From a virus (Duplodnaviria > Caudoviricetes): 41,314 bases of DNA. Of this stretch, positions 1 through 41,314 are shown piece after piece. Numbering within the stretch: position 1 is the first letter of the stretch; the number at the start of each line of letters is the position of its first letter. The position numbers were made by a program, and so were the translations under genes. A model generated the notes under the pieces. That model was given only the letters and a program-made list of their open reading frames with translations, ran no database searches and had not been told where the DNA came from. The DNA lies in the IMG/VR virus record IMGVR_UViG_3300049182_000023, positions 1 through 41,314 of that record. The stretch is one strand, 5' to 3'.

Positions 1-127
1 TATCCGCTGTCGATCTTGTCGAAGAAAAGCTCTTTGGCGTTCGCTGCGCCCGTCGATGGGCGAACGAAGACCGGACAATGTTCGTGATACCTGTTCACCA
101 TCTCGAACAGGTTTTGAGTCGCTTGAT
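1..127. repeat. Terminal direct repeat (identical to 41188-41314); circular-assembly overlap
   Basis: The first 127 nt (tatccgctgtcg...gtcgcttgat) recur exactly at the end, and the terL frame continues across the join. 127 is a common assembler k-mer length. Confidence 0.95.
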
Positions 128-428
128 CCTCGTGCGTCAGGATGAAGGTCCGGATGCCGAGCGTCCACGTAGTGCGGTGGTAGTACCTCGCTCCTACGTA
201 GGTTGAGCAACCCTATTGCCGCCCCTTCAGGATCAGCGCACGGACTCTTCCGGTCTTGGCCCGCTGTTCCTCAAGGCACGCATGAATGTGCTGCTGGGCC
301 TTGTTGAACTCGTACGGCAAGACCTTCGCGGTCTTGGTGCGGATCTTCAGGCAGTTACGAGCGTAGAACTCCAGGTCATCGTGAAGCCGTGCCCGTAGCT
401 CACTGGAGGCTGGCAAGCCACTGCTCAT
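1..428 (-). CDS. terL: Terminase large subunit, N-terminal part (continues across the origin to 40077); in-frame TAG at 213-215
   Basis: ATG 428. Reads ...RALILKGRQ*GCSTYVGARYYH..., a Walker A KGRQ(Q)G motif split by TAG. The frame stays open to position 1 and joins ORF 40839..41288. Confidence 0.93.
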
Positions 429-669
429 GGGTCAACGTCATCTCACCTGAGTGCTCGACCGCAGAGAGGCGGGCATGTACGAACGGGGCCGCCGCCTTGG
501 CTGCGTCAAGTCGCTTGGCCTCGTCTTGGCTGTCATCGCGCATGACAGCAAGCATGTATTCCAGCGGCGTGACGCCGGATGCGGCAACAGCCTCCACCTG
601 CTCCACCGTCTTCTTGTTCCGAGTGCCCGGCTTGCGGCCAGCGCCCTCGCGCTTACCTCCGCGAGCCAT
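400..669 (-). CDS. terS: Terminase small subunit (89 aa, no internal TAG)
   Basis: MARGGKREGAGRKPG...TPLEYMLAVMRD...RLDAAKAAAPFVHARL is a typical TerS pattern. Overlaps the terL start; TGA stop. Confidence 0.8.
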   Translation of the reverse strand: MARGGKREGAGRKPGTRNKKTVEQVEAVAASGVTPLEYMLAVMRDDSQDEAKRLDAAKAAAPFVHARLSAVEHSGEMTLTHEQWLASLQ

Positions 670-691
670 ATTGATTTCCGTTGAAATTATT

Positions 692-868
692 TCAGGCCGG
701 AGTCGGCACGAAGTTGGTCAGAAGGTAGAACACCATCGCGTCCCACGTCTCGAACGTGAGGCACAGCTCAATCGGCGCGTCCTTGTTCTCGCTCACGCCA
801 TAGCCGCCGTTGAGCGTCTTGGTGATCACGATCTCTTTGCCCTACAGAAAGGTGGGAATGCCTGCCAT
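692..868 (-). CDS. Hypothetical protein, 58 aa if TAG at 842-844 (codon 9) is read through
   Basis: AGGAG RBS, ATG 868, MAGIPTFL*GKEIVITKTLNGGY...PTPA then TGA 692-694. Fills the gap between its neighbours; absent from the ORF track. Confidence 0.7.
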
Positions 869-880
869 GTCGTCTCCTGT

Positions 881-1540
881 TTAAACCCGATTCTTGAATC
901 CGCGCCCGTCCGTGCCTGCTTGGCGATTGCCGAAGCCGCTATTGCCAGCGCCCACGCCAAACCCTGCCGCCACGGATCCGAAAGCATCGTTGCCATAGTT
1001 CGCAGCGCCATAGCCCGTGCCTGCGCCCACACCGTTATTGAAGTGGCCGCTGCCGAAGCCGAGGTTGCCGCCGATAGGACGGCCCTGCGGCGATCCGACG
1101 AACGCGAGGCCACTACCGGGGGCAAATGGGTTCATTGGCTGCCACGGAGCCTGCGTGTTCACTGGCGGCATCGTTGGCACTTCGGGCGTCATGCCAGGGG
1201 CCATCCCGATGTTAGGAACGCCAAGGCCGGTTTGCGGATTGAAGTGCTGCATGGTCAACGGACCAATGCCCGCTGCGTCGCCGCCCTAGCCGCTGAAGTG
1301 ATCAACGCCTTTGCCAATCAGCTTGCCAGCAGCTAGGCCGCTCATCGGGCCGCCGTAGAGGCCCGCGATTGCTCGCATCGGCAACCCAGCCATACCCAAC
1401 ATCACGGCCCTGTTGTTTAGCGTGCCATCCGGTGCGCGCTGCTGGCCCGGCAGAATGCCGTTGACGAACGCACGGCCAGCCCTCTGAAACAGGTTTCCCT
1501 TGTATCCACTGAGGAAGCCCTAGCCGCGTGGTTCAGCCAT
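881..1540 (-). CDS. Gly/Pro/Asn-rich hypothetical protein, 219 aa with TAG at 1520-1522 and 1286-1288
   Basis: GGAG RBS, ATG 1540, MAEPRG*GFLSGYKGNLFQ...HFSG*GGDAAG. In frame with ORF 881..1258; TAA stop. Confidence 0.75.
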
Positions 1541-1544
1541 CGAT

Positions 1545-1829
1545 CTAATCTCCAGGCCACCACTCGGCCGTTACTGTCTGTCCGGTTGCGTCGTCTATGT
1601 AGACCGCCACTTGGCAGCCATCGCAATTGGCGGGGGCAGTAGGAATCGAACCCACCTTGTCCGGGTTAGAGCCGGATGCCTCAACCGCTCGGCCATGCCC
1701 CATCATTTCTGCAAGCTCAGTGATCGTGGTCAGTCCGGTAACCCTTTTGCCGAACACCGCGTCCCAGTTGGATTCCACCAGCGCAGCGTTCTCACGCCTT
1801 CGTGCATGCCCCTTGCCGCCTGCTGTCAT
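1545..1829 (-). CDS. Hypothetical protein (94 aa) whose frame runs through the suppressor tRNA; ends in TAG
   Basis: ATG overlaps the upstream TAA (TAATG coupling). The N-terminus GGKGHARRR...SNWDAVFGK resembles small phage proteins. Confidence 0.5.
   Translation of the reverse strand: MTAGGKGHARRRENAALVESNWDAVFGKRVTGLTTITELAEMMGHGRAVEASGSNPDKVGSIPTAPANCDGCQVAVYIDDATGQTVTAEWWPGD
1628..1702 (-). tRNA. Amber suppressor tRNA, anticodon CUA, glutamine-type body
   Basis: TGGGGCA TG GCC GAGCGGTTGA GGC A TCCGG CTCTAAC CCGGA CAAG GTGGG TTCGATT CCTAC TGCCCCC G CCA forms a 75-nt cloverleaf with encoded CCA. Anticodon CTA at 1669-1667. U1, G2:C71, G3:C70, U35 and G73 match bacterial tRNA-Gln identity elements. 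Confidence 0.95.
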
Positions 1830-2044
1830 TACTTAGCAGTCCTGCGAGCGACTTCAGACGCGACGCGCCAGTCAAACCAAAGGCTCGGCAGGCGTTCGGC
1901 GATGGCGGCCAGCACTGCATCCGGCGCGTTCTGTTCCGCAAGAGGGAACATCAGCCAGCGTTCCTGGCCGTCTTCGTCCCAATAGGAGATGCGCATCACT
2001 GCGCGATAGCCGCCCGTGGCTAGTTGTGCTGCGGTGTCTATCAC
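1829..2044 (-). CDS. Hypothetical protein (71 aa)
   Basis: ORF in operon orientation with a TAA stop. Confidence 0.6.
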   Translation of the reverse strand: MIDTAAQLATGGYRAVMRISYWDEDGQERWLMFPLAEQNAPDAVLAAIAERLPSLWFDWRVASEVARRTAK

Positions 2045-2053
2045 TTCACTTCC

Positions 2054-2641
2054 TCAGCGCGCAATCGCCAAATCAAACTTGTTTGACTTCTTCTGGTTGA
2101 TCGAGGCTGGAATTACCCGAAGGTTTCCGGGCACGTGCAGTCCGCTAACCAACTTGCCGAACAGCGGCACGACGTGATCTACCTGATGTGGTATCCCGAG
2201 ACACCGACTAACTCGGCGGGCCGACTCATAGAAGCAGACCATCTCGCTGCGCGACTGCCACGCAGGCCGCCTATCGCGCCTTGCGGCCTGTCTGGCCGCA
2301 GCCATAGGCGCTAGACGATCCTTGTTCCGCTCCTTCCACTCTCGCGAAGTGGCATAGGCACGGAGCTTGTTCTCCTCGTACCACTGCCTGGCCTTCCGCC
2401 TAGCTCGCTCCCTGCCTCTTTCTGAAGATCGCCCGCGCAGGTTCATCTCACGCCGTTTTTCGGGGTTAGCGGCCCTCCATGCCCTGGCACCCTCTCGCAA
2501 GCACTCGCAACAACCACGATTGCTCACCATCCGATCTGACTTGTGCCCATTAGCACAAGGAACACCCGTGAAATACGTCTTCCTGCCCGCTGCTCGCGCA
2601 TCCTCTCGCGCAGTGATCTGATTCATCGGCGAAGTGAGCAC
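2054..2641 (-). CDS. HNH endonuclease
   Basis: TYFTGVPCANGH N-terminal motif; C-terminal HQVDHVVPL...SGLHVPGNLRVIPASINQKKSNK. The start may be ATG 2626. Confidence 0.85.
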   Translation of the reverse strand: MLTSPMNQITAREDARAAGRKTYFTGVPCANGHKSDRMVSNRGCCECLREGARAWRAANPEKRREMNLRGRSSERGRERARRKARQWYEENKLRAYATSREWKERNKDRLAPMAAARQAARRDRRPAWQSRSEMVCFYESARRVSRCLGIPHQVDHVVPLFGKLVSGLHVPGNLRVIPASINQKKSNKFDLAIAR

Positions 2642-2823
2642 TCCCCGTACAAACGGATAACCTCGCTCTGCCAGATGATCCAGCTATCAGCCGAATCGTC
2701 CTCTGGTGGGGCGGGCAACTCAGTGCACGGAGCGGATGGCGGAATTGGTTTCACGTACTTGGTCCCGCACGCTGTCAGTGACAGGGCGAGGCAAAGTGCA
2801 ATTGCTCGGGTTGTTGCGGACAA
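2623..2823 (-). CDS. Rz1: o-spanin (Rz1-like lipoprotein)
   Basis: Lipobox LSLTAC, Pro-rich body, overlaps the 3' end of the Rz-like gene in another frame. Confidence 0.75.
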   Translation of the reverse strand: MSATTRAIALCLALSLTACGTKYVKPIPPSAPCTELPAPPEDDSADSWIIWQSEVIRLYGECSLRR

Positions 2824-3061
2824 CGGTCACCACCTTTGGCGGCAGATTGGCGAGCTTGTCTGCCTTCGCCTGCGCCTTGTTGCGGGCCTTTATGGCTTGG
2901 TCGCGCTCATCCACTGCGCGGGCCATCAGCTTGTTGTCAGCCTTCAGGTTGGCGGCCTCTTCGCGAATACCGCCGATCCAGAAGAAAAACCCGCATATGG
3001 CGACGTAGATCAGGAGCTTGATCAGGTCCGCGTATGGCTTGGCGGGGTCTAGCTTGCTCAT
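2720..3061 (-). CDS. Rz: i-spanin (Rz-like)
   Basis: N-terminal TM helix, coiled coil, C-terminal CTLP motif; lies in the lysis cassette. Confidence 0.75.
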   Translation of the reverse strand: MSKLDPAKPYADLIKLLIYVAICGFFFWIGGIREEAANLKADNKLMARAVDERDQAIKARNKAQAKADKLANLPPKVVTVVRNNPSNCTLPRPVTDSVRDQVRETNSAIRSVH

Positions 3062-3843
3062 AGAAGCGATGCCACTCTCGCGCCCTTGCGCAGATTCTCT
3101 TTAGCCCAAATCGGCCGAAGGTTCGTCAACGCCCAAGCGCGACGTAGCTCGGGGTCATCGGCTCCAGTGATCGTGAATGCTGCTAACGGAACGATGTGGT
3201 CGATGTGCCACTCGCCCATGTTTTCCCAGCTCATACCCTTAAGGAACTGGCGCTCTAGGTGAGCGACCAGCTCTTCCACTGAGTAGTCCACAAATTCGCG
3301 CCACGACCTGCCAGCCTTGCGCCTAGTAAGAACCTTATGAAATCGCCCGCGCATTCTTTGGGTGAGCAGGTGCGGGATTGACTCCCGATACTTCTCGCGC
3401 GTGCGGCGCTTCCACTCAGCTCCACGCCCCGGGACCGCCTCCCGTATGCGCTTGTTCTTGTCTCGAAACTTCTGAGGATTGGCGGCATACGCTGCTCGGG
3501 CACGGGCGCGAGCCCGCTCCTTACGCTCACGATCTGCCACTTCAGCGTTTGCGGCCCTTGCGGCCGCCCTCGCCTCCTTGCGGACAGCGGCCTCTTGCCT
3601 AAGCTTTTCAGCGCGTCGGCTCACTGCTTGGTCGCGCAGGTCAGGGTTGTTCTGACGCCAACGCCTTGCATACAAGGCGGTGCAGGCTTTGCACTTTCTA
3701 TGCAGGCCATCCGGATAGCGCGAGTACTTCCCGTACTCAGTTAGCTGTTTGATTTCTCCACAATCGATGCAGGCCCGCATACGAACCTGAGATGCGGACT
3801 TCGGCGCAGAAATCAACGTTATCTGGCTATTACAAAAGTGCAT
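3058..3843 (-). CDS. HNH endonuclease
   Basis: N-terminal CxxC...CKAC; C-terminal GMSWENMGEWHIDHIVPL...TNLRPIWAKENLRKG. The start is uncertain (possibly ATG 3780). Confidence 0.85.
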   Translation of the reverse strand: MHFCNSQITLISAPKSASQVRMRACIDCGEIKQLTEYGKYSRYPDGLHRKCKACTALYARRWRQNNPDLRDQAVSRRAEKLRQEAAVRKEARAAARAANAEVADRERKERARARARAAYAANPQKFRDKNKRIREAVPGRGAEWKRRTREKYRESIPHLLTQRMRGRFHKVLTRRKAGRSWREFVDYSVEELVAHLERQFLKGMSWENMGEWHIDHIVPLAAFTITGADDPELRRAWALTNLRPIWAKENLRKGARVASLL

Positions 3844-4334
3844 CCGAATTGGTCGGTCATCGCACTCACAACCCCGATCAACTCACCCGCGTCATTGAAC
3901 AGACCAGACCCCGAATCGCCCGGACAAATAGTCCCGTCAACCGCAATTCCATCCTCGTAAACAGCGACCACCGTGCCGCTTCTTAGGACGTATGGAACGC
4001 CTCGTGGCTGGCCCCACCAGCGGACGTGATCGCCCGCCTTTGCCTTGCCCAGCTTCGCCCATGTACCAAAGCGGATGCCCGCCAGCTTCACGCGGAGGCG
4101 GTCAGGGCCAGTGGCGTGAGACGAAACGATTGCCACCATCTGCCCGTCAATACTCACCAGCGGGTGAGCGAGGCAATGTGCCGCCGTCTCGATCTCATCT
4201 ACTGCGACAGCCGTTGCGCTGCACACGCTCTGCGTCGTCTCCAGACGGAGCGCGAAGGATCGCGGGTCAACGGGCGGATGCGCTTCTGCACACCCTCCGA
4301 CCATCATGGCGAGAAGGAGTGCGAACAGGCGCAT
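3819..4334 (-). CDS. Trypsin-like (S1) serine protease, predicted lipoprotein
   Basis: Signal peptide ending VGGC; CSATAV, TAAHC (His) and GDSGSGLF (Ser) motifs. Confidence 0.8.
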   Translation of the reverse strand: MRLFALLLAMMVGGCAEAHPPVDPRSFALRLETTQSVCSATAVAVDEIETAAHCLAHPLVSIDGQMVAIVSSHATGPDRLRVKLAGIRFGTWAKLGKAKAGDHVRWWGQPRGVPYVLRSGTVVAVYEDGIAVDGTICPGDSGSGLFNDAGELIGVVSAMTDQFGCTFVIAR

Positions 4335-4338
4335 TGCT

Positions 4339-4515
4339 TTAAGTCCTCGTCACCGCTTGGTCAGCGACATTGCCCGCCAGATACAGGCCCACTACCCACG
4401 CGGACTGGCTAAGCCATTGCGCCGCGTCGATCTTTCCAATCGAGAAGAACACCAGCCCAGCAACGAACGCCGCACAAGCAATCAGGAACTTACGGCTGGC
4501 GTAGCGGGTGTCCAT
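4339..4515 (-). CDS. Small two-TM membrane protein, holin candidate (58 aa)
   Basis: MDTRYASRKFLIACAAFVAGLVFFSIG...AWVVGLYLAGNVAD. TAATG-coupled start; translated by hand. Confidence 0.6.
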   Translation of the reverse strand: MDTRYASRKFLIACAAFVAGLVFFSIGKIDAAQWLSQSAWVVGLYLAGNVADQAVTRT

Positions 4516-4634
4516 TACTTGCCGCGCCTGCGATCCTTAGCCGTCTTGCCGGTGCGAACCTGCTTGGTAGTGCGCGAGCCGGTGCGGATTTCCACGCTGC
4601 CGTCCCGCATGAACTTCTTGTACTGGTAAGTCAT
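4515..4634 (-). CDS. Small basic protein (39 aa)
   Basis: MTYQYKKFMRDGSVEIRTGSRTTKQVRTGKTAKDRRRGK; start and stop are coupled to both neighbours. Confidence 0.5.
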   Translation of the reverse strand: MTYQYKKFMRDGSVEIRTGSRTTKQVRTGKTAKDRRRGK

Positions 4635-4792
4635 CAGTCAGTCCCGCCAACCTTGTAGAACTCGGAATCGCCAATCCCCGCCCAGTCCTCGACGCGAATG
4701 GCGCGCACGAACAACTGGCTGGACACCCAAATCGCGGCATCACTGCCCTTGTGCAGCAGCCAAGCCAGAACGGTTGCGGTTAGAACCTTCAT
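4634..4792 (-). CDS. Hypothetical protein (52 aa)
   Basis: ATGA overlap with the endolysin stop; begins MKVLTATVLAWLL. Confidence 0.5.
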   Translation of the reverse strand: MKVLTATVLAWLLHKGSDAAIWVSSQLFVRAIRVEDWAGIGDSEFYKVGGTD

Positions 4793-5250
4793 GCCCTGCC
4801 CTCGCAGATGGCGCGCTCTGCGGAGCGGCGCTTGACCAGTCCACGCAACTTGATGCCCTTCGCGTAGACCCACTTGTCGAACTCAGCGCAGGCAGCCGGT
4901 AGCTCGCCCGCGTTCACCCGCTTGACCAGCGTCGAACCGCACGCCTTCGCCACGCCCACGTTGTAGGCAAACGAAAGCAGCGCAGCCGCCTCGTTCTGCT
5001 TGAGCGGCACCTTGATGCACTTATCCAGTTCAATCGCATGGCGGTACAGGGACGCCCCCAGTACTGCCATGCACTCGTCCCGACTGAAGCGGGCCTTCAT
5101 GCCCACCACGCCGCCGTCCGTCTCGCCTACACACGCCGTGGGAATGCCAACCGGATCTTGGTACGTGGTCAGCACCACGCCCTCATACACGGCCACGAAC
5201 GGGGCCGCCGCCAGCACTACTGCCAGCGATGCGACCTTGGCCTTGCTCAC
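4789..5250 (-). CDS. Endolysin, GH24 lysozyme, likely SAR type
   Basis: Hydrophobic N-terminus followed by YEG...YQDPVGIPT (E-x8-D-x5-T triad), SFAYNVG and GLVKRRSAE. Confidence 0.92.
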   Translation of the reverse strand: MSKAKVASLAVVLAAAPFVAVYEGVVLTTYQDPVGIPTACVGETDGGVVGMKARFSRDECMAVLGASLYRHAIELDKCIKVPLKQNEAAALLSFAYNVGVAKACGSTLVKRVNAGELPAACAEFDKWVYAKGIKLRGLVKRRSAERAICEGRA

Positions 5251-5456
5251 TTGTCGGCTTTCCCGTCTAACTTGCTTTCGATCCGATCAAGCTGCGCCAG
5301 GATTCGGTCCTCTAGACCGTCCACGCGCTTGTCCGTGGCTTCCTGCTTGGCGGTCTGCACGTTGATGCGGCCCTCAAGCCGGACCAGCCACACCACGCCA
5401 CCTAGACCAGCCAGTGCGAGCGTTACGCCTGCACCTAGCAAGCTTCCAAAGTCCAT
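5247..5456 (-). CDS. Single-TM coiled-coil protein, holin/antiholin candidate
   Basis: N-terminal TM plus charged coiled coil ending RIESKLDGKADK; directly upstream of the endolysin. Confidence 0.55.
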   Translation of the reverse strand: MDFGSLLGAGVTLALAGLGGVVWLVRLEGRINVQTAKQEATDKRVDGLEDRILAQLDRIESKLDGKADK

Positions 5457-5574
5457 ACAGCACGTTCCCTTCGTGTGCCCTATGGGCTGGATAAGAATTC
5501 CCTATAAAACAAGGGGTTTCTGCGCAAAACGGGCTCAAATCGGCCTGAATCGACCAACCTTGAATTCCCCTCGA

Positions 5575-5778
5575 TTAGTGCGTCCCCTCAGCGGGGTTGT
5601 GCGCCATGCGTAGCGCGATCTCCGCCATACCCTCAGCGAATGACCGCAGCCCGCTGGGAATGTCCAGCAAGGCCGATTGCTGCCCCTGCCGCGTCTCGTA
5701 GACCACGGCCACGGAAAACACTTCCGGGTCGCCGTCTGCCTCAGCGAGTCGAGCGAGCCTTTCGCTTAGGCGCGTCAC
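5575..5778 (-). CDS. Hypothetical protein (67 aa)
   Basis: GTGA-coupled ORF with a TAA stop. Confidence 0.6.
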   Translation of the reverse strand: MTRLSERLARLAEADGDPEVFSVAVVYETRQGQQSALLDIPSGLRSFAEGMAEIALRMAHNPAEGTH

Positions 5779-6356
5779 AGCAGCTTTTCCAACTCCAACC
5801 GGAGTGGCGCTGAAGTCTTGGTGAAATCAGTGTCGAACGTCGGGTTTGCGGCGGCCCGAAGGCTCGCAATCTCCGACATGACCGTTCCCGGCCTGTACCA
5901 CTTCCGCTTATCTGCGATGACGTTGTGGAAGTGGATGTAAGCGTTTGCGGTTCGGGTGTACTTCTCCAGATCAACCGGAGCATCTAGCTCGCGGATCATC
6001 CGAATGGCGCGACGCTCGCAGTCCGCCTCTAACTCCTGCACGGTACGGACGGCCTCGCGCGGGTTCTTGATCGCCTTACCGTCGATCCAATCCCACATGC
6101 CTTCCTTGACGCTACGCCAAACGGGCGCGCCTTCAATCCACTGCGTCAGGTGCGCGTACTCATGAATCAGGACGCCAACCCAAGCATCTTCGGATCGGCC
6201 CGTCGCCACAGCGAGCCTGCGGGTCTGATCGCAGAAGAAGCCGCCGCACTTGAATCCGTCGCCGGAGTCCACCGTTGCTTCCGGAGACAGCAGGACCGAC
6301 ACCCCAAACCGCCAAGCGCGCCGGGTTAGCTCCCAAACAACGTCATCGGCGGTCAT
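5775..6356 (-). CDS. Putative zinc metallopeptidase (HEXXH)
   Basis: VLIHEYAHLTQW motif and downstream ELEADCE. Confidence 0.65.
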   Translation of the reverse strand: MTADDVVWELTRRAWRFGVSVLLSPEATVDSGDGFKCGGFFCDQTRRLAVATGRSEDAWVGVLIHEYAHLTQWIEGAPVWRSVKEGMWDWIDGKAIKNPREAVRTVQELEADCERRAIRMIRELDAPVDLEKYTRTANAYIHFHNVIADKRKWYRPGTVMSEIASLRAAANPTFDTDFTKTSAPLRLELEKLL

Positions 6357-6598
6357 TCGCGGAACAGCCCAAGCGCTTCCAGCTTCATGTCGCGGGCAAT
6401 CTCTTCAGCCAGCGCAGCCATTTCCAGTGCGTTGGCGCTGCACTGCGCCTTCGGCGGGTCGCCGTCCAGCATCACCCAATAGCCAAATCCGGCCTTCGCC
6501 GAATTGACCAGCGCTTCAGCCACTTTCTCAGCCTGCGCCACAACGTCAGCCACCACCGGCTCACCCTTGCCCACTACGGTCAGGGTTGGCTTGGTCAT
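6353..6598 (-). CDS. Hypothetical protein
   Basis: GGAG RBS before ATG 6598 (MTKPTLTVV); ATGA overlap with the next gene. Confidence 0.6.
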   Translation of the reverse strand: MTKPTLTVVGKGEPVVADVVAQAEKVAEALVNSAKAGFGYWVMLDGDPPKAQCSANALEMAALAEEIARDMKLEALGLFRE

Positions 6599-6609
6599 GG
6601 CGGGCTCCA

Positions 6610-6640
6610 AAGGAAAATGCCCCGCGATAATCAGCGGGGC
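6610..6640 (-). terminator. Intrinsic terminator (tR'-like position)
   Basis: GCCCCGC-TGATTATC-GCGGGGC followed by ATTTTCCTTT on the minus strand, just after the Q-like gene. Confidence 0.6.
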
Positions 6641-6695
6641 GGGTAACGGTGCGTTGGCACTTTTCGCCACCCTCTTAAGAAGGATGGCATGGAAT

Positions 6696-7217
6696 TTATG
6701 CCGCCATGTCGGCTAAAGCCGGTGCCTCAGTAACTCGTTTCAGCCGCGTTGCCCAAAGTAGCTGCGACTCGAACTGCTGCATCTGCACGGTGGCGGCACC
6801 AGCCACGAAATTGCGGATCTTCTTGTACGCCTGCCACCGGCACTTCAGCTGTGTGGCGCGAGTCTCCAGTCCGGGCACGAAGTTAGGCCCCAGGATCGCC
6901 ATGCGCAGCCCGTCACGCGACGCCTGTCGCCCCCACTCTGGACGGTAGCTCTCAACATAGGTGCGCCGCCTCTCGCCAATGGCGGGCTTCAGCGTGGCTG
7001 CTAGCTCGCCTAAGCCTTCGGCCCATTCGATCAACTCGCGCTGGAAGAACGGAACGTCCGCTACCCACGTAATCCACAGCTCATAACCGATGTGGTTATC
7101 CGGCAAGGTCGAACACGCGACCGCTGCCGTGTAGTGAGCCGCGTCCGGCAACTGACGCCGCCCGAAGGCCGCGTAGTAGCCGCGCAGGTCGTCAATGTCC
7201 CAAGTCTCTTTACCCAC
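6696..7217 (-). CDS. Putative late regulator (Q-like antiterminator by position)
   Basis: 173 aa; last gene of the early/middle operon, followed by an intergenic gap with a terminator and then late genes. Function is inferred from synteny only. Confidence 0.45.
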   Translation of the reverse strand: MGKETWDIDDLRGYYAAFGRRQLPDAAHYTAAVACSTLPDNHIGYELWITWVADVPFFQRELIEWAEGLGELAATLKPAIGERRRTYVESYRPEWGRQASRDGLRMAILGPNFVPGLETRATQLKCRWQAYKKIRNFVAGAATVQMQQFESQLLWATRLKRVTEAPALADMAA

Positions 7218-7272
7218 GGCTCACCCCTGAAGTGACGCGGCAGTACATAGCCGCCGCGCCTTGTTGTTCCGC

Positions 7273-8121
7273 TTACTTGACCTGAATGAACGGCACTGCG
7301 CCGCCTGCGTTTGTGGTCGGCAGGACGCCGTTCCACTTCTCCACCGCCGTCATCTGTACGATTTCCGGATTGGCCGTGATGGCGCTGGCCTTGATGCGAA
7401 TGGCGTTTGCTTCGGCTTCGGACCGGATGCGCATGGATTCCGCCTCACCCTGCGCCGTTGCAATCTGGATCTTCGCGTCAGCTTCGGCCTTGCGGACTTG
7501 GTTCTCCGCCTGCTGCGCCTGCTGCGTCATCTGAATCTTTGCGTTGATCGACTGGACCACCGTCGGCGGCAACCGCAGTTCGCCCACCCAATAGACCTTC
7601 TCCACGATGATTCCCAGCGGCGACACTTGCGCCATCACATCGTTCTGAACTCGCTCGACCAGCTTTGCCTTGCCTGCGCCGTACACCGATTCCACAGGCA
7701 TGCTGCTGGCGTTCTTCACCAGCGAATCGCGAACCATGTTGCGCAGGTAGATATCCGTGATCTCGTCCACACCCTTTCGGTACTTCTGGAATACCAGCGC
7801 GGCCTTACTCGGATCGATACGGTAGGAGATGCCAACGTCCGCCGTGACGGACAGTCCTTCGACGGTCTGGAAGCCAAGCTCCTCGTTGGCGCAGTCACCC
7901 TCCTGGCATTCCTTTGTCCACGTGTAGTTCTGCGTGAACGTCGGGAACAGGTACAGCTCTTCGTTGATGCCGATCCAATAGCGACCGGGGCCAAGCTCCT
8001 CCACGTCCACGCCTTTGCTGCCACCTAGCAAGTACGCCTTGATGCCAACATTGCCAGCGGGCACCTTTGAACAGGCGGTCATCATCAGCAGGGCCAAGCC
8101 TGCAAGCAGATACTTTTTCAT
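7273..8121 (-). CDS. SPFH/band-7 (prohibitin-like) lipoprotein
   Basis: MKKYLLAGLALLMMTAC lipobox, VPAGNVGI, GPGRYW, Ala/Glu coiled coil, EKWNGVLP. Confidence 0.88.
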   Translation of the reverse strand: MKKYLLAGLALLMMTACSKVPAGNVGIKAYLLGGSKGVDVEELGPGRYWIGINEELYLFPTFTQNYTWTKECQEGDCANEELGFQTVEGLSVTADVGISYRIDPSKAALVFQKYRKGVDEITDIYLRNMVRDSLVKNASSMPVESVYGAGKAKLVERVQNDVMAQVSPLGIIVEKVYWVGELRLPPTVVQSINAKIQMTQQAQQAENQVRKAEADAKIQIATAQGEAESMRIRSEAEANAIRIKASAITANPEIVQMTAVEKWNGVLPTTNAGGAVPFIQVK

Positions 8122-8282
8122 TGCGGATTCCTTTTGAGGATTCGATAAGTGCCCCAAGCTCCGAGACAGGCGAGCGCGAGGCCAGCGATTGGCAGCTCAT
8201 AGCTGCGATGCGAGATCAGCGCCGGACCAATGAAGGCCACGAACGCAAGCCAGAACACGACCAGAACAGAAATGCGTTTCAC
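8118..8282 (-). CDS. Small two-TM membrane protein
   Basis: Hydrophobic 54-aa ORF coupled to the SPFH gene. Confidence 0.6.
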   Translation of the reverse strand: MKRISVLVVFWLAFVAFIGPALISHRSYELPIAGLALACLGAWGTYRILKRNPQ

Positions 8283-8557
8283 GTCCACGCGAGCAAACTC
8301 CCAAACCAAACAACCGGGGCCATCACAGCTAGAAGCCCCACATGCACAGCTACGTGCGCCCGCTCATGCAGGCATAGCCATGCGGCCAGAACCATTGCCT
8401 TCGACGCCGCGAACCAGCCGACTCCCCACTGTTCGATAACCCAGCGCATCATCGGATTGGATTCGGCATCAGCGCCAAGCGTCATCACGAACGAGATCGT
8501 TGCGGCAGCGTCCATCAGCCAGAGCGATGCGAAGATGGCGGCGAGGAATGTCTTCAC
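8279..8557 (-). CDS. Membrane protein (DUF5658-like)
   Basis: DAAATI...GADAESNPMMRW motif and multiple TM segments. Confidence 0.6.
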   Translation of the reverse strand: MKTFLAAIFASLWLMDAAATISFVMTLGADAESNPMMRWVIEQWGVGWFAASKAMVLAAWLCLHERAHVAVHVGLLAVMAPVVWFGSLLAWT

Positions 8558-8645
8558 GCCCCACCTCCAACCGTCTGCTGCGCCCAATACCCCAACCACG
8601 CCGCGCCACTAATCGCTAGGCCGATGCAGAACCATTTGAGGCGGG

Positions 8646-8933
8646 TCATGGGTCCATCTCCAGCGCCGGTTCGTCATTGCGTTCCGAGCGCCACTTGTTG
8701 AATCGCACCGTCCCGTAAGTGCCTACCCAGCCACCCAGCACAGCAGCCACCAAAAGGCGGTTGTCGTGGATGTATGAGATGGACGCGAACGCGCCGCACG
8801 CCATGATTGCCGCGCTCCACGAGGCGGCCGCGAGCGCCTTGCCTTCGTTGACCTTGGCGATGTAGAGCGTCCAGCAGGTATCAACCGCGACTAGCGAGAA
8901 GAACACCAACGCGAATTGCACGGGGAATGTCAT
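8646..8933 (-). CDS. Membrane protein (95 aa)
   Basis: Three hydrophobic segments, GGWVGTY. Confidence 0.65.
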   Translation of the reverse strand: MTFPVQFALVFFSLVAVDTCWTLYIAKVNEGKALAAASWSAAIMACGAFASISYIHDNRLLVAAVLGGWVGTYGTVRFNKWRSERNDEPALEMDP

Positions 8934-9745
8934 ACCGCCCTCGCCAATGAGAACCGCTGCTTTGCGTTGCGGCGATTTCGCTGCAACCAGCGGGCAACCG
9001 TCGTACCCGCAAACGTGCGGCTCAGGTAATCAATGCTTAGTGGCATCTCGCAGAACTGGCCGTTCTTGACCTCGTTCAACACCACTACGCCCCGCCAGTG
9101 CTTGTTCGCCGCGCCTTTGTACGGCTCGTCATGGAGGTAGCAGCTACCGGCCACCACGCCGTATGCAATGTCGCCAGTGGCGTACTGGAAGTCGCCGCGC
9201 TTTAGCCCTTGTTCGTGGCCTTGCACGAAGCTGCCGCCGATCTTGGCAATGCGGTTGGCGATGGTTCCGCCAATCGGCTTGCCAGTGTTGGGCTGCGCGA
9301 AGAAGTGGGCGTAGCGCACACCGTCCACGACAACGATTCCAGGCGCTCCGTCCTGATAGGGGACTATCTCCCAATCCGCGTCATCCAGCAGATGCAGGCC
9401 AATCAGCCCCTCTAGCTCGGGATGCCGGTCAACGTAGTTGTTGAGTCGCTGGTCATGGTTTCCGCGCAGCTTGATCTTGCGCTTAGGGCGGAACTTACCC
9501 ATGCCCTCACGTAACAGGCGCTCGCCTTCGTTGTAGGCGTCAATGTCAGCCTTGAGGCGACGGCCTTCCTTCGCCAGCGTGCCCGGCTCTGTGTGCCGGC
9601 TGATCGACTCAAAGTCGGGACCGTCGCCAAGATCGATCACTACATCCGGCTCATAGCGGGCGATGGCTTGACCAACCCAGCGGTTATGTTCCAGCGGAAC
9701 GTCTGGCTTGTTCTGACGATCAGGCAAAACGAAGTGACGGCGCAT
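8930..9745 (-). CDS. Calcineurin-like metallophosphoesterase
   Basis: LPDRQ, DLGDGPD, GNHDQR and QGHEQ motifs. Confidence 0.85.
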   Translation of the reverse strand: MRRHFVLPDRQNKPDVPLEHNRWVGQAIARYEPDVVIDLGDGPDFESISRHTEPGTLAKEGRRLKADIDAYNEGERLLREGMGKFRPKRKIKLRGNHDQRLNNYVDRHPELEGLIGLHLLDDADWEIVPYQDGAPGIVVVDGVRYAHFFAQPNTGKPIGGTIANRIAKIGGSFVQGHEQGLKRGDFQYATGDIAYGVVAGSCYLHDEPYKGAANKHWRGVVVLNEVKNGQFCEMPLSIDYLSRTFAGTTVARWLQRNRRNAKQRFSLARAV

Positions 9746-10158
9746 CAGTTGCCCACCTCGCCCGGCACACCGTCGTCACGTTCGCCAAGGTCGCGCAGGT
9801 AGGCGGCGGCCACTTCATGCGGCACGACTTCGGGCAACCGCGCGTTACGTGGAAGCGGCGCGTTCTCTTCGCGCTCCAACTCTTCCTGCAACTGAGCCAG
9901 CGCACGCCACGCCACCTTCGCACTGTGCCGCGTGCCGTCCGTGTCGATCGTTCCGGCTTCCAACTGGTGCCGAAGGATCTTGTTTGCGTGGTCCGTGGAC
10001 TTGCCCCGCGCCCAATGCATCGGCTGGCCGGGGTTGTGCTGGTCGTTCCCGATCTTGCTAACGCGGGCAACCGCAGCCAGTGCGGCCGGGAAGTAGTACA
10101 GCAGCCCGTCTGCCATCGGGTAATCGTTACGGTCGATGGGGTTCTTCGGGAGGCTCAC
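9745..10158 (-). CDS. dATP/dGTP diphosphohydrolase-domain protein (DUF5664-like)
   Basis: YFPAALAAVARVSKIGNDQH...HSAKVAWRALAQLQ. Confidence 0.75.
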   Translation of the reverse strand: MSLPKNPIDRNDYPMADGLLYYFPAALAAVARVSKIGNDQHNPGQPMHWARGKSTDHANKILRHQLEAGTIDTDGTRHSAKVAWRALAQLQEELEREENAPLPRNARLPEVVPHEVAAAYLRDLGERDDGVPGEVGN

Positions 10159-10394
10159 TTGGCGGCCTCCGGCGTATTGCCGAACTTCATCCGGTTGAAC
10201 ACGCGGCGGATGAACAACTGCCGCAGCATCGAAATGCCGGTGAACACAAGGCCGATGCCAAACGCCTTGGCTGCCGTCAGTGTGTCGAAGCCGAACATGG
10301 GTAAAAACACCATGTTGGCCGTCCAGTTGATCGCGAAGCCGATGACGATATTCGTCTTGGCCTCAACGATTGAACCTAACCATGTTTGTGCCAT
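10155..10394 (-). CDS. Small membrane protein (DUF7220-like)
   Basis: MAQTWLGSIVEAKTNIVIGF...FTGISMLRQLFIRRVFN. Confidence 0.7.
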   Translation of the reverse strand: MAQTWLGSIVEAKTNIVIGFAINWTANMVFLPMFGFDTLTAAKAFGIGLVFTGISMLRQLFIRRVFNRMKFGNTPEAAK

Positions 10395-10431
10395 TTGCCG
10401 GGTTCCTTTGGACTTCCCGGCTTTGAATAAT

Positions 10432-10713
10432 CTACCCAGTTGCGGCAAGTTTCGCGGAAGCGGCCTTCCCTTCTATTGCCGAATTTCGCCAGTTGCGCAC
10501 TGTGCGCTCGCTCACGTCCCACTGACGCGCCAAGTCTGCCGTCCTGTTTCTCAGGTCAAGCAACAACTGCACACGGCGGTTATCGGCGATGCTCTGCACG
10601 GCCTTAAACTCCACCGTGTCCATGCACTGTTCCATCAGCTTGCGTGAAGCCCCCGCCTCCACAAGCTCATCGATGGCTCGCTGCACAATCTCGCTAACTC
10701 GCGTGTAGCTCAT
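10432..10713 (-). CDS. HTH DNA-binding protein; ends in TAG
   Basis: TADLARQWDVSERTVRNWR HTH; ATG 10713. Confidence 0.65.
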   Translation of the reverse strand: MSYTRVSEIVQRAIDELVEAGASRKLMEQCMDTVEFKAVQSIADNRRVQLLLDLRNRTADLARQWDVSERTVRNWRNSAIEGKAASAKLAATG

Positions 10714-10721
10714 AACGCCCC

Positions 10722-11120
10722 CTAGCTCAGATGCTCGCGCACGATCAGGAAAAATCCGTCTGGTGATAGGTCCATCGTGTATTGCAGCTCGCGCCCCCAC
10801 TGCTGCCCACTAGCCCACGCCTGCGGTAACGGGACACGGAAGCGCCAGCCCTTGCGCGGCACCTTGTAGGCGAGGCACGGTTGCGCATCACGCTTGCTGG
10901 CTGCCTGCACCGTCTGCTGCCACCAGGACTTGAGGTTCAGTGAGGCACAGTTCTTCACTTCCAAGCTGTACGGGCCGACGAGTTGTTCAATGTCCGCAAG
11001 CTGGCTCTGTTGGTACTGCTTCAGTAGCCTGTTGAACTCGCCGCCTAAGTTGTCGCGGAGTAGCGCGCAGATTTCGCGTTCGCCACGAGCGCCCTTGTTG
11101 CGTGACTTCGCGCCGCTCAT
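10722..11120 (-). CDS. PD-(D/E)XK endonuclease / Holliday junction resolvase-like; ends in TAG
   Basis: SRNKGARGERE, ADI, LEVKN and WWQQT motifs. Confidence 0.8.
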   Translation of the reverse strand: MSGAKSRNKGARGEREICALLRDNLGGEFNRLLKQYQQSQLADIEQLVGPYSLEVKNCASLNLKSWWQQTVQAASKRDAQPCLAYKVPRKGWRFRVPLPQAWASGQQWGRELQYTMDLSPDGFFLIVREHLS

Positions 11121-11365
11121 GGCCGGTCCTGGTACCACTCGATCCTGTAGTCGCCGATGCGTTCCTCAGCGGCATAGCCAACGCCTGGCACCTGCACCCC
11201 GACGATCACATCCATGCCGTCCTGCTCAGCGGCGTCCAGCACCTCTTGCTGCGTACAGCCGTAGCGCTTGGCTAGCTGGCGAACAGTGGGCCACTCGCTG
11301 TGATGCTTGTCGGAGTAGCTCTTGGCGTACTCGCGCAACCGCTGCTCTAAGGATTCAGTCTTCAT
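11117..11365 (-). CDS. Hypothetical HTH-like protein
   Basis: PTVRQLAKRYG; ATGA overlaps on both sides. Confidence 0.55.
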   Translation of the reverse strand: MKTESLEQRLREYAKSYSDKHHSEWPTVRQLAKRYGCTQQEVLDAAEQDGMDVIVGVQVPGVGYAAEERIGDYRIEWYQDRP

Positions 11366-11610
11366 TCCCCACCCTCCAGCGCGGCGCGGCCTGCGGGGGT
11401 TACGGTGAATGTGTCGGATGCGCGGCGGTTCCACTCAGTAGTTGCCGTTTTCTCCCAGCCTTCGACCACCTCTCCGCCAGAAGACTTACGGAACAACGGG
11501 CCGTGCATTTCACAGTCGCCGCAATGGACCGCTCCCCACCGGTAATTCCCAACGTCGTCAAAGTAGAGATCAGAACCGCCACAGAACGGACATTCACGCA
11601 GCTCGTTCAT
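11362..11610 (-). CDS. Lar-family restriction alleviation protein
   Basis: LRECPFCGG...VHCGDC...WNRRA. Confidence 0.75.
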   Translation of the reverse strand: MNELRECPFCGGSDLYFDDVGNYRWGAVHCGDCEMHGPLFRKSSGGEVVEGWEKTATTEWNRRASDTFTVTPAGRAALEGGE

Positions 11611-11923
11611 AACTAACCTCCTCCAACCCAACCCGAACCATCGGGCGCAACTGGCCGGGACTAACCGGTCCGCGCCACTTCTTCGCACGCACGTCTAGCA
11701 GCGCCTCACGCAACTGACGCGGCCACAACTCCACCGGCTGCGGCTTGCGCACCGTGCGATCACGGCGGCGACCCATCTTCGTCCGCTCGGCCATGTATTC
11801 GTTACGGCATGGCTTGCAGTAACTCTGAACCTGCATCCGGCCGTTTGGCTTCAGGTAGTAGCTGAAGCAGTCCAGCGGCTTTGCCGTTTCGCATCGGGAA
11901 CACATCCGCATGCCTTCCATCAC
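11594..11923 (-). CDS. Zn-finger hypothetical protein
   Basis: CSRC...YCKPC. Confidence 0.6.
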   Translation of the reverse strand: MMEGMRMCSRCETAKPLDCFSYYLKPNGRMQVQSYCKPCRNEYMAERTKMGRRRDRTVRKPQPVELWPRQLREALLDVRAKKWRGPVSPGQLRPMVRVGLEEVSYERAA

Positions 11924-12261
11924 TTCGCTCCCTTAATCGTCAAAAACCCGTGGTCATGCCAGAACCGCAACGTGCGCACCGTTGAACGGAAGGCGTAGAA
12001 CAACCATTCCTCTGAGCCGCGCTGAATGCCGTGCGTGCCGTTGGAATCCATCACGGTGTGGCATGGCACACACGAAAATCCTGCGCAAAGGTCATCGGGC
12101 TTCTGTGCACCGCCCGCGTTGCCGGAGAATCGCCAGTGCGCCAGGACGCAACCGGCCGTCTTTGCGTCCGTGTTGTCAGGGCAAACGCCTGCGATCTGCA
12201 CCGTGCAATACGCATCCGGATGCCCTGCCGAGTCGCGCAGCTTTTGGCTGATGATGCTCAT
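11920..12261 (-). CDS. DUF1364/YbcO-like nuclease-domain protein
   Basis: SQKLRDSA...CTVQIAGVC...VLAH...KPDD...CVPCH. Confidence 0.75.
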   Translation of the reverse strand: MSIISQKLRDSAGHPDAYCTVQIAGVCPDNTDAKTAGCVLAHWRFSGNAGGAQKPDDLCAGFSCVPCHTVMDSNGTHGIQRGSEEWLFYAFRSTVRTLRFWHDHGFLTIKGAK

Positions 12262-12479
12262 GCGGCCTCCTGGCGGCGGCGGTCTTCGACAAGCAGCGAA
12301 TGGATAAACGCCCGCATATCGAATCCCGACTGGCAGATGCGACGGCCTTCATCATTCAAGTACCAGCCGCACCCGCTGTCTTGAGACACCGTGGCCTTAG
12401 ACCCGTCCGCAAACTTCACAACGTCTCCGTATTCCGGAGGGTTGAACAAGCTCAATGCGCAAGCCTCACGCACGCCCAA
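12258..12479 (-). CDS. Hypothetical protein
   Basis: ORF in operon; start uncertain. Confidence 0.5.
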   Translation of the reverse strand: MGVREACALSLFNPPEYGDVVKFADGSKATVSQDSGCGWYLNDEGRRICQSGFDMRAFIHSLLVEDRRRQEAA

Positions 12480-12642
12480 CCTCGCACGTCGCCTTGCACT
12501 CGTCCGCCGTGTCCGCCACGAGTAGCGACACGTCCGGCTTCCGGATCGCTTGGTATTTCGGCTTACCGTTCACGATGTATTTCGTCACGATGTACCTCTT
12601 GCATTCGCTCTCTAGGTGCCACTTGCTGGCTTTGGTCCACAT
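12466..12642 (-). CDS. Hypothetical protein (58 aa)
   Basis: TGATG-coupled to the dnaB stop; begins MWTKASKWHLESECKRY. Confidence 0.55.
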   Translation of the reverse strand: MWTKASKWHLESECKRYIVTKYIVNGKPKYQAIRKPDVSLLVADTADECKATCEVGRA

Positions 12643-13976
12643 CACAGGTCGTCGTCACGTCCGCGTGCGGCAACGTTGCTGTCCGTCCACTCGGCTGCTC
12701 CGCCAGTGAATCGGCAGCAGTGCAGCTCTTCATTCATGCGGATGAGCCCCGTAGGCCCATTGCGTTGCAGGGCAAGATCCAGGCGAAGGCCAGGGGCCGC
12801 GTTCTTGTCGTAGTAGCTCGGGCGATGCAGCAGCAGCATCGAATCCAAGTCCTGCTCGATGTTTCCGGAGTCACGGGCATCGGACGGGCGCGGGGCACGG
12901 ACGGCAGCCCCGTTCTCACTGCCACGATTGAGCTGGAACACCGCGATCACCGGAATCCGCAACTCTTTGGCGATCACCTTCAGGCGGCGTGTGACGTGAC
13001 CCACCGCCAAGTCATGGCGATCCATCTTCGGCATCCGCAACAGGCCGATGTGATCCACCACCAGCAAGTCGAGCAATCCGGATGAGTGCATCTGCCGCGC
13101 CTGCGCTTCGATCTCTTCGATTGCGACGTCGAGCCTGTCGCTGATGTACAGCGGAGCCGCTTGCAGCGCCTTGGTCGCCATGCTCATGCGATCCCACGCG
13201 CCTTCGATGGCGTCCAACAGTTTCGGGCGCTGCACTGCATTGGACGGGACGCCAGCAATCGCGCATGACATGCGCTGCATTAGCTCCTCTTCGCCCATTT
13301 CCAGCGACCACACGCCAACATTCTTGGCGGGCCACAGTGGGTTACCGCGCGAGTCCACGGGCGGGCTGACGATGTTGGCGGCGATGTTCATCGTCAGGAT
13401 CGTCTTGCCCATCTTGGCGCGGGCACCGATGCCGTAGACGCGCTGCGGTTGCAGGCCGCCCGTCCACTCATCCAGCAGCGGGATGCCGGTGCGTAGCCCG
13501 GTTAGGTCGTCACCAGACTCATACCGGGCAATGACCGACTGCCACATGCGCTTGATGGCTGCGTCCGCCTTCACCGCGTGCGCGGGCTGGGCATTCATCA
13601 GTGAGGTCAACTGCGCCTGCACCGTCGCTACGTCGCCGGTCTTTGCGCCCTCGCCACAGATGGCCTTGACGCGGCGGCGCATCGCATCGGACTTCACCTG
13701 CTCCGCATGGCCCCGCAGGTTGGACAGGTTCCACGTCTGGCTTGCCAGCCCGATCACCGCAGAGGCATCACACACGCCCTGTTGGTCGGCTGCTGCACCC
13801 ACACTGAAAACGTCCAGATCGGCGGATGACTTCGCAACCTCACCGCACACGCGGTACAGATTGGCGAGGTACGGCGTGGGGAAGTCTTCAGGGCGCAGTA
13901 GGTCGGCAACGCGCCAGTACGCATCCTTGCCGCTCACCAGGATTCCGCCAATCACATTCTCGGCAGCGGCGCTCAT
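12642..13976 (-). CDS. dnaB: DnaB-like replicative helicase
   Basis: GARAKMGKT Walker A, SLEM, VVDHIGLL, QLNR and RDSGNIEQD motifs. Confidence 0.95.
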   Translation of the reverse strand: MSAAAENVIGGILVSGKDAYWRVADLLRPEDFPTPYLANLYRVCGEVAKSSADLDVFSVGAAADQQGVCDASAVIGLASQTWNLSNLRGHAEQVKSDAMRRRVKAICGEGAKTGDVATVQAQLTSLMNAQPAHAVKADAAIKRMWQSVIARYESGDDLTGLRTGIPLLDEWTGGLQPQRVYGIGARAKMGKTILTMNIAANIVSPPVDSRGNPLWPAKNVGVWSLEMGEEELMQRMSCAIAGVPSNAVQRPKLLDAIEGAWDRMSMATKALQAAPLYISDRLDVAIEEIEAQARQMHSSGLLDLLVVDHIGLLRMPKMDRHDLAVGHVTRRLKVIAKELRIPVIAVFQLNRGSENGAAVRAPRPSDARDSGNIEQDLDSMLLLHRPSYYDKNAAPGLRLDLALQRNGPTGLIRMNEELHCCRFTGGAAEWTDSNVAARGRDDDL

Positions 13977-14719
13977 GCATCACCGCCCTTGTCGTGGTAG
14001 CGGCCTTCGATGACCTTTGCGAAGTTCTCCGGCATCACCAGCCAGTCGAGGCCGGGCAGGAACGGACGGCCCTGACGGTCGGCACGCTGGCCTGTCAGGA
14101 ACGGCGATCCGGCGACATGCGAGAAGAAGCGTTTCCAGTAGTCGAGGCTCTGGCGCTTCTCGTCCTCGCGCCACCGGGTACGCAGGTTCGATTGACGCTT
14201 GCCGGTCCACGCCTTGATCCGTGGGTTAGCGGGAAGGGCCTGGTGGTACAGCTCGATGATTTCGGCGTGCGGGCAGCCGTCAGGCGGCAAAGAAGCTTTT
14301 GCTTCTTCTTCTCTTCTCTTCTCTTCTCTAGGTAACGCCTTCGTAACGGTAGAAGTAACGCTGTCATCGTTACTTTTTGCGCGATGTTCAGAGGCCCTTT
14401 TTGCACCAAGTGCCCTAGATTTAGCGGTTTCACCCGTATGACGGTCAAAGTTGGGTAGGCTGACGCCCACGGCGGTGACCACGATCCAGTCCACAGACTC
14501 CATCGCGGCGACGAATCCTGTAACGCCAGCGATACGGTCGAGTAACGGTCGAGTAACGCCAACACCGTTACCGGAGAGGGTGTGTGTGTCGAACCAGGAC
14601 CACACCCGAATCAGCTTTCCGACCACTGCATCCGGATCCATATCCAGCTTCGCAGCGATGGCGAAGACCTCCGGTTTCTCAGGAGTTGCCTTCTCGAACT
14701 TCAACCAATCACCCGCCAT
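13973..14719 (-). CDS. Replication initiator (lambda O-like)
   Basis: MAGDWLKFE...KPEV...W.WFD, PNFDRH, C-terminal LDWLV...NFAKVIEGRY; precedes dnaB and contains iterons. Confidence 0.85.
   Translation of the reverse strand: MAGDWLKFEKATPEKPEVFAIAAKLDMDPDAVVGKLIRVWSWFDTHTLSGNGVGVTRPLLDRIAGVTGFVAAMESVDWIVVTAVGVSLPNFDRHTGETAKSRALGAKRASEHRAKSNDDSVTSTVTKALPREEKRREEEAKASLPPDGCPHAEIIELYHQALPANPRIKAWTGKRQSNLRTRWREDEKRQSLDYWKRFFSHVAGSPFLTGQRADRQGRPFLPGLDWLVMPENFAKVIEGRYHDKGGDA
14303..14571. repeat. Putative replication origin: GTAACG iterons and CT-rich tract
   Basis: GTAACG at 14332, 14343, 14355, 14520, 14542 and 14553; inverted CGTTAC at 14368 and 14566; (CTCTT)n tract at 14303-14330. All lie inside the O-like gene. 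Confidence 0.6.
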
Positions 14720-14742
14720 CGCCCTGCCCCCTGCAATCCCGC

Positions 14743-14943
14743 TTACTGCCCGAACAACTCGCCAACCTGCCCCGCACGTACCGCTAAGTAGTCCGCTTCC
14801 CATTGCCTTCGTTCGGCCTCGTCCACGGGCCGCTCAAGTTCCTGTCTGGCCTTAGCCAAAACCTCCACGTAACGTGACTTAGGCTTCGGCTGGGAGACTG
14901 CAATCCGATGCAGGCGGACGCGGAAAAGAGGGCGCGGGGTCAT
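14743..14943 (-). CDS. Hypothetical protein
   Basis: ATGA-coupled start MTPRPLFRV; TAA stop. Confidence 0.55.
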   Translation of the reverse strand: MTPRPLFRVRLHRIAVSQPKPKSRYVEVLAKARQELERPVDEAERRQWEADYLAVRAGQVGELFGQ

Positions 14944-15206
14944 GGCTTGGCCGCCTTGTGATCCCACGTAGGCCACTGCGAACGGATCTGGCAGCGACGC
15001 AGAGCAGCGGTCACGTCGTGGCCGATGTGCTCCTGCGTCTTGATGGCTGCATCGGCGCGGTCTAGCCGAGCGAGCATTCGGCCTGCGGGGGTAATGGCGT
15101 CACTGCCACTGCCTCCAAACAACGAACCAAAGAGCGACAGGTAGCGCGGCTGCCAGACGCTTCCGCCGCAGTCACCGTCGTCATCGTCGTCATCGTGGTC
15201 AGACAT
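14940..15206 (-). CDS. Hypothetical protein with acidic N-terminus
   Basis: GGAG RBS; begins MSDHDDDDDDG. Confidence 0.55.
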   Translation of the reverse strand: MSDHDDDDDDGDCGGSVWQPRYLSLFGSLFGGSGSDAITPAGRMLARLDRADAAIKTQEHIGHDVTAALRRCQIRSQWPTWDHKAAKP

Positions 15207-15320
15207 GGCTTAGCTCCGGACGAATCAGGCGCAGCGCACGCAGCAGATCGAGGCGCAGGCCAGGAGGGTTGGCGTCGCACTGGCGACGTAGGCGCAGGTA
15301 TTGCGCGGCGGCTAGGGAGG

Positions 15321-15698
15321 TCATGCGGCGGCTCTGCGCTCTTCGCGCCATTCGACTAGCTGCGCGGCGGCGCGGCGAACCGTCGCCATCTCGTCATTGA
15401 CGTCAGCAAGGCGCTGCTGGCGATCAACGAACTGGCGCAGCAGGTTGCAGCCGGTGGCTTGGCACAGACGGTCGATCAGCTTCTCTGGGATCTCGCGCTT
15501 GCCGCTGCAAAGCCGCGACACGTATCCCTCGGACTTGCCGATGCAGCGAGCGATGTACGCCTGCTTGTGACGGCCAGCCTCAATGGACGTTGCCAGCGCT
15601 TGCCAAGCAAATTCGATCTGGCGCAGCACTTTTTCAGGTGCATCCCTTGGGGGATGCCCTGCGCTGAAACTGCGGGAAAACAAGATGTTTTGTTGCAC
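15321..15698 (-). CDS. CII-like HTH regulator
   Basis: KQAYIARCIGKSEGYVSRLCSG HTH; located after cro and a terminator. Confidence 0.65.
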   Translation of the reverse strand: MQQNILFSRSFSAGHPPRDAPEKVLRQIEFAWQALATSIEAGRHKQAYIARCIGKSEGYVSRLCSGKREIPEKLIDRLCQATGCNLLRQFVDRQQRLADVNDEMATVRRAAAQLVEWREERRAAA

Positions 15699-15751
15699 CT
15701 GTTGCCTCCTGTTGCCAAAACTTGCCTTGCCTTGCCAAAGCGTTTGGGGCG

Positions 15752-15784
15752 AAAAAAGGGGCTGAATCCTTTCGGACCAGCCCC
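15752..15784 (-). terminator. Intrinsic terminator after cro (tR1-like)
   Basis: GGGGCTG...CAGCCCC stem followed by TTTTTT on the minus strand. Confidence 0.75.
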
Positions 15785-15791
15785 AGTGACC

Positions 15792-16046
15792 TCAGCCGCT
15801 CTTGTTTGCGTTCACTTGCCAGCCAATCACCTCGCCTTTCTCGTTGCGGGTGAACTCTGTGTCGGGCAGCAGGTCTTCGGCGCGGAACAACCCGCCGCTT
15901 ACCTGTTCTGCACGGATGACGTGCTGCGGAAGCAGTGCGCGCTTACCACTCGCGATCAGGGAGACAGTCGAGTCGCTGAGACCCAGCACCTCAGCGGCTT
16001 GCCGCTGGCTGCCTGCCCACGCGATGAAGTCTTGGAAACCGGTCAT
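15792..16046 (-). CDS. cro: Cro-like repressor
   Basis: GSQRQAAEVLGLSDSTVSLIASG HTH; divergent from cI. Confidence 0.75.
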   Translation of the reverse strand: MTGFQDFIAWAGSQRQAAEVLGLSDSTVSLIASGKRALLPQHVIRAEQVSGGLFRAEDLLPDTEFTRNEKGEVIGWQVNANKSG

Positions 16047-16057
16047 GGGGTTTTGCG

Positions 16058-16108
16058 CTTTACGGAAAGTCAAGCGCGACTCTGGACCATGCTTTGCGCA
16101 TTGTCAAG
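16058..16108. promoter_or_regulatory. Two 17-bp operators upstream of cro
   Basis: CTTTACGGAAAGTCAAG (16058-16074) and CTTTGCGCATTGTCAAG (16092-16108); each contains a TTGAC -35-like box on the minus strand. Confidence 0.7.
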
Positions 16109-16189
16109 TCAAGTTTTTCGTAAACGGTTCGCAAACGAGCGATCCCGTTACGCTTTCCGTCTCACCTTTTGACGAAGCCTTCACCCACT

Positions 16190-16504
16190 ATGTCAATCGT
16201 CGCCCCCAAGCTCAGGGCCGCCCTAGAAAGGGCTGGCATCACAGCGCGTGACCTGGCGGGCAGAATCGATATGGACGAGTCCACAGTGAGCTTGTGGCTG
16301 TCCGGGGGGAGGACGCCACGCATGAAGAACTTGCAAAAGGTCGCCGATGCTCTGGGCATTGAGCTAGCTACGCTCTGGGCGGGACCAGAGGCGACACCGG
16401 CCACAGAAGTACAGGCCGCGATGATTGACGAAATGGGGCAGTTGTCCCCAGCCCAGCAGGAGGCTTTGCTGGCTATCGCAAGGACCATGAGGACGCCCAC
16501 CTAA
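16190..16504 (+). CDS. cI: CI-like XRE repressor without S24 peptidase domain
   Basis: GITARDLAGRIDMDESTVSLWLSGGRTP HTH; about 104 aa. Confidence 0.75.
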   Translation: MSIVAPKLRAALERAGITARDLAGRIDMDESTVSLWLSGGRTPRMKNLQKVADALGIELATLWAGPEATPATEVQAAMIDEMGQLSPAQQEALLAIARTMRTPT

Positions 16505-16617
16505 CGGGGGCCCCTTACCAGCCAGTTTGCCGATTCGGGCATCTGGCTGACGCACTGCGCAAACCCGGTCCCTGTTCACTTTTGTGTCTGCCTGAAGATA
16601 AACGGCAGCTAAATCAC

Positions 16618-16690
16618 CTTTGCACATTGTCATCCCATACTTGACTTAGTGCAAAGCGAGGTTCACCATCGCCCTTGACATAGCGCAAAG
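16618..16690. promoter_or_regulatory. Three 17-bp operators upstream of the rightward early operon
   Basis: CTTTGCACATTGTCATC (16618-16634), plus inverted copies CTTGACTTAGTGCAAAG (16640-16656) and CTTGACATAGCGCAAAG (16674-16690). Confidence 0.7.
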
Positions 16691-16716
16691 CTATTTTCAC
16701 TCAAGGGAACCAGGTC

Positions 16717-18427
16717 ATGCCTCCTCTGATCGACGCAACCGTCTCCTTCTTCGGCGAGCCTGAGCGCCGCCACGCCCTCACCCGCCTAGCCGACTGGCTA
16801 AACGACCTCGCAGTGCAGCTGTTCGACCTCGCTGGCCGGATTCGTGGGGGTGCGCGATGAGTGTGCATGTACTGGCCGTGATGGATGACGCCGCAGACAC
16901 CCTTGACGACAAGGGTCGTGGTCGCCTCGCGACTGATCTGTGGACAGCTAAGGCGGCCGTGGCGGAATTGCTCGAAGCAGCGCAAGACGTGAACAACGGC
17001 ATGTGCGCAATGAGCGTCGTCGAAACGCGACTGCTCGTCCGGCTGCGCAAGGCAATTGATCGCGTGCAGGGAGGTGCGTAATGGCCGCCCAACTCCGCCC
17101 CCGCTCCTACTACGAAGGCGAGTTCGACAGCTATGGCGCAGACGACATGCCGCCCGAGCGCCTGCCTGCTGGCTTTGCGATGGACGAGGACGTGGAAGCG
17201 CTCGCCGCTATCGATCCGATTCTTGCGCTGCCGCACCTGCGCCGCACCGCACTTACGCGCGGATTCCCTCGCGACAACATGTTCTACGGCGAGATTCGCC
17301 AGCGCGTTGTGTCGCCGCTGGACCGGAGGCTGCCATGAGCCTGCACCTGTACGACAAGGCGATGGCGGACTTCAACCGCATGTTCCGCAAGCAGGAAGCA
17401 GAGAACGGCATCTGTAGCGATGACGACGTGTGCGAAGAAGACCGCGAGCCGCCCGTCCTGGTCGGCATGTTCGACCCGATCCCCATGCCTCGCGATCCGT
17501 ATGGGTGCGAGAACCCGGTTAGCCAGGAGGACTCGGAATGACGAAGTTCACTCCAGGCCCGTGGACAGCCGTGGGGACCATTGTCCTTTCGCCAGATACA
17601 TGCGGCGAGGTTGGTTGCTGCGGAATCGCCGAATGCTTCCACGGTTCGCAGCCAGAGATTGCGGAAGCGAATGCACAGCTGATAGCCGCCGCGCCGGATT
17701 TGCTGGAGGCGCTTCGCAATCTCTCAGCCACCGTGGACGCAGCAATTCTTTCCGGTGACTGGAAAGTGGATGGCGCTTGCGATCCGGACATGGACATCAA
17801 AGCAGCACGCGCCGCAATAGCCAAAGCCACGGGAGGCCAGTGATGGACTGGAACCTATCAGACAGCGCCTATCGCAAGCACTTGGACGAGTCGCCGTTCA
17901 ACTTCTTCATCGGCTGCATTGCGGTGTGCGCAGCGGTTGGGATTTTCGTCTACGCGGTGATGCGCATGTTTGGCTGGGGGTTGGCATGAACAAGTTCCTG
18001 GACTTCATCTTCAGCGCTAGCGGCAACGTGCTGGTGGGAGTGGTGATCTTCGTTTGGTGCATTTTTGATCTGTCGAGGGGCGTATGAGCAACGAGAACGT
18101 AAAGGTTCCTTTGACCATCGAGCTACGCGCTGGCGATGTGCTTGTGGCTGTGTCGGAAAACGTTGGCCTGTGGGGCGGCGTTCTCGTGGAAATCTTGAAG
18201 GAGATTCCGCCGCACGAAATGGGGCTCAGTGGAGAGCAGGAATGAACAAGTTCCTAGTCTCCCGCCTAGCCACGACGCGAGTCTTGCCAATGTTCGCCGC
18301 AGCAGTGGAGAGCCAGCGGAATCGCGAGCTGTACATCGAGCAATCGCGCCGCACCGTTGCAGGCGTTCGCGCCGAGTTCCCGAAGCCCCCGTCATCCGCA
18401 ATAGACCTCATGGAGGCCGCCAAGTGA
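16717..18427 (+). other. Chain of about 9 small coupled early hypothetical genes
   Basis: Consecutive ATGA/TAATG/TGATG-coupled ORFs: 16717-16860, 16857-17081, 17081-17338, 17335-17541, 17538-17843 (FTPGPW...ANAQLIAAAPDLLEAL), 17843-17989, 17986-18087, 18084-18245, 18242-18427. Confidence 0.65.
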
Positions 18428-18921
18428 TCGGTGCGCCCAAAAACGATCGCGCCAAGATGCTTGCGTACCTGGATCTGAAATCTGTTCCGGTGCCAGAGAG
18501 CGGATGCTGGCTGTGGATCGGTACCACACGTTCTGACGGTTACCCGCGCGCCTACTGCACGGGCGATGGCAAGGCCACTTGCGCGCACAGATTGTCCTAC
18601 TGGCTGCACACGGGCGTTCAACCGGGCTCAATGTTTGTTTGCCACAAATGCGATACGCCGACATGCATTAACCCCGACCACCTCTTTCTAGGCACCCCGA
18701 GCGAAAACATGCGTGATATGGCTCGGAAGGGTCGCGCAAAGTGCGGCTCGGCCAAGCTGACAGAGCAAGACATTCTGGAGATCAGAGCGTCAAACGACGA
18801 TAGCCACACCCTAGCCAAAAGACATGGGGTTTGCTTCCAACACGTCAGACGGATCGTAGCGGGAGACCTCTGGAAATTTGTGTCATCACCCGCTAGTGCG
18901 GGTGGCGGGGCAAACCGGTGA
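18424..18921 (+). CDS. HNH endonuclease
   Basis: SGCWLWIG, AHRLSY, VCHKCDTPTCINPDHLFLGT...NMRDM. Confidence 0.88.
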   Translation: MIGAPKNDRAKMLAYLDLKSVPVPESGCWLWIGTTRSDGYPRAYCTGDGKATCAHRLSYWLHTGVQPGSMFVCHKCDTPTCINPDHLFLGTPSENMRDMARKGRAKCGSAKLTEQDILEIRASNDDSHTLAKRHGVCFQHVRRIVAGDLWKFVSSPASAGGGANR

Positions 18922-19361
18922 GTGCGGTTCACACGCTACCTCCGCGCAATAGGGACAAAGCGATTGATTCGCTGCTCCCGGTGTTGCGGCTGTTCCAAGA
19001 GGGCAAGCCAGTCAACGTGAAGTTGAGTTTGGCTAGGCCCGAGCGGACACCGAAGCAGCTTCGTTACCTGCGCGGAGTGGCGGTGAAGCTCCTTTCCGAG
19101 CATGCCGGATACGAACCAGACGACGTTCACGAGTACCTGTGCGGATCGTTCTGGGGCTGGCGCTCAGAGAAGTTGCCAGGTGGTCGCACGCGAGAGGTTC
19201 CGATTCGCACAACAACTGTAGATGAGGACGGAAACAGGGACGTGATCGACGGCGACGTGTTCTGGCAATTCGTTGAGTTCTGCCAGCGTTTTGGCGCAAG
19301 ACACGGAATCGTTATCCCCGACCCAGACCCGAACTACAAGATCAAGCGAGGCACGACATGA
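18918..19361 (+). CDS. NinB/YbcN-like protein
   Basis: RTPKQLRYL...VHEYL...TT...GIVIPDP; located in the recombination module. Confidence 0.6.
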   Translation: MSAVHTLPPRNRDKAIDSLLPVLRLFQEGKPVNVKLSLARPERTPKQLRYLRGVAVKLLSEHAGYEPDDVHEYLCGSFWGWRSEKLPGGRTREVPIRTTTVDEDGNRDVIDGDVFWQFVEFCQRFGARHGIVIPDPDPNYKIKRGTT

Positions 19362-19876
19362 CTGACAAGACCCACTACCGCAAGGCATTCGATTCGCCCT
19401 ATCTCAGCAGCGCGGACATTGTTGAGCCGACGACGCTCACGATTAAGCGCGTGACGCTGGAGAAGGACCGCACGAAGAAAACGAAGGAATTGTTCAACAC
19501 GGCATGGTTTGTCGAGAAGGAATTGCGCCCCGGCGAAATTCTCAAGCCGATGATCCTCAACGCCACGAACAGCAAGACCGTCAAGGCGCTGACCGGCTCC
19601 CCGTACATCGAAGACTGGAACGACGTGCGCGTCACGGTCTACGTGGACAAGAACGTCAAGTTTGGCAACGAGATTCTGGAGGGCTTGCGGATCAGTCCGA
19701 AGCCGCCAGGCCGTAAGCAGCTCACGCCAGACCAAAAGGTCAACTGGGAGAACGCGAAGAAGGCTTACATGCGTGACGGCAACCTGGAATCAGTGCTGTC
19801 CCGCGTTGATATCAGCGAGGCCCACCAACGCCAGCTCATCGTGGAATGCACGCCGGAGCAGGAGAAGGCCGCGTGA
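19358..19876 (+). CDS. Recombination-module protein (possible ssDNA annealing protein)
   Basis: Begins MTDKTHYRKAFDSPYLSSAD; lies between NinB-like and exonuclease genes. Function inferred from synteny. Confidence 0.5.
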   Translation: MTDKTHYRKAFDSPYLSSADIVEPTTLTIKRVTLEKDRTKKTKELFNTAWFVEKELRPGEILKPMILNATNSKTVKALTGSPYIEDWNDVRVTVYVDKNVKFGNEILEGLRISPKPPGRKQLTPDQKVNWENAKKAYMRDGNLESVLSRVDISEAHQRQLIVECTPEQEKAA

Positions 19877-20490
19877 TCTTCCACGACGTAGAACAGAACT
19901 CGCCCATTTGGGACGACCTGCGGATGGGCAAAGCGACCGCCTCGCAATTCGGCTGCTTCATGGCGAATTACGGCAAGGCGTTCGGCGAACCTGCAAAGGA
20001 CTACGCGCTGCGTCTCGCGCTGGAGATCCACACCGGGCGCAAGGCGGAGTACAGCTTCAAGAATGAACACATGGAGCGCGGTCACGCACAGGAGCCGCTG
20101 GCACGGATGCGCTACGAAGAAGACAACTTCGTGGACGTGACCAACGGCGGGTTCTTCTGCTGGGGCCGGTATGGAGATTCGCCGGACGGCCTAGTCGGCG
20201 AAGACGGCGTTGTGGAGTTCAAGGCTGTGATTGCCACGACCCACTACGCCACGATCCGGCGCGGCTCATTCGATCCGTCCTACCGCTGGCAGTTGGTCGG
20301 CCACTTGGACTGCACCGGCCGCCAGTGGGTGGACTTCGGCAGCTATTGCGCCGACTTCCCCGAAGAGAAGCAGCTGATCGTCCACAGGCTGCACCGCGAG
20401 GAATGCGCGGACGAACTCGCAAAGCTGCGCGAACGACGCGAGCAATTCCTGTCCCTCGTGGACGAAACCCTTACCCGTATCAGGAGCTAA
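19873..20490 (+). CDS. YqaJ/lambda-exonuclease family protein
   Basis: EQNSPIWDDLRMGKATAS, MERGH..EPLAR, DSPDGLV and EFK motifs. Confidence 0.9.
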   Translation: MIFHDVEQNSPIWDDLRMGKATASQFGCFMANYGKAFGEPAKDYALRLALEIHTGRKAEYSFKNEHMERGHAQEPLARMRYEEDNFVDVTNGGFFCWGRYGDSPDGLVGEDGVVEFKAVIATTHYATIRRGSFDPSYRWQLVGHLDCTGRQWVDFGSYCADFPEEKQLIVHRLHREECADELAKLRERREQFLSLVDETLTRIRS

Positions 20491-20493
20491 GAA

Positions 20494-20808
20494 ATGGCAA
20501 ACGAAACCGAATTTGTGAATGGCCTGATCGTCAAGGCTCCGAACGACAACGCGCCGGAGTACGTCAAGGCGAAGCTTTCAATCAAGAACGCCGAAATGAT
20601 CGCCTTCCTGCAAGAGCGCCTGAATCGCGGCGAGGAATGGACGAACGCCGACGTGAAGGTGTCGCAGAACAGCAAGTGGTACGCGGCGGTTGATAACTGG
20701 AAGCCCAATCAGGGTGGCGCGCAGAACCAGCAACGGACCGCGCAACGTGCGCCAGTACCTGCTGGTGAGGCTGGCCCCGACTCCAACGACGACGACATTC
20801 CCTTCTGA
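20494..20808 (+). CDS. ssDNA-binding protein-like
   Basis: Acidic DDDIPF C-terminus; follows the exonuclease. Confidence 0.7.
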   Translation: MANETEFVNGLIVKAPNDNAPEYVKAKLSIKNAEMIAFLQERLNRGEEWTNADVKVSQNSKWYAAVDNWKPNQGGAQNQQRTAQRAPVPAGEAGPDSNDDDIPF

Positions 20809-20815
20809 TGACTAC

Positions 20816-20966
20816 GGGGCGGCACGCATGAGCATTGACATGCAGCGCGGAGGCGAACACCACGCTGGTTCAAAAGGTAGGCACCTCGCCGGAATGCCGG
20901 ATCACGAGTTACGCCGCTGGCCCATCGCTAGGCAGCCATTGCAGGTAACCAATCCTGCCCGCCCCA
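20816..20966 (+). ncRNA. Candidate structured RNA with tRNA-like ends
   Basis: GGGGCGG (20816-20822) pairs with CCGCCCC (20959-20965). It is preceded by a T-arm-like GCAGG-TAACCAAT-CCTGC, with internal hairpins; the region is intergenic. Confidence 0.4.
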
Positions 20967-21156
20967 CTTACAACGACGGCAAGCGGTGAGTGCCGAGAAA
21001 ACCGCCGCACCGAGGATCGATGAATACCGGCAGCCCTGCGTCAACAGGTAACTGGACGAAGCAACCCCATCGAGGCTTAGGCGCCTGCCGGTCGGCGAGA
21101 TGACCGGAACGTTCTAACCCCCGCCCGAAGTGACTAGCCCGTAGTGGAGAGAGAGA

Positions 21157-24100
21157 TGAAAGAATTTACTTACGCCGAAGTCGTCGCGAAGGCCCCGCAG
21201 ATCAAGGCGGTGATGGGCGAATCTCCGACCGTGTATCTGCGTGACGAGCCGAATCCTCCATACGAAAAGGCGTGCGAGTTTGAGGCTGGAAGCTCGGTGC
21301 GGCTTGGTACGCACGTCAGCGGCTACTTCACCGCCGTTGTGCAGGGCGTCCGCTGCCGCTGGAGTTTTGATCTGGAGAGCTATGGAGCGAGCGGAACCGG
21401 CCAACTTGCTCCGCGCACGGATGCTATTCGCGCCGTCATGGCGAAGCTAGAAGGCCGCGCCCGTGAACAATTCCGCGATTGGCTGGTTGAAGTCGCGACG
21501 AAGATCCGGACCGACGCCACCGAATGGCGCAATCACGCTGACGCCTACATCAACAAAGCGAACGTGCTAGCTGACATTGCGGGTGCCGCATGACCCCCGC
21601 AGCGAAAGAGGGGCTGCCCGCCGTTGTTGGGGAGCTGGTGGCGAAGTGGCGCGGCGAGAAAGATGGAAGCGGTACGCCGTGGGCCGCCAACTACAACGGC
21701 GCGCTTGAGGCTTGCGCGAAGGACTTGGAGAAAGCCCTTTCCGCCCTATCCCTCGCCGAGCCGGGGGAGGCGGTGTCTGTTGCACGACTCACTGTCTATG
21801 CAGGAACAAAGGCAATCACCGCGCGCATTCACGACGTGGCGCACAGCCTCTCTCCGGGCACGCACAACCTATACACCCACCCAGCCGCGCCCGCAGGGGT
21901 GAGTGAGGCGGCGATGGTTTCGAAGGCACAGAAGATCGTCACAGCTATGTGGGCGGCTTGGTATTCCAGCGACGGAACTTCGCCGTTTGAGCCTGCGGAC
22001 AACTTGCCGGACCTGTTGAATCAGATCGGCAACACGTTGCTTAACGTTCCGGCGGTTCAGGCCGCAAATGATGTTCGATTGACTGCGGTCGCTGGGTTTC
22101 TGGCAGCCCTACAGGAGCCGCGCAAGCCATGACTGACCATATCGAAGTGCTGCGCGGAATGCGTGAGGCCGGAGAGGCTCGCTACAACTCGTCCGCGTTG
22201 CGCGCCCTAGACGCCGCCATCTCCGCACTGGCCGCGCAGGGTGGTGATGGAGAGTTACGTCGTGCTGCTGGGATGGTCGTCAATGCGGCTGCGGCAAGGA
22301 ATGTTCTAGCGATGTTCCAGGCTGCTGAGCGCATCGGAAAAGCGCTTCAGTCATCGCCCCCCGTGCCCGTGGAGCGTGGGGAGGATGCCGTATGCGAAAT
22401 GAGAATCTGCGAAGTGCGGCACCTAATCTTGCGCAAGGACCGATTGTACCGATTCACCGTTGATCCCAACTGCGAGAAGTGTCGCGAGACAGCTATGGCA
22501 TACGAGCCGCAGCAGCATTCACCGAAACCCCAGCCCGCCGCGCACGTTGAAGAAGGCGCGAGGGTGACGGATGCGGTTCCTGCAAATTGCCGGGCGCGCC
22601 TGATGCAAGAGGGCAAGCCCTACGCACGAAGCTCTTGCGCCGTGTGCGGGCACTTCTCGCCGCGTCACAACGAATGCACAGCCGCCCTCAAGCGCGCGGA
22701 GAAGGGAGAGGGAAATGGCTAAGTACAGCGTTCTGGTGTTGATCGACTGCACGCGCCTTGTCGAAGTGGAGGCAGATAGCGAAGCCGAGGCAATCGACCT
22801 TGCGATGGATGAAGCCTGCGGCTCTGCCAGCGATGACGTGGAAATCGGCGACCCGATGCGCGTCTGCGAAGTGAACGGACAGGCCGTGGAGCACACGCCA
22901 TGACAGGAGAGCCGCCGATGGCCGGTGAAGAGAACGAGTGGGTGCGGGTGCGGCGTGAGTTGTTGGAATCGTTGCTTAAGCGCGATGAGATTCCGTACCT
23001 CAATGGCGAATGCGAATGCATCAACCGTGGTCGAGCATCAGAGCGCGAATACGAATCTGGAATCTGCCCGCACCAACGCTTGCGCGCCATGCTCGCCGCC
23101 GCCCCCACGCCGGAGGATGGGCGGGGGGATGCGGACACGAAGCGTCTGGACTACATCGAGCGCACGTTCTCCGGCATGACGAACCGCGAACGCTATCTGC
23201 CGGTAACGATGATTTGGGGCAAGGGCTGCAACGGGCGAACGCTGCGCGAAGCCTGCGACAAGTACATGAAGCGAGACGCGCAGGCCGAGCGCCAGGGGGA
23301 GTCGGAATGAAGTTTCTCACTGCGAATCTTTACAGTCCGCTTGACGTTGTATGGCTGGTTTGGTTCACGCTGGCATGGAATGACGGCTTGCACGTCTTCG
23401 CCATTGCGTTCGCCATTGCCGGTGGATTCCTGTCAGGCGCACTAACCGGATGGACCAACCGCCGCCACGCCCAGCGGCACGGGGGGCGAGAGTGAACATT
23501 CTTCGCGACATGCTCGCGCGCCGCTGGATTCGCCGTCGCATCGCGAAGCGCATCCTTGCGTGCTTCGACGGCATCGACCTAAACCGTCATTCCTTCGTCG
23601 CCGATGGGCGGACGCTTAGGACGCAAAGCGGCGAGGAACGGTTTTATCAGGCAGGCGAGATCGACCGCGCCATCGACCGCATAAACGAATTGATGAAGGA
23701 GCTGCGGGCATGAAAGTCGAAATCGAATTGCAGCCGTTCACCGTGCCGAACTTCGTCATCGCAAGGACTAAGCCGGGGTTGCGGCAGGAAGGCATGCAGG
23801 AGCAACCGAAGTTTGCGCTGCGTGATCTATCCCCCGAAGCGCTGGCCGAGCTGTGCGACCACTTCCGGCGCGAGGTGTTCATCAAGGCGGACAAGGTGGA
23901 TCCGGAAGCCTTCCGCGTCCGGTCCGGCCGTGGGGAGATGAATCGTGAAGATTGAACTATCGAAGGATGGGCAAGTTTGCCGCGAGGTCGTGTGGCTTAC
24001 TGCATGGTGCATGGTCGCCACCGCGAGCAATTGCACCGATAAGAACGCAGCTACCGCGTGGGCTGATACGTGCCTGCATGAGTTCGACAAGCGGTTCCCC

Positions 24101-24326
24101 TCCCCCAGCGAGGGAGCGAATGATGGCTAACCAAAGAACATGGTTTGCAACAAACGTAAACCACTGGGCTGAATCGGTCAGCGACCCTGACTACTTGCCG
24201 TTCTATTACGTAATCTCCGTGCGCGGAGTGATCCTGGAGCGCCCTGACGGCGAGATCCGCAAGTTTCGCAAGATGGAGACTGCCCAGCGTGCTGCGGAGA
24301 AGCTGGAGCGGGAGCTTCGCGGATGA
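21157..24326 (+). other. Chain of about 10 coupled accessory hypothetical genes
   Basis: ORFs 21157-21593, 21590-22132, 22129-22722, 22715-22903, 22900-23310, 23307-23495, 23492-23713, 23710-23955, 23945-24130 and 24123-24326; all end in TGA or TAA. Confidence 0.65.
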
Positions 24327-24661
24327 GCGCTGCCGAGAAACTGCCGGAGATGTATACCGAGGACGAGGCGGCGGCTTATTTCAAGAAGTCCGTCATCACC
24401 CTACGACGCTGGCGCAAAGCTGGGTTGATTGGCAGCAAGAAAATCGGCCGCGATGTTTTCTTCACCGCAGAACATATCCGCGCCTACCTGGAGTCCGTTG
24501 AATGTCCCGCATCGTCTACCGCATCACCGACGAGTACGCCATCGTTGAACGAAAGGGGTCCGCGAACCTCTACCTTGAGTGGCGGGAGAAAGGACAGAAG
24601 GTCGGGCGCTCTACGGGCAGTAGCAGCCTTGACGACGCCAAGCGACGCGCACGAGAACTAA
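24323..24661 (+). CDS. xis: Excisionase-like HTH protein
   Basis: YTEDEAAAYFKKSVITLRRWRKAG...KIGRDVFF; overlaps the integrase start. Confidence 0.7.
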   Translation: MSAAEKLPEMYTEDEAAAYFKKSVITLRRWRKAGLIGSKKIGRDVFFTAEHIRAYLESVECPASSTASPTSTPSLNERGPRTSTLSGGRKDRRSGALRAVAALTTPSDAHEN

Positions 24662-25704
24662 TCCTTGAGCTGGCCGAGATCAAGGACGCGGAGCCTGCGG
24701 AAGCGGGCCTGCTGGCGATCCTTGAGCGGTACTACCTGAAACGGGGGAAGACGCTCCCGAGCGCATCCACGGCGAAGCGGTCGCTTGCTCTGTGGAAGGA
24801 ACACTGGGGCGATGAAAAGACCGTCGCAGACCTGACTGTGAAGGCACTGGAAGCCTTCATCGAATGGTTGCGAGGCAAGGGATATGCAGACGGCTACGTG
24901 CGCCGCGTCGTGGGATTCGGACGCACGGCCACGAACTGGGCCTGGAAGCAAGGCGAGCTGCGGCAGGTGCCCTTCATCGAACTACCGCAGGGTGGCGAGT
25001 CCTACCCGCACAAGGCGACGCGCCAGCAGTTGGTAATGCTGCTCAACACGCCGCTGCCTGAGCACGTTTGGACCTACATCCTGATCCGACTGAACACAGG
25101 TTGCCGTGGCGATGCCGCGCTGGACCTTCAGCCTTTCCAAGTCGATTGGGAGGACAACGCCATCAGGCTCAACCCAGCAGGCCGCAGGCAGACCAAGAAG
25201 CGTCGCCCCGTGGTGCCGCTGACCAAGACGCTCGCCGCCCACCTGAAGACGCTACAAGGCGTGGAGTACTACGCCGGGTGGCATGGCAAGCGCACCCGTT
25301 CGCTAAAGACAACGTGGCGGAAGATCCGGACGAAGGCGAAGCTCCCGGCATGGTTCGCCCCGAAGGTGCTGCGACACACAGTGGCTTCAGAGCTGCGCAG
25401 GCGCGGCGTCCCGAAATGGGACGTGGCTGGCTTGCTCGGGCACGAGGAGCACTCTGCATCGGCCACTACGGGCGACTACGCAAAGTTCGACGGAGAGAAG
25501 GTACGTAAGGCGCTGGACGCCTGGATGGGCGACTTGGCGAAGGAGGTTCCGGCCCTAGTCGGGGTCACCTCGGGGTCAGTCAGGCGCACAAAGAAAAACG
25601 GCGCAACCCCTGAGAGCCGCGCCGTTCCTAGTTTACAAGTGGTGGGCGGTACAGGGTTCGAACCTGTGACCCCTACCATGTCAAGGTCACGGAAGATCAA
25701 GTGA
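24502..25704 (+). CDS. int: Tyrosine integrase
   Basis: TGCRG (R), KVLRHT, LLGH and TTGDYA (Y) catalytic motifs; 400 aa. Confidence 0.93.
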   Translation: MSRIVYRITDEYAIVERKGSANLYLEWREKGQKVGRSTGSSSLDDAKRRARELILELAEIKDAEPAEAGLLAILERYYLKRGKTLPSASTAKRSLALWKEHWGDEKTVADLTVKALEAFIEWLRGKGYADGYVRRVVGFGRTATNWAWKQGELRQVPFIELPQGGESYPHKATRQQLVMLLNTPLPEHVWTYILIRLNTGCRGDAALDLQPFQVDWEDNAIRLNPAGRRQTKKRRPVVPLTKTLAAHLKTLQGVEYYAGWHGKRTRSLKTTWRKIRTKAKLPAWFAPKVLRHTVASELRRRGVPKWDVAGLLGHEEHSASATTGDYAKFDGEKVRKALDAWMGDLAKEVPALVGVTSGSVRRTKKNGATPESRAVPSLQVVGGTGFEPVTPTMSRSRKIK

Positions 25705-25801
25705 ATCAAGCACTTCCGCGATCATGGGCGAATCATCGCGATCACGTAGATTCAACGACTTACCACCACTTCGGGGTCACGACGGGGTCAGTGCGGGGTC
25801 A
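25560..25801 (+). repeat. Integrase arm-type sites, CGGGGTCA x5
   Basis: Copies at 25560 and 25571, then 25772, 25783 and 25794 (11-bp period), flanking the att core. IHF-like AATCAAGCACTTC at about 25704. Confidence 0.75.
25640..25687 (-). other. attP core: 3' half of tRNA-Val(GAC), inside the int ORF
   Basis: Minus strand ACCTTGACATGGTAGGGGTCACAGGTTCGAACCCTGTACCGCCCACCA contains the GAC anticodon loop, T-arm and CCA; there is no 5' half. Confidence 0.88.
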
Positions 25802-26108
25802 CCACCCGCTCCGGCCGATACGCCACCAGCCCGTGCTTCCGCTCATGCTCCCGCATCGCGCGCCAGATGGCTTCCTCGTTCGCCGTGGCCCACCGCTCGG
25901 CCCAGTAGATCGCCCGATCCTTGCTGCGTGTCACCACCGATGGTCGCGGGTCCGTCCAGCGCCGCACCGTGCTCAGCCAGTTGCCGTCGATCCGCAGCGT
26001 GACCAACGCGACCTCAAACCCCTGCGCGCCGCCCAGCCTCAGCGACACGTCGCCGAAGTCCTTGCCGCCGACCAGATGCGGATACCAGCGGAAGCCTTCG
26101 GGGAGCAT
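25788..26108 (-). CDS. Hypothetical protein (106 aa)
   Basis: MLPEGFRW...WAERWA; last leftward gene before attP. Confidence 0.7.
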   Translation of the reverse strand: MLPEGFRWYPHLVGGKDFGDVSLRLGGAQGFEVALVTLRIDGNWLSTVRRWTDPRPSVVTRSKDRAIYWAERWATANEEAIWRAMREHERKHGLVAYRPERVVTPH

Positions 26109-26126
26109 CCGGAAATGGTAGTCGCC

Positions 26127-26531
26127 TTACGGCAGGACGCGGGCTGTGAAATCCACCGTCGCCGAATCGATGACCGTAGTGGTCGCTGCTACGCGGATCT
26201 CCACCAGCATGCTTGCCGAGGTCGTACCGGCCGCGTCGTCAGTGCGCGTGACATTCCATGAGCGCGACGTGGACAGGCTGAGCCACGATCCCACGGTGCC
26301 GCTGGTCAGCGCTCCGGAGTTCAGCGTGGCGCGCACTTCGTAGTCGGCTACGGTCCCCGTTACCAGCCACGTCCCGCTCGCAACGCCAGTGGCCTGCTCC
26401 GCGCCCGTGTTGGTCAGCGTGTACGTTGCTGATGCATTGGCCGGGGTGAGAACGGAGTGGGTCGGGTCAAGGCCCTGCAAGTCCACGGCGAACGCATTGC
26501 CCCCCGCCATCAATCCCAACGCACCAGCCAT
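26127..26531 (-). CDS. Tail fibre-associated protein (134 aa, no TAG)
   Basis: TGATG-coupled to the tail fibre; Thr/Ser/Gly-rich, beta-type composition. Confidence 0.65.
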   Translation of the reverse strand: MAGALGLMAGGNAFAVDLQGLDPTHSVLTPANASATYTLTNTGAEQATGVASGTWLVTGTVADYEVRATLNSGALTSGTVGSWLSLSTSRSWNVTRTDDAAGTTSASMLVEIRVAATTTVIDSATVDFTARVLP

Positions 26532-27538
26532 CAGGTCACCCCGGGGCCGGACACCAGCCATACGTCCGTGCCGGTCTTGTAGATCGTTGCGTAGCTGTTC
26601 TGCGTCATCGAGCGATTGCCCGATGTGCCGCTGCCTGCGAGGCGAAGCGAAACGCCCGCACCCTGCGCGATGGTGGCCGAGCCGCCGCCGCCCGTGGCTG
26701 CGACCAGAATCGTTCCGATGGGAAAGGCAACCGAGCTGTTAGGCGGAACCGTGAAGGTGACGCCCGCCGCGTTGGCGAGATAGCCCTTGCCCGAGTCGGC
26801 CAGGACGTAGGTCGTGCTGCCCGAAGTCGTCAGCGGAACGCCACGGAAGCCGACGAGTTGCCCCGTCATCGTGATATCGCCAACAGTGGTCAACGCGCCC
26901 GCCGTGCTGAGCGTCATTGTGTTGGTCGCGCCGGAGTACCAGTTGTGCGCTCCGGTGATACTGGCGACGTGGTTGAAGCTGTTGGTGGTGACCGAGAAGC
27001 CGTAGGTCGTGCTGAAGATCGAGACGTGACCGGTGAGGTCGGTGGGCGATGCAGCGATGACCGAGCCGAAGTTGATGCCGCCTGTGAACGACTCGCCCGC
27101 CTTGTTCGCGGCCGTGTAGCCCAGCTATGCCTTCGCCGAACAGACCAGCACCCACGTACCTGAGCCGGTGCAGCGGAACGTCATAACGTCTCCGGCTGCC
27201 GTGGTGATGTTGGCCGCGCCGGGAAGGACGATGCTCGCGCTGTGTGTCAGCGTGCAGACGCCAGCGAAGCGCACCTCACGGAAACAGCCATTAAAGCCCG
27301 TGCCGAGGCTGGTAATGGTCGCCGCGCCCGTAACCTGCACGGACTCCGCGTCGGATGTGGCAATAGCCGTGGTGGACGCTGCCGCAATGGTGGAACTGGA
27401 GAGCGCGTAGGTGCTGCGGAGAATCGCCTACGTGGCGCGCAGGTAGTTGTCTAGGCTGTTGCTGATGGCCTCAGTGCCCGCAGGCGAGTTGCTGCCTGCC
27501 GTGGCCGAGAGGTCCGACATGGTGCTGGGTACGGGCAT
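26531..27538 (-). CDS. Tail fibre, 335 aa with TAG at 27428-27430 and 27125-27127
   Basis: MPVPSTMSDLSATAGSNSPAG...LDNYLRAT*AILRS...CSAKA*LGYTAANKAG... joins ORFs 27125..27340 and 26531..26917 in one frame. Confidence 0.85.
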
Positions 27539-27541
27539 GGG

Positions 27542-29443
27542 TTAGTCCACGTAAGGAAGGAGGAAGGCAGGCATTGCGTACTGACCCAGCAGGCCACCGT
27601 TCTACCTGCGCGCAAGGTCGCGTTGGTACGCTTCGATGGCATCTGCGGCGAGGGGTGCGCTTGCGGCTTTCTGCCCCACTTTGCGTACAACTGCGTTGTT
27701 GGCCGCGTTCAAACCTTCGGTCGCTAGCAGTCCGAGGCCATAGCCTGGAGCGCCACCGAATGCGCCGCCTGCTACGCCGCCCACCTATCCGATAATGCGC
27801 TGCACAAGCGGCGACTGGCCGAGTCCGCGCATGGTGTCCGCAGCGGTGCCGGGGCCTGTGGCTGCGATGGTGTTGTTGGTGACGCTGCGCTTTTGCAGGG
27901 CATCAAGCAGCGCTTCCAACTGCTGCCGGGCCTGCTTGCTCATCTTGAATTTGGCGCGGTCGTCCTTCGACAGGATCGACTTGATCTGCGTCAGGCTAAC
28001 AGCTTGATTGCCGCCAGCGTCCCGCCCACCACTATCAATTGCACCAAGAAGGGAGCGACCCGTCGCCATGTCTGTAAGAGGCTGCGACGCACGAGCATAC
28101 GCGGCCAAATTAGCGCGATAGCCCGGTACTGTGGCGTCGAGCGTGTCAGCAATCGTATCCCGGAGAGGTCCAAGCGCTGCCTTCTCTTGTGCGGATGCCA
28201 TCGGGCCTAGGTGGCTGCCCGCGTTCTCGTGCAGGCCACTTAGCACGTCCGCTTCGATCTTACCATCCGGGCCGATTCGGGACTGAATTTCATTGCGAAG
28301 ACTGGTGGCTGCGCTCTTGATATTCGGACGGACACCGAGGCTTGAATTGTTAAGGCCATCCAGTGCAGCAAGGATCCCGGACGGGTCGGCGCGCTGGCCC
28401 TGAAGCTGCTGGTAGTACGGCTCTGTTGCGGCCTTTCGCGCTGCCCTAGCCGCCGCAATATCCGCGTCCGTTCCAGCCAGCCGTTCAACCTCGCCACGCA
28501 GCGCCGCATTGTTGGCCGATTCCACTTCAGCGAAGGCAGGAGCCGTCAGTCCGTTATTGCGGAGCATGCGTTCTGCCTGCACCGCCTCCGGAGTCGCCAG
28601 CGCTTGCGCCGGAGTAAGGCTGTAGCCGGGGATGCCCGTCTGCGTGCGCAACGCCTGCAACGTGACGGGATCACTGCCCAACATCTTCGCTACGCGCTTG
28701 TTGGCGATCATCTCGCGGCCGCCGGGAGTGACGTAGCGAGACGCCTCCCGAAGGCCGCCAGCGCCCGCAGAAACGCCGCGCAGGCCAGCGGCAATGGCAG
28801 GAGCGGCGATTGCTCCGGTCGCGAGCTGCTGCGCCTTCTGTGCGCCGTAGCTGCCATCTCCAAGCACGGGCTGCGTCGCGCCCATGACAGCGCCTTCAGC
28901 AGCGAGCAGCCCGCCCTTCTTAGCCGCGCCCTTTAGGCCGCCTTGCGTGATCTTCGGCAGCGCACCCGCAGCACGCAGTTCGCCCAAGCCCACCATCCAC
29001 GGCAACACCTCACCGGGCACCGCGCCGATGTAGGAGCCGATGTTTCCGGCGGTGCGCGCCTGGTAGTCCTGTTCGCGCTGACGCATTGCTGCATCGTCCT
29101 GCGCGATGGTGTCCTGACTCAGCAGCCCAATCTTGCCGAGCCCGTGTTCGACCAACTGCGCGGCACCGTGAATCGGATTCAACGCGTGATGCTGGAACGC
29201 ATCGAGCATGCCGCCGATCTGCGTGGAAACGCCCGGAATGCCGCTGAGGTTGTACGTGGACGCCTGACGCTGGGCAGGCTTGCCCGTGATCATTTGGGCG
29301 AAGGCACTGTCGTTGGCCTAAGACCGAGACGTGGACGACCCGCCGGTTACGTTGCTGAAGTCCGGAGCATCAACGGGAACGCCACCAAAGCGTCCGCCGC
29401 GCTTCTTTTCCTGCTCGACAGGGATACCGTTAAAACGGGGCAT
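27542..29443 (-). CDS. Internal virion / DNA ejection protein, 633 aa with TAG at 29318, 27785 and 27602
   Basis: TAATG-coupled ATG 29443; a single frame through three TAGs to TAA at 27542, 3 nt before the tail fibre ATG. Ala/Gly-rich. Confidence 0.82.
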
Positions 29444-31098
29444 TAGGGCTTCCGGTAGGTCTTGCCGTCGTCGGGGTCGATGTACAGCGCGCCACTGGGA
29501 AGGCGTGCGAAATCGGCATCGGTCTGCGGCTTGGCTGGCATCTTGTCGCGGGGGCTGGCTGCCTTTGGTGCATCCAGTTCAACACCCGTAGCTTCTTGAA
29601 TGGCTTCGCGGTTGTAGCCCTGCGCGCTCCACGTCTTGCCCTTGCGCTGCAACCCCTGCTGAATCAACTGCGCCTGCTTCGCCAAGTTCTTGCGAACGAC
29701 AGCCGGGGACATATTCGGCGTGATATCCGCTGCCTCAAACGCGGCCTGCTCACCCGCAGTAAGGGACGCGCCGAACAACTCATTGCGCACTTCGTTCTTG
29801 TAGCGGTCGTACTGCTGCCACCACTCCGGCTGGCCTTTCGTAACGCCGGGAGCGCCAAGGCGGCCCAAAAGGTTCTCAACACTTCCGCCAACGCCATTAC
29901 CAGCGAAATCGTCAGTGAACCCGCCAGTCAGTTCCTAAAGATTCGACAGCTTCGCAGCATCCTTCGTGAGGCTGTTCACCGCTCCCAGCGGCAACGGCTT
30001 GCCGCCAGAGGTTGATGCAGCAGACGGGAGACGAATGGTTTGAATCTGGCCCGTTGTCGCATTGCGCTGCGCCACCGTTCCGGGCGGCAATCCTGCGGCA
30101 GCAACTTCTTGCGCGGTGAGCGGAGCCCATTCGGCCTGAGTCTTGGTCGTTACCTTCGGGCGCGTACCAATGCGGGGCTGCATCGCGCCACTCGTGCGCG
30201 ATGGCGGCAGCTCAAGGTGAACGTGATCGCCCTCATCAATCGCCTCAAAGCCACGCTTACGCGCGTCGGCAATAAATGACGGGCGCTGCTGCGGCGGGAT
30301 TACGAAATCAGCCGCCGTGCCACTGAGATGTTGGCTGTTCGGCACGCCACCTACTTCAGCGTTGTGTTGCGGCGTGCGCTGACGGCTGCTGATCTGCGCG
30401 CCAGGATAAGCATTAGCAAGCAGCGAGTAGGTCTGTTGCACCTGATCGGGTGCAGTTGCGCCTTGGTACGCCTGATCCATCACCGCGCCACCAGCGCCAC
30501 CCATCGGGCTCTGCTGCTGCGGCGCAGTTAGCGCCTGCCCGTCGAGGGTGCGCATCTTGCTTGGATCCATCGGGTCAAAAAGCACATCCACTTCACCGCC
30601 CGCGCCGTCGCCAACACGTCCCAACTGCCAGCGGGTTTGCGGATCGATGGCATCGCGAAATGCCTTAGCGCCCTGCGGATCCATTGTGGCGAATTGGCGG
30701 AACTTGGCCTCGTCAATGCCGCCATCCGGCCCCACGAGTTCCTGTTGCAACGCCTCCAAGCGATTATTGCGATCCATGCCCGCGAGCGTGCGACCCATGA
30801 TGGCCTGCTGATAGCGATCGTTACCGCGCTGGCGCGTGCCTTCGTTCATCGCCAGCAACCCGCCCTGCAATCCCTGCGTCAGCCCCTCGCCAAAGTTGCG
30901 CGAGGACTGGATGCCAGCGGCGAGCGATAGCAAGCCCTGCCGAACCATCGCCTTCTTGTCGTTGTCATCGACCGCGAGCAGGCCCTCGCCCTGCGGCATG
31001 AACTTGTCGTACAGGCGCGACTGCCAGTTGCGCTTCTTCGGTTGAGGTTCAATCGCCGGAGCAAACCCGCTGACGGGCATTCCAAAACCAAGATTCAT
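29443..31098 (-). CDS. Internal virion protein with M15-type peptidase domain, 551 aa with TAG at 29935
   Basis: SSRQRTPQHNAEVGGVPNSQHLSGTAADF...DHVHLE. ORFs 29935..31098 and 29443..29868 are in the same frame. Confidence 0.85.
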
Positions 31099-31101
31099 CG
31101 A

Positions 31102-31977
31102 TCAGCCCCACATGCTGGCGAGGATGGCAGCGTAGGTGGCCGCGTTCTGGCCTGCGCTGCGATAGTTCGGGTTAGCGCCCGTCTGCGATGCGGAACCGCC
31201 CTGAATCGCGCCGAGTGCGCCGGTCAGCACGCCCAAGCGATCAGCGTCCCAGTTCTGGTAGTTCTGGAAGTCGTCATAACCCGTGTCGTAAACCTGCTGC
31301 GCGAGGCCCTGTTGCTGCGCGCCGATACCCATGAGCGCCCGTGCATCGTCGTACTTGGCGCTGTTGAGGCCCGGAATCGCACCGAGTGCGCCAAGACTAT
31401 TCGCAGAGTTCTGCGCCCACGCCTGCTGGTTTCGGCCGAGTGCCGATTCGGCAAGCTGCGCCTGACGGTCGTAGTCCTGCGAGCGCATATCGGTGGAGAT
31501 GCGTCCCAACTGACCCGCCAGCGCGTTCTACGAGTCCGCAGCGGCCTCCTGATGGGCGGTGCCACCGTAGGCACCGCCCGCGTTGAACTGCGCAAACAGG
31601 CTCGGCACCGTGGACTTGTTGTAGTTGTTCACCACGTCCGACTGCGCGGCGGAAATCTGCTGGTCCAGGTACTTGTTTGGGCCTGCGTAGGGATTGGTGC
31701 CGCCCTTATAGGCGTTCGTGCCGTTGAGCTGGTTCGTGATGTACTTGTTCGCAGCCGTGTTGAGCGGCTGACCCTGCGCCGCCTGTCGCCGGACCATGTC
31801 AAAGCCGTTGTATTGGTCGTCGCTGAAGTCAGCGATGCGCGGCCCCTGATACTGCTGATAGGGCGTGTTGGCGATGCTATTCGCCTTGTCTAGGGCTGTC
31901 TGGAAGAACGGCACCGACCATGCGGGCGGATCACTCTTCTAGACCGTTGTGGTGTTCTTTCCGCCGCCACTGCTCAT
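31102..31977 (-). CDS. Internal virion / pilot protein, 291 aa with TAG at 31939 and 31528
   Basis: MSSGGGKNTTTV*KSDPPAW...AAADS*NALAG; ATGA-coupled start, TGA stop. Confidence 0.82.
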
Positions 31978-32369
31978 GCCGAGATCTCGTAGGTTGAGGT
32001 AATGAGGGGGAACCGCTTGGCCCAACCCTTTCGGGGAGAGCCAAAGGTGATCTTGAGTGCGTTCATGCGCGCCGCCGTTTCTCGGATCACGCCCAACCCG
32101 GCTTCGATAATGTCTGCGTCGCCCTTGTTGTAGGCGAGCCACACGTGCAGCACCGGAAGCCGCGTGTAGTCGGTCGAACGCTTTTGCAGGACCAGGAAGC
32201 CAGCGAAACCCTGATCGTCCACCGCGACGTGCAATGCGGCCTAGCCGGAGCGGATTTCGTGATACACGTCCTCGGCAATCCAGTCCTCGGCGGGCATCTC
32301 ATCCAAGCCGCTGCGAATGTCGGGCCAGAAGGCGCGCAGGTTGTCGGGGTGAATCAGGACAAGGTTCAT
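31974..32369 (-). CDS. GNAT-fold-like virion assembly protein, 131 aa with TAG at 32241
   Basis: MNLVLIHPDNLRAFW...EIRSG*AALHV...LHVWLAY...SPRKGW. Position matches the gene preceding podovirus ejection proteins. Confidence 0.75.
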
Positions 32370-32677
32370 CAGTTTCCTGTCAGATAGCGCGATTGGACCC
32401 ATGTGCCGGGCGTTCCGGCCACCAAGCACGTCCAGCCCGCGACGATGTACTTGGAGCCCGCGACGCCAGCCTCAGCCGGTGCGCTGTTCTTCACAAAGTC
32501 GCCCACCGCCCATGTGCCCGTCGTCGGTGCTGCCATGCCTGCGTTGTAGCTGGCAACCATCAGTCCTTCGGAGAGCTGGTTTACCTGCTGCGCGGTCTTG
32601 CGATAAAGCGTGTCCAACTGCCGCACAAGATCGGGCAGCGCATCAGCACGCAAATACGGTTCGTCAGGCAGCTTCAT
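32369..32677 (-). CDS. Tail needle-like protein (102 aa, no TAG)
   Basis: N-terminal helix plus APTTGTWAVGDFVKN...GWTCLVAGTPGTW. Confidence 0.6.
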   Translation of the reverse strand: MKLPDEPYLRADALPDLVRQLDTLYRKTAQQVNQLSEGLMVASYNAGMAAPTTGTWAVGDFVKNSAPAEAGVAGSKYIVAGWTCLVAGTPGTWVQSRYLTGN

Positions 32678-34125
32678 GCGCGGCGGCTCCCGGCGGGCGC
32701 CAACTCAACCTCAAGCCCGTCAACAGCCATCGGGCCGGTAAAGTCCATGCGCACGCTATGCCACAGCGCGGATCGGCGGAAATCGAACTTGCCACGGCTC
32801 ACTTCAATGGTCGCGTCCTGCGTCTTGGTGTCGCCCAATTCGCTGCGGTAGAAGTTGGTCGCCGTGGCCGTGGTGGGCGTCTGCCGATAGCGCGCCTTCA
32901 CCTGTTGCAGCGTGGAGAAGTCCGTCATATCGCCGAAGTCGAACGTGGTGAGGGTCGAATCACCGGGTGTTCCGGTCAGCGAGTAGAGAACGCCACCCTG
33001 AAACACGCCGGGGACGGTGCTATCCGCCAGCCAGAACGGCGAGTCATAGGAGATGGCCGGAAGGTCGTCGTAGGTCGCATACAGCGCGCCCAGCCCGTCA
33101 TAGGTGATCTGGCCGGAGCTGTATTGCAATGCGGTCTGGATCGACACGGCCCACTTTCCCCACCGATCGGTGCGGTAGTTGTAGACCAGCGCTGAATCGA
33201 TTTCGCCTGCCACGGACGCCGTGCTGGGGTAGTACCAGTACACAAGGTTCCGCGCAGTGTCGGCCACACCAATGATCTGGTCGCGATAAGTCGAATTGAG
33301 GTCTTCGAAGAACCATTCGCGGATTGGTGCACCGATAGGACGCGGCACCGTGCCGTCGAACACGTAGAAGTCGGACGGGCCCACAAAGAAGTGCTGGGTT
33401 CCCACCACCACTACCGATTCAGCGCCAGAACACCCAATGTCACCGGGGATGCGCTGCCAAGACCAAATGAGCGGCGGCCCAACGTACCGACCGAGATACA
33501 TGGACGTGTTTTTGTAGGCGACCACGTCAGAACCAAGGGCTGCACCTGCGCGAATCGCGCCCGGCGAGTCCAGCAACCGCCCTGCGGCGCACTGCGTGCT
33601 AACCGATGGCGTCCAGTTGGTGTGGTCGCGGATGGCGGAACAGCCCCAGCCATCGGTCTAATCGCCGATGCCCATGCCGTTGATGTTGAGCGCCATCACG
33701 AAGCCCGCAGCGGTCACCAAGACGGAGGCCGTGGGCGCGCCTGCGATATCGGCAAAGCTGCCACCCGCCGATGCAGCGCCAATGGCCTGAGTGCGGTTCG
33801 TGGACAGCACGATATCGCCGAACACTGCAAAGCGAGTGCGATTGGTGCCCGTGTAGTCACCAACACGCGAGCGATCCACCCATGCGCCAGCAGAGGCTTC
33901 GTAGATTTTTGTCGTGGACGCGGCAAACGTGCGCTTGCTGCCACTCAGCAGCTCGGCCACATAGGCGCTGTTGGGCGTCGTGGCTAGCGCGGGATAACCG
34001 GCCGTCACCAACGAGCGAGCGGCCGCCAATCCCTCTGTGCTGGGAACGATGGCGTCGCAATCCGTGAGAATGCCGGGCGTGGCCGGATCAAGGTCGGGGG
34101 CGAAGCCGGAAAGCTCAAGGCGCAT
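32674..34125 (-). CDS. Tail nozzle / DNA stabilisation protein (P22 gp10-like), 483 aa with TAG at 33658
   Basis: ...GIGD*TDGWGCSAIRDHTNWTPS... joins ORFs 33658..34125 and 32674..33576; beta-propeller-like sequence. Confidence 0.85.
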
Positions 34126-34723
34126 TGAACGACACCTGGCGCATCTGCGGCGCGTTGCCGTAGCGCGCTGAATCGTCCTCTACGGCCATCCCGTCAAGGA
34201 TCGACTTGAACTGCGCAGACCAGATTAGCGCCCGCGCATCGTCCATGAGGTACGGCGATGCTTCGATCAGCGCGCCATAGAGGTACAGGCCCGGCTCACG
34301 GGTCAGTAGCCAGTTGGTCGTGGCCGAATCTGACAGCGCAGGAACGGCCGTCCAGTAGGTCAGGGCATAGTCTTCCGATCCGCTGCCGCCGATGGTCTTC
34401 AGCACGCCATTGACGATCACGTAACCGCTCGGAAAGCCCGTCGCCAGCGTCTATTCCAGCGCTTCAGGGGCCAGCGGGAACACTTCGTTGTAGGTGCCGC
34501 CATAGGACAGACGAAAGGACTGCACGCCCCTGAAATCATCGGGCAAGGTCAGTTCGTTGGACGACAACGCACCTGTGGTCGTCGTCTGCATCTGCCGTGT
34601 GCGCAGCTCACGATTGATGCGAGCTTCCGCCAGCGCAATGAAGGTCGGAATTTGCGTGGTCAGGTCGGCGCGTGCCAACCAGTCGGCAATGCCCTGCTGG
34701 AGCGTGCTGTAGTCCTGGATCAT
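34115..34723 (-). CDS. Head-tail adaptor, 202 aa with TAG at 34451
   Basis: DYSTLQQGIADWLAR...FIALAEARINRELR and TNWLLTREPGLYLYGALIEA halves lie in one frame. Confidence 0.85.
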
Positions 34724-35016
34724 TCGCCACCACGCCGCGTGCGGCCTTCCCACACACGGAAGCCGGACAGTTCAGGGTCATTGAGCATGCGCCGGAAGTG
34801 CACCGGGTTACTCATCATTTCGTGGTGCGAGATGCCCCACTTCTGCTTGTACAACTCCACTACGGCCGGGTCGAAGCTGGCCGCGTGCTTGAGTTCGCTG
34901 GAGCCCGTGCGGCCCAAGCTGCGAAGCTCTGCCGCGTGGTCAAGAAACACCTACGAGTCAGACGTGCGGCGCTCGATCAGGTCGTCGCCTTCCATCCAGA
35001 GTGCCGTCGTCTTCAC
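34720..35016 (-). CDS. Conserved-type head-module protein, 98 aa with TAG at 34951
   Basis: GTG 35016, MKTTALWMEGDDLIERRTSDS*VFLDH...LNDPELSGFRVWEGR. Confidence 0.7.
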
Positions 35017-35070
35017 CGCTTCACCTTGACTCGGGTTGCGTTGGTATTGGGGAGCGCGAGGTTAGCCATC

Positions 35071-35340
35071 TCAATACACCGCGATCATTAACGTGGCCGT
35101 AGTGCCCGTAGCCTTCACCGCAGACACGCGGAACGGCACGACCGAGCCCGCAGGCATGGTGATCGCCACGTCGGAACCGCCCGCAGAAGGCGTGCACGTC
35201 ACGACACCGGCACCGCCCACGTAGATGGACACCGGAGCTGCAAACACGTTGGCGTCGCTAGGTGTCACCGCCAGCGCAGCCGAGGGAAGAATCGGGCACT
35301 CGCCCACCGAGCCCTAGTTAGGACATGCAATCGTCGCCAT
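35071..35340 (-). CDS. Head spike-base protein (Rcc01079-like), 89 aa with TAG at 35314 (codon 9)
   Basis: GGAGG RBS, ATG 35340; AVTPSD, IYVGGAG and VKATGTTAT motifs. Confidence 0.78.
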
Positions 35341-35349
35341 GAATCCTCC

Positions 35350-35381
35350 AAAAGACGGGGCCAGCCGAAGCCAGCCCCGTC
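35350..35381 (-). terminator. Intrinsic terminator after the capsid gene
   Basis: GACGGGGCTGGC-TTCG-GCTGGCCCCGTC-TTTT. Confidence 0.8.
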
Positions 35382-35388
35382 AGGTTTG

Positions 35389-36324
35389 TTACGTCAGGTC
35401 GCGAGCAACCGCGTGCGCGTCGAGATTGTCCATCTGCAAACCGTACTCATAAGTCAGCAGGTACTTGGACGCATCGCCCGTCTTCGCCAGTTCCTGCGAT
35501 TCCAGCGGACGCAGGGTCTTGAGCGAGACGTGATCGAGGTCGATCAGGTACGCAGCCGCATCGAGGAAGCGCGAGGCCACGACCTTCAGCTCGCCGAAGT
35601 CGCCGACATACACGTCATACGACGCGATCAGCTTGTTGGCTTCGGTCTTCTGGAAGCGGGTGGCGTTGCCGGTGAAGGCCGAGGTGAGCTGCTTGTCAGC
35701 GCCACGAACCAGAACAACGGTCGGGTTGCCACCAGAGGTCCACGCATCCTGCTGCGCATCCTTGAGCAGCGCTTCCGTCCACGCACGAGCCGTGCCCGCA
35801 ACCGGGGCGGTGTTGGTCGAGGGAACCGGGAACACGCCCGCGCCCGCACCCACCGAACCCTGACGGATCCAGCCAGCCAGACCACGGGTCTAGCGAGCTG
35901 TGCCGAGCGCACCCGCGTTGAACGTGGTGTTCTGGCAGAGGGCGACTTCCTGGTCGCGGAGGATTTCCTTCGTCTTCTTCATCTTCTGGAAGGCGATTTC
36001 CGACTTGCGGCCCGCCTTGTCCACGACCTCTTCCGTGTCGGAGATGACGAAGTTCTTGGTGCTGATCTGGGTGTAGTTGCCCCAGCGGGTGGACGGCGAC
36101 ACAGCGGTGAAGCTGGTCACGTCATCACCTTCGATCTGCGCGTTGTTGGCCGCAGTCGCGAGCGAGTCGGTCTACCACTCGAAGAAGCGGGAAGCACACT
36201 TGGACTTCTTGAGCATCGCGGCAAACGGACGCTCGGTCGGCGAAATCATATCGATCACGTCCGACAGGTCTTCACGCATACCGATGGCGGAATACGTGGT
36301 GTAGGTGTTGGTTACGACAGCCAT
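35389..36324 (-). CDS. Major capsid protein (DUF5309/SU10-like), 311 aa with TAG at 36172 and 35890
   Basis: GMREDLSDVIDMISPTERPF...FEW*TDSL...NAQIEGDD...NYTQI...TAR*TRGL...LAKTGD. Confidence 0.92.
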
Positions 36325-36327
36325 TGT

Positions 36328-37293
36328 TTAGGTTCCAGATTTGGCGACCAGATACGCCGCAATATCGTCCTGACTGCGCGTGCGTTGTGCACGCTTGCGC
36401 AGCTCATCGACCTTGCTGACCTGCTGGTCTGGTTTCTGTTGTGCCGCGCCGGGCTTAAGGCCCTTCGTCGGCTCGGGTTTGACTTGCTTGTCTTTCAGCG
36501 TCTTCTGCGCGGCCTGATGCGCTTCCCACTTGGCTGCGTTTCGTGCAACCAGCAGTGCGCGATGGTCGAACAGTTCGGAAAGCTCTTCCTGTGAGTAGCC
36601 CTGTTTGATCAGGAACTCGGCAATCTGGCGCGTTTCGGCCGACTTGACCTTCTCGTCGCGCCATTCGGGGAGCTTTTCTTGCAGCGCCTTCGCTTCACCC
36701 TTGCGCCATTCCGTAACCTCCTGCTCCTGCTCCGCTGTCATGCGGTTGGCAAGCTGCTGGCGTTCTTGGATGGCTGCTTGGTAGTTCGCGTATCGCTGCT
36801 GAAAGGCGGCATTGGCCCGGACCCATTCGGCCGGGTCGGTTTCCGCCAGTTTGGCAAGCTCGGCTTGGTCTCCGATAAGCTGCGTCTGCAAGCTGTGCAG
36901 AACAACGTCAAGGTGGTTGGCGTAATGACTACGCTCCGCCTGCACGCGCTCCACTTCAGCCTGCACAATACGCTTGGCTTCCGCGACCTCTGCCGTCTTT
37001 TTCCGGTAATCGGCATCCTTCATGTATCCGGCTTTTAGCTCGGACTTCTTGACCTTGATCTCGCCAAGATCAATCTCCGGGTCGTCATCCTCGACTTCCT
37101 CGGCGGCAGCTTCCTCTGCCTCTTCTTCGGCTTCCTCGCCCTCGGCCGCTTCCTTCGGCTCCTCTTCCTCTTCTTTCTGCTGCTCGCCCTATTCGGCGCG
37201 GCTCATCAGCAGCGCTAGTGCGGCGTCATCGCCAGTCTCGCCGCCTACTTCTACTTCGGCGAGATCCGGTTCCCCGGTTGTCTCAATGATCAT
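36328..37293 (-). CDS. Scaffolding protein, 321 aa with TAG at 37189
   Basis: GAGG RBS, ATG 37293, acidic N-terminus, ELKAGYMKDADYRKKT and DPAEW motifs. Confidence 0.85.
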
Positions 37294-37317
37294 GTGTTGC
37301 CTCGGTTTTGAGGTCCG

Positions 37318-37644
37318 TTACAGCTTCGGGTTAACCAGCAGGTTCCCGGCACACGTAAGGACGGTGAATTGGTCGCCTTTTACGACAGGACAACCAAAGA
37401 AGGGACGGTGATAGACCTCCGGCCCTGAAAACGGAATCGTGACCCGACCGATATACCCATGCTCGGCCTCGATCTTCAGAAGTATTGGCTCAACCTCTCC
37501 CCAACTCGCTGGGCCAGCGTCATGCGGGCGAACTGCCCCGTCTCCACGACGTGCTGTAGCTGCCCCCTCACCTTGTGCAGGCACTTGAGCGTCAGCCATA
37601 GCTTTTCGCGTGCCTCTTCGTCCCTTGCTGGGCTGTTCCGCCAT
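37318..37644 (-). CDS. Hypothetical protein, partly overprinted on the upstream gene
   Basis: The only ORF covering 37318-37475; start uncertain. Confidence 0.4.
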   Translation of the reverse strand: MAEQPSKGRRGTRKAMADAQVPAQGEGAATARRGDGAVRPHDAGPASWGEVEPILLKIEAEHGYIGRVTIPFSGPEVYHRPFFGCPVVKGDQFTVLTCAGNLLVNPKL

Positions 37645-37757
37645 TCTTGGGTCAACTCCTGTTCGATTAGTTCAAACGCCTCTACGAGCAGCGGATGCGC
37701 CAATAGGGCCTCAGCATCTTTGCCGCGCCGAATGTCCGTCTCTGTTTGGTCGATCAT
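37476..37757 (-). CDS. Small protein downstream of portal (93 aa, no TAG)
   Basis: RRGKDAEALLAHPLLVEAF...WRNSPARDEEAREKLW; ATGA-coupled. Confidence 0.8.
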   Translation of the reverse strand: MIDQTETDIRRGKDAEALLAHPLLVEAFELIEQELTQEWRNSPARDEEAREKLWLTLKCLHKVRGQLQHVVETGQFARMTLAQRVGERLSQYF

Positions 37758-39892
37758 TCGGCGGCACCCGGATCAGGCTGCATTGATGCGCTCACCATCG
37801 ACGCCTGAGCGCTGATCTGGGCGGTCTCAATGGCGGTCTGGTGGGCGATCTGAGCCTTCAGAATCTCCAGCTCCGTCTGCTTCTCAACCTTGAACTGCTC
37901 CAGCGCCATCTCCGACTCGATCTTCATGCGGTCGCGCTCGGCCTGAAGCTGCAATTCCTGCGCCGCCTGTTCCTGTTGCAGGCTCTGCTTCATCTGTTCA
38001 GTCTGCATGTCGGTCTGAGACTTGACCTGAGCCAACTGCGCCTGCGATTGCGCGTTGATTTGTGCCAACTGCTGCGCACCCTGTTGCTTCATCTGCTCCA
38101 ACTGAAGCTCCATCGGCGGCGGATCAGGCTCAGTCTTCGGCTGAGGCGGCGTGAAGAAGTCGGCCGAGTCGCGATAACCCATCGCCTCGCACAGCTTGGA
38201 GAGCGTGTTGTAGATGTTCTGCGGCGTGGCAATGCCGATCTGTGCGGCCTCGCGCTGTGCGTTGCCAATCAGGGTCAGGTTCGCCACCTTCTGCGCCTTG
38301 TCCGCCGCGCCTAGCCCCACCTGCACGCTTACGCGGTAGCTGGTCTTCCACTCGCGCGGATCCATCTGCAACCAGCGGCCGTTCAACTTGATCTGCGCCG
38401 GACGATCCTGGTACTGGCACACCAGCTTCAGCACTAAGCGGTACATGCGCGACAGGCCCGTCTCCGCCAACACGCGGGCGATGAGCTTCTGACGCTGCGC
38501 ACCGGCCTGCATGAGCGATTGCACGCCCTCGCTGCCTACTGCGCCCTTTGCTAGCGACTCAGCGTTGAGCGCGCTATTGGTCTCCGTGACGCCGGTGCGG
38601 GTGTCGCGCACCTGATCGGTGAACTGGATCAGTTCCAGACCGGCCTGCGCTACGAACGGGACCGTTTGCTGGCGAATGGCGTCAGAAGGCGCGCCGGGCT
38701 TGATGCGGATCACGCCACCCGGCTTCGGGTTCAACAGGTCGTCAAGGTTGACCTGTCCTTCCATCACCGCGTTGCGCGGCATATTCGACAGATACACGTT
38801 GTCCAGCACTTGGCGGGTCAGCGCGGTCTTGATCCGCTGCAAGTCCTCGACCAAGTCGTAGAACCCGACGCCAATCACCTTGTAGGGCATCAGGATCGGA
38901 GTGAACAAGGCAAACGGATGGTCGTCTGTTACCTCATTCTCGTGAATGTAGGTGCCCGCCTTGACGATGCGACGGAACTCGGCAATGCCGTCACCGTCCG
39001 TGTCCACGCGGATATAGGCTTCGGTGACCGTGATCTTGCGTTGGGACTTGTCGCCCTCGTCCGAGTCGTCGTCGCCGGAGTCGTCGTAGTCGTGGCGTGC
39101 ATCGCGCTCCGCATCGCCCTCGGCCGTCTCGTCGGACGGGATGAGGTCCACTTCCTTCTTCGGCCAACCCTCGCTGATCAGGTCCGACGCGGTGCGCTGT
39201 ACCTCCTACGCGATGAAGCGCACGTCATCGATGGTGCGGGCGTCCTTGCAGATGCGGATTTCCTCGGGCGGCACGCCTTCGCAGACGTACTTCTCCGTCT
39301 TCTCCTTGCGCTTGACCTTCACATCGAAGGTCTGCCCCAGCTCGGGCGGCATGCCATCCATCATTCCGGAGGGCGGCACCTCGCCGTAGGGCACCTCTTC
39401 CACGATCTCGACTTCCGGATCGTTCTTGAGGATGTCCAGCTCAACCTACGAGACGCCCTGATAGCGCTCTTCCTTCGTCACATACGACTTGTCGCAGTAC
39501 GCCTTGACCACGCCCATGCGCTGGATCAGGCACGACTTGATCGCATCGTGCAGCGTCACGAAGCCGTTGTTGCGCTCGAAGATGACGTGTTCCACATAGC
39601 GTGTGGCGTCGTCTGCGCCCTTCTCGTCGGCCTCGTTGTCCGGCTGGAAGGAGACGATGCCCGCGCCCGTCAGCGCCTCCATGAGGCCCGGCATGGCCCA
39701 TTCCACCGTGTCCATCAGGTCTTTGCTGACGACGCGGCTGCGGCCCTATACGTCAGGCGGGGCTAGCTCGCCCTTTGCCTCGCCGAGGTAGAACTCCATC
39801 GCGCGCTCACGATCCGCCGCAAAGGCGTCGTCCACGCCAATGGAGTTGCGGCGTTCGCGGTCGATCAGCGCGCAGAGTTCGGTGTCACGCAT
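37754..39892 (-). CDS. Portal protein, 712 aa with TAG at 39746, 39446 and 39206
   Basis: MRDTELCALID...APPDV*GRSRVVSKDLMDTVEWAMP...GVS*VELD...RFIA*EVQRT...; Gln-rich C-terminal barrel; single frame to TGA. Confidence 0.92.
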
Positions 39893-39897
39893 GGCGA

Positions 39898-40080
39898 TCA
39901 GGATTCCTTGTCAGCCAGCAAGCGGCGGCCAGCATCGGATACGCGGTAAAGCTCACCACTGCGCTCCGCGTAGCCCTTGCTCACCAGCCCCTCAAACACC
40001 ATTGGCGAGAATGCTTCCATGATCGCTTCGCGTGTCATTACGCGACGTTCGGCGATGTAGTTCAGTGCTTGGTTGATCAT
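39898..40080 (-). CDS. Small winged-helix-like hypothetical protein (60 aa)
   Basis: ATGA overlap with the terL stop; LVSKGYAE...YRVSDAGRRLL. Confidence 0.6.
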   Translation of the reverse strand: MINQALNYIAERRVMTREAIMEAFSPMVFEGLVSKGYAERSGELYRVSDAGRRLLADKES

Positions 40081-41314
40081 GCGACCTTCATATCCGGGTA
40101 TTTCAATGCGGTGCTCCACGTATCGGGTGTGACCGGCTCAGCGAATGTCAGCGCAATCGCGTCCCAACCGTCAGGGCTGGGCACTCCGCGACGGCGCATG
40201 TCTTCCTTCTTCTCCAGCACTAGGCGCGTCTGGCTGTCGTACTTGTAGCCGGGACCACACGCCTCAGCCTGCAACGCATCCTCGTCAGGGACGCTCGCTC
40301 CGGCTGGGTCTTCCAGCCATTCCTTAGACTTCATCCACATCTCAGCGCGGCGGTTGAGCGGGCCAGGAATCTAAGTGCCGTCCTCCGCGTACTTCGGCGG
40401 CTCCAACGGAGCAGCGCCGAAGTTCACAGCGCGGATCACCTTTTCGTAGCCCATCTCCTTGAGGCGGTCGTACACGCCAGCACCAAGCCCGCCCACATCG
40501 ATGAACATGCGTGCAGGCTTCTCGGTGTCGATCACCTGCTTGGCCCAGCCCGCGACCTCCATTGTGTCCTTCTTGAACTTGCGCTCAACCTTCAGCACCT
40601 TGCGTCCGCGCCTGCGCGCCATCGCGCTGCCATCGTCGCCGAAGCGTGACGGATCCAAGCCGATCACCAACGGGCCGGACGGATCGCACTCGGCCTTTCG
40701 GGCTTCGGCCACCAGCGCTGGCTTGATGTAACTGTCATGGCCGCTCATCTGGAACGCCTCTGCCGCCGTGGCGGGGTATTCCTGCTTGAACAGCGCGGCG
40801 TCCTTCAACTCGGCAATCTTGTTGCGTCGCCATGCCATCTACTCAAGGTCCAGCCCATAGATGCGCTGGTACTTTTGTTCCTCTTCGTCCAGCGCGAAGT
40901 CATCCGGCACTTCTTTGCGGTATTCCTCCTGCCAGTACCACGGCACAAAGATCGCAATGAAGTCGCCCACGCCGCGCTCAGCGTCGCTCCACTTCTGGTG
41001 GAAGAAGTTACCAACGCCGTTCGCGGTGCTTTCGAGGATGACTTCAGTGCCGTCCACATCCGGAACGGCCTGCAACACACCAGCTGCGTGCGTCTCCGCA
41101 TGGGGCCAAAACGCCACCTCGGATCCGTGGAACAACTGGATCGTGCTGGATCGGCCCACTCCCTTGGTGCCAGCGGTGCCAACCTTGTATCCGCTGTCGA
41201 TCTTGTCGAAGAAAAGCTCTTTGGCGTTCGCTGCGCCCGTCGATGGGCGAACGAAGACCGGACAATGTTCGTGATACCTGTTCACCATCTCGAACAGGTT
41301 TTGAGTCGCTTGAT
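40077..41314 (-). CDS. terL: Terminase large subunit, C-terminal part; TAG at 40839 and 40371 (whole protein 512 aa, 3 TAGs)
   Basis: FHGSEVAFW (Walker B), ESTANG, LDLE*MAWRR, GLDPSRFGDD nuclease motif, NRRAEMW and SPDGWDA; TGA at 40077. Confidence 0.93.
41188..41314. repeat. Terminal direct repeat (copy of 1-127)
   Basis: Exact duplicate of positions 1-127. Confidence 0.95.

Follow-up and report, generated by a model that had tools for sequence, protein, structure and literature searches.

A single short locus in the late block of a temperate phage probably switches the genetic code in two ways: its tRNA would read TAG as glutamine, and its peptide product is predicted to weaken RF1 termination. 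Because the tRNA gene is nested within the peptide gene, the two parts of the late code switch would come from the same short stretch of DNA. We lean slightly towards the wider reading that this is a widespread mobile phage cassette in which the same DNA serves as a suppressor tRNA gene and encodes a specific RF1 inhibitor, in many cases interrupted by a TAG, giving a self-reinforcing late switch. If this is true, phages would possess a natural protein that antagonises the recognition of stop codons by RF1, and the half of code switching that has been missing would be supplied by the peptide. How a recoded phage overcomes host RF1 within minutes is stated to be open in the accessible text of Borges et al. 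(bioRxiv 10.1101/2021.08.26.457843), and the locus offers a concrete 18-residue candidate for this function.

Genome organisation and distribution of TAG

The whole stretch of DNA analysed (the window, 41,314 nt, GC content about 0.6) is a circular temperate phage genome with a 127-nt terminal overlap. Its nearest relative, with a capsid identity of 92%, is a Lysobacter koreensis prophage that sits in a 1.07-Mb contig and whose host is a gammaproteobacterium; a recoded prophage that includes the tRNA/peptide cassette is present in L. koreensis CCUG 55491, a strain in culture. The early and middle region (7273..25704), which encodes replication, repressor/cro, recombination, excisionase and integrase functions (integrase, 24502-25704), uses the standard code, and TAG serves as terminal stop in two early genes (10432-10713 and 10722-11120). 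Upstream of the tRNA, the lysis block (1829..5456, minus strand) has no TAG and comprises a holin candidate (5247-5456, minus), an endolysin (4789-5250, minus), a protease (3819-4334, minus), a spanin candidate (2720-3061, minus) and two HNH genes. The holin and spanin candidates were assigned from position and a hydrophobic N-terminus and are without family match.

The tRNA locus is co-oriented within the late block and lies between the lysis and packaging genes. On the minus strand are also a Gly-rich gene with TAG at codons 7 and 85 (881..1540) and a conserved 58-aa gene whose sole Gln codon is a TAG at codon 9 (692..868), both without assigned function; the latter has homologues in recoded and standard-code relatives. 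The terminase small subunit (400..669, minus; PHROGs 641) is free of TAG. The large subunit continues over the circular junction, with its 5' part at 1..428 (minus; TAG at codon 72) and its 3' part at 40077..41288 (minus; two TAGs; PHROGs 2), and its whole frame of 512 aa has TAG at codons 72, 259 and 415. An SU10-type portal, scaffold, major capsid, adaptor, nozzle, three ejection proteins and a fibre are encoded at 26531..39892 (minus; PF23899, PF17236, PF24175, PHROGs), with sparse and early TAGs. Recoding of TAG to Gln in the window is indicated by family matches that span the read-through products, with no in-frame TAA or TGA.

TAG accounts for 25 of 320 Gln codons in the 21 morphogenesis genes, spread over 15 of them, and for 0 of 221 in the 49 early/middle genes (Fisher p=1.3e-6 versus morphogenesis); the ten genes from the holin to the tRNA have 0 of 36. 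Early and lysis genes are full length in code 11, as the first-pass annotation had described, and its list of first TAG codons in the 15 genes (7, 9, 9, 13, 22, 35, 37, 42, 43, 49, 51, 72, 91, 156 and 388) is exact. Compared with chance, TAG occupies the position of the first Gln codon unusually often, in 10 of the 15 genes against 4.0 under the null (p=5e-5). The number of genes hit by TAG (15) exceeds random scatter over Gln codons (p=0.006), the mean relative position of TAG is 0.34 versus 0.47 (p=0.002), and a purine follows TAG in 24 of 25 cases versus 174 of 295 for CAG/CAA (p=3e-5). The description of the assembly genes as amber-locked fits 15 of 21; the other six, terS (400-669) and the genes at 39898-40080, 37476-37757, 37318-37644, 32369-32677 and 26127-26531, are without TAG. 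That TAG number is independent of gene length is not confirmed, since TAG count grows with length (Spearman 0.72, p=0.0003). In the window alone the boundary to the lysis genes is weak, with p=0.063 per Gln codon and p=2e-4 per gene, and the holin, endolysin and spanin candidates have eight Gln codons in total, for which the chance of zero TAG is 0.52. TAG does occupy codons 7 and 9 of the genes at 881..1540 and 692..868, respectively, but these are not the first genes after the tRNA, as the tRNA-containing ORF (1829-1545) precedes them. The original TAG observation is thus partly confirmed.

TAG shows a 5' bias in 16 of 16 recoded genomes tested, which supports selection for a translational lock on the virion genes. 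As proposed in the first-pass annotation, such a lock may silence leaky genes in the lysogen or conceal virion proteins from sensors of the host. At least one TAG is kept in every recoded genome having the gene for the capsid (15/15), scaffold (14/14), adaptor (15/15), first ejection protein (11/11) and fibre (10/10), and the capsid TAG falls at ten different alignment columns. One late gene avoids TAG, carrying it in 1 of 15 genomes versus 6.4 expected. In four dense-TAG genomes (G407, G408, G410 and G415), TAG is not spread over additional genes (p 0.33-0.77). The tRNA does not generally mark a sharp boundary, and the boundary tracks gene class. In G004, G407, G408, G409 and G410 a TAG-carrying homologue of the codon-9 gene is found on the upstream side of the tRNA, and a TAG-bearing gene lies directly upstream of the tRNA in G006. 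The statement that lysis genes are not recoded holds for the window and four close relatives (1 TAG in 170 Gln codons, 8.9 expected, P=0.0013) and breaks down in nine other genomes (30 in 258, 28.8 expected; five endolysins carry TAG). Sparing of the lysis genes is a subclade trait, and the first-pass interpretation as a whole is partly supported. Locking of lysis genes differs between lineages and is absent in the window.

The tRNA gene and the reading frame that spans it

An amber-suppressor tRNA with the anticodon CUA is encoded at 1628..1702 (minus strand; ARAGORN; Rfam RF00005, 49.2 bits); the ARAGORN label 'Pyl' is merely its name for CUA. The tRNA has a U1:C72 mismatch and G73, and all 26 distinct CUA loci share a 1:72 mismatch together with G73 (25 scored by script and 1 by hand). 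The CUA anticodon, the 1:72 mismatch and G73 are determinants for GlnRS, and the tRNA is likely charged with Gln. In the capsid, TAG51 and TAG145 fall at invariant Gln columns. Among the standard-code relatives, Gln is the top residue opposite the window TAGs (28%, the next residue reaching 11%), compared with 43% opposite CAG/CAA. Of 15 genomes, Gln ranks first opposite TAG in 10, shares the first rank in 2 and falls behind in 3 (G414, G415 and L004).

The whole tRNA lies in frame inside a 94-codon ORF (1545..1829, minus strand; protein call P0001 in public collections), which the first-pass annotation had overlooked. This ORF ends in TAG, and read-through adds four codons up to a TGA at 1533-1535, overlapping the start of the gene at 881..1540. 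Further in-frame ATGs at 1706 and 1703 coincide with the 5' edge of the tRNA. The N-terminal part (1746..1829, minus) contains a GKG..R..NW motif and is a tRNA-free short ORF in standard-code relatives, 3 of 7 of which have the motif. Near the C-terminus lies a conserved peptide, YIDDATGQTVTAEWWPGD (1548..1601, minus), with the motif YIDD.TG..V.E.WWPGD; it is predicted to form a beta-hairpin and to bind RF1. This C motif was found in 0 of 7 standard-code relatives.

The overlap register is fixed, with G73-C74-C75 as one codon. The G73-first frame stays open throughout the tRNA in each of the 26 distinct CUA loci, which are related to each other, compared with 10 and 6 for the other frames and with 16 of 20 control tRNAs; in L163 it runs through two tandem tRNAs. 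Of the loci having them, 19/19 carry the C motif and 12/14 the N motif in this frame. Distances from the tRNA to the C motif take seven values (2, 14, 26, 80, 101, 119 and 122 nt), and the motif-to-stop distance is 3 to 12 codons in 16 of 18 loci and 46 and 185 in the other two. The coding frame of the peptide has a pS of 0.79 versus a pN of 0.27 (10 loci), and all four codons are used for its invariant Val and Pro (18 loci). TAG occurs within the peptide in 10 of 18 aligned loci and after it in the window.

When viral_contigs was scanned twice with the motif alone, 11 and 16 loci were obtained, corresponding to 18 distinct contigs, and a CUA tRNA is located upstream in frame in 18 of 18 (17 by ARAGORN and one degenerate tRNA by hand); the peptide motif thereby finds suppressor tRNAs missed by ARAGORN. 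The cassette is also present in two genomes (L158 and L160) whose head genes have no tblastn match to those of the window. The peptide family has 70 matches among 1.84 billion proteins, and among the 54 short matches 48 have a WWP-type end and 39 have tRNA-3'-end residues before it; both the set of motif loci and the protein profile had been picked by amino-acid pattern and the profile included tRNA-derived columns, so that the results on conservation and tRNA linkage are favoured. Five protein-level matches (P0062, P0069, P0077, P0081 and P0086) have the motif without adjacent tRNA-derived residues. In 7 of 26 CUA loci the motif is absent and another short peptide, NWRRFRE-TAG-VP-TAG, is found instead; the motif is therefore not required for recoding.

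Predicted action of the peptide and competing explanations

The peptide is predicted to sit on the stop-codon-reading surface of host RF1. A complex model of the window peptide with L. koreensis RF1, the RF1 of the closest relative's host, which may differ from that of the window host, scored 0.64 (runs 0.69, 0.58 and 0.64), compared with at best 0.00 for three controls. This score is a model confidence, roughly calibrated for the alignments used (20 rows for RF1, 8 for the peptide). It passes a mark that 116 of 157 pairs with a solved structure attain, compared with 2 of 215 mismatched pairs. The runs share at least 76% of contacts, with a partner pLDDT of at least 64. In the model, the beta-hairpin pairs with RF1 193-200 and touches 118-124, 183, 185 and 188, and contact is made by those residues of the peptide that are conserved (Y18, I19, D20, D21, V27, W31, W32 and P33). 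P188 of the PxT loop belongs to the RF1 patch, with a further contact to Q185; across a set of 20 RF1s, 15 of the 21 patch residues do not vary, and six (185, 188, 193, 194, 196 and 200) differ in host RF2. According to the available part of one review, solved structures show the same sheet of RF2 extended by a beta-strand of ArfA (PMC8012679), so the passing score may partly be memory of that mode. The peptide has no likeness to ArfA in the PDB, the ArfA family (PF03889) has no match among 13 ORF products at E up to 10 (HMMER filters drop most above 0.1), and no published description of an RF1-binding peptide was found.

In the proposed switch, each transcript of the locus would be either translated into the peptide or processed into the tRNA. 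Once excised, the tRNA would insert glutamine at TAG, while the peptide would cover the codon-reading surface of RF1 and lower TAG termination, leaving RF2 to terminate at TAA and TGA. In the ten loci with TAG in the peptide, full-length peptide would need prior suppression, which would constitute a positive feedback. The few, early TAGs retained by key virion genes would hold their proteins unmade until the switch is on. Expression would be turned on after induction by a Q-like antiterminator; as the locus would be on only then, the lysogen would read TAG as stop.

The gene at 6696..7217 (minus) is likely a Q-type late antiterminator, and its position before a terminator and the late block suits this role. 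The structure model of its product (pLDDT 84) matches AlpA in a wide search with Z 7.1 (rmsd 4.0, 132 aligned) and lambda Q as a second row with Z 6.5 (rmsd 2.7, 89 aligned), both middling and below the Z of 8 taken as clear. The best viral row is an antitermination protein Q (prob 0.97, E 0.21), and Foldseek gave no PDB match. A terminator-like hairpin (6619..6640, minus) lies directly downstream of the gene, ahead of the late block; it is weak by itself, as four such sites were found versus 7.7 expected in shuffles.

Fixed over tRNAs of 71-94 nt, the register would also fit an ORF acting in cis, in which ribosomes crossing the tRNA or stalling at WWP steer tRNA excision, late-mRNA protection or downstream coupling, with no action on free RF1. 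Such coupling would agree with the ORF stop overlapping or abutting the next ATG in 14 of 18 loci, and TAGs inside the tRNA itself (G004, G005 and G410) would set ribosome traffic. As in arrest peptides, an 18-residue C-terminal motif suits the exit tunnel. The distance between tRNA and motif, however, ranges from 2 to 122 nt, the distance from motif to stop is variable too, and the complex model assigns the conserved residues a specific partner. Action in cis is thus considered rather unlikely, and it can be compatible with the two-way switch. An even smaller chance is given to a peptide that binds RF1 without inhibiting it and recruits or redirects it as in ArfA-type rescue, e.g., to clear ribosomes that stall at TAG or on cleaved late mRNA. 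ArfA recruits RF2 by adding a strand to the sheet of the release factor, and the ArfA family is not over the cut-off in G001 or G147 (0/2); but in the consulted part of that work ArfA leaves the SPF loop untouched (PMC8012679), whereas the modelled contacts reach P188 of PxT and Q185, and the strict tie to a suppressor tRNA suits lowered rather than raised RF1 activity.

Comparably improbable is ordinary code-15 recoding by the tRNA alone, a route proposed in the accessible text of Borges et al. (10.1101/2021.08.26.457843), with TAGs accrued afterwards and the ORF being a compact-genome accident or an unrelated peptide. The scaling of TAG count with gene length, the dense-TAG genomes without spread over extra genes and the G73 frame open in most control tRNAs all speak for it. 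Against it stand the 5' bias in every genome tested, capsid TAGs kept at shifting sites, the late gene avoiding TAG, the several different spacers that all preserve the frame, the selection seen at the codons of the peptide and the complete linkage of motif and tRNA. The two-way switch is preferred. If inhibition holds, the dual-coded tRNA/peptide gene would be of a new kind, recoding itself being already known, and an RF1-specific peptide would be a small genetically encoded tool that raises amber suppression without RF1 deletion in genetic-code expansion.

Relation to known systems

Translation across phage P4 cI prevents termination. Like the tRNA proposed here, P4 CI RNA and Gifsy-1 IsrK are small functional RNAs cut from a phage transcript, and IsrK acts both as small RNA and as mRNA; in the available part of the source, both are antisense or regulatory RNAs and not decoding tRNAs (PMC4825925). 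ArfA and BrfA are short proteins that bind a release factor by extending its domain II/IV sheet with a beta-strand, which is the mode predicted for the phage peptide. They are described, in the portion consulted, as recruiting RF2 on non-stop ribosomes with the SPF loop free (PMC8012679), whereas the phage peptide is modelled on RF1 over PxT, is coded through a tRNA and has no Pfam or PDB likeness to ArfA.

Both crAss-like and jumbo phages share with the window a suppressor tRNA(CUA) and the recoding of mostly late genes, and in two crAss-like phages TAG as Gln has been validated by proteomics. In contrast, these phages are large, mostly virulent and from the gut, the reported helper is a phage RF2 gene rather than an RF1 antagonist, and the accessible parts of these reports describe no dual-coded tRNA (PMC7886860, PMC13037316, PMC9523058, PMC11210395).

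A close parallel is found in the Garnet and Topaz code-15 temperate gut phages, in which TAG is read as Gln in structural genes, a suppressor tRNA is present, integrase and early genes use the standard code and the prophage resides in a standard-code host; a gate on late genes and the lysis-lysogeny switch has been proposed for them. The accessible text reports RF2 or synthetase genes in few phages, leaves the mechanism of code change open and mentions neither a tRNA inside an ORF nor an RF1-binding peptide (10.1101/2021.08.26.457843). Their hosts are Bacteroidetes and Firmicutes, with a route from low GC, whereas the closest prophage of the window is gammaproteobacterial and the GC about 0.6. 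Recoding extends here to GC-rich soil phages akin to a prophage of a gammaproteobacterium, and it is so sparse that screens by coding density would miss it: the window falls short of the rise of more than 10% used by Borges et al. for genomes under 100 kb, going from 0.885 to 0.919 (+3.4 points) with our own caller instead of Prodigal, and the gain among eight recoded genomes tested is below 0.11 in five and below 0.07 in four. Lysis and structural genes are recoded as one block in Garnet and Topaz, as far as the source extends, in contrast to the 0 of 36 Gln codons in the lysis block of the window, and a recoded lysis and structural block is seen in other carriers of the cassette.

Genome, relatives and reading of TAG

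The window consists of a single circular phage genome (one contig, GC about 0.6), the final 127 bases of which duplicate its start. Scans of its 83 ORFs with PHROGs and Pfam identified an integrase, an excisionase, repressor and cro-like regulators, a replication initiator, a DnaB helicase, an endolysin, and an SU10-type portal, capsid and adaptor. Middle genes on the minus strand encode an SPFH/Band 7 lipoprotein (7273-8121), a metallophosphoesterase (8930-9745), and a dATP/dGTP diphosphohydrolase domain (9745-10158). The second ejection protein (29443-31098, minus strand) contains a Peptidase M15 domain at residues 235-287, which is likely a virion-borne cell-wall hydrolase. Sequencing runs containing the window sequence are registered as soil or rhizosphere metagenomes; only one of these runs contains more than half of its words, and this run may be the source; the best-matching run, possibly the source sample, has zero differing letters over 1-6000. 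Several contigs of other runs stop or diverge at 5460-5490, directly upstream of the holin candidate and beside an AT-rich gap; either a repeat element or the late promoter region may lie here.

The nearest relative found (92% capsid identity) lies inside a 1.07-Mb contig of Lysobacter koreensis CCUG 55491 and, like the window, combines a CUA tRNA with in-frame TAGs. This host encodes both RF1 and RF2, and TAG terminates 3 of the 30 genes flanking the prophage. Recoded relatives and seven standard-code relatives were collected through capsid searches; the latter have no internal TAG and no CUA tRNA at the ARAGORN 95% threshold. In a capsid tree of 22 rows, the window forms one group with G001, G002, G005, G006, and L004 (support 100/100), and at least two changes are required for the recoded/standard label. 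When 400 genomes of the host family were scored with a capsid profile, five prophages turned up, one of them recoded. A search at the tRNA-Ser of the G001 prophage found no attachment-site repeat.

The suppressor tRNA (1628-1702, minus strand) belongs to a set of 26 distinct CUA loci, one of them read by hand, which all have a 1:72 mismatch and G73, features that are GlnRS determinants. These tRNAs measure 71 to 94 nt, some with long variable arms. TAG51 and TAG145 of the capsid gene both fall at invariant Gln columns, and the residue opposite TAG in standard-code relatives is most commonly Gln for 10 of 15 genomes, with Gln tied in two and not first in three. Pyrrolysine, the label given by ARAGORN, was ruled out, as TAG aligns with Gln and no Pyl machinery occurs among the 83 scanned ORFs. 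Insertion of Ser, Leu or Tyr by the long-variable-arm tRNAs is unsupported, since TAG aligns most often with Gln in G407 and G410 (ambiguous in G414). Broken genes and sequencing errors were likewise rejected: the frames are interrupted by TAG only, the best-matching run agrees with the window at every letter of 1-6000, and the TAGs of relatives lie at different sites. No sigma-70-like site for a separate tRNA promoter was found across 1-9000, a result that weighs little, and one RNA run yielded five short contigs only, none spanning the tRNA, and is uninformative on expression.

Placement of TAG codons

In the 21 morphogenesis genes of the window, TAG makes up 25 of 320 Gln codons, spread over 15 genes, which is more than chance gives (p=0.006). 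The first-pass annotation had placed the first TAG of these 15 genes mostly at early codons, and its positions were reproduced. Permutation among Gln codons showed that the 5' bias is genuine: TAG is the first Gln codon in 10 of the 15 genes (null 4.0, p=5e-5), and its mean relative position is 0.34 versus 0.47 (p=0.002). A purine follows 24 of the 25 TAGs (p=3e-5); a purine 3' of TAG favours suppression. The early genes are free of internal TAG, as had been claimed (0/221 Gln codons in 49 genes, p=1.3e-6). The wording that assembly genes as such are locked was too broad, since six of them, including terS, have no TAG, and TAG number is not independent of gene length with which it increases (rho 0.72). 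The proposed sparing of the lysis block (0/36 Gln codons) holds when counted per gene (p=2e-4) but, per Gln codon, reaches only p=0.063; just eight Gln codons in total occur in the three core lysis genes.

In two genes (692-868 and 35071-35340, minus strand), the sole Gln codon is a TAG at codon 9, where most relatives have another residue; these TAGs seem to be placed for the lock and not for the amino acid. Two middle genes on the minus strand, encoding an HTH protein (10432-10713) and a RusA-like resolvase (10722-11120), terminate in TAG, and read-through would extend them by 22 and 3 codons, respectively.

Counts were pooled over 14 genomes with an in-house gene caller, near-duplicates (G409, L008, L012 and others) being excluded; L004 and L009, which come without a lysis block, entered the morphogenesis tests only, and early regions are absent or short in the metagenome loci L110, L115, L116, and L117. 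Early genes have TAG at 6 of 1806 Gln codons, most of these six close to a gene end and likely gene-calling errors; the lysis block has 35 of 443 and the morphogenesis block 437 of 4621. When gene 692-868 is left aside, the lysis block of the window's group has TAG at 1 of 170 Gln codons (expected 8.9, P=0.0013) and that of the other nine genomes at 30 of 258 (expected 28.8). Five endolysins bear TAG, and in seven of the nine genomes outside the window's group a TAG occurs in at least one candidate holin, endolysin or spanin. Because lysis TAGs thus depend on lineage, and because five genomes have a TAG-bearing homologue of gene 692-868 that lies upstream of the tRNA, the sharp boundary at the tRNA that had been proposed is not upheld; the border follows gene class and lineage.

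Each of the 16 genomes tested showed the 5' bias (p<0.05), and in six of them the spread over extra genes was significant. TAG is retained in the capsid gene of 15/15 recoded genomes (expected 9.7), at 10 columns of which one is common to nine genomes, as well as in the genes for the adaptor (15/15, expected 9.0), scaffold (14/14), first ejection protein (11/11), and fibre (10/10, expected 5.6), counts that overstate independence because the genomes are related. The Gln-rich gene after the portal (37476-37757, minus strand) has TAG in only one of 15 recoded genomes, near the gene end (expected 6.4); its product may be required ahead of the switch or in large quantity.

A reading frame through the suppressor tRNA

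The tRNA lies in frame within an ORF (1829-1545, minus strand) that starts with the motif GKG..R..NW, runs through the entire tRNA, where G73-C74-C75 forms an Ala codon, and terminates with YIDDATGQTVTAEWWPGD (1601-1548) followed by TAG. The G73 frame is open over the tRNA in all 26 CUA loci; openness alone says little, because 16 of 20 control tRNAs are open as well. The C-terminal motif with its WWP-type end shares the G73 frame in all 19 loci that have it. Its distance from the tRNA takes seven values, six of them reflecting frame-keeping insertions (chance 1 in 3 for each, about 0.001 under independence). The N-terminal motif is in this frame in 12 of 14. In G414 (L163:5731-6050, reverse strand), the stop-free frame crosses two tandem tRNAs, CUA and then Asn GTT, before the motif. 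The C-terminal motif is conserved at the protein level (pS 0.79, pN 0.27, 10 loci); its Val and Pro are invariant with all four codons used, and a TAG lies within it in 10 of 18 loci (18 loci each), in sets that were chosen by amino-acid pattern and are biased toward protein-level conservation. That the motif might pair as RNA with the CCA end was rejected on the basis of its synonymous variation and its Trp to Phe/Tyr changes.

A fairer test is a scan for the motif only (two patterns), in which a CUA tRNA was found upstream in frame in 18 of 18 distinct contigs, one tRNA being too degenerate for ARAGORN. Six contigs newly found in the second scan have in-frame TAGs in neighbouring genes. Some of the contigs have head genes unrelated to those of the window, which indicates that the cassette apparently moves between phage lineages. 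Standard-code relatives lack the C-terminal motif (0/7), and three of seven have the N-terminal motif alone. When 1.84 billion proteins were searched with a profile, 70 matched, 54 of them short; 48 of these 54 have the WWP-type end and 39 have tRNA-derived residues ahead of it, and the long matches comprise hairpin repeats only. No record with the cassette was found among the cultured phages of INPHARED (top capsid match 46%). A DNA pattern found nothing in 401 host-family genomes, a scan that is uninformative because it also missed the motif-bearing G001.

One CUA tRNA located through the peptide motif, in G005 (L007:2916-2990), is degenerate, its D-arm being shrunken; ARAGORN had missed it, and its D-loop contains an in-frame TAG. 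HNH endonuclease genes lie between tRNA and peptide in G408 (21086-21421) and in the protein matches P0073 and P0086, that of P0073 being fused in frame with both ORF ends; they are possibly homing elements targeting the cassette. In the seven CUA loci that lack the WWP motif, another conserved short peptide is encoded directly after the tRNA, (M)xNWRRFRE-TAG-VP-TAG (G004:23888, G407:22270, G408:21502, G410:15722, L171:1160), with only synonymous changes among three compared by eye; it may have an equivalent role or act as a suppression sensor. A family of 66-67-aa, LVRTNGNDVRVIAP-like genes without TAG (L158:6044-6244, L159:3948-4151, L160:167-370, G004:23922-24125) often adjoins the cassette, is absent from the window, and could be a further part of the switch.

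A putative RF1 antagonist and its setting

RF1 was chosen as the candidate target because a TAG suppressor must outcompete it, and binding of the peptide to RF1 was modelled. Alone, the peptide was predicted as a β-hairpin (pLDDT 67). The complex with L. koreensis RF1 scored 0.64 (0.69, 0.58, 0.64) and the best of three controls 0.00; of 157 solved complexes, 116 reach this mark, as do 2 of 215 mismatched pairs, a calibration that is only roughly valid for our own alignments. The runs have at least 76% of contacts in common, with a partner pLDDT of at least 64. Conserved peptide residues are predicted to contact RF1 at 118-124, 181, 183, 185, 188, 193-200, 306, and 313. In RF1 structures, the Gly-Glu helix tip, Gln185, His197, and Thr198 read the stop codon. 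Within the contact patch, 15 of 21 residues are invariant across 20 RF1s and six differ in the host RF2, which would permit specificity for RF1. Binding of the peptide to RF1 is a prediction supported by the complex model.

Gene 6696-7217 is likely a Q-type antiterminator, judged from its two best structural matches (AlpA and lambda Q, with middling Z), its best viral match (a Q), and the terminator-like hairpin that comes after it; searches of ESM Atlas and Foldseek-PDB gave nothing. A single late transcript, silent in the lysogen, would cover the lysis genes, the cassette, and the morphogenesis genes. After induction, part of the cassette copies would be processed to tRNA, which would supply Gln at TAG, and others translated into the peptide, which would lower competition by RF1; where a TAG sits inside the peptide, the two products would be mutually reinforcing. 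Until the switch, capsid, scaffold, adaptor, ejection, and fibre proteins would stay unmade because of the early TAGs. We consider it probable that one late cassette provides both the tRNA and an RF1-lowering peptide, with early TAGs as the lock, which may serve to limit leaky expression, to set the timing or to evade defence.

Three other explanations have been weighed. Ribosome traffic across the ORF could act as control in cis, which we regard as unlikely. The peptide could instead be an ArfA-like recruiter, an idea given little credence here. In solved structures, ArfA joins an extra strand onto the same sheet of RF2 (PMC8012679), so that the complex score may be helped by the model's memory of this mode. 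The peptide sequence has no likeness to ArfA or to PDB chains, and, whereas ArfA leaves the codon-reading motif free according to the same source, the modelled contacts include P188, part of the PxT motif in the RF1 recognition loop (PMC11903333). Equally improbable to us is recoding by the tRNA alone with an incidental ORF, which would agree with the open frames of control tRNAs.

In literature that largely excludes subscription journals, neither a suppressor tRNA gene inside an ORF nor a phage inhibitor of RF1 was found, nor were code-15 phages of Proteobacteria from soil; the supplementary tables of Borges et al. may list relatives. Temperate phages that are TAG-recoded, encode suppressor tRNAs and are proposed to gate their late genes have been published (Borges et al., bioRxiv 10.1101/2021.08.26.457843). 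As far as the available text of that preprint goes, those phages come from the gut, have Bacteroidetes and Firmicutes hosts and were detected by a 10% gain in coding density, whereas the gain in the window is only 3.4 points (in-house caller); their lysis genes are often the most recoded, and the mechanism was left open. The recoding is of a known kind, and the RF1-antagonist part would be new in kind if inhibition of RF1 holds true.

Follow-up and report, generated by a model that had tools for sequence, protein, structure and literature searches.

Phages and prophages that read TAG as glutamine (code 15) have been described among the crAss-like, Lak, Garnet and Topaz groups (bioRxiv 10.1101/2021.08.26.457843; PMC9523058; PMC11210395). 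In the accessible parts of this literature, code-15 phages with a Sup-CTA tRNA, recoded prophages and the placement of this tRNA before the late genes are already documented for gut phages, and the mechanism and purpose of flipping the code in a standard-code host are treated as not understood. The DNA analysed here, the complete 41,314-nucleotide IMG/VR record IMGVR_UViG_3300049182_000023 (hereafter, the window), shares with these phages the in-frame TAGs in late genes, the standard-code early genes and integrase, the Sup-CTA tRNA, a standard-code host and integrated forms. With the block-coded crAss-like genomes, whose late strand opens at its 5' end with a Sup-CTA tRNA according to the available text (bioRxiv 10.1101/2022.06.29.495998), it has in common a suppressor tRNA located before the recoded late genes and early genes that are nearly indifferent to the code; charging by a host synthetase has been proposed for that group. 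The selC gene nested in selB of Alphaproteobacteria is the closest parallel in gene architecture: according to the portions of the source at hand (PMC8124441), a whole recoding tRNA gene lies in a sense ORF with the frame kept, the stop of this ORF overlaps the next start, and competition between processing and translation has been proposed. Finally, theta ribozymes, to judge from the sections available (bioRxiv 10.1101/2023.06.13.544163), are likewise conserved elements in the 3' trailer of a Sup-CTA tRNA with a proposed role in the control of code switching. The analysis reported below makes it likely, on balance, that the window encodes a glutamine-charged tRNA that serves as the late switch for a set of TAG locks and is embedded in a translated ORF that helps to time the switch.

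The 41-kb genome of the window is that of a temperate podophage: a 127-nt terminal repeat (1–127, copy at 41188–41314) closes it into a circle of 41,187 bp with a GC content of about 61%. Its gene content comprises DnaB-type replication, an integrase, genes resembling cI and cro, a lysis region and, for the particle, a podovirus-like head-tail module in which the capsid is of the SU10 type. The tyrosine integrase (24502–25704, plus strand) is in the standard code, and two divergent HTH genes, cro-like (16046–15792, minus strand) and cI-like (16169–16504, plus strand), lie within 15792–16504. An attP-like core on the plus strand (25640–25687) is identical to the 3' part of a Lysobacteraceae tRNA-Val(GAC); the integrase ORF passes through it (25640–25704, antisense to the tRNA-Val), so that integration would change the integrase C-terminus. 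The lysis region (2623–5456, minus strand), in which the called genes contain no in-frame TAG, comprises an endolysin (4789–5250), i-spanin-like (2720–3061) and o-spanin-like lipoprotein (about 2623–2823) genes, holin-like small genes, a protease-like gene and HNH genes, the spanin and holin labels being assigned by eye. The gene of the secreted-type trypsin-like protease (3819–4334) is kept in the lysis region of most relatives, several of which have a TAG in it. Genes of the HNH or endonuclease VII-like type are found at 2054–2641, 3058–3843, 11594–11923 and 18229–18921, two of them within the lysis region. A scan of positions 1–9000 for sigma-70 promoters yielded none, and no late promoter or Q-like regulator was identified in the window.

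The tRNA gene occupies positions 1628–1702 of the minus strand, with the CUA anticodon at 1669–1667. It had been described previously as a complete 75-nt cloverleaf with an encoded CCA and as the only complete tRNA of the window, and both statements are corroborated. At default stringency, ARAGORN returns this single tRNA, with the anticodon CUA, in the whole window (the accompanying label “Pyl” is merely its name for CUA), and the extra calls obtained with relaxed settings are all implausible among those listed. The cloverleaf, with its CCA end, is the sole Rfam match in the window (RF00005, 49.2 bits against a gathering score of 29, E = 1.1e-7). Its acceptor end is of the GlnRS type, with an unpaired U1.C72, G2:C71, G3:C70 and G73; further features are G10:C25, U35, A37, the anticodon loop CUCUAAC, G31:C39, a variable region of 4 nt and G15.G48. 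A CTG or TTG anticodon, which would have contradicted the assignment, appears in neither of two sequencing runs at the level of contigs: one contig, from a run that may itself be the source of the window, spans 600–2100 at a depth of 83, the other, of 151 nt, spans 1592–1742, and each has zero differences from the window. Also in accord with the preliminary description, PHROG and Pfam scans, covering most of the called ORFs per library, matched no release factor or synthetase gene. Base pairing of the flanks with the tRNA was considered as a conserved feature and rejected given that native flanks rank like shuffled ones over 24 loci (mean rank 0.53 upstream and 0.63 downstream); the upstream flank of the window is able to pair with the anticodon arm (z of -0.49).

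The morphogenesis genes follow the tRNA on the minus strand. The first TAG-interrupted gene (881–1540, Gly-rich, not assigned to a family, TAG at codons 7 and 85) begins at 1540, 87 nt past the CCA, and is followed by a gene for 58 amino acids (692–868, TAG at codon 9), the terminase small subunit identified with PHROG (400–669, no TAG) and the terminase large subunit, whose 512 codons run over the circular junction (128–428, with TAG codon 72 at 215–213, and 40077–41314, with TAG codons 259 and 415). Further along are the portal (37754–39892, three TAGs), the scaffold (36328–37293, one TAG), the major capsid protein (SU10_MCP, 35389–36324, TAG at codons 51 and 145) and adaptor-, nozzle-, ejection- and tail-fibre-like genes (26127–35340, 12 TAGs in 9 of 11 genes). 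Among the 81 genes called in the window with our own simple gene finder, the 21 located after the tRNA contain 25 in-frame TAGs, distributed over 15 genes (the small terminase subunit is one of the six without), and none of them ends in TAG; the other 60 genes contain no in-frame TAG and three end in TAG, one of these being the ORF over the tRNA. Thus, TAG accounts for 25 of the 317 Gln-type codons after the tRNA and for none of the 249 elsewhere (P = 3.5e-7), whereas the difference in TAG stops (0/21 after and 3/60 before the tRNA) is not significant (P = 0.56). TAG is the only codon that interrupts genes of the window; the PHROG matches to terminase, portal, scaffold and capsid extend across the TAGs, and the homologs are continuous. 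Profile decoding over the recoded relatives assigns TAG a log-likelihood of +87.7 for Q and -56.5 for the next best residue, E, with 11 of 11 control codons decoded correctly, and Q is the residue opposite TAG 26 times in conserved columns, every other residue at most 4 times. At both capsid TAGs (codons 51 and 145), all 13 close relatives have CAG. Several TAGs, by contrast, align with other residues in distant homologs: portal codon 49 faces E or D in 35 of 38 and codon 229 faces H in 37 of 42. On balance, we infer that TAG stands for Gln.

The sequencing runs that best match the window come from soil and rhizosphere metagenomes. The 48-nt tRNA-Val(GAC) core is present in 32 of 41 genomes of the family of Lysobacter koreensis (31 of 40 if one unpublished genome is excluded); of 81 genomes sampled across the class, 2 have it, and these belong to the family sample as well. 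In view of this spread, the host is likely a member of the Lysobacteraceae. The nearest relative is a prophage of L. koreensis CCUG 55491 (contig NZ_JBHTIH010000002.1, about 576.7–615.4 kb), with a 92% identical capsid and a tRNA identical to that of the window in 70 of 75 nucleotides. It carries an integrase and 19 TAGs in 14 of the 23 genes after the tRNA, is bounded by a 14-bp repeat at tRNA-Ser(UGA) and, at about 38.7 kb, looks intact by its sequence. Two extra genes, of 134 amino acids with one TAG and of 423 amino acids, lie between its portal and scaffold (G001:C2, about 590,300–592,000). The bacterial genome encodes glnS, prfA and rho, and 5 of 22 long ORFs flanking the prophage end in TAG by a crude filter; the standard code thus holds for L. 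koreensis, the host of the closest prophage, the window's own host being a predicted one. Among 50,697 records, there is no cultured phage above 46% capsid identity. In the GTDB family sample, the recoded form, as judged by the capsid, was detected in 1 of 400 genomes, that of L. koreensis (five have a capsid match; one genome is unscored), and in the order sample, L. koreensis is the only one of 401 genomes with the pattern of the peptide described below.

A capsid search of IMG/VR yields 56 loci, of which 13 are 71–85% identical to the window and 11 of these 13 contain in-frame TAGs. A CUA tRNA is present in all eight recoded relatives that cover the region (in seven according to ARAGORN; that of G008 is divergent and was recognized from a weak Rfam match and by eye), three other recoded relatives are fragments without the region, and two standard-code relatives that span it have neither the tRNA nor the peptide. 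The tRNA of the window had been placed after the lysis cassette and directly before the first TAG-interrupted gene, which is accurate for the window; as a strict code boundary, this arrangement does not extend to the relatives, some of which have TAGs upstream of the tRNA, including in holin-like, endolysin-region and protease-like genes. In two holin-like genes (G014, 21824–22012; L009:903–1100), the TAG comes right after the membrane segment, unlike in the window.

The tRNA gene does not stand alone: it lies in sense within an ORF that was overlooked in the preliminary description (1533–1829, minus strand) and encodes 94 amino acids up to a TAG at 1547–1545 or, by readthrough, 98 up to a TGA at 1535–1533 that overlaps the start of the next gene by 8 nt. 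The N-terminal peptide, KGxxxR...NWDxxF (1752–1814, minus strand), belongs to a small ORF that is widespread in phages and can also stand by itself, e.g., in the standard-code L011. The C-terminal peptide, YIDDATGQTVTAEWWPGD (1548–1601, minus strand), is in frame with the tRNA and is followed by the TAG and then by the TGA at the next start; the motif shared by the loci is YIDDATGxxVxExWWP, and DNA searches find it only behind CUA tRNA or tRNA-like genes. A search with a pattern of this peptide alone retrieved 7 loci from IMG/VR and 17 from metagenomes, and a CUA tRNA or tRNA-like gene precedes the peptide in 24 of 24 (21 according to ARAGORN, 3 by eye). A strict pattern for the tRNA body has no match in IMG/VR because the bodies vary. 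Of 29 loci, 23 have a gap of 2 nt between CCA and the tyrosine codon; in the others it measures 14, 26, 122 (two loci with a single sequence), 176 or 314 nt, always in frame; i.e., inserts of 12, 24, 120, 174 and 312 nt all keep the frame. Across the tRNA, TAA or TGA occurs in the peptide frame in 0 of 25 loci and in the other two frames in 10 and 22, the latter figure being partly forced by the UAA in the anticodon loop. Among codons that differ by one base in the ten loci retrieved independently of the peptide pattern, the difference is synonymous in 234 cases and non-synonymous in 78; the pS/pN values over all 25 loci (0.73/0.20) were set aside in favor of this unbiased set because the search pattern allowed wobble. 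Taken together, these features of the sequence indicate that the spanning ORF is very probably translated.

No family was found for the spanning ORF at E<0.01 in Pfam or PHROG, the predicted fold gave no usable model (pLDDT 55.5, pTM 0.22), and a search of the ESM Atlas produced no usable match. In three lineages (G002, L009/L118/L120 and L005), no convincing in-frame start was found by eye. A profile search retrieves 333 protein homologs; of the best 120, 47 are full length, 68 end in the motif before WWP, at stops that may be TAG, and 5 lack the motif. At the DNA level, TAG occupies motif codon 9 in 14 of 25 loci, including L. koreensis. In the window, the TAG comes after WWPGD, so that the motif is complete without suppression and the peptide is not amber-gated. 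The C-terminus of an ejection protein of the window (29446–29490) reads YIDPDDG and resembles the hairpin-like part of the motif, a similarity that is probably generic.

What the end peptide does is a matter for tentative ranking. We favor, without much confidence, a helper of suppression made in trans over a signal acting in cis and over an unrelated protein; such a helper, being often itself amber-gated, would provide positive feedback. A more specific and speculative version is a portable cassette of phages of soil Xanthomonadales, in which the end peptide would be made only after the tRNA reads its TAG and would act on the translation machinery, e.g., against RF1 or in support of tRNA maturation or charging; the cassette would then reinforce its own switching and open the TAG locks, one in each morphogenesis gene.

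Among the alternatives, the one that survives best, although we consider it unlikely, is that the end peptide is a nascent-chain pause or arrest signal acting in cis and that the ORF is an amber-sensing leader: a ribosome that has passed the TAG would reach WWP and sit over, or open, the start of the first morphogenesis gene. In its favor, the next, out-of-frame ATG lies 10–13 nt past the proline codon of WWP in 13 of 25 loci, the stop falls between TG and WWP, where many of the homologs end, and the stop of the ORF is usually near the next start, which it overlaps in the window and in L. koreensis. However, the spacing is 16–29 nt in 9 of the 25 loci, there is no such ATG within 45 nt in the remaining 3, and some homologs run tens of residues past WWP. 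The conserved part consists of a hairpin-like YIDxxTG segment together with WWP, and we know of no arrest motif that matches this combination.

It is rather improbable that TAG encodes Gln as proposed while the spanning ORF merely codes for a small late protein of the ordinary kind, its overlap with the tRNA a frozen accident and its TAG just one more lock. This explanation draws on the wide occurrence of the N-terminal peptide, which stands alone in 69 of 118 new representatives and in a few other phages reads, by eye, into ordinary tRNA genes, so that crossing a tRNA may be merely tolerated; in addition, the linker takes foreign inserts, including a YhfG-like piece, and two distinct recoded tRNA loci (L013/L014 and L140/L141) lack the end peptide. 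The end peptide itself behaves differently. It invariably follows a CUA tRNA or tRNA-like gene in the pattern matches, is absent from standard-code relatives that retain the N-terminal peptide or the neighboring genes, and moves with the tRNA between unrelated head-tail modules: the cassette also fronts capsid modules unrelated to that of the window, which by eye are P22-like (L181, L182) and siphovirus-like (L175), all with TAGs.

Several variants of the locus deserve mention in their own right. In P0038, P0043 and others, the stretch from the N-terminal peptide to the tRNA contains an in-frame insert, a YhfG-like segment (PF10832); in P0041, P0050, P0059 and P0071, the ORF seems, by eye, to cross two tandem tRNA genes in frame. 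A small ORF with the pattern GKGSxPRP...NWDxIF is often located just before ordinary phage tRNAs and reads into them (P0176, P0177, P0180 and P0193). In G014 (L014:4569 onward), there is no YIDD peptide; instead, the last A of the CCA starts the ATG of a short ORF that contains two TAGs and overlaps the next start.

The TAGs themselves look, from their placement, as if they were selected as locks, with one per gene, a 5' bias and a purine at +4. In the window, 15 of the 21 genes are hit, where TAGs scattered at random over the Gln codons would hit 10.5 (P = 0.004); TAG stands at the first Gln codon of 10 genes, with 1.7 expected, and a purine follows 24 of the 25 TAGs (P = 1e-4). A purine after UAG favors suppression. 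Pooling eight genomes (the window, the L. koreensis prophage, G002, G007, G008, L003, L005 and L009; genes of at least 80 codons; G004, G014, L010, L012 and L013 left out) gives 71 of 123 genes hit against 50.5 expected, a median TAG position of 0.14 against 0.55, and a purine at +4 in 82 of 92 cases, with T never found there; these genomes are related and share sites, so that pooled P values overstate their independence. It is quite likely that the TAGs form a late translational gate on morphogenesis that keeps leaky transcripts harmless until the tRNA builds up. The opposing explanation, a neutral ratchet in which the tRNA was gained for another reason, such as disturbing the termination of the host or a rival phage, and TAGs drifted into the later-expressed genes without a regulatory role, appears improbable. 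It is compatible with the turnover of TAG sites, which differ among relatives, with the capsid tree (43 rows), which requires at least three changes of code state, gains or losses, and with TAG already being the rarest stop (3 of the 81 window genes). Drift, however, predicts neither the one-per-gene spread nor the placement at the first Gln codon, the 5' bias or the bias to a purine at +4; selection against costly late truncation could account for some of the 5' bias, though not for the surplus of genes with a TAG.

The amino acid attached to the tRNA can be judged from its identity elements. In the accessible parts of the sources, the E. coli Gln set is given as U1-A72, G2-C71, G3-C70, G10, Y34, U35, G36, A37, U38 and G73 (PMC1483225), and U35, G73, G2:C71, G3:C70 and a weak first pair steer GlnRS to CUA tRNAs (PMC9976931, PMC1483225). 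The window tRNA has 7 of the 10 elements of this set (G2-C71, G3-C70, G10, Y34, U35, A37 and G73) and, in place of U1-A72, G36 and U38, has U1.C72, A36 and C38, the last of which is also found in the tRNA-Gln(CUG) of L. koreensis. The earlier observation that U35, G2:C71, G3:C70, G73 and a weak U:C pair at 1:72 mark the tRNA for GlnRS is confirmed in the window and largely generalizes to 25 distinct loci, in which the tRNA bodies vary widely, from 71 to 104 nt: G73 is kept in all 25, a script finds G2:C71 together with an unpaired 1:72 in 24 of them and inspection by eye adds the remaining one, L133, and the 3:70 pair is G:C in 19 loci but C:G in 6. In several relatives G10 is absent, and some loops have C33, A33 or C37. 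Conservation of G73, G2:C71 and the unpaired 1:72 across such divergent bodies makes charging by the host GlnRS likely and, with the E. coli identity rules as a guide, the unpaired 1:72 and G73 likely offset the loss of G36. The convergence of 25 tRNA bodies on one identity set fits GlnRS charging, and the tRNA is thus predicted with high confidence to act as a GlnRS-charged suppressor.

The suggestion that the body is that of a supE-type tRNA-Gln is borne out by the Gln-like acceptor end and anticodon loop (the latter differs by one base from that of the host tRNA-Gln(CUG)), whereas the body as a whole gives no clear sign of such a descent: compared with 45 L. koreensis tRNAs, a set that does not contain tRNA-Trp, the window body best matches Ser(UGA) (55 of 75 positions), followed by Gln(UUG) (53), Leu(CAA) (52) and Gln(CUG) (51). 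With supE/glnX and the Gln-mischarged suppressors, as far as the available descriptions go, the phage tRNAs share U35, G73, G2:C71, G3:C70 and a weak first pair. The supE suppressor is a point mutant of the host tRNA-Gln; the phage tRNAs, in contrast, comprise many unrelated bodies with a fully unpaired 1:72. The tRNA-Pyl, with its paired G1:C72, was rejected as a relative: 1:72 is unpaired here, the L. koreensis genome contains nothing above the cut-off for PylRS, and the phage scans detected none. Suppressor tRNAs of 71–72 nt with C8 and a reduced D arm are found in L124, L132, L135, L138, L139, L181, L005 and L008, and two or more of these short forms escaped ARAGORN; those of L125, L127, L133 and L134, at 90–104 nt, have long variable regions and the same Gln-type acceptor end.

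Insertion of a different residue (Lys, Ser or Pyl), or of a mixture, is very improbable. Although LysRS, too, reads U35, the A73 that the Lys identity set needs is absent and G31-C39 disfavors Lys (PMC1483225; PMC9976931, available parts); although the variable arm is long or the D arm odd in some relatives, and although the body of the window tRNA is about as similar to Ser(UGA) as it is to Gln, this tRNA lacks a long arm; and decoding prefers Q over E by 144 log units, with K and S lower still. Sequencing errors or the decay of a dying prophage, for which nothing speaks besides stops in essential genes, can be practically dismissed because TAG alone interrupts the genes, the second run agrees at the anticodon, and the pattern recurs in most of the close relatives and in an isolate genome.

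Returning to the late switch that we favor, the following sequence of events can be envisaged. The host's own synthetase would charge the tRNA with glutamine. In the lysogen or early in infection, RF1 would end the translation of leaky late transcripts at an early TAG in the majority of the morphogenesis genes, resulting in short dead products and probably in Rho polarity on the untranslated remainder; early nonsense codons are known to cause such polarity. After induction, with the late transcript abundant, the tRNA would be cut out, accumulate and outcompete RF1, whereupon the purine-followed TAGs would be read through. Each transcript could serve either for translation across the tRNA or for cutting to release it, so that the spanning ORF would tie the supply of tRNA to ribosome traffic; the ORF would also hand ribosomes on to the first morphogenesis gene. 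The earlier proposal that this single RNA is the key to the internal TAGs is therefore sound insofar as TAG stands for Gln and the tRNA and recoding co-occur (8/8 against 0/2), whereas the word “single” probably leaves something out, given that the tRNA is embedded in a conserved ORF that has a conserved peptide of its own.

If so, this would be a minimal code-switch system, in which the scans matched neither a release factor nor a synthetase of the phage, with statistical evidence for TAGs placed as locks and with some 25 natural suppressor tRNA bodies converging on one identity set; the tRNA-in-ORF cassette is a pointer to a possible new helper of suppression, and the prophage of L. koreensis CCUG 55491 would make code switching testable in the laboratory. 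In the accessible literature, we found no report of recoded Lysobacter or Xanthomonadales phages, although the supplementary genome tables of Cook, Borges and Pfennig could list members, nor, in the main texts, of one-lock-per-gene TAG placement or of a tRNA-in-ORF cassette; in the text of Borges et al. (bioRxiv 10.1101/2021.08.26.457843), as far as available, the strings “Proteobacteria”, “N-termin” and “overlap” do not occur.

The differences from the described systems are as follows. The code-15 gut phages, in the accessible accounts, have Bacteroidetes and Firmicutes hosts, are tied to low GC and have the lysis genes as the most recoded ones; the window has 61% GC, comes from soil, likely has a Lysobacteraceae host and is represented by a prophage in a cultured strain, so that it is a high-GC case that does not fit the low-GC route to recoding. 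Only a small fraction of its Gln-type codons after the tRNA are TAG (the 25 of 317 mentioned above), unlike in those phages, and the preferential recoding of lysis genes in the Borges model is not seen in the window, although TAGs are present in such genes of some relatives. In the block-coded crAss-like genomes, on the available evidence, the code switch follows the strand switch; in the window, both sides of the switch are on the same strand, and a conserved ORF encloses the tRNA. Theta ribozymes are described as self-cleaving RNAs, whereas the trailer of the window type is conserved as protein code and varies like coding sequence; there is no Rfam match after the window tRNA, Rfam 15 being a release that may not hold a theta model. 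The nesting is of the selB-selC type, with a whole tRNA, a conserved frame and a stop near the next start. In selB-selC, however, the ORF is the elongation factor of the tRNA itself, and no conserved motif is seen after the tRNA-derived tail in the parts of the source at hand (PMC8124441); here, the ORF is not SelB but a phage protein of 50–150 amino acids with a conserved post-tRNA peptide that is often cut by the tRNA's own codon. Thus, the core claim, a suppressor tRNA that decodes internal TAGs, stands and is of a known kind; the new elements are the lock pattern, the nested amber-gated ORF and the cultured lysogen.

Follow-up and report, generated by a model that had tools for sequence, protein, structure and literature searches.

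Phages and prophages using genetic code 15 have been described among the crAss-like and Lak phages and in the temperate Garnet and Topaz clades (bioRxiv 10.1101/2021.08.26.457843; PMC9523058; PMC11210395; parts of each account used here). The published temperate cases in the portion of Borges et al. drawn upon are low-GC gut phages (bioRxiv 10.1101/2021.08.26.457843), in line with a statement in the first-pass annotation of the present DNA that TAG-to-Gln phages are known mainly from such a setting. In that portion, low GC was proposed as a route to recoding, regulation of late genes and of the choice between lysis and lysogeny was proposed but could not be tested, and a gain in coding density of >10% was the screen for contigs of 5-100 kb (bioRxiv 10.1101/2021.08.26.457843).

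The DNA analysed here (the window, 41,314 nucleotides in all) is the circular 41.2-kb genome of a temperate podophage, and its sequence occurs in soil metagenome runs, with no RNA run among those listed. Features apparently common to the window and the code-15 phages, as described in the same portion of Borges et al., are late-gene TAG read as Gln, a TAG-free integrase, a phage suppressor tRNA, a standard-code host, close standard-code relatives and a proposed control of late genes and of lysis versus lysogeny. Judged by GC, host and habitat, the window departs from the profile of the named recoded clades, which are low-GC gut phages of Bacteroidetes and Firmicutes, whereas the window has 61% GC, comes from soil and has Lysobacter kin; the supplementary lists of that paper could hold GC-rich or environmental cases. 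Its ambers are sparse and 5'-placed, and the crude gain in coding density under code 15 (3.5 points for the curated window genes) lies below the 10% screen. Lysis genes are the most recoded ones in the lytic phages of Borges et al. but are TAG-free in the window, including the endolysin (4789..5250, minus strand) upstream of the tRNA; the endolysin carries TAG in 8/19 recoded loci. Unlike in those clades, a recoded prophage is available here in a strain from a culture collection.

Theta ribozymes, which adjoin suppressor tRNAs of phages at their 3' end, have been proposed to control tRNA maturation and the code switch (Kienbeck et al., PMC10879173, in part). In the window, too, a conserved element lies immediately 3' of the suppressor tRNA; unlike theta ribozymes, it is protein-coding, with codon-periodic conservation, no conserved fold or covariation and no Rfam match. 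The HDV-like double pseudoknot was not found at the tRNA 3' end by RNAalifold, in which pseudoknots are not modelled. SecM and TnaC are ribosome arrest peptides. More recent examples are the WPPP arrest peptide (PMC11669330) and PepNL, a mini-hairpin with an arrest that is linked to read-through of a stop codon (PMC11890864). Like arrest peptides, the window element has a variable upstream part and a short, conserved C-terminal segment that contains Trp and Pro, but none of these four is described, in the portions of the accounts used here, as translated across a tRNA gene, and WWP is not an established arrest motif. Amber suppressors made in the laboratory and charged by GlnRS (PMC9976931, PMC6266110, in part) likewise have a CUA anticodon, G73 and a weak 1:72 pair, and a purine after UAG is preferred; unlike these, the suppressors described below are natural and phage-borne, with varied bodies (71-94 nt) at one site.

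Amber codons in the late genes and the residue they encode

The nearest relative of the window phage is an integrated prophage of Lysobacter koreensis. The 48-bp attP core (25640..25687) is identical to the 3' end of the L. koreensis tRNA-Val(GAC), and the tyrosine integrase (24502..25704, plus strand) has no TAG and no counterpart in five relatives. L. koreensis encodes both RF1 and GlnRS, and the host genes flanking its prophage terminate in TAG, as expected of a standard-code host; from the attP core and the kinship, the host of the window phage is probably standard-code too. Neither a release factor (RF1) nor GlnRS is encoded in four phage records checked. Most of the loci read in the recoded group have 54-67% GC, the group has a Lysobacteraceae host, and the earlier description of a GC-rich temperate phage with a probable gammaproteobacterial host holds. 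Recoded relatives analysed numbered 16, the L. koreensis prophage included, and near-duplicate loci were left out of relative counts. In INPHARED the window had no DNA match, the best terminase being at 49% and the best capsid at 46%. A scan of positions 1-11500 for sigma-70 promoters returned no site.

The repressor (16169..16504, plus strand) lies in a lambdoid immunity region. A RusA-like gene and a small HTH gene at the Q position (10432..11120, minus strand) are the only two called genes ending in TAG. A role of such TAG-ended regulators in feedback was considered and is unsupported, since the standard-code prophage G238 shares the TAG ending. Replacement of a Q antiterminator by recoding is not a clean correlation either: a Q-like gene is present in G003 and G146, yet G238 carries the small-protein type that recoded phages have.

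All 25 internal ambers reported earlier are CTA on the plus strand (TAG on the minus strand) and in frame within long ORFs. That inventory stands for its 25 sites; it had missed a 26th in-frame TAG at 1545, the ORF spanning the tRNA (1533..1829) in which it lies, and the 5' placement of the ambers. The following genes are all on the minus strand. Downstream of the tRNA, the Gly-rich first gene (881..1540) has TAG at codons 7 and 85 (a TAG is also present in its L057 homologue), and a 58-aa gene (692..868), for which there are homologues, has TAG at codon 9; the terminase small subunit (400..669, PHROG) has none. The window ends carry a 127-nt terminal repeat, and terL therefore crosses the origin (1..428 and 40077..41314; PHROG): its 512 codons include TAG at codons 72, 259 and 415 (213, 40839 and 40371) and end in TGA, and L057 has CAA at the 213 column. 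TAG is found in the portal (37754..39892; codons 49, 149 and 229), the scaffolding protein (36328..37293; codon 35), the major capsid protein of the SU10_MCP family (35389..36324; codons 51 and 145, both CAG in all 13 closest IMG/VR relatives), a small virion gene (35071..35340; codon 9), a small head-region gene (34720..35016; codon 22) and the virion structural proteins taken as adaptor (34115..34723; codon 91) and nozzle (32674..34125; codon 156). It recurs in a 131-aa late gene (31974..32369; codon 43), whose earlier name, GNAT-like, finds no Pfam or PHROG match, in a DNA ejection protein (31102..31977; codons 13 and 150), in two probable ejection proteins (29443..31098, with a peptidase-like segment and TAG at 29935; 27542..29443, codons 42, 553 and 614) and in a tail fibre or minor tail protein (26531..27538; codons 37 and 138).

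As the first-pass annotation had it, TAG accounts for all interruptions and frameshifts are absent, the same being true in many independent genomes, and every curated late gene closes with TAA or TGA. Translations with TAG as X of the terminase, portal, scaffold, capsid, adaptor, nozzle and first ejection protein align to PHROG families through the TAG positions (portal 3-692 of 712; capsid 1-311), and readthrough gives back full-length genes and an operon structure without fusions. Internal TAG versus Gln codons are 0 versus 256 in 59 early, middle and lysis genes and 22 versus 275 in late genes, to which terL adds nothing (Fisher p 1.6e-6). A contig of run X1, which may be the source of the window, covers 1-5489 and 26400-41314 at depth 83 with zero differences, and among the pieces listed at least 8/26 TAG sites fall within zero-difference contigs (not raw reads) of three other runs, the runs compared being those with a share above 0.20. 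It is thus confirmed that the TAGs are neither an assembly error nor chance.

The residue was examined by pooling 189 unique TAG columns across relatives. Log-likelihood was +147.8 for Q and -56.9 for E, all other residues also being below zero; Q won 2000/2000 bootstraps, and 16/16 control codons returned their own residue. Standard-code homologues alone (167 columns) gave Q +71.0 versus E -23.3, and the 21 window sites gave Q +10.0 with a runner-up at -6.9. Q was the best fit in 20/22 recoded loci; calls from few sites are weak, as for L006, where Ile was best, and L004, L156, L157, L159 and L160, where Q was not best individually. Taken singly, the TAG columns often hold a residue other than Gln in relatives, many being Glu, Asp or His: portal codon 229 is mostly His, and codon 22 of 34720-35016 mostly Glu. 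Family motifs cited in the first-pass annotation had placed TAG at Gln sites; the pooled fit agrees, but the 'TTTVQK' column is mostly Ser/Thr, and other single columns are likewise non-Gln. Together with a CUA tRNA of Gln type, these alignments support the earlier suggestion that TAG is read as Gln.

The suppressor tRNA and the reading frame that runs through it

A tRNA with a CUA anticodon (1628..1702, minus strand; ARAGORN, RF00005), apparently a Gln-type amber suppressor, lies just upstream of the TAG-bearing genes. It has an encoded CCA, unpaired U1:C72, G2-C71, G3-C70 and G73, and matches the RF00005 covariance model end to end at 49.2 bits; the call depends on this model, as MFE folding shows no preference for the cloverleaf (z 0.56). 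It is the sole Rfam match in the region, and a relaxed ARAGORN run gave noise only. The ARAGORN label, Pyl, is taken from the anticodon; the tRNA-Pyl fold is absent, and no PylRS or other synthetase was found among 83 phage proteins with PHROGs. The tRNA is 93% identical to that of the L. koreensis prophage. An unpaired 1:72 and G2-C71 occur in 48/48 tRNAs at this site and G3-C70 in 37/48, and a long variable arm in 8/48; the phages with such an arm still give Q +10.5 versus -1.3 over 16 columns. U35, G73 and a weak 1:72 pair favour GlnRS in the part of that account used (PMC9976931), and the host enzyme likely loads the phage tRNA with glutamine. The CUA tRNA is present in 8/11 recoded loci, the remaining three stopping short of the site, and absent from 5/5 standard-code relatives covering it (G003, G146, G238, G339 and G093), as would be expected if tRNA and internal TAGs go together. 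In samples of 401 family and 401 order genomes searched with exact tRNA and peptide patterns, only G001 matched.

The tRNA is nested in frame within ORF 1533..1829 (minus strand), which belongs to a family conserved in relatives and consists of an N-terminal peptide (GKG..NWD.F), a linker encoded by the tRNA and a conserved C-terminal motif. Its start overlaps the upstream stop, and its stop overlaps the start of 881-1540; the stop is overlapped by the next gene in 29/48 loci only. The C-terminal peptide reads YIDxxTGx-Q/E/TAG-VxExWWP; in the window it is YIDDATGQTVTAEWWP (1554..1601, minus strand), a predicted beta-hairpin followed by WWP. The frame through the tRNA is open in 48/48 resolved loci (L311 and L317, unresolved, stand outside this count), and the spacing from tRNA to motif is always in frame at 8 lengths from 2 to 314 nt. 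TAG lies within the motif in 23/48 loci, comes after it in the window, and is absent from 15/48 of the ORFs; in 63/119 homologues from databases the sequence stops at the amber column. What is new here is a suppressor tRNA nested in frame within an ORF that ends in a conserved peptide.

Tentatively, and at somewhat under even odds, the tRNA-spanning ORF can be seen as a cis-acting control of suppressor supply. One transcript would have two alternative fates, translation through the tRNA or cleavage that frees the tRNA. Ribosomes pausing on the putative hairpin-WWP stall peptide, reached in roughly half of the loci only through a TAG, may set the amount of matured suppressor, and could then be passed on to the first gene of the virion operon.

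The peptide might instead act in trans as a helper of suppression, such as an inhibitor of RF1 or of UAG termination, with its own amber providing positive feedback and a sharp switch. We consider this unlikely, yet worth weighing: the motif accompanies a CUA tRNA in 23/23 viral and 31/32 metagenome pattern matches and in 0/8 standard-code loci, it is kept even in ORFs devoid of TAG, and the phages checked encode no release factor. A diffusible peptide is harder to reconcile with the finding that, in the loci read, no start codon for the motif alone ever lies between it and the tRNA, although the N-terminus and linker vary freely. Moreover, three recoded loci (L096, L097 and L119) are without the motif, and the tRNA-spanning protein has no match in Pfam or PDB. 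INPHARED holds no match to it either, and its AlphaFold model is of low confidence (pLDDT 56.7).

Amber placement and a probable lock on virion genes

TAG placement was counted over genes within 0.7-1.35 of the length of the corresponding window gene and not cut by contig ends, the same limits applying to shuffling; g37476 was kept in the shuffling count, where two probable terminators were counted, and left out of the 5'-placement count. The first TAG of a gene lies at a median of codon 27, and at 0.145 of gene length versus 0.387, whereas later TAGs average 0.51; CAA and GAA have no 5' bias. Genes with at least one TAG number 125/162, versus 94.4 +/- 4.0 after shuffling; the shuffling p-values overstate independence because the 16 phages are kin. 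The first Gln codon of the capsid is TAG in 16/16 phages, at 7 different columns, and the chance of at least one TAG in all 7 capsid lineages is 0.013. A purine follows TAG in 71% of cases versus 59% after CAG, and in the portion of the account used a purine after UAG favours suppression (PMC6266110).

The pattern of TAGs fits a selected lock on virion genes. Some genes are not locked: in the window these are terS and five small late genes, the portal is listed among them at 12/15, and the called terminase ORF is TAG-free in L001, L124, L004, L130 and L096. An even spread of TAGs would also be expected if selection merely caps their number per gene.

Tolerated drift after gain of the suppressor, whose first use might have been the reading of anti-defence or host signals, would likewise leave TAG read as Gln via the phage tRNA, with no selected gating. 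TAG positions do differ freely among relatives, the load varies from a sparse 2% to 14% of Gln codons across phages, early stops are less wasteful, and the standard-code sisters manage without the system. We nevertheless find this account improbable, as capsid and scaffold, the genes expected to be worst hit by incomplete suppression, each carry TAG in 16/16 phages, the capsid TAG shifting among seven columns yet never being lost; the 5' bias is limited to the first TAG; and the 59 non-late genes are TAG-free.

It is more doubtful still that the ORF is a shadow or passenger, left where a tRNA landed in a common small gene, with the downstream conservation reflecting a signal in DNA or RNA, or a remnant kept by hitchhiking. 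The N-terminal peptide is indeed a common stand-alone phage gene (120 of about 960 loci were examined with ARAGORN, and 0 had a CUA tRNA), chance open frames through tRNA genes are common, and gene callers often call such ORFs. Against this, entropy at the third codon position (1.27) is double that at the first two (0.63, 0.64), differences in the family are 494 synonymous versus 181 non-synonymous, motif substitutions are W-to-Y/F and Q/E/TAG exchanges, and inserts, be it a second tRNA (L156, L160) or a long domain (P0138), preserve the frame. Nor did 17 trailers 3' of the tRNA yield a conserved RNA structure, with 3 invariant pairs and no covariation by RNAalifold. Lastly, nonsense mutations of a decaying prophage, assembly errors, another residue (Glu, Tyr, Ser, Leu, Lys or Pyl) or a recoded host can practically be dismissed, for the Pyl label, the many Glu, Asp or His columns and the long variable arms are outweighed by TAG-only interruptions in many independent genomes, agreeing contigs of other runs, negative scores for every non-Q residue, a standard cloverleaf, and a host with RF1 and TAG-ended genes.

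The preferred reading, an amber lock on virion genes together with a glutamine suppressor tRNA, is given a probability of roughly 0.7; the regulatory role of the tRNA-spanning ORF, taken by itself, is less certain, as said above. The tRNA, which probably receives its glutamine from the synthetase of the host, would compete at TAG with the host's RF1. Complete virion proteins would be made only after the late tRNA accumulates, so that particle assembly would be gated, and leaky late transcripts in the lysogen or early infection would yield short peptides only. Nonsense polarity lowers downstream mRNA. Polarity at the early TAGs may thereby trim downstream late mRNA too.

Implications for phage recoding

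What leads phages to reassign stop codons, and what sets off the switch, are open questions, and most recoded phages are uncultured. One early, moving-yet-kept amber per key gene would be direct sequence evidence for a selected lock. The arrangement may further be a portable code-switch cassette of GC-rich Lysobacteraceae phages, in which the amber of the ORF nesting the tRNA and the hairpin-WWP sense suppression and control maturation of their own tRNA, each key virion gene has one 5' lock, and the whole has been gained or lost at least 5 times and missed by density screens; this fuller picture is speculative, and we would not put it at even odds. Low GC is not required for recoding. Sparse recoding would escape the usual screen, and environmental recoded phages may therefore be more numerous than counted, with mis-annotated virion genes. 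A recoded prophage resides in Lysobacter koreensis CCUG 55491, a culture-collection strain, and induction, proteomics and codon swaps are therefore ordinary bench work. A tRNA gene that doubles as a conserved coding frame with the codon it reads points to a suppressor-supply control that has not been described before.

TAG codons in the late genes

The window holds a phage genome of 61% GC, circular at 41,187 bp, and a terminal repeat of 127 nt. PHROG and Pfam scans gave a lambdoid gene order: a repressor (16169-16504), genes for replication, nin-like genes, lysis genes followed by a virion operon of podovirus type on the minus strand, and a tyrosine integrase. At its end, the integrase gene overlaps 48 bp that match exactly the 3′ end of Lysobacter koreensis tRNA-Val(GAC); these 48 bp are the likely attP of the phage. 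Three endonuclease genes are present (2054-2641, 3058-3780 and 18229-18921), two of them among the lysis genes. One contig of sequencing run X3 lacks 2067-2645, suggesting that a mobile gene lies there. At 5460-5489, upstream of the lysis genes, the coverage falls from 83 to 68 and several contigs stop, which points to a variable junction. The runs best matching the window are soil metagenomes.

All 25 internal TAG codons listed in the first-pass annotation were confirmed as TAG and in frame. The terL gene, of 512 codons with three TAGs, runs across the origin. A gene caller written for the analysis, in which internal TAG was permitted genome-wide, placed internal TAGs only downstream of the single tRNA gene, except for two plus-strand calls that overlap late genes and look spurious. 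The 59 early, middle and lysis genes contained no internal TAG against 256 Gln codons, whereas the late genes without terL contained 22 against 275 (p 1.6e-6). TAG is used as terminator in two middle genes. Read support for the TAGs was judged from assembled contigs only: a contig from X1, possibly the source run of the window, agrees base for base at a depth of 83 with the origin joined, and 8 of 26 TAG sites also lie within zero-difference contigs from three other runs.

Suppressor tRNA and the residue inserted at TAG

ARAGORN and Rfam detected a single tRNA in the window, at 1628-1702 on the minus strand, with the lysis genes on one side and the first gene to carry TAG on the other. Its anticodon is CUA and its CCA end is encoded. 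Positions 1 and 72 are unpaired, G2 pairs with C71 and G3 with C70, and position 73 is G. A review (PMC9976931) lists U35, the discriminator and the 1-72 and 3-70 pairs as Gln identity elements, and describes insertion of Gln by suppressors with a weakened 1-72 pair. Neither RF1 nor GlnRS is encoded by the phage; L. koreensis has both.

The first-pass annotation had read TAG as Gln, and the profile likelihood bears this out: over 189 unique TAG columns Q scored +147.8, E -56.9 and all other residues lower, by a method in which 16 of 16 control codons recovered their own residue. The preference for Q was retained with the window TAGs alone (+10.0 vs -6.9 for the next residue) and with standard-code references, relatives without internal TAG, alone (+71.0 vs -23.3). 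Q was the top-scoring residue in 20 of 22 loci; in a second, smaller gene set, another residue scored best in several phages that had 2-6 sites. The further claim that TAG occupies Gln positions stands for the pooled columns, which favour Gln, but not for each site: many single TAG columns are not Gln in relatives, and therefore TAGs arise also at variable sites. We put the probability that the suppressor is charged with Gln by the host GlnRS at about 0.9.

Suppressor tRNAs of other shapes were also seen among the phage loci compared. Those with a long variable arm occur at the same place in L156, L160, L162, L152, L165, L297, L299 and L300, and the pooled TAG columns of such phages still favour Gln. 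Suppressors of 71-72 nt with a shortened D-arm occur in L004, L007, L093, L096, L148, L151 and L157; as several of these short-D-arm tRNAs escape ARAGORN, the number of suppressor tRNAs is probably underestimated. Several relatives have ordinary tRNAs (Gln-UUG, Trp-CCA, Met, Gly) within their late region (L143:11114-11355, L141:18232-18306, L145:7917-7992, L070:1685-1760), and these are possible sources of suppressor bodies. The unrelated phages L106, L116, L114 and L098 carry two CUA tRNAs in tandem, the second of which, in L106 and L116, is 97 nt long and may hold an insert.

Recoded relatives and placement of TAG

A capsid scan of IMG/VR yielded 56 loci. Internal TAG was found in 11 of the 13 closest (capsids 70-84%) and was absent from the other two and from the remaining 43. 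Eight of the 11 recoded loci have a CUA tRNA, that of L007 being counted on a sub-threshold Rfam match only, and the other three end short of the tRNA site. A genome scan located a prophage in L. koreensis CCUG 55491 (G001:C2, about 576.7-615.4 kb) with a capsid 92% and a tRNA 93% identical to those of the window, and with TAGs in its late genes, among them capsid codons 51 and 155, scaffold codon 33 and portal codon 49. Its integrase lies at one end, and a 14-bp piece of a tRNA-Ser end is repeated at both. TAG terminates 6 of 36 rough calls of flanking host genes, including ORFs of 1039 and 668 codons. The association of tRNA and internal TAGs implied in the first-pass annotation extends to the standard-code relatives: G003, G146, G238, G339 and G093 span the lysis-to-portal junction and have no CUA tRNA, and in L010 this junction is covered only in part. 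Scans with tRNA patterns, which are blind to proteins, brought up more recoded phages, some with capsids at only 36-42%, together with CUA tRNAs of unrelated phages.

On capsid and portal trees the recoding state needs at least five changes, with gain and loss indistinguishable. A single recoded clade was rejected (p-AU 1e-5; 12 vs 6 rows, picked after viewing the larger tree). In one sub-group (L112, L115, L151, L156, L157, L160, L162, L163 and L308) TAG occurs also upstream of the tRNA, in the endolysin and the lysis-region genes next to it. At the lambda-Q position (L065:3350-4054 and L139:8550-9239 among relatives), a small HTH protein is encoded in the window (10432-10713) and three recoded relatives, and a Q-like zinc-finger protein in two standard-code sisters; the standard-code G238 departs from this split.

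Placement of TAG was analysed in 16 de-duplicated phages, whose kinship inflates the p-values. TAG accounts for 2-14% of their Gln codons. The base after the codon is a purine at 71% of TAGs vs 59% of CAGs (21 of 22 for the window TAGs), a context described in PMC6266110 as favouring suppression. TAG is present in the capsid and scaffold genes of 16/16 phages and the adaptor gene of 15/16, and the first Gln codon of the capsid is TAG in all 16, at seven different columns. The first TAG of a gene lies at a median of codon 27 and within 60 codons in 104 of 122 genes. This 5′ bias persists when the first 15 codons are skipped, and CAA and GAA in the same gene set have no such bias; later TAGs lie at a mean of 0.51 of gene length. 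Nonsense codons near the 5′ end are strongly polar. At least one TAG occurs in 125 of 162 genes, vs a shuffled mean of 94.4 and maximum of 110, an even spread that a limit on TAGs per gene would also produce. Gating of the virion genes by the suppressor is the probable reading of these features.

Reading frame across the tRNA and form of the recoding

Reading of its flanks placed the tRNA inside an ORF, 1533-1829 on the minus strand, whose start overlaps the upstream stop and whose stop overlaps the start of the next gene. In the L. koreensis prophage the start of the ORF overlaps the stop of an Rz1-like gene. Upstream of the tRNA the ORF encodes a GKG..NWD.F peptide, a common stand-alone phage gene which is found as such in the standard-code L010 and L145; none of 120 loci examined combined a CUA tRNA with the stand-alone gene. 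The GKG..NWD.IFGK protein (L169-L288) is small, very common in phages (about 960 stretches in IMG/VR) and unannotated, and no family name was found for it. Downstream of the tRNA the ORF encodes the motif YIDxxTGx(Q/E/TAG)VxExWWP. Behind the suppressor, L156 and L160 each have another, ordinary tRNA (Asn or Gln), and the ORF is in frame across both tRNAs.

A DNA pattern written for the motif peptide by itself had 23 matches in viral and 32 in metagenome sequences, with a CUA tRNA upstream in 23/23 and 31/32 respectively (two by eye; one match at a contig end). The tRNA was resolved at 48 of 50 distinct loci, and in all 48 the frame is open through it. Between CCA and motif the spacing takes eight lengths, ranging from 2 to 314 nt, all of which keep the frame (chance (1/3)^7, about 5e-4). 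At 16 loci found without the DNA pattern, the motif being picked there by a peptide expression, third positions are twice as variable as first and second positions, with 494 synonymous vs 181 non-synonymous differences. No conserved RNA structure was found downstream of the tRNA. Of the 48 ORFs, 23 have their TAG within the motif, 3 within the tRNA or spacer, 3 upstream and 4 immediately after the motif; the other 15 have none. The motif is missing from three recoded loci. The ORF is very likely translated. An AlphaFold model of its product, of low confidence, places a hairpin at 76-87. For the ORF we tentatively propose a role in controlling tRNA maturation in cis; action of the product as a helper in trans is a somewhat less likely alternative.

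Databases contain 239 homologues of the ORF product. Among the 119 listed, 63 stop where the amber column lies, 6 further along the motif and 2 right after WWP; WWP is present in 40 and the motif is absent from 8. The full profile search gave 414 matches, some of them N-terminal peptides or shadow ORFs that overlie ordinary tRNAs. The database proteins P0138 and P0235 have long in-frame inserts separating tRNA from motif, that of P0138 presumably resembling an HNH endonuclease, judged by a motif. P0231 and P0214 carry all or part of the WWP motif and no tRNA-like peptide.

Borges et al. describe TAG-recoded prophages, a late-gene model and a low-GC route to recoding, whereas the window phage is GC-rich. 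Their screen applied a rule of more than 10% gain in coding density; reading through TAG in the window gains 3.5 points by a crude count, below that rule. PMC13037316 gives 0-0.65% for recoded jumbo phages outside guts. In mainly open literature, no published amber suppressor tRNA in a Lysobacter prophage was found. Literature on stop codon reassignment in Xanthomonas phages gave one unrelated review only, and by title or abstract start no published case of a tRNA gene nested in an ORF was found.

The TAG codons, their placement, the tRNA, its co-occurrence with them and the conserved frame are observed directly. This is real TAG-to-Gln recoding in a new form, GC-rich, Lysobacteraceae-associated, sparse and 5′-placed, represented also by a culturable prophage, and combined with a conserved protein-coding frame that crosses the suppressor tRNA.
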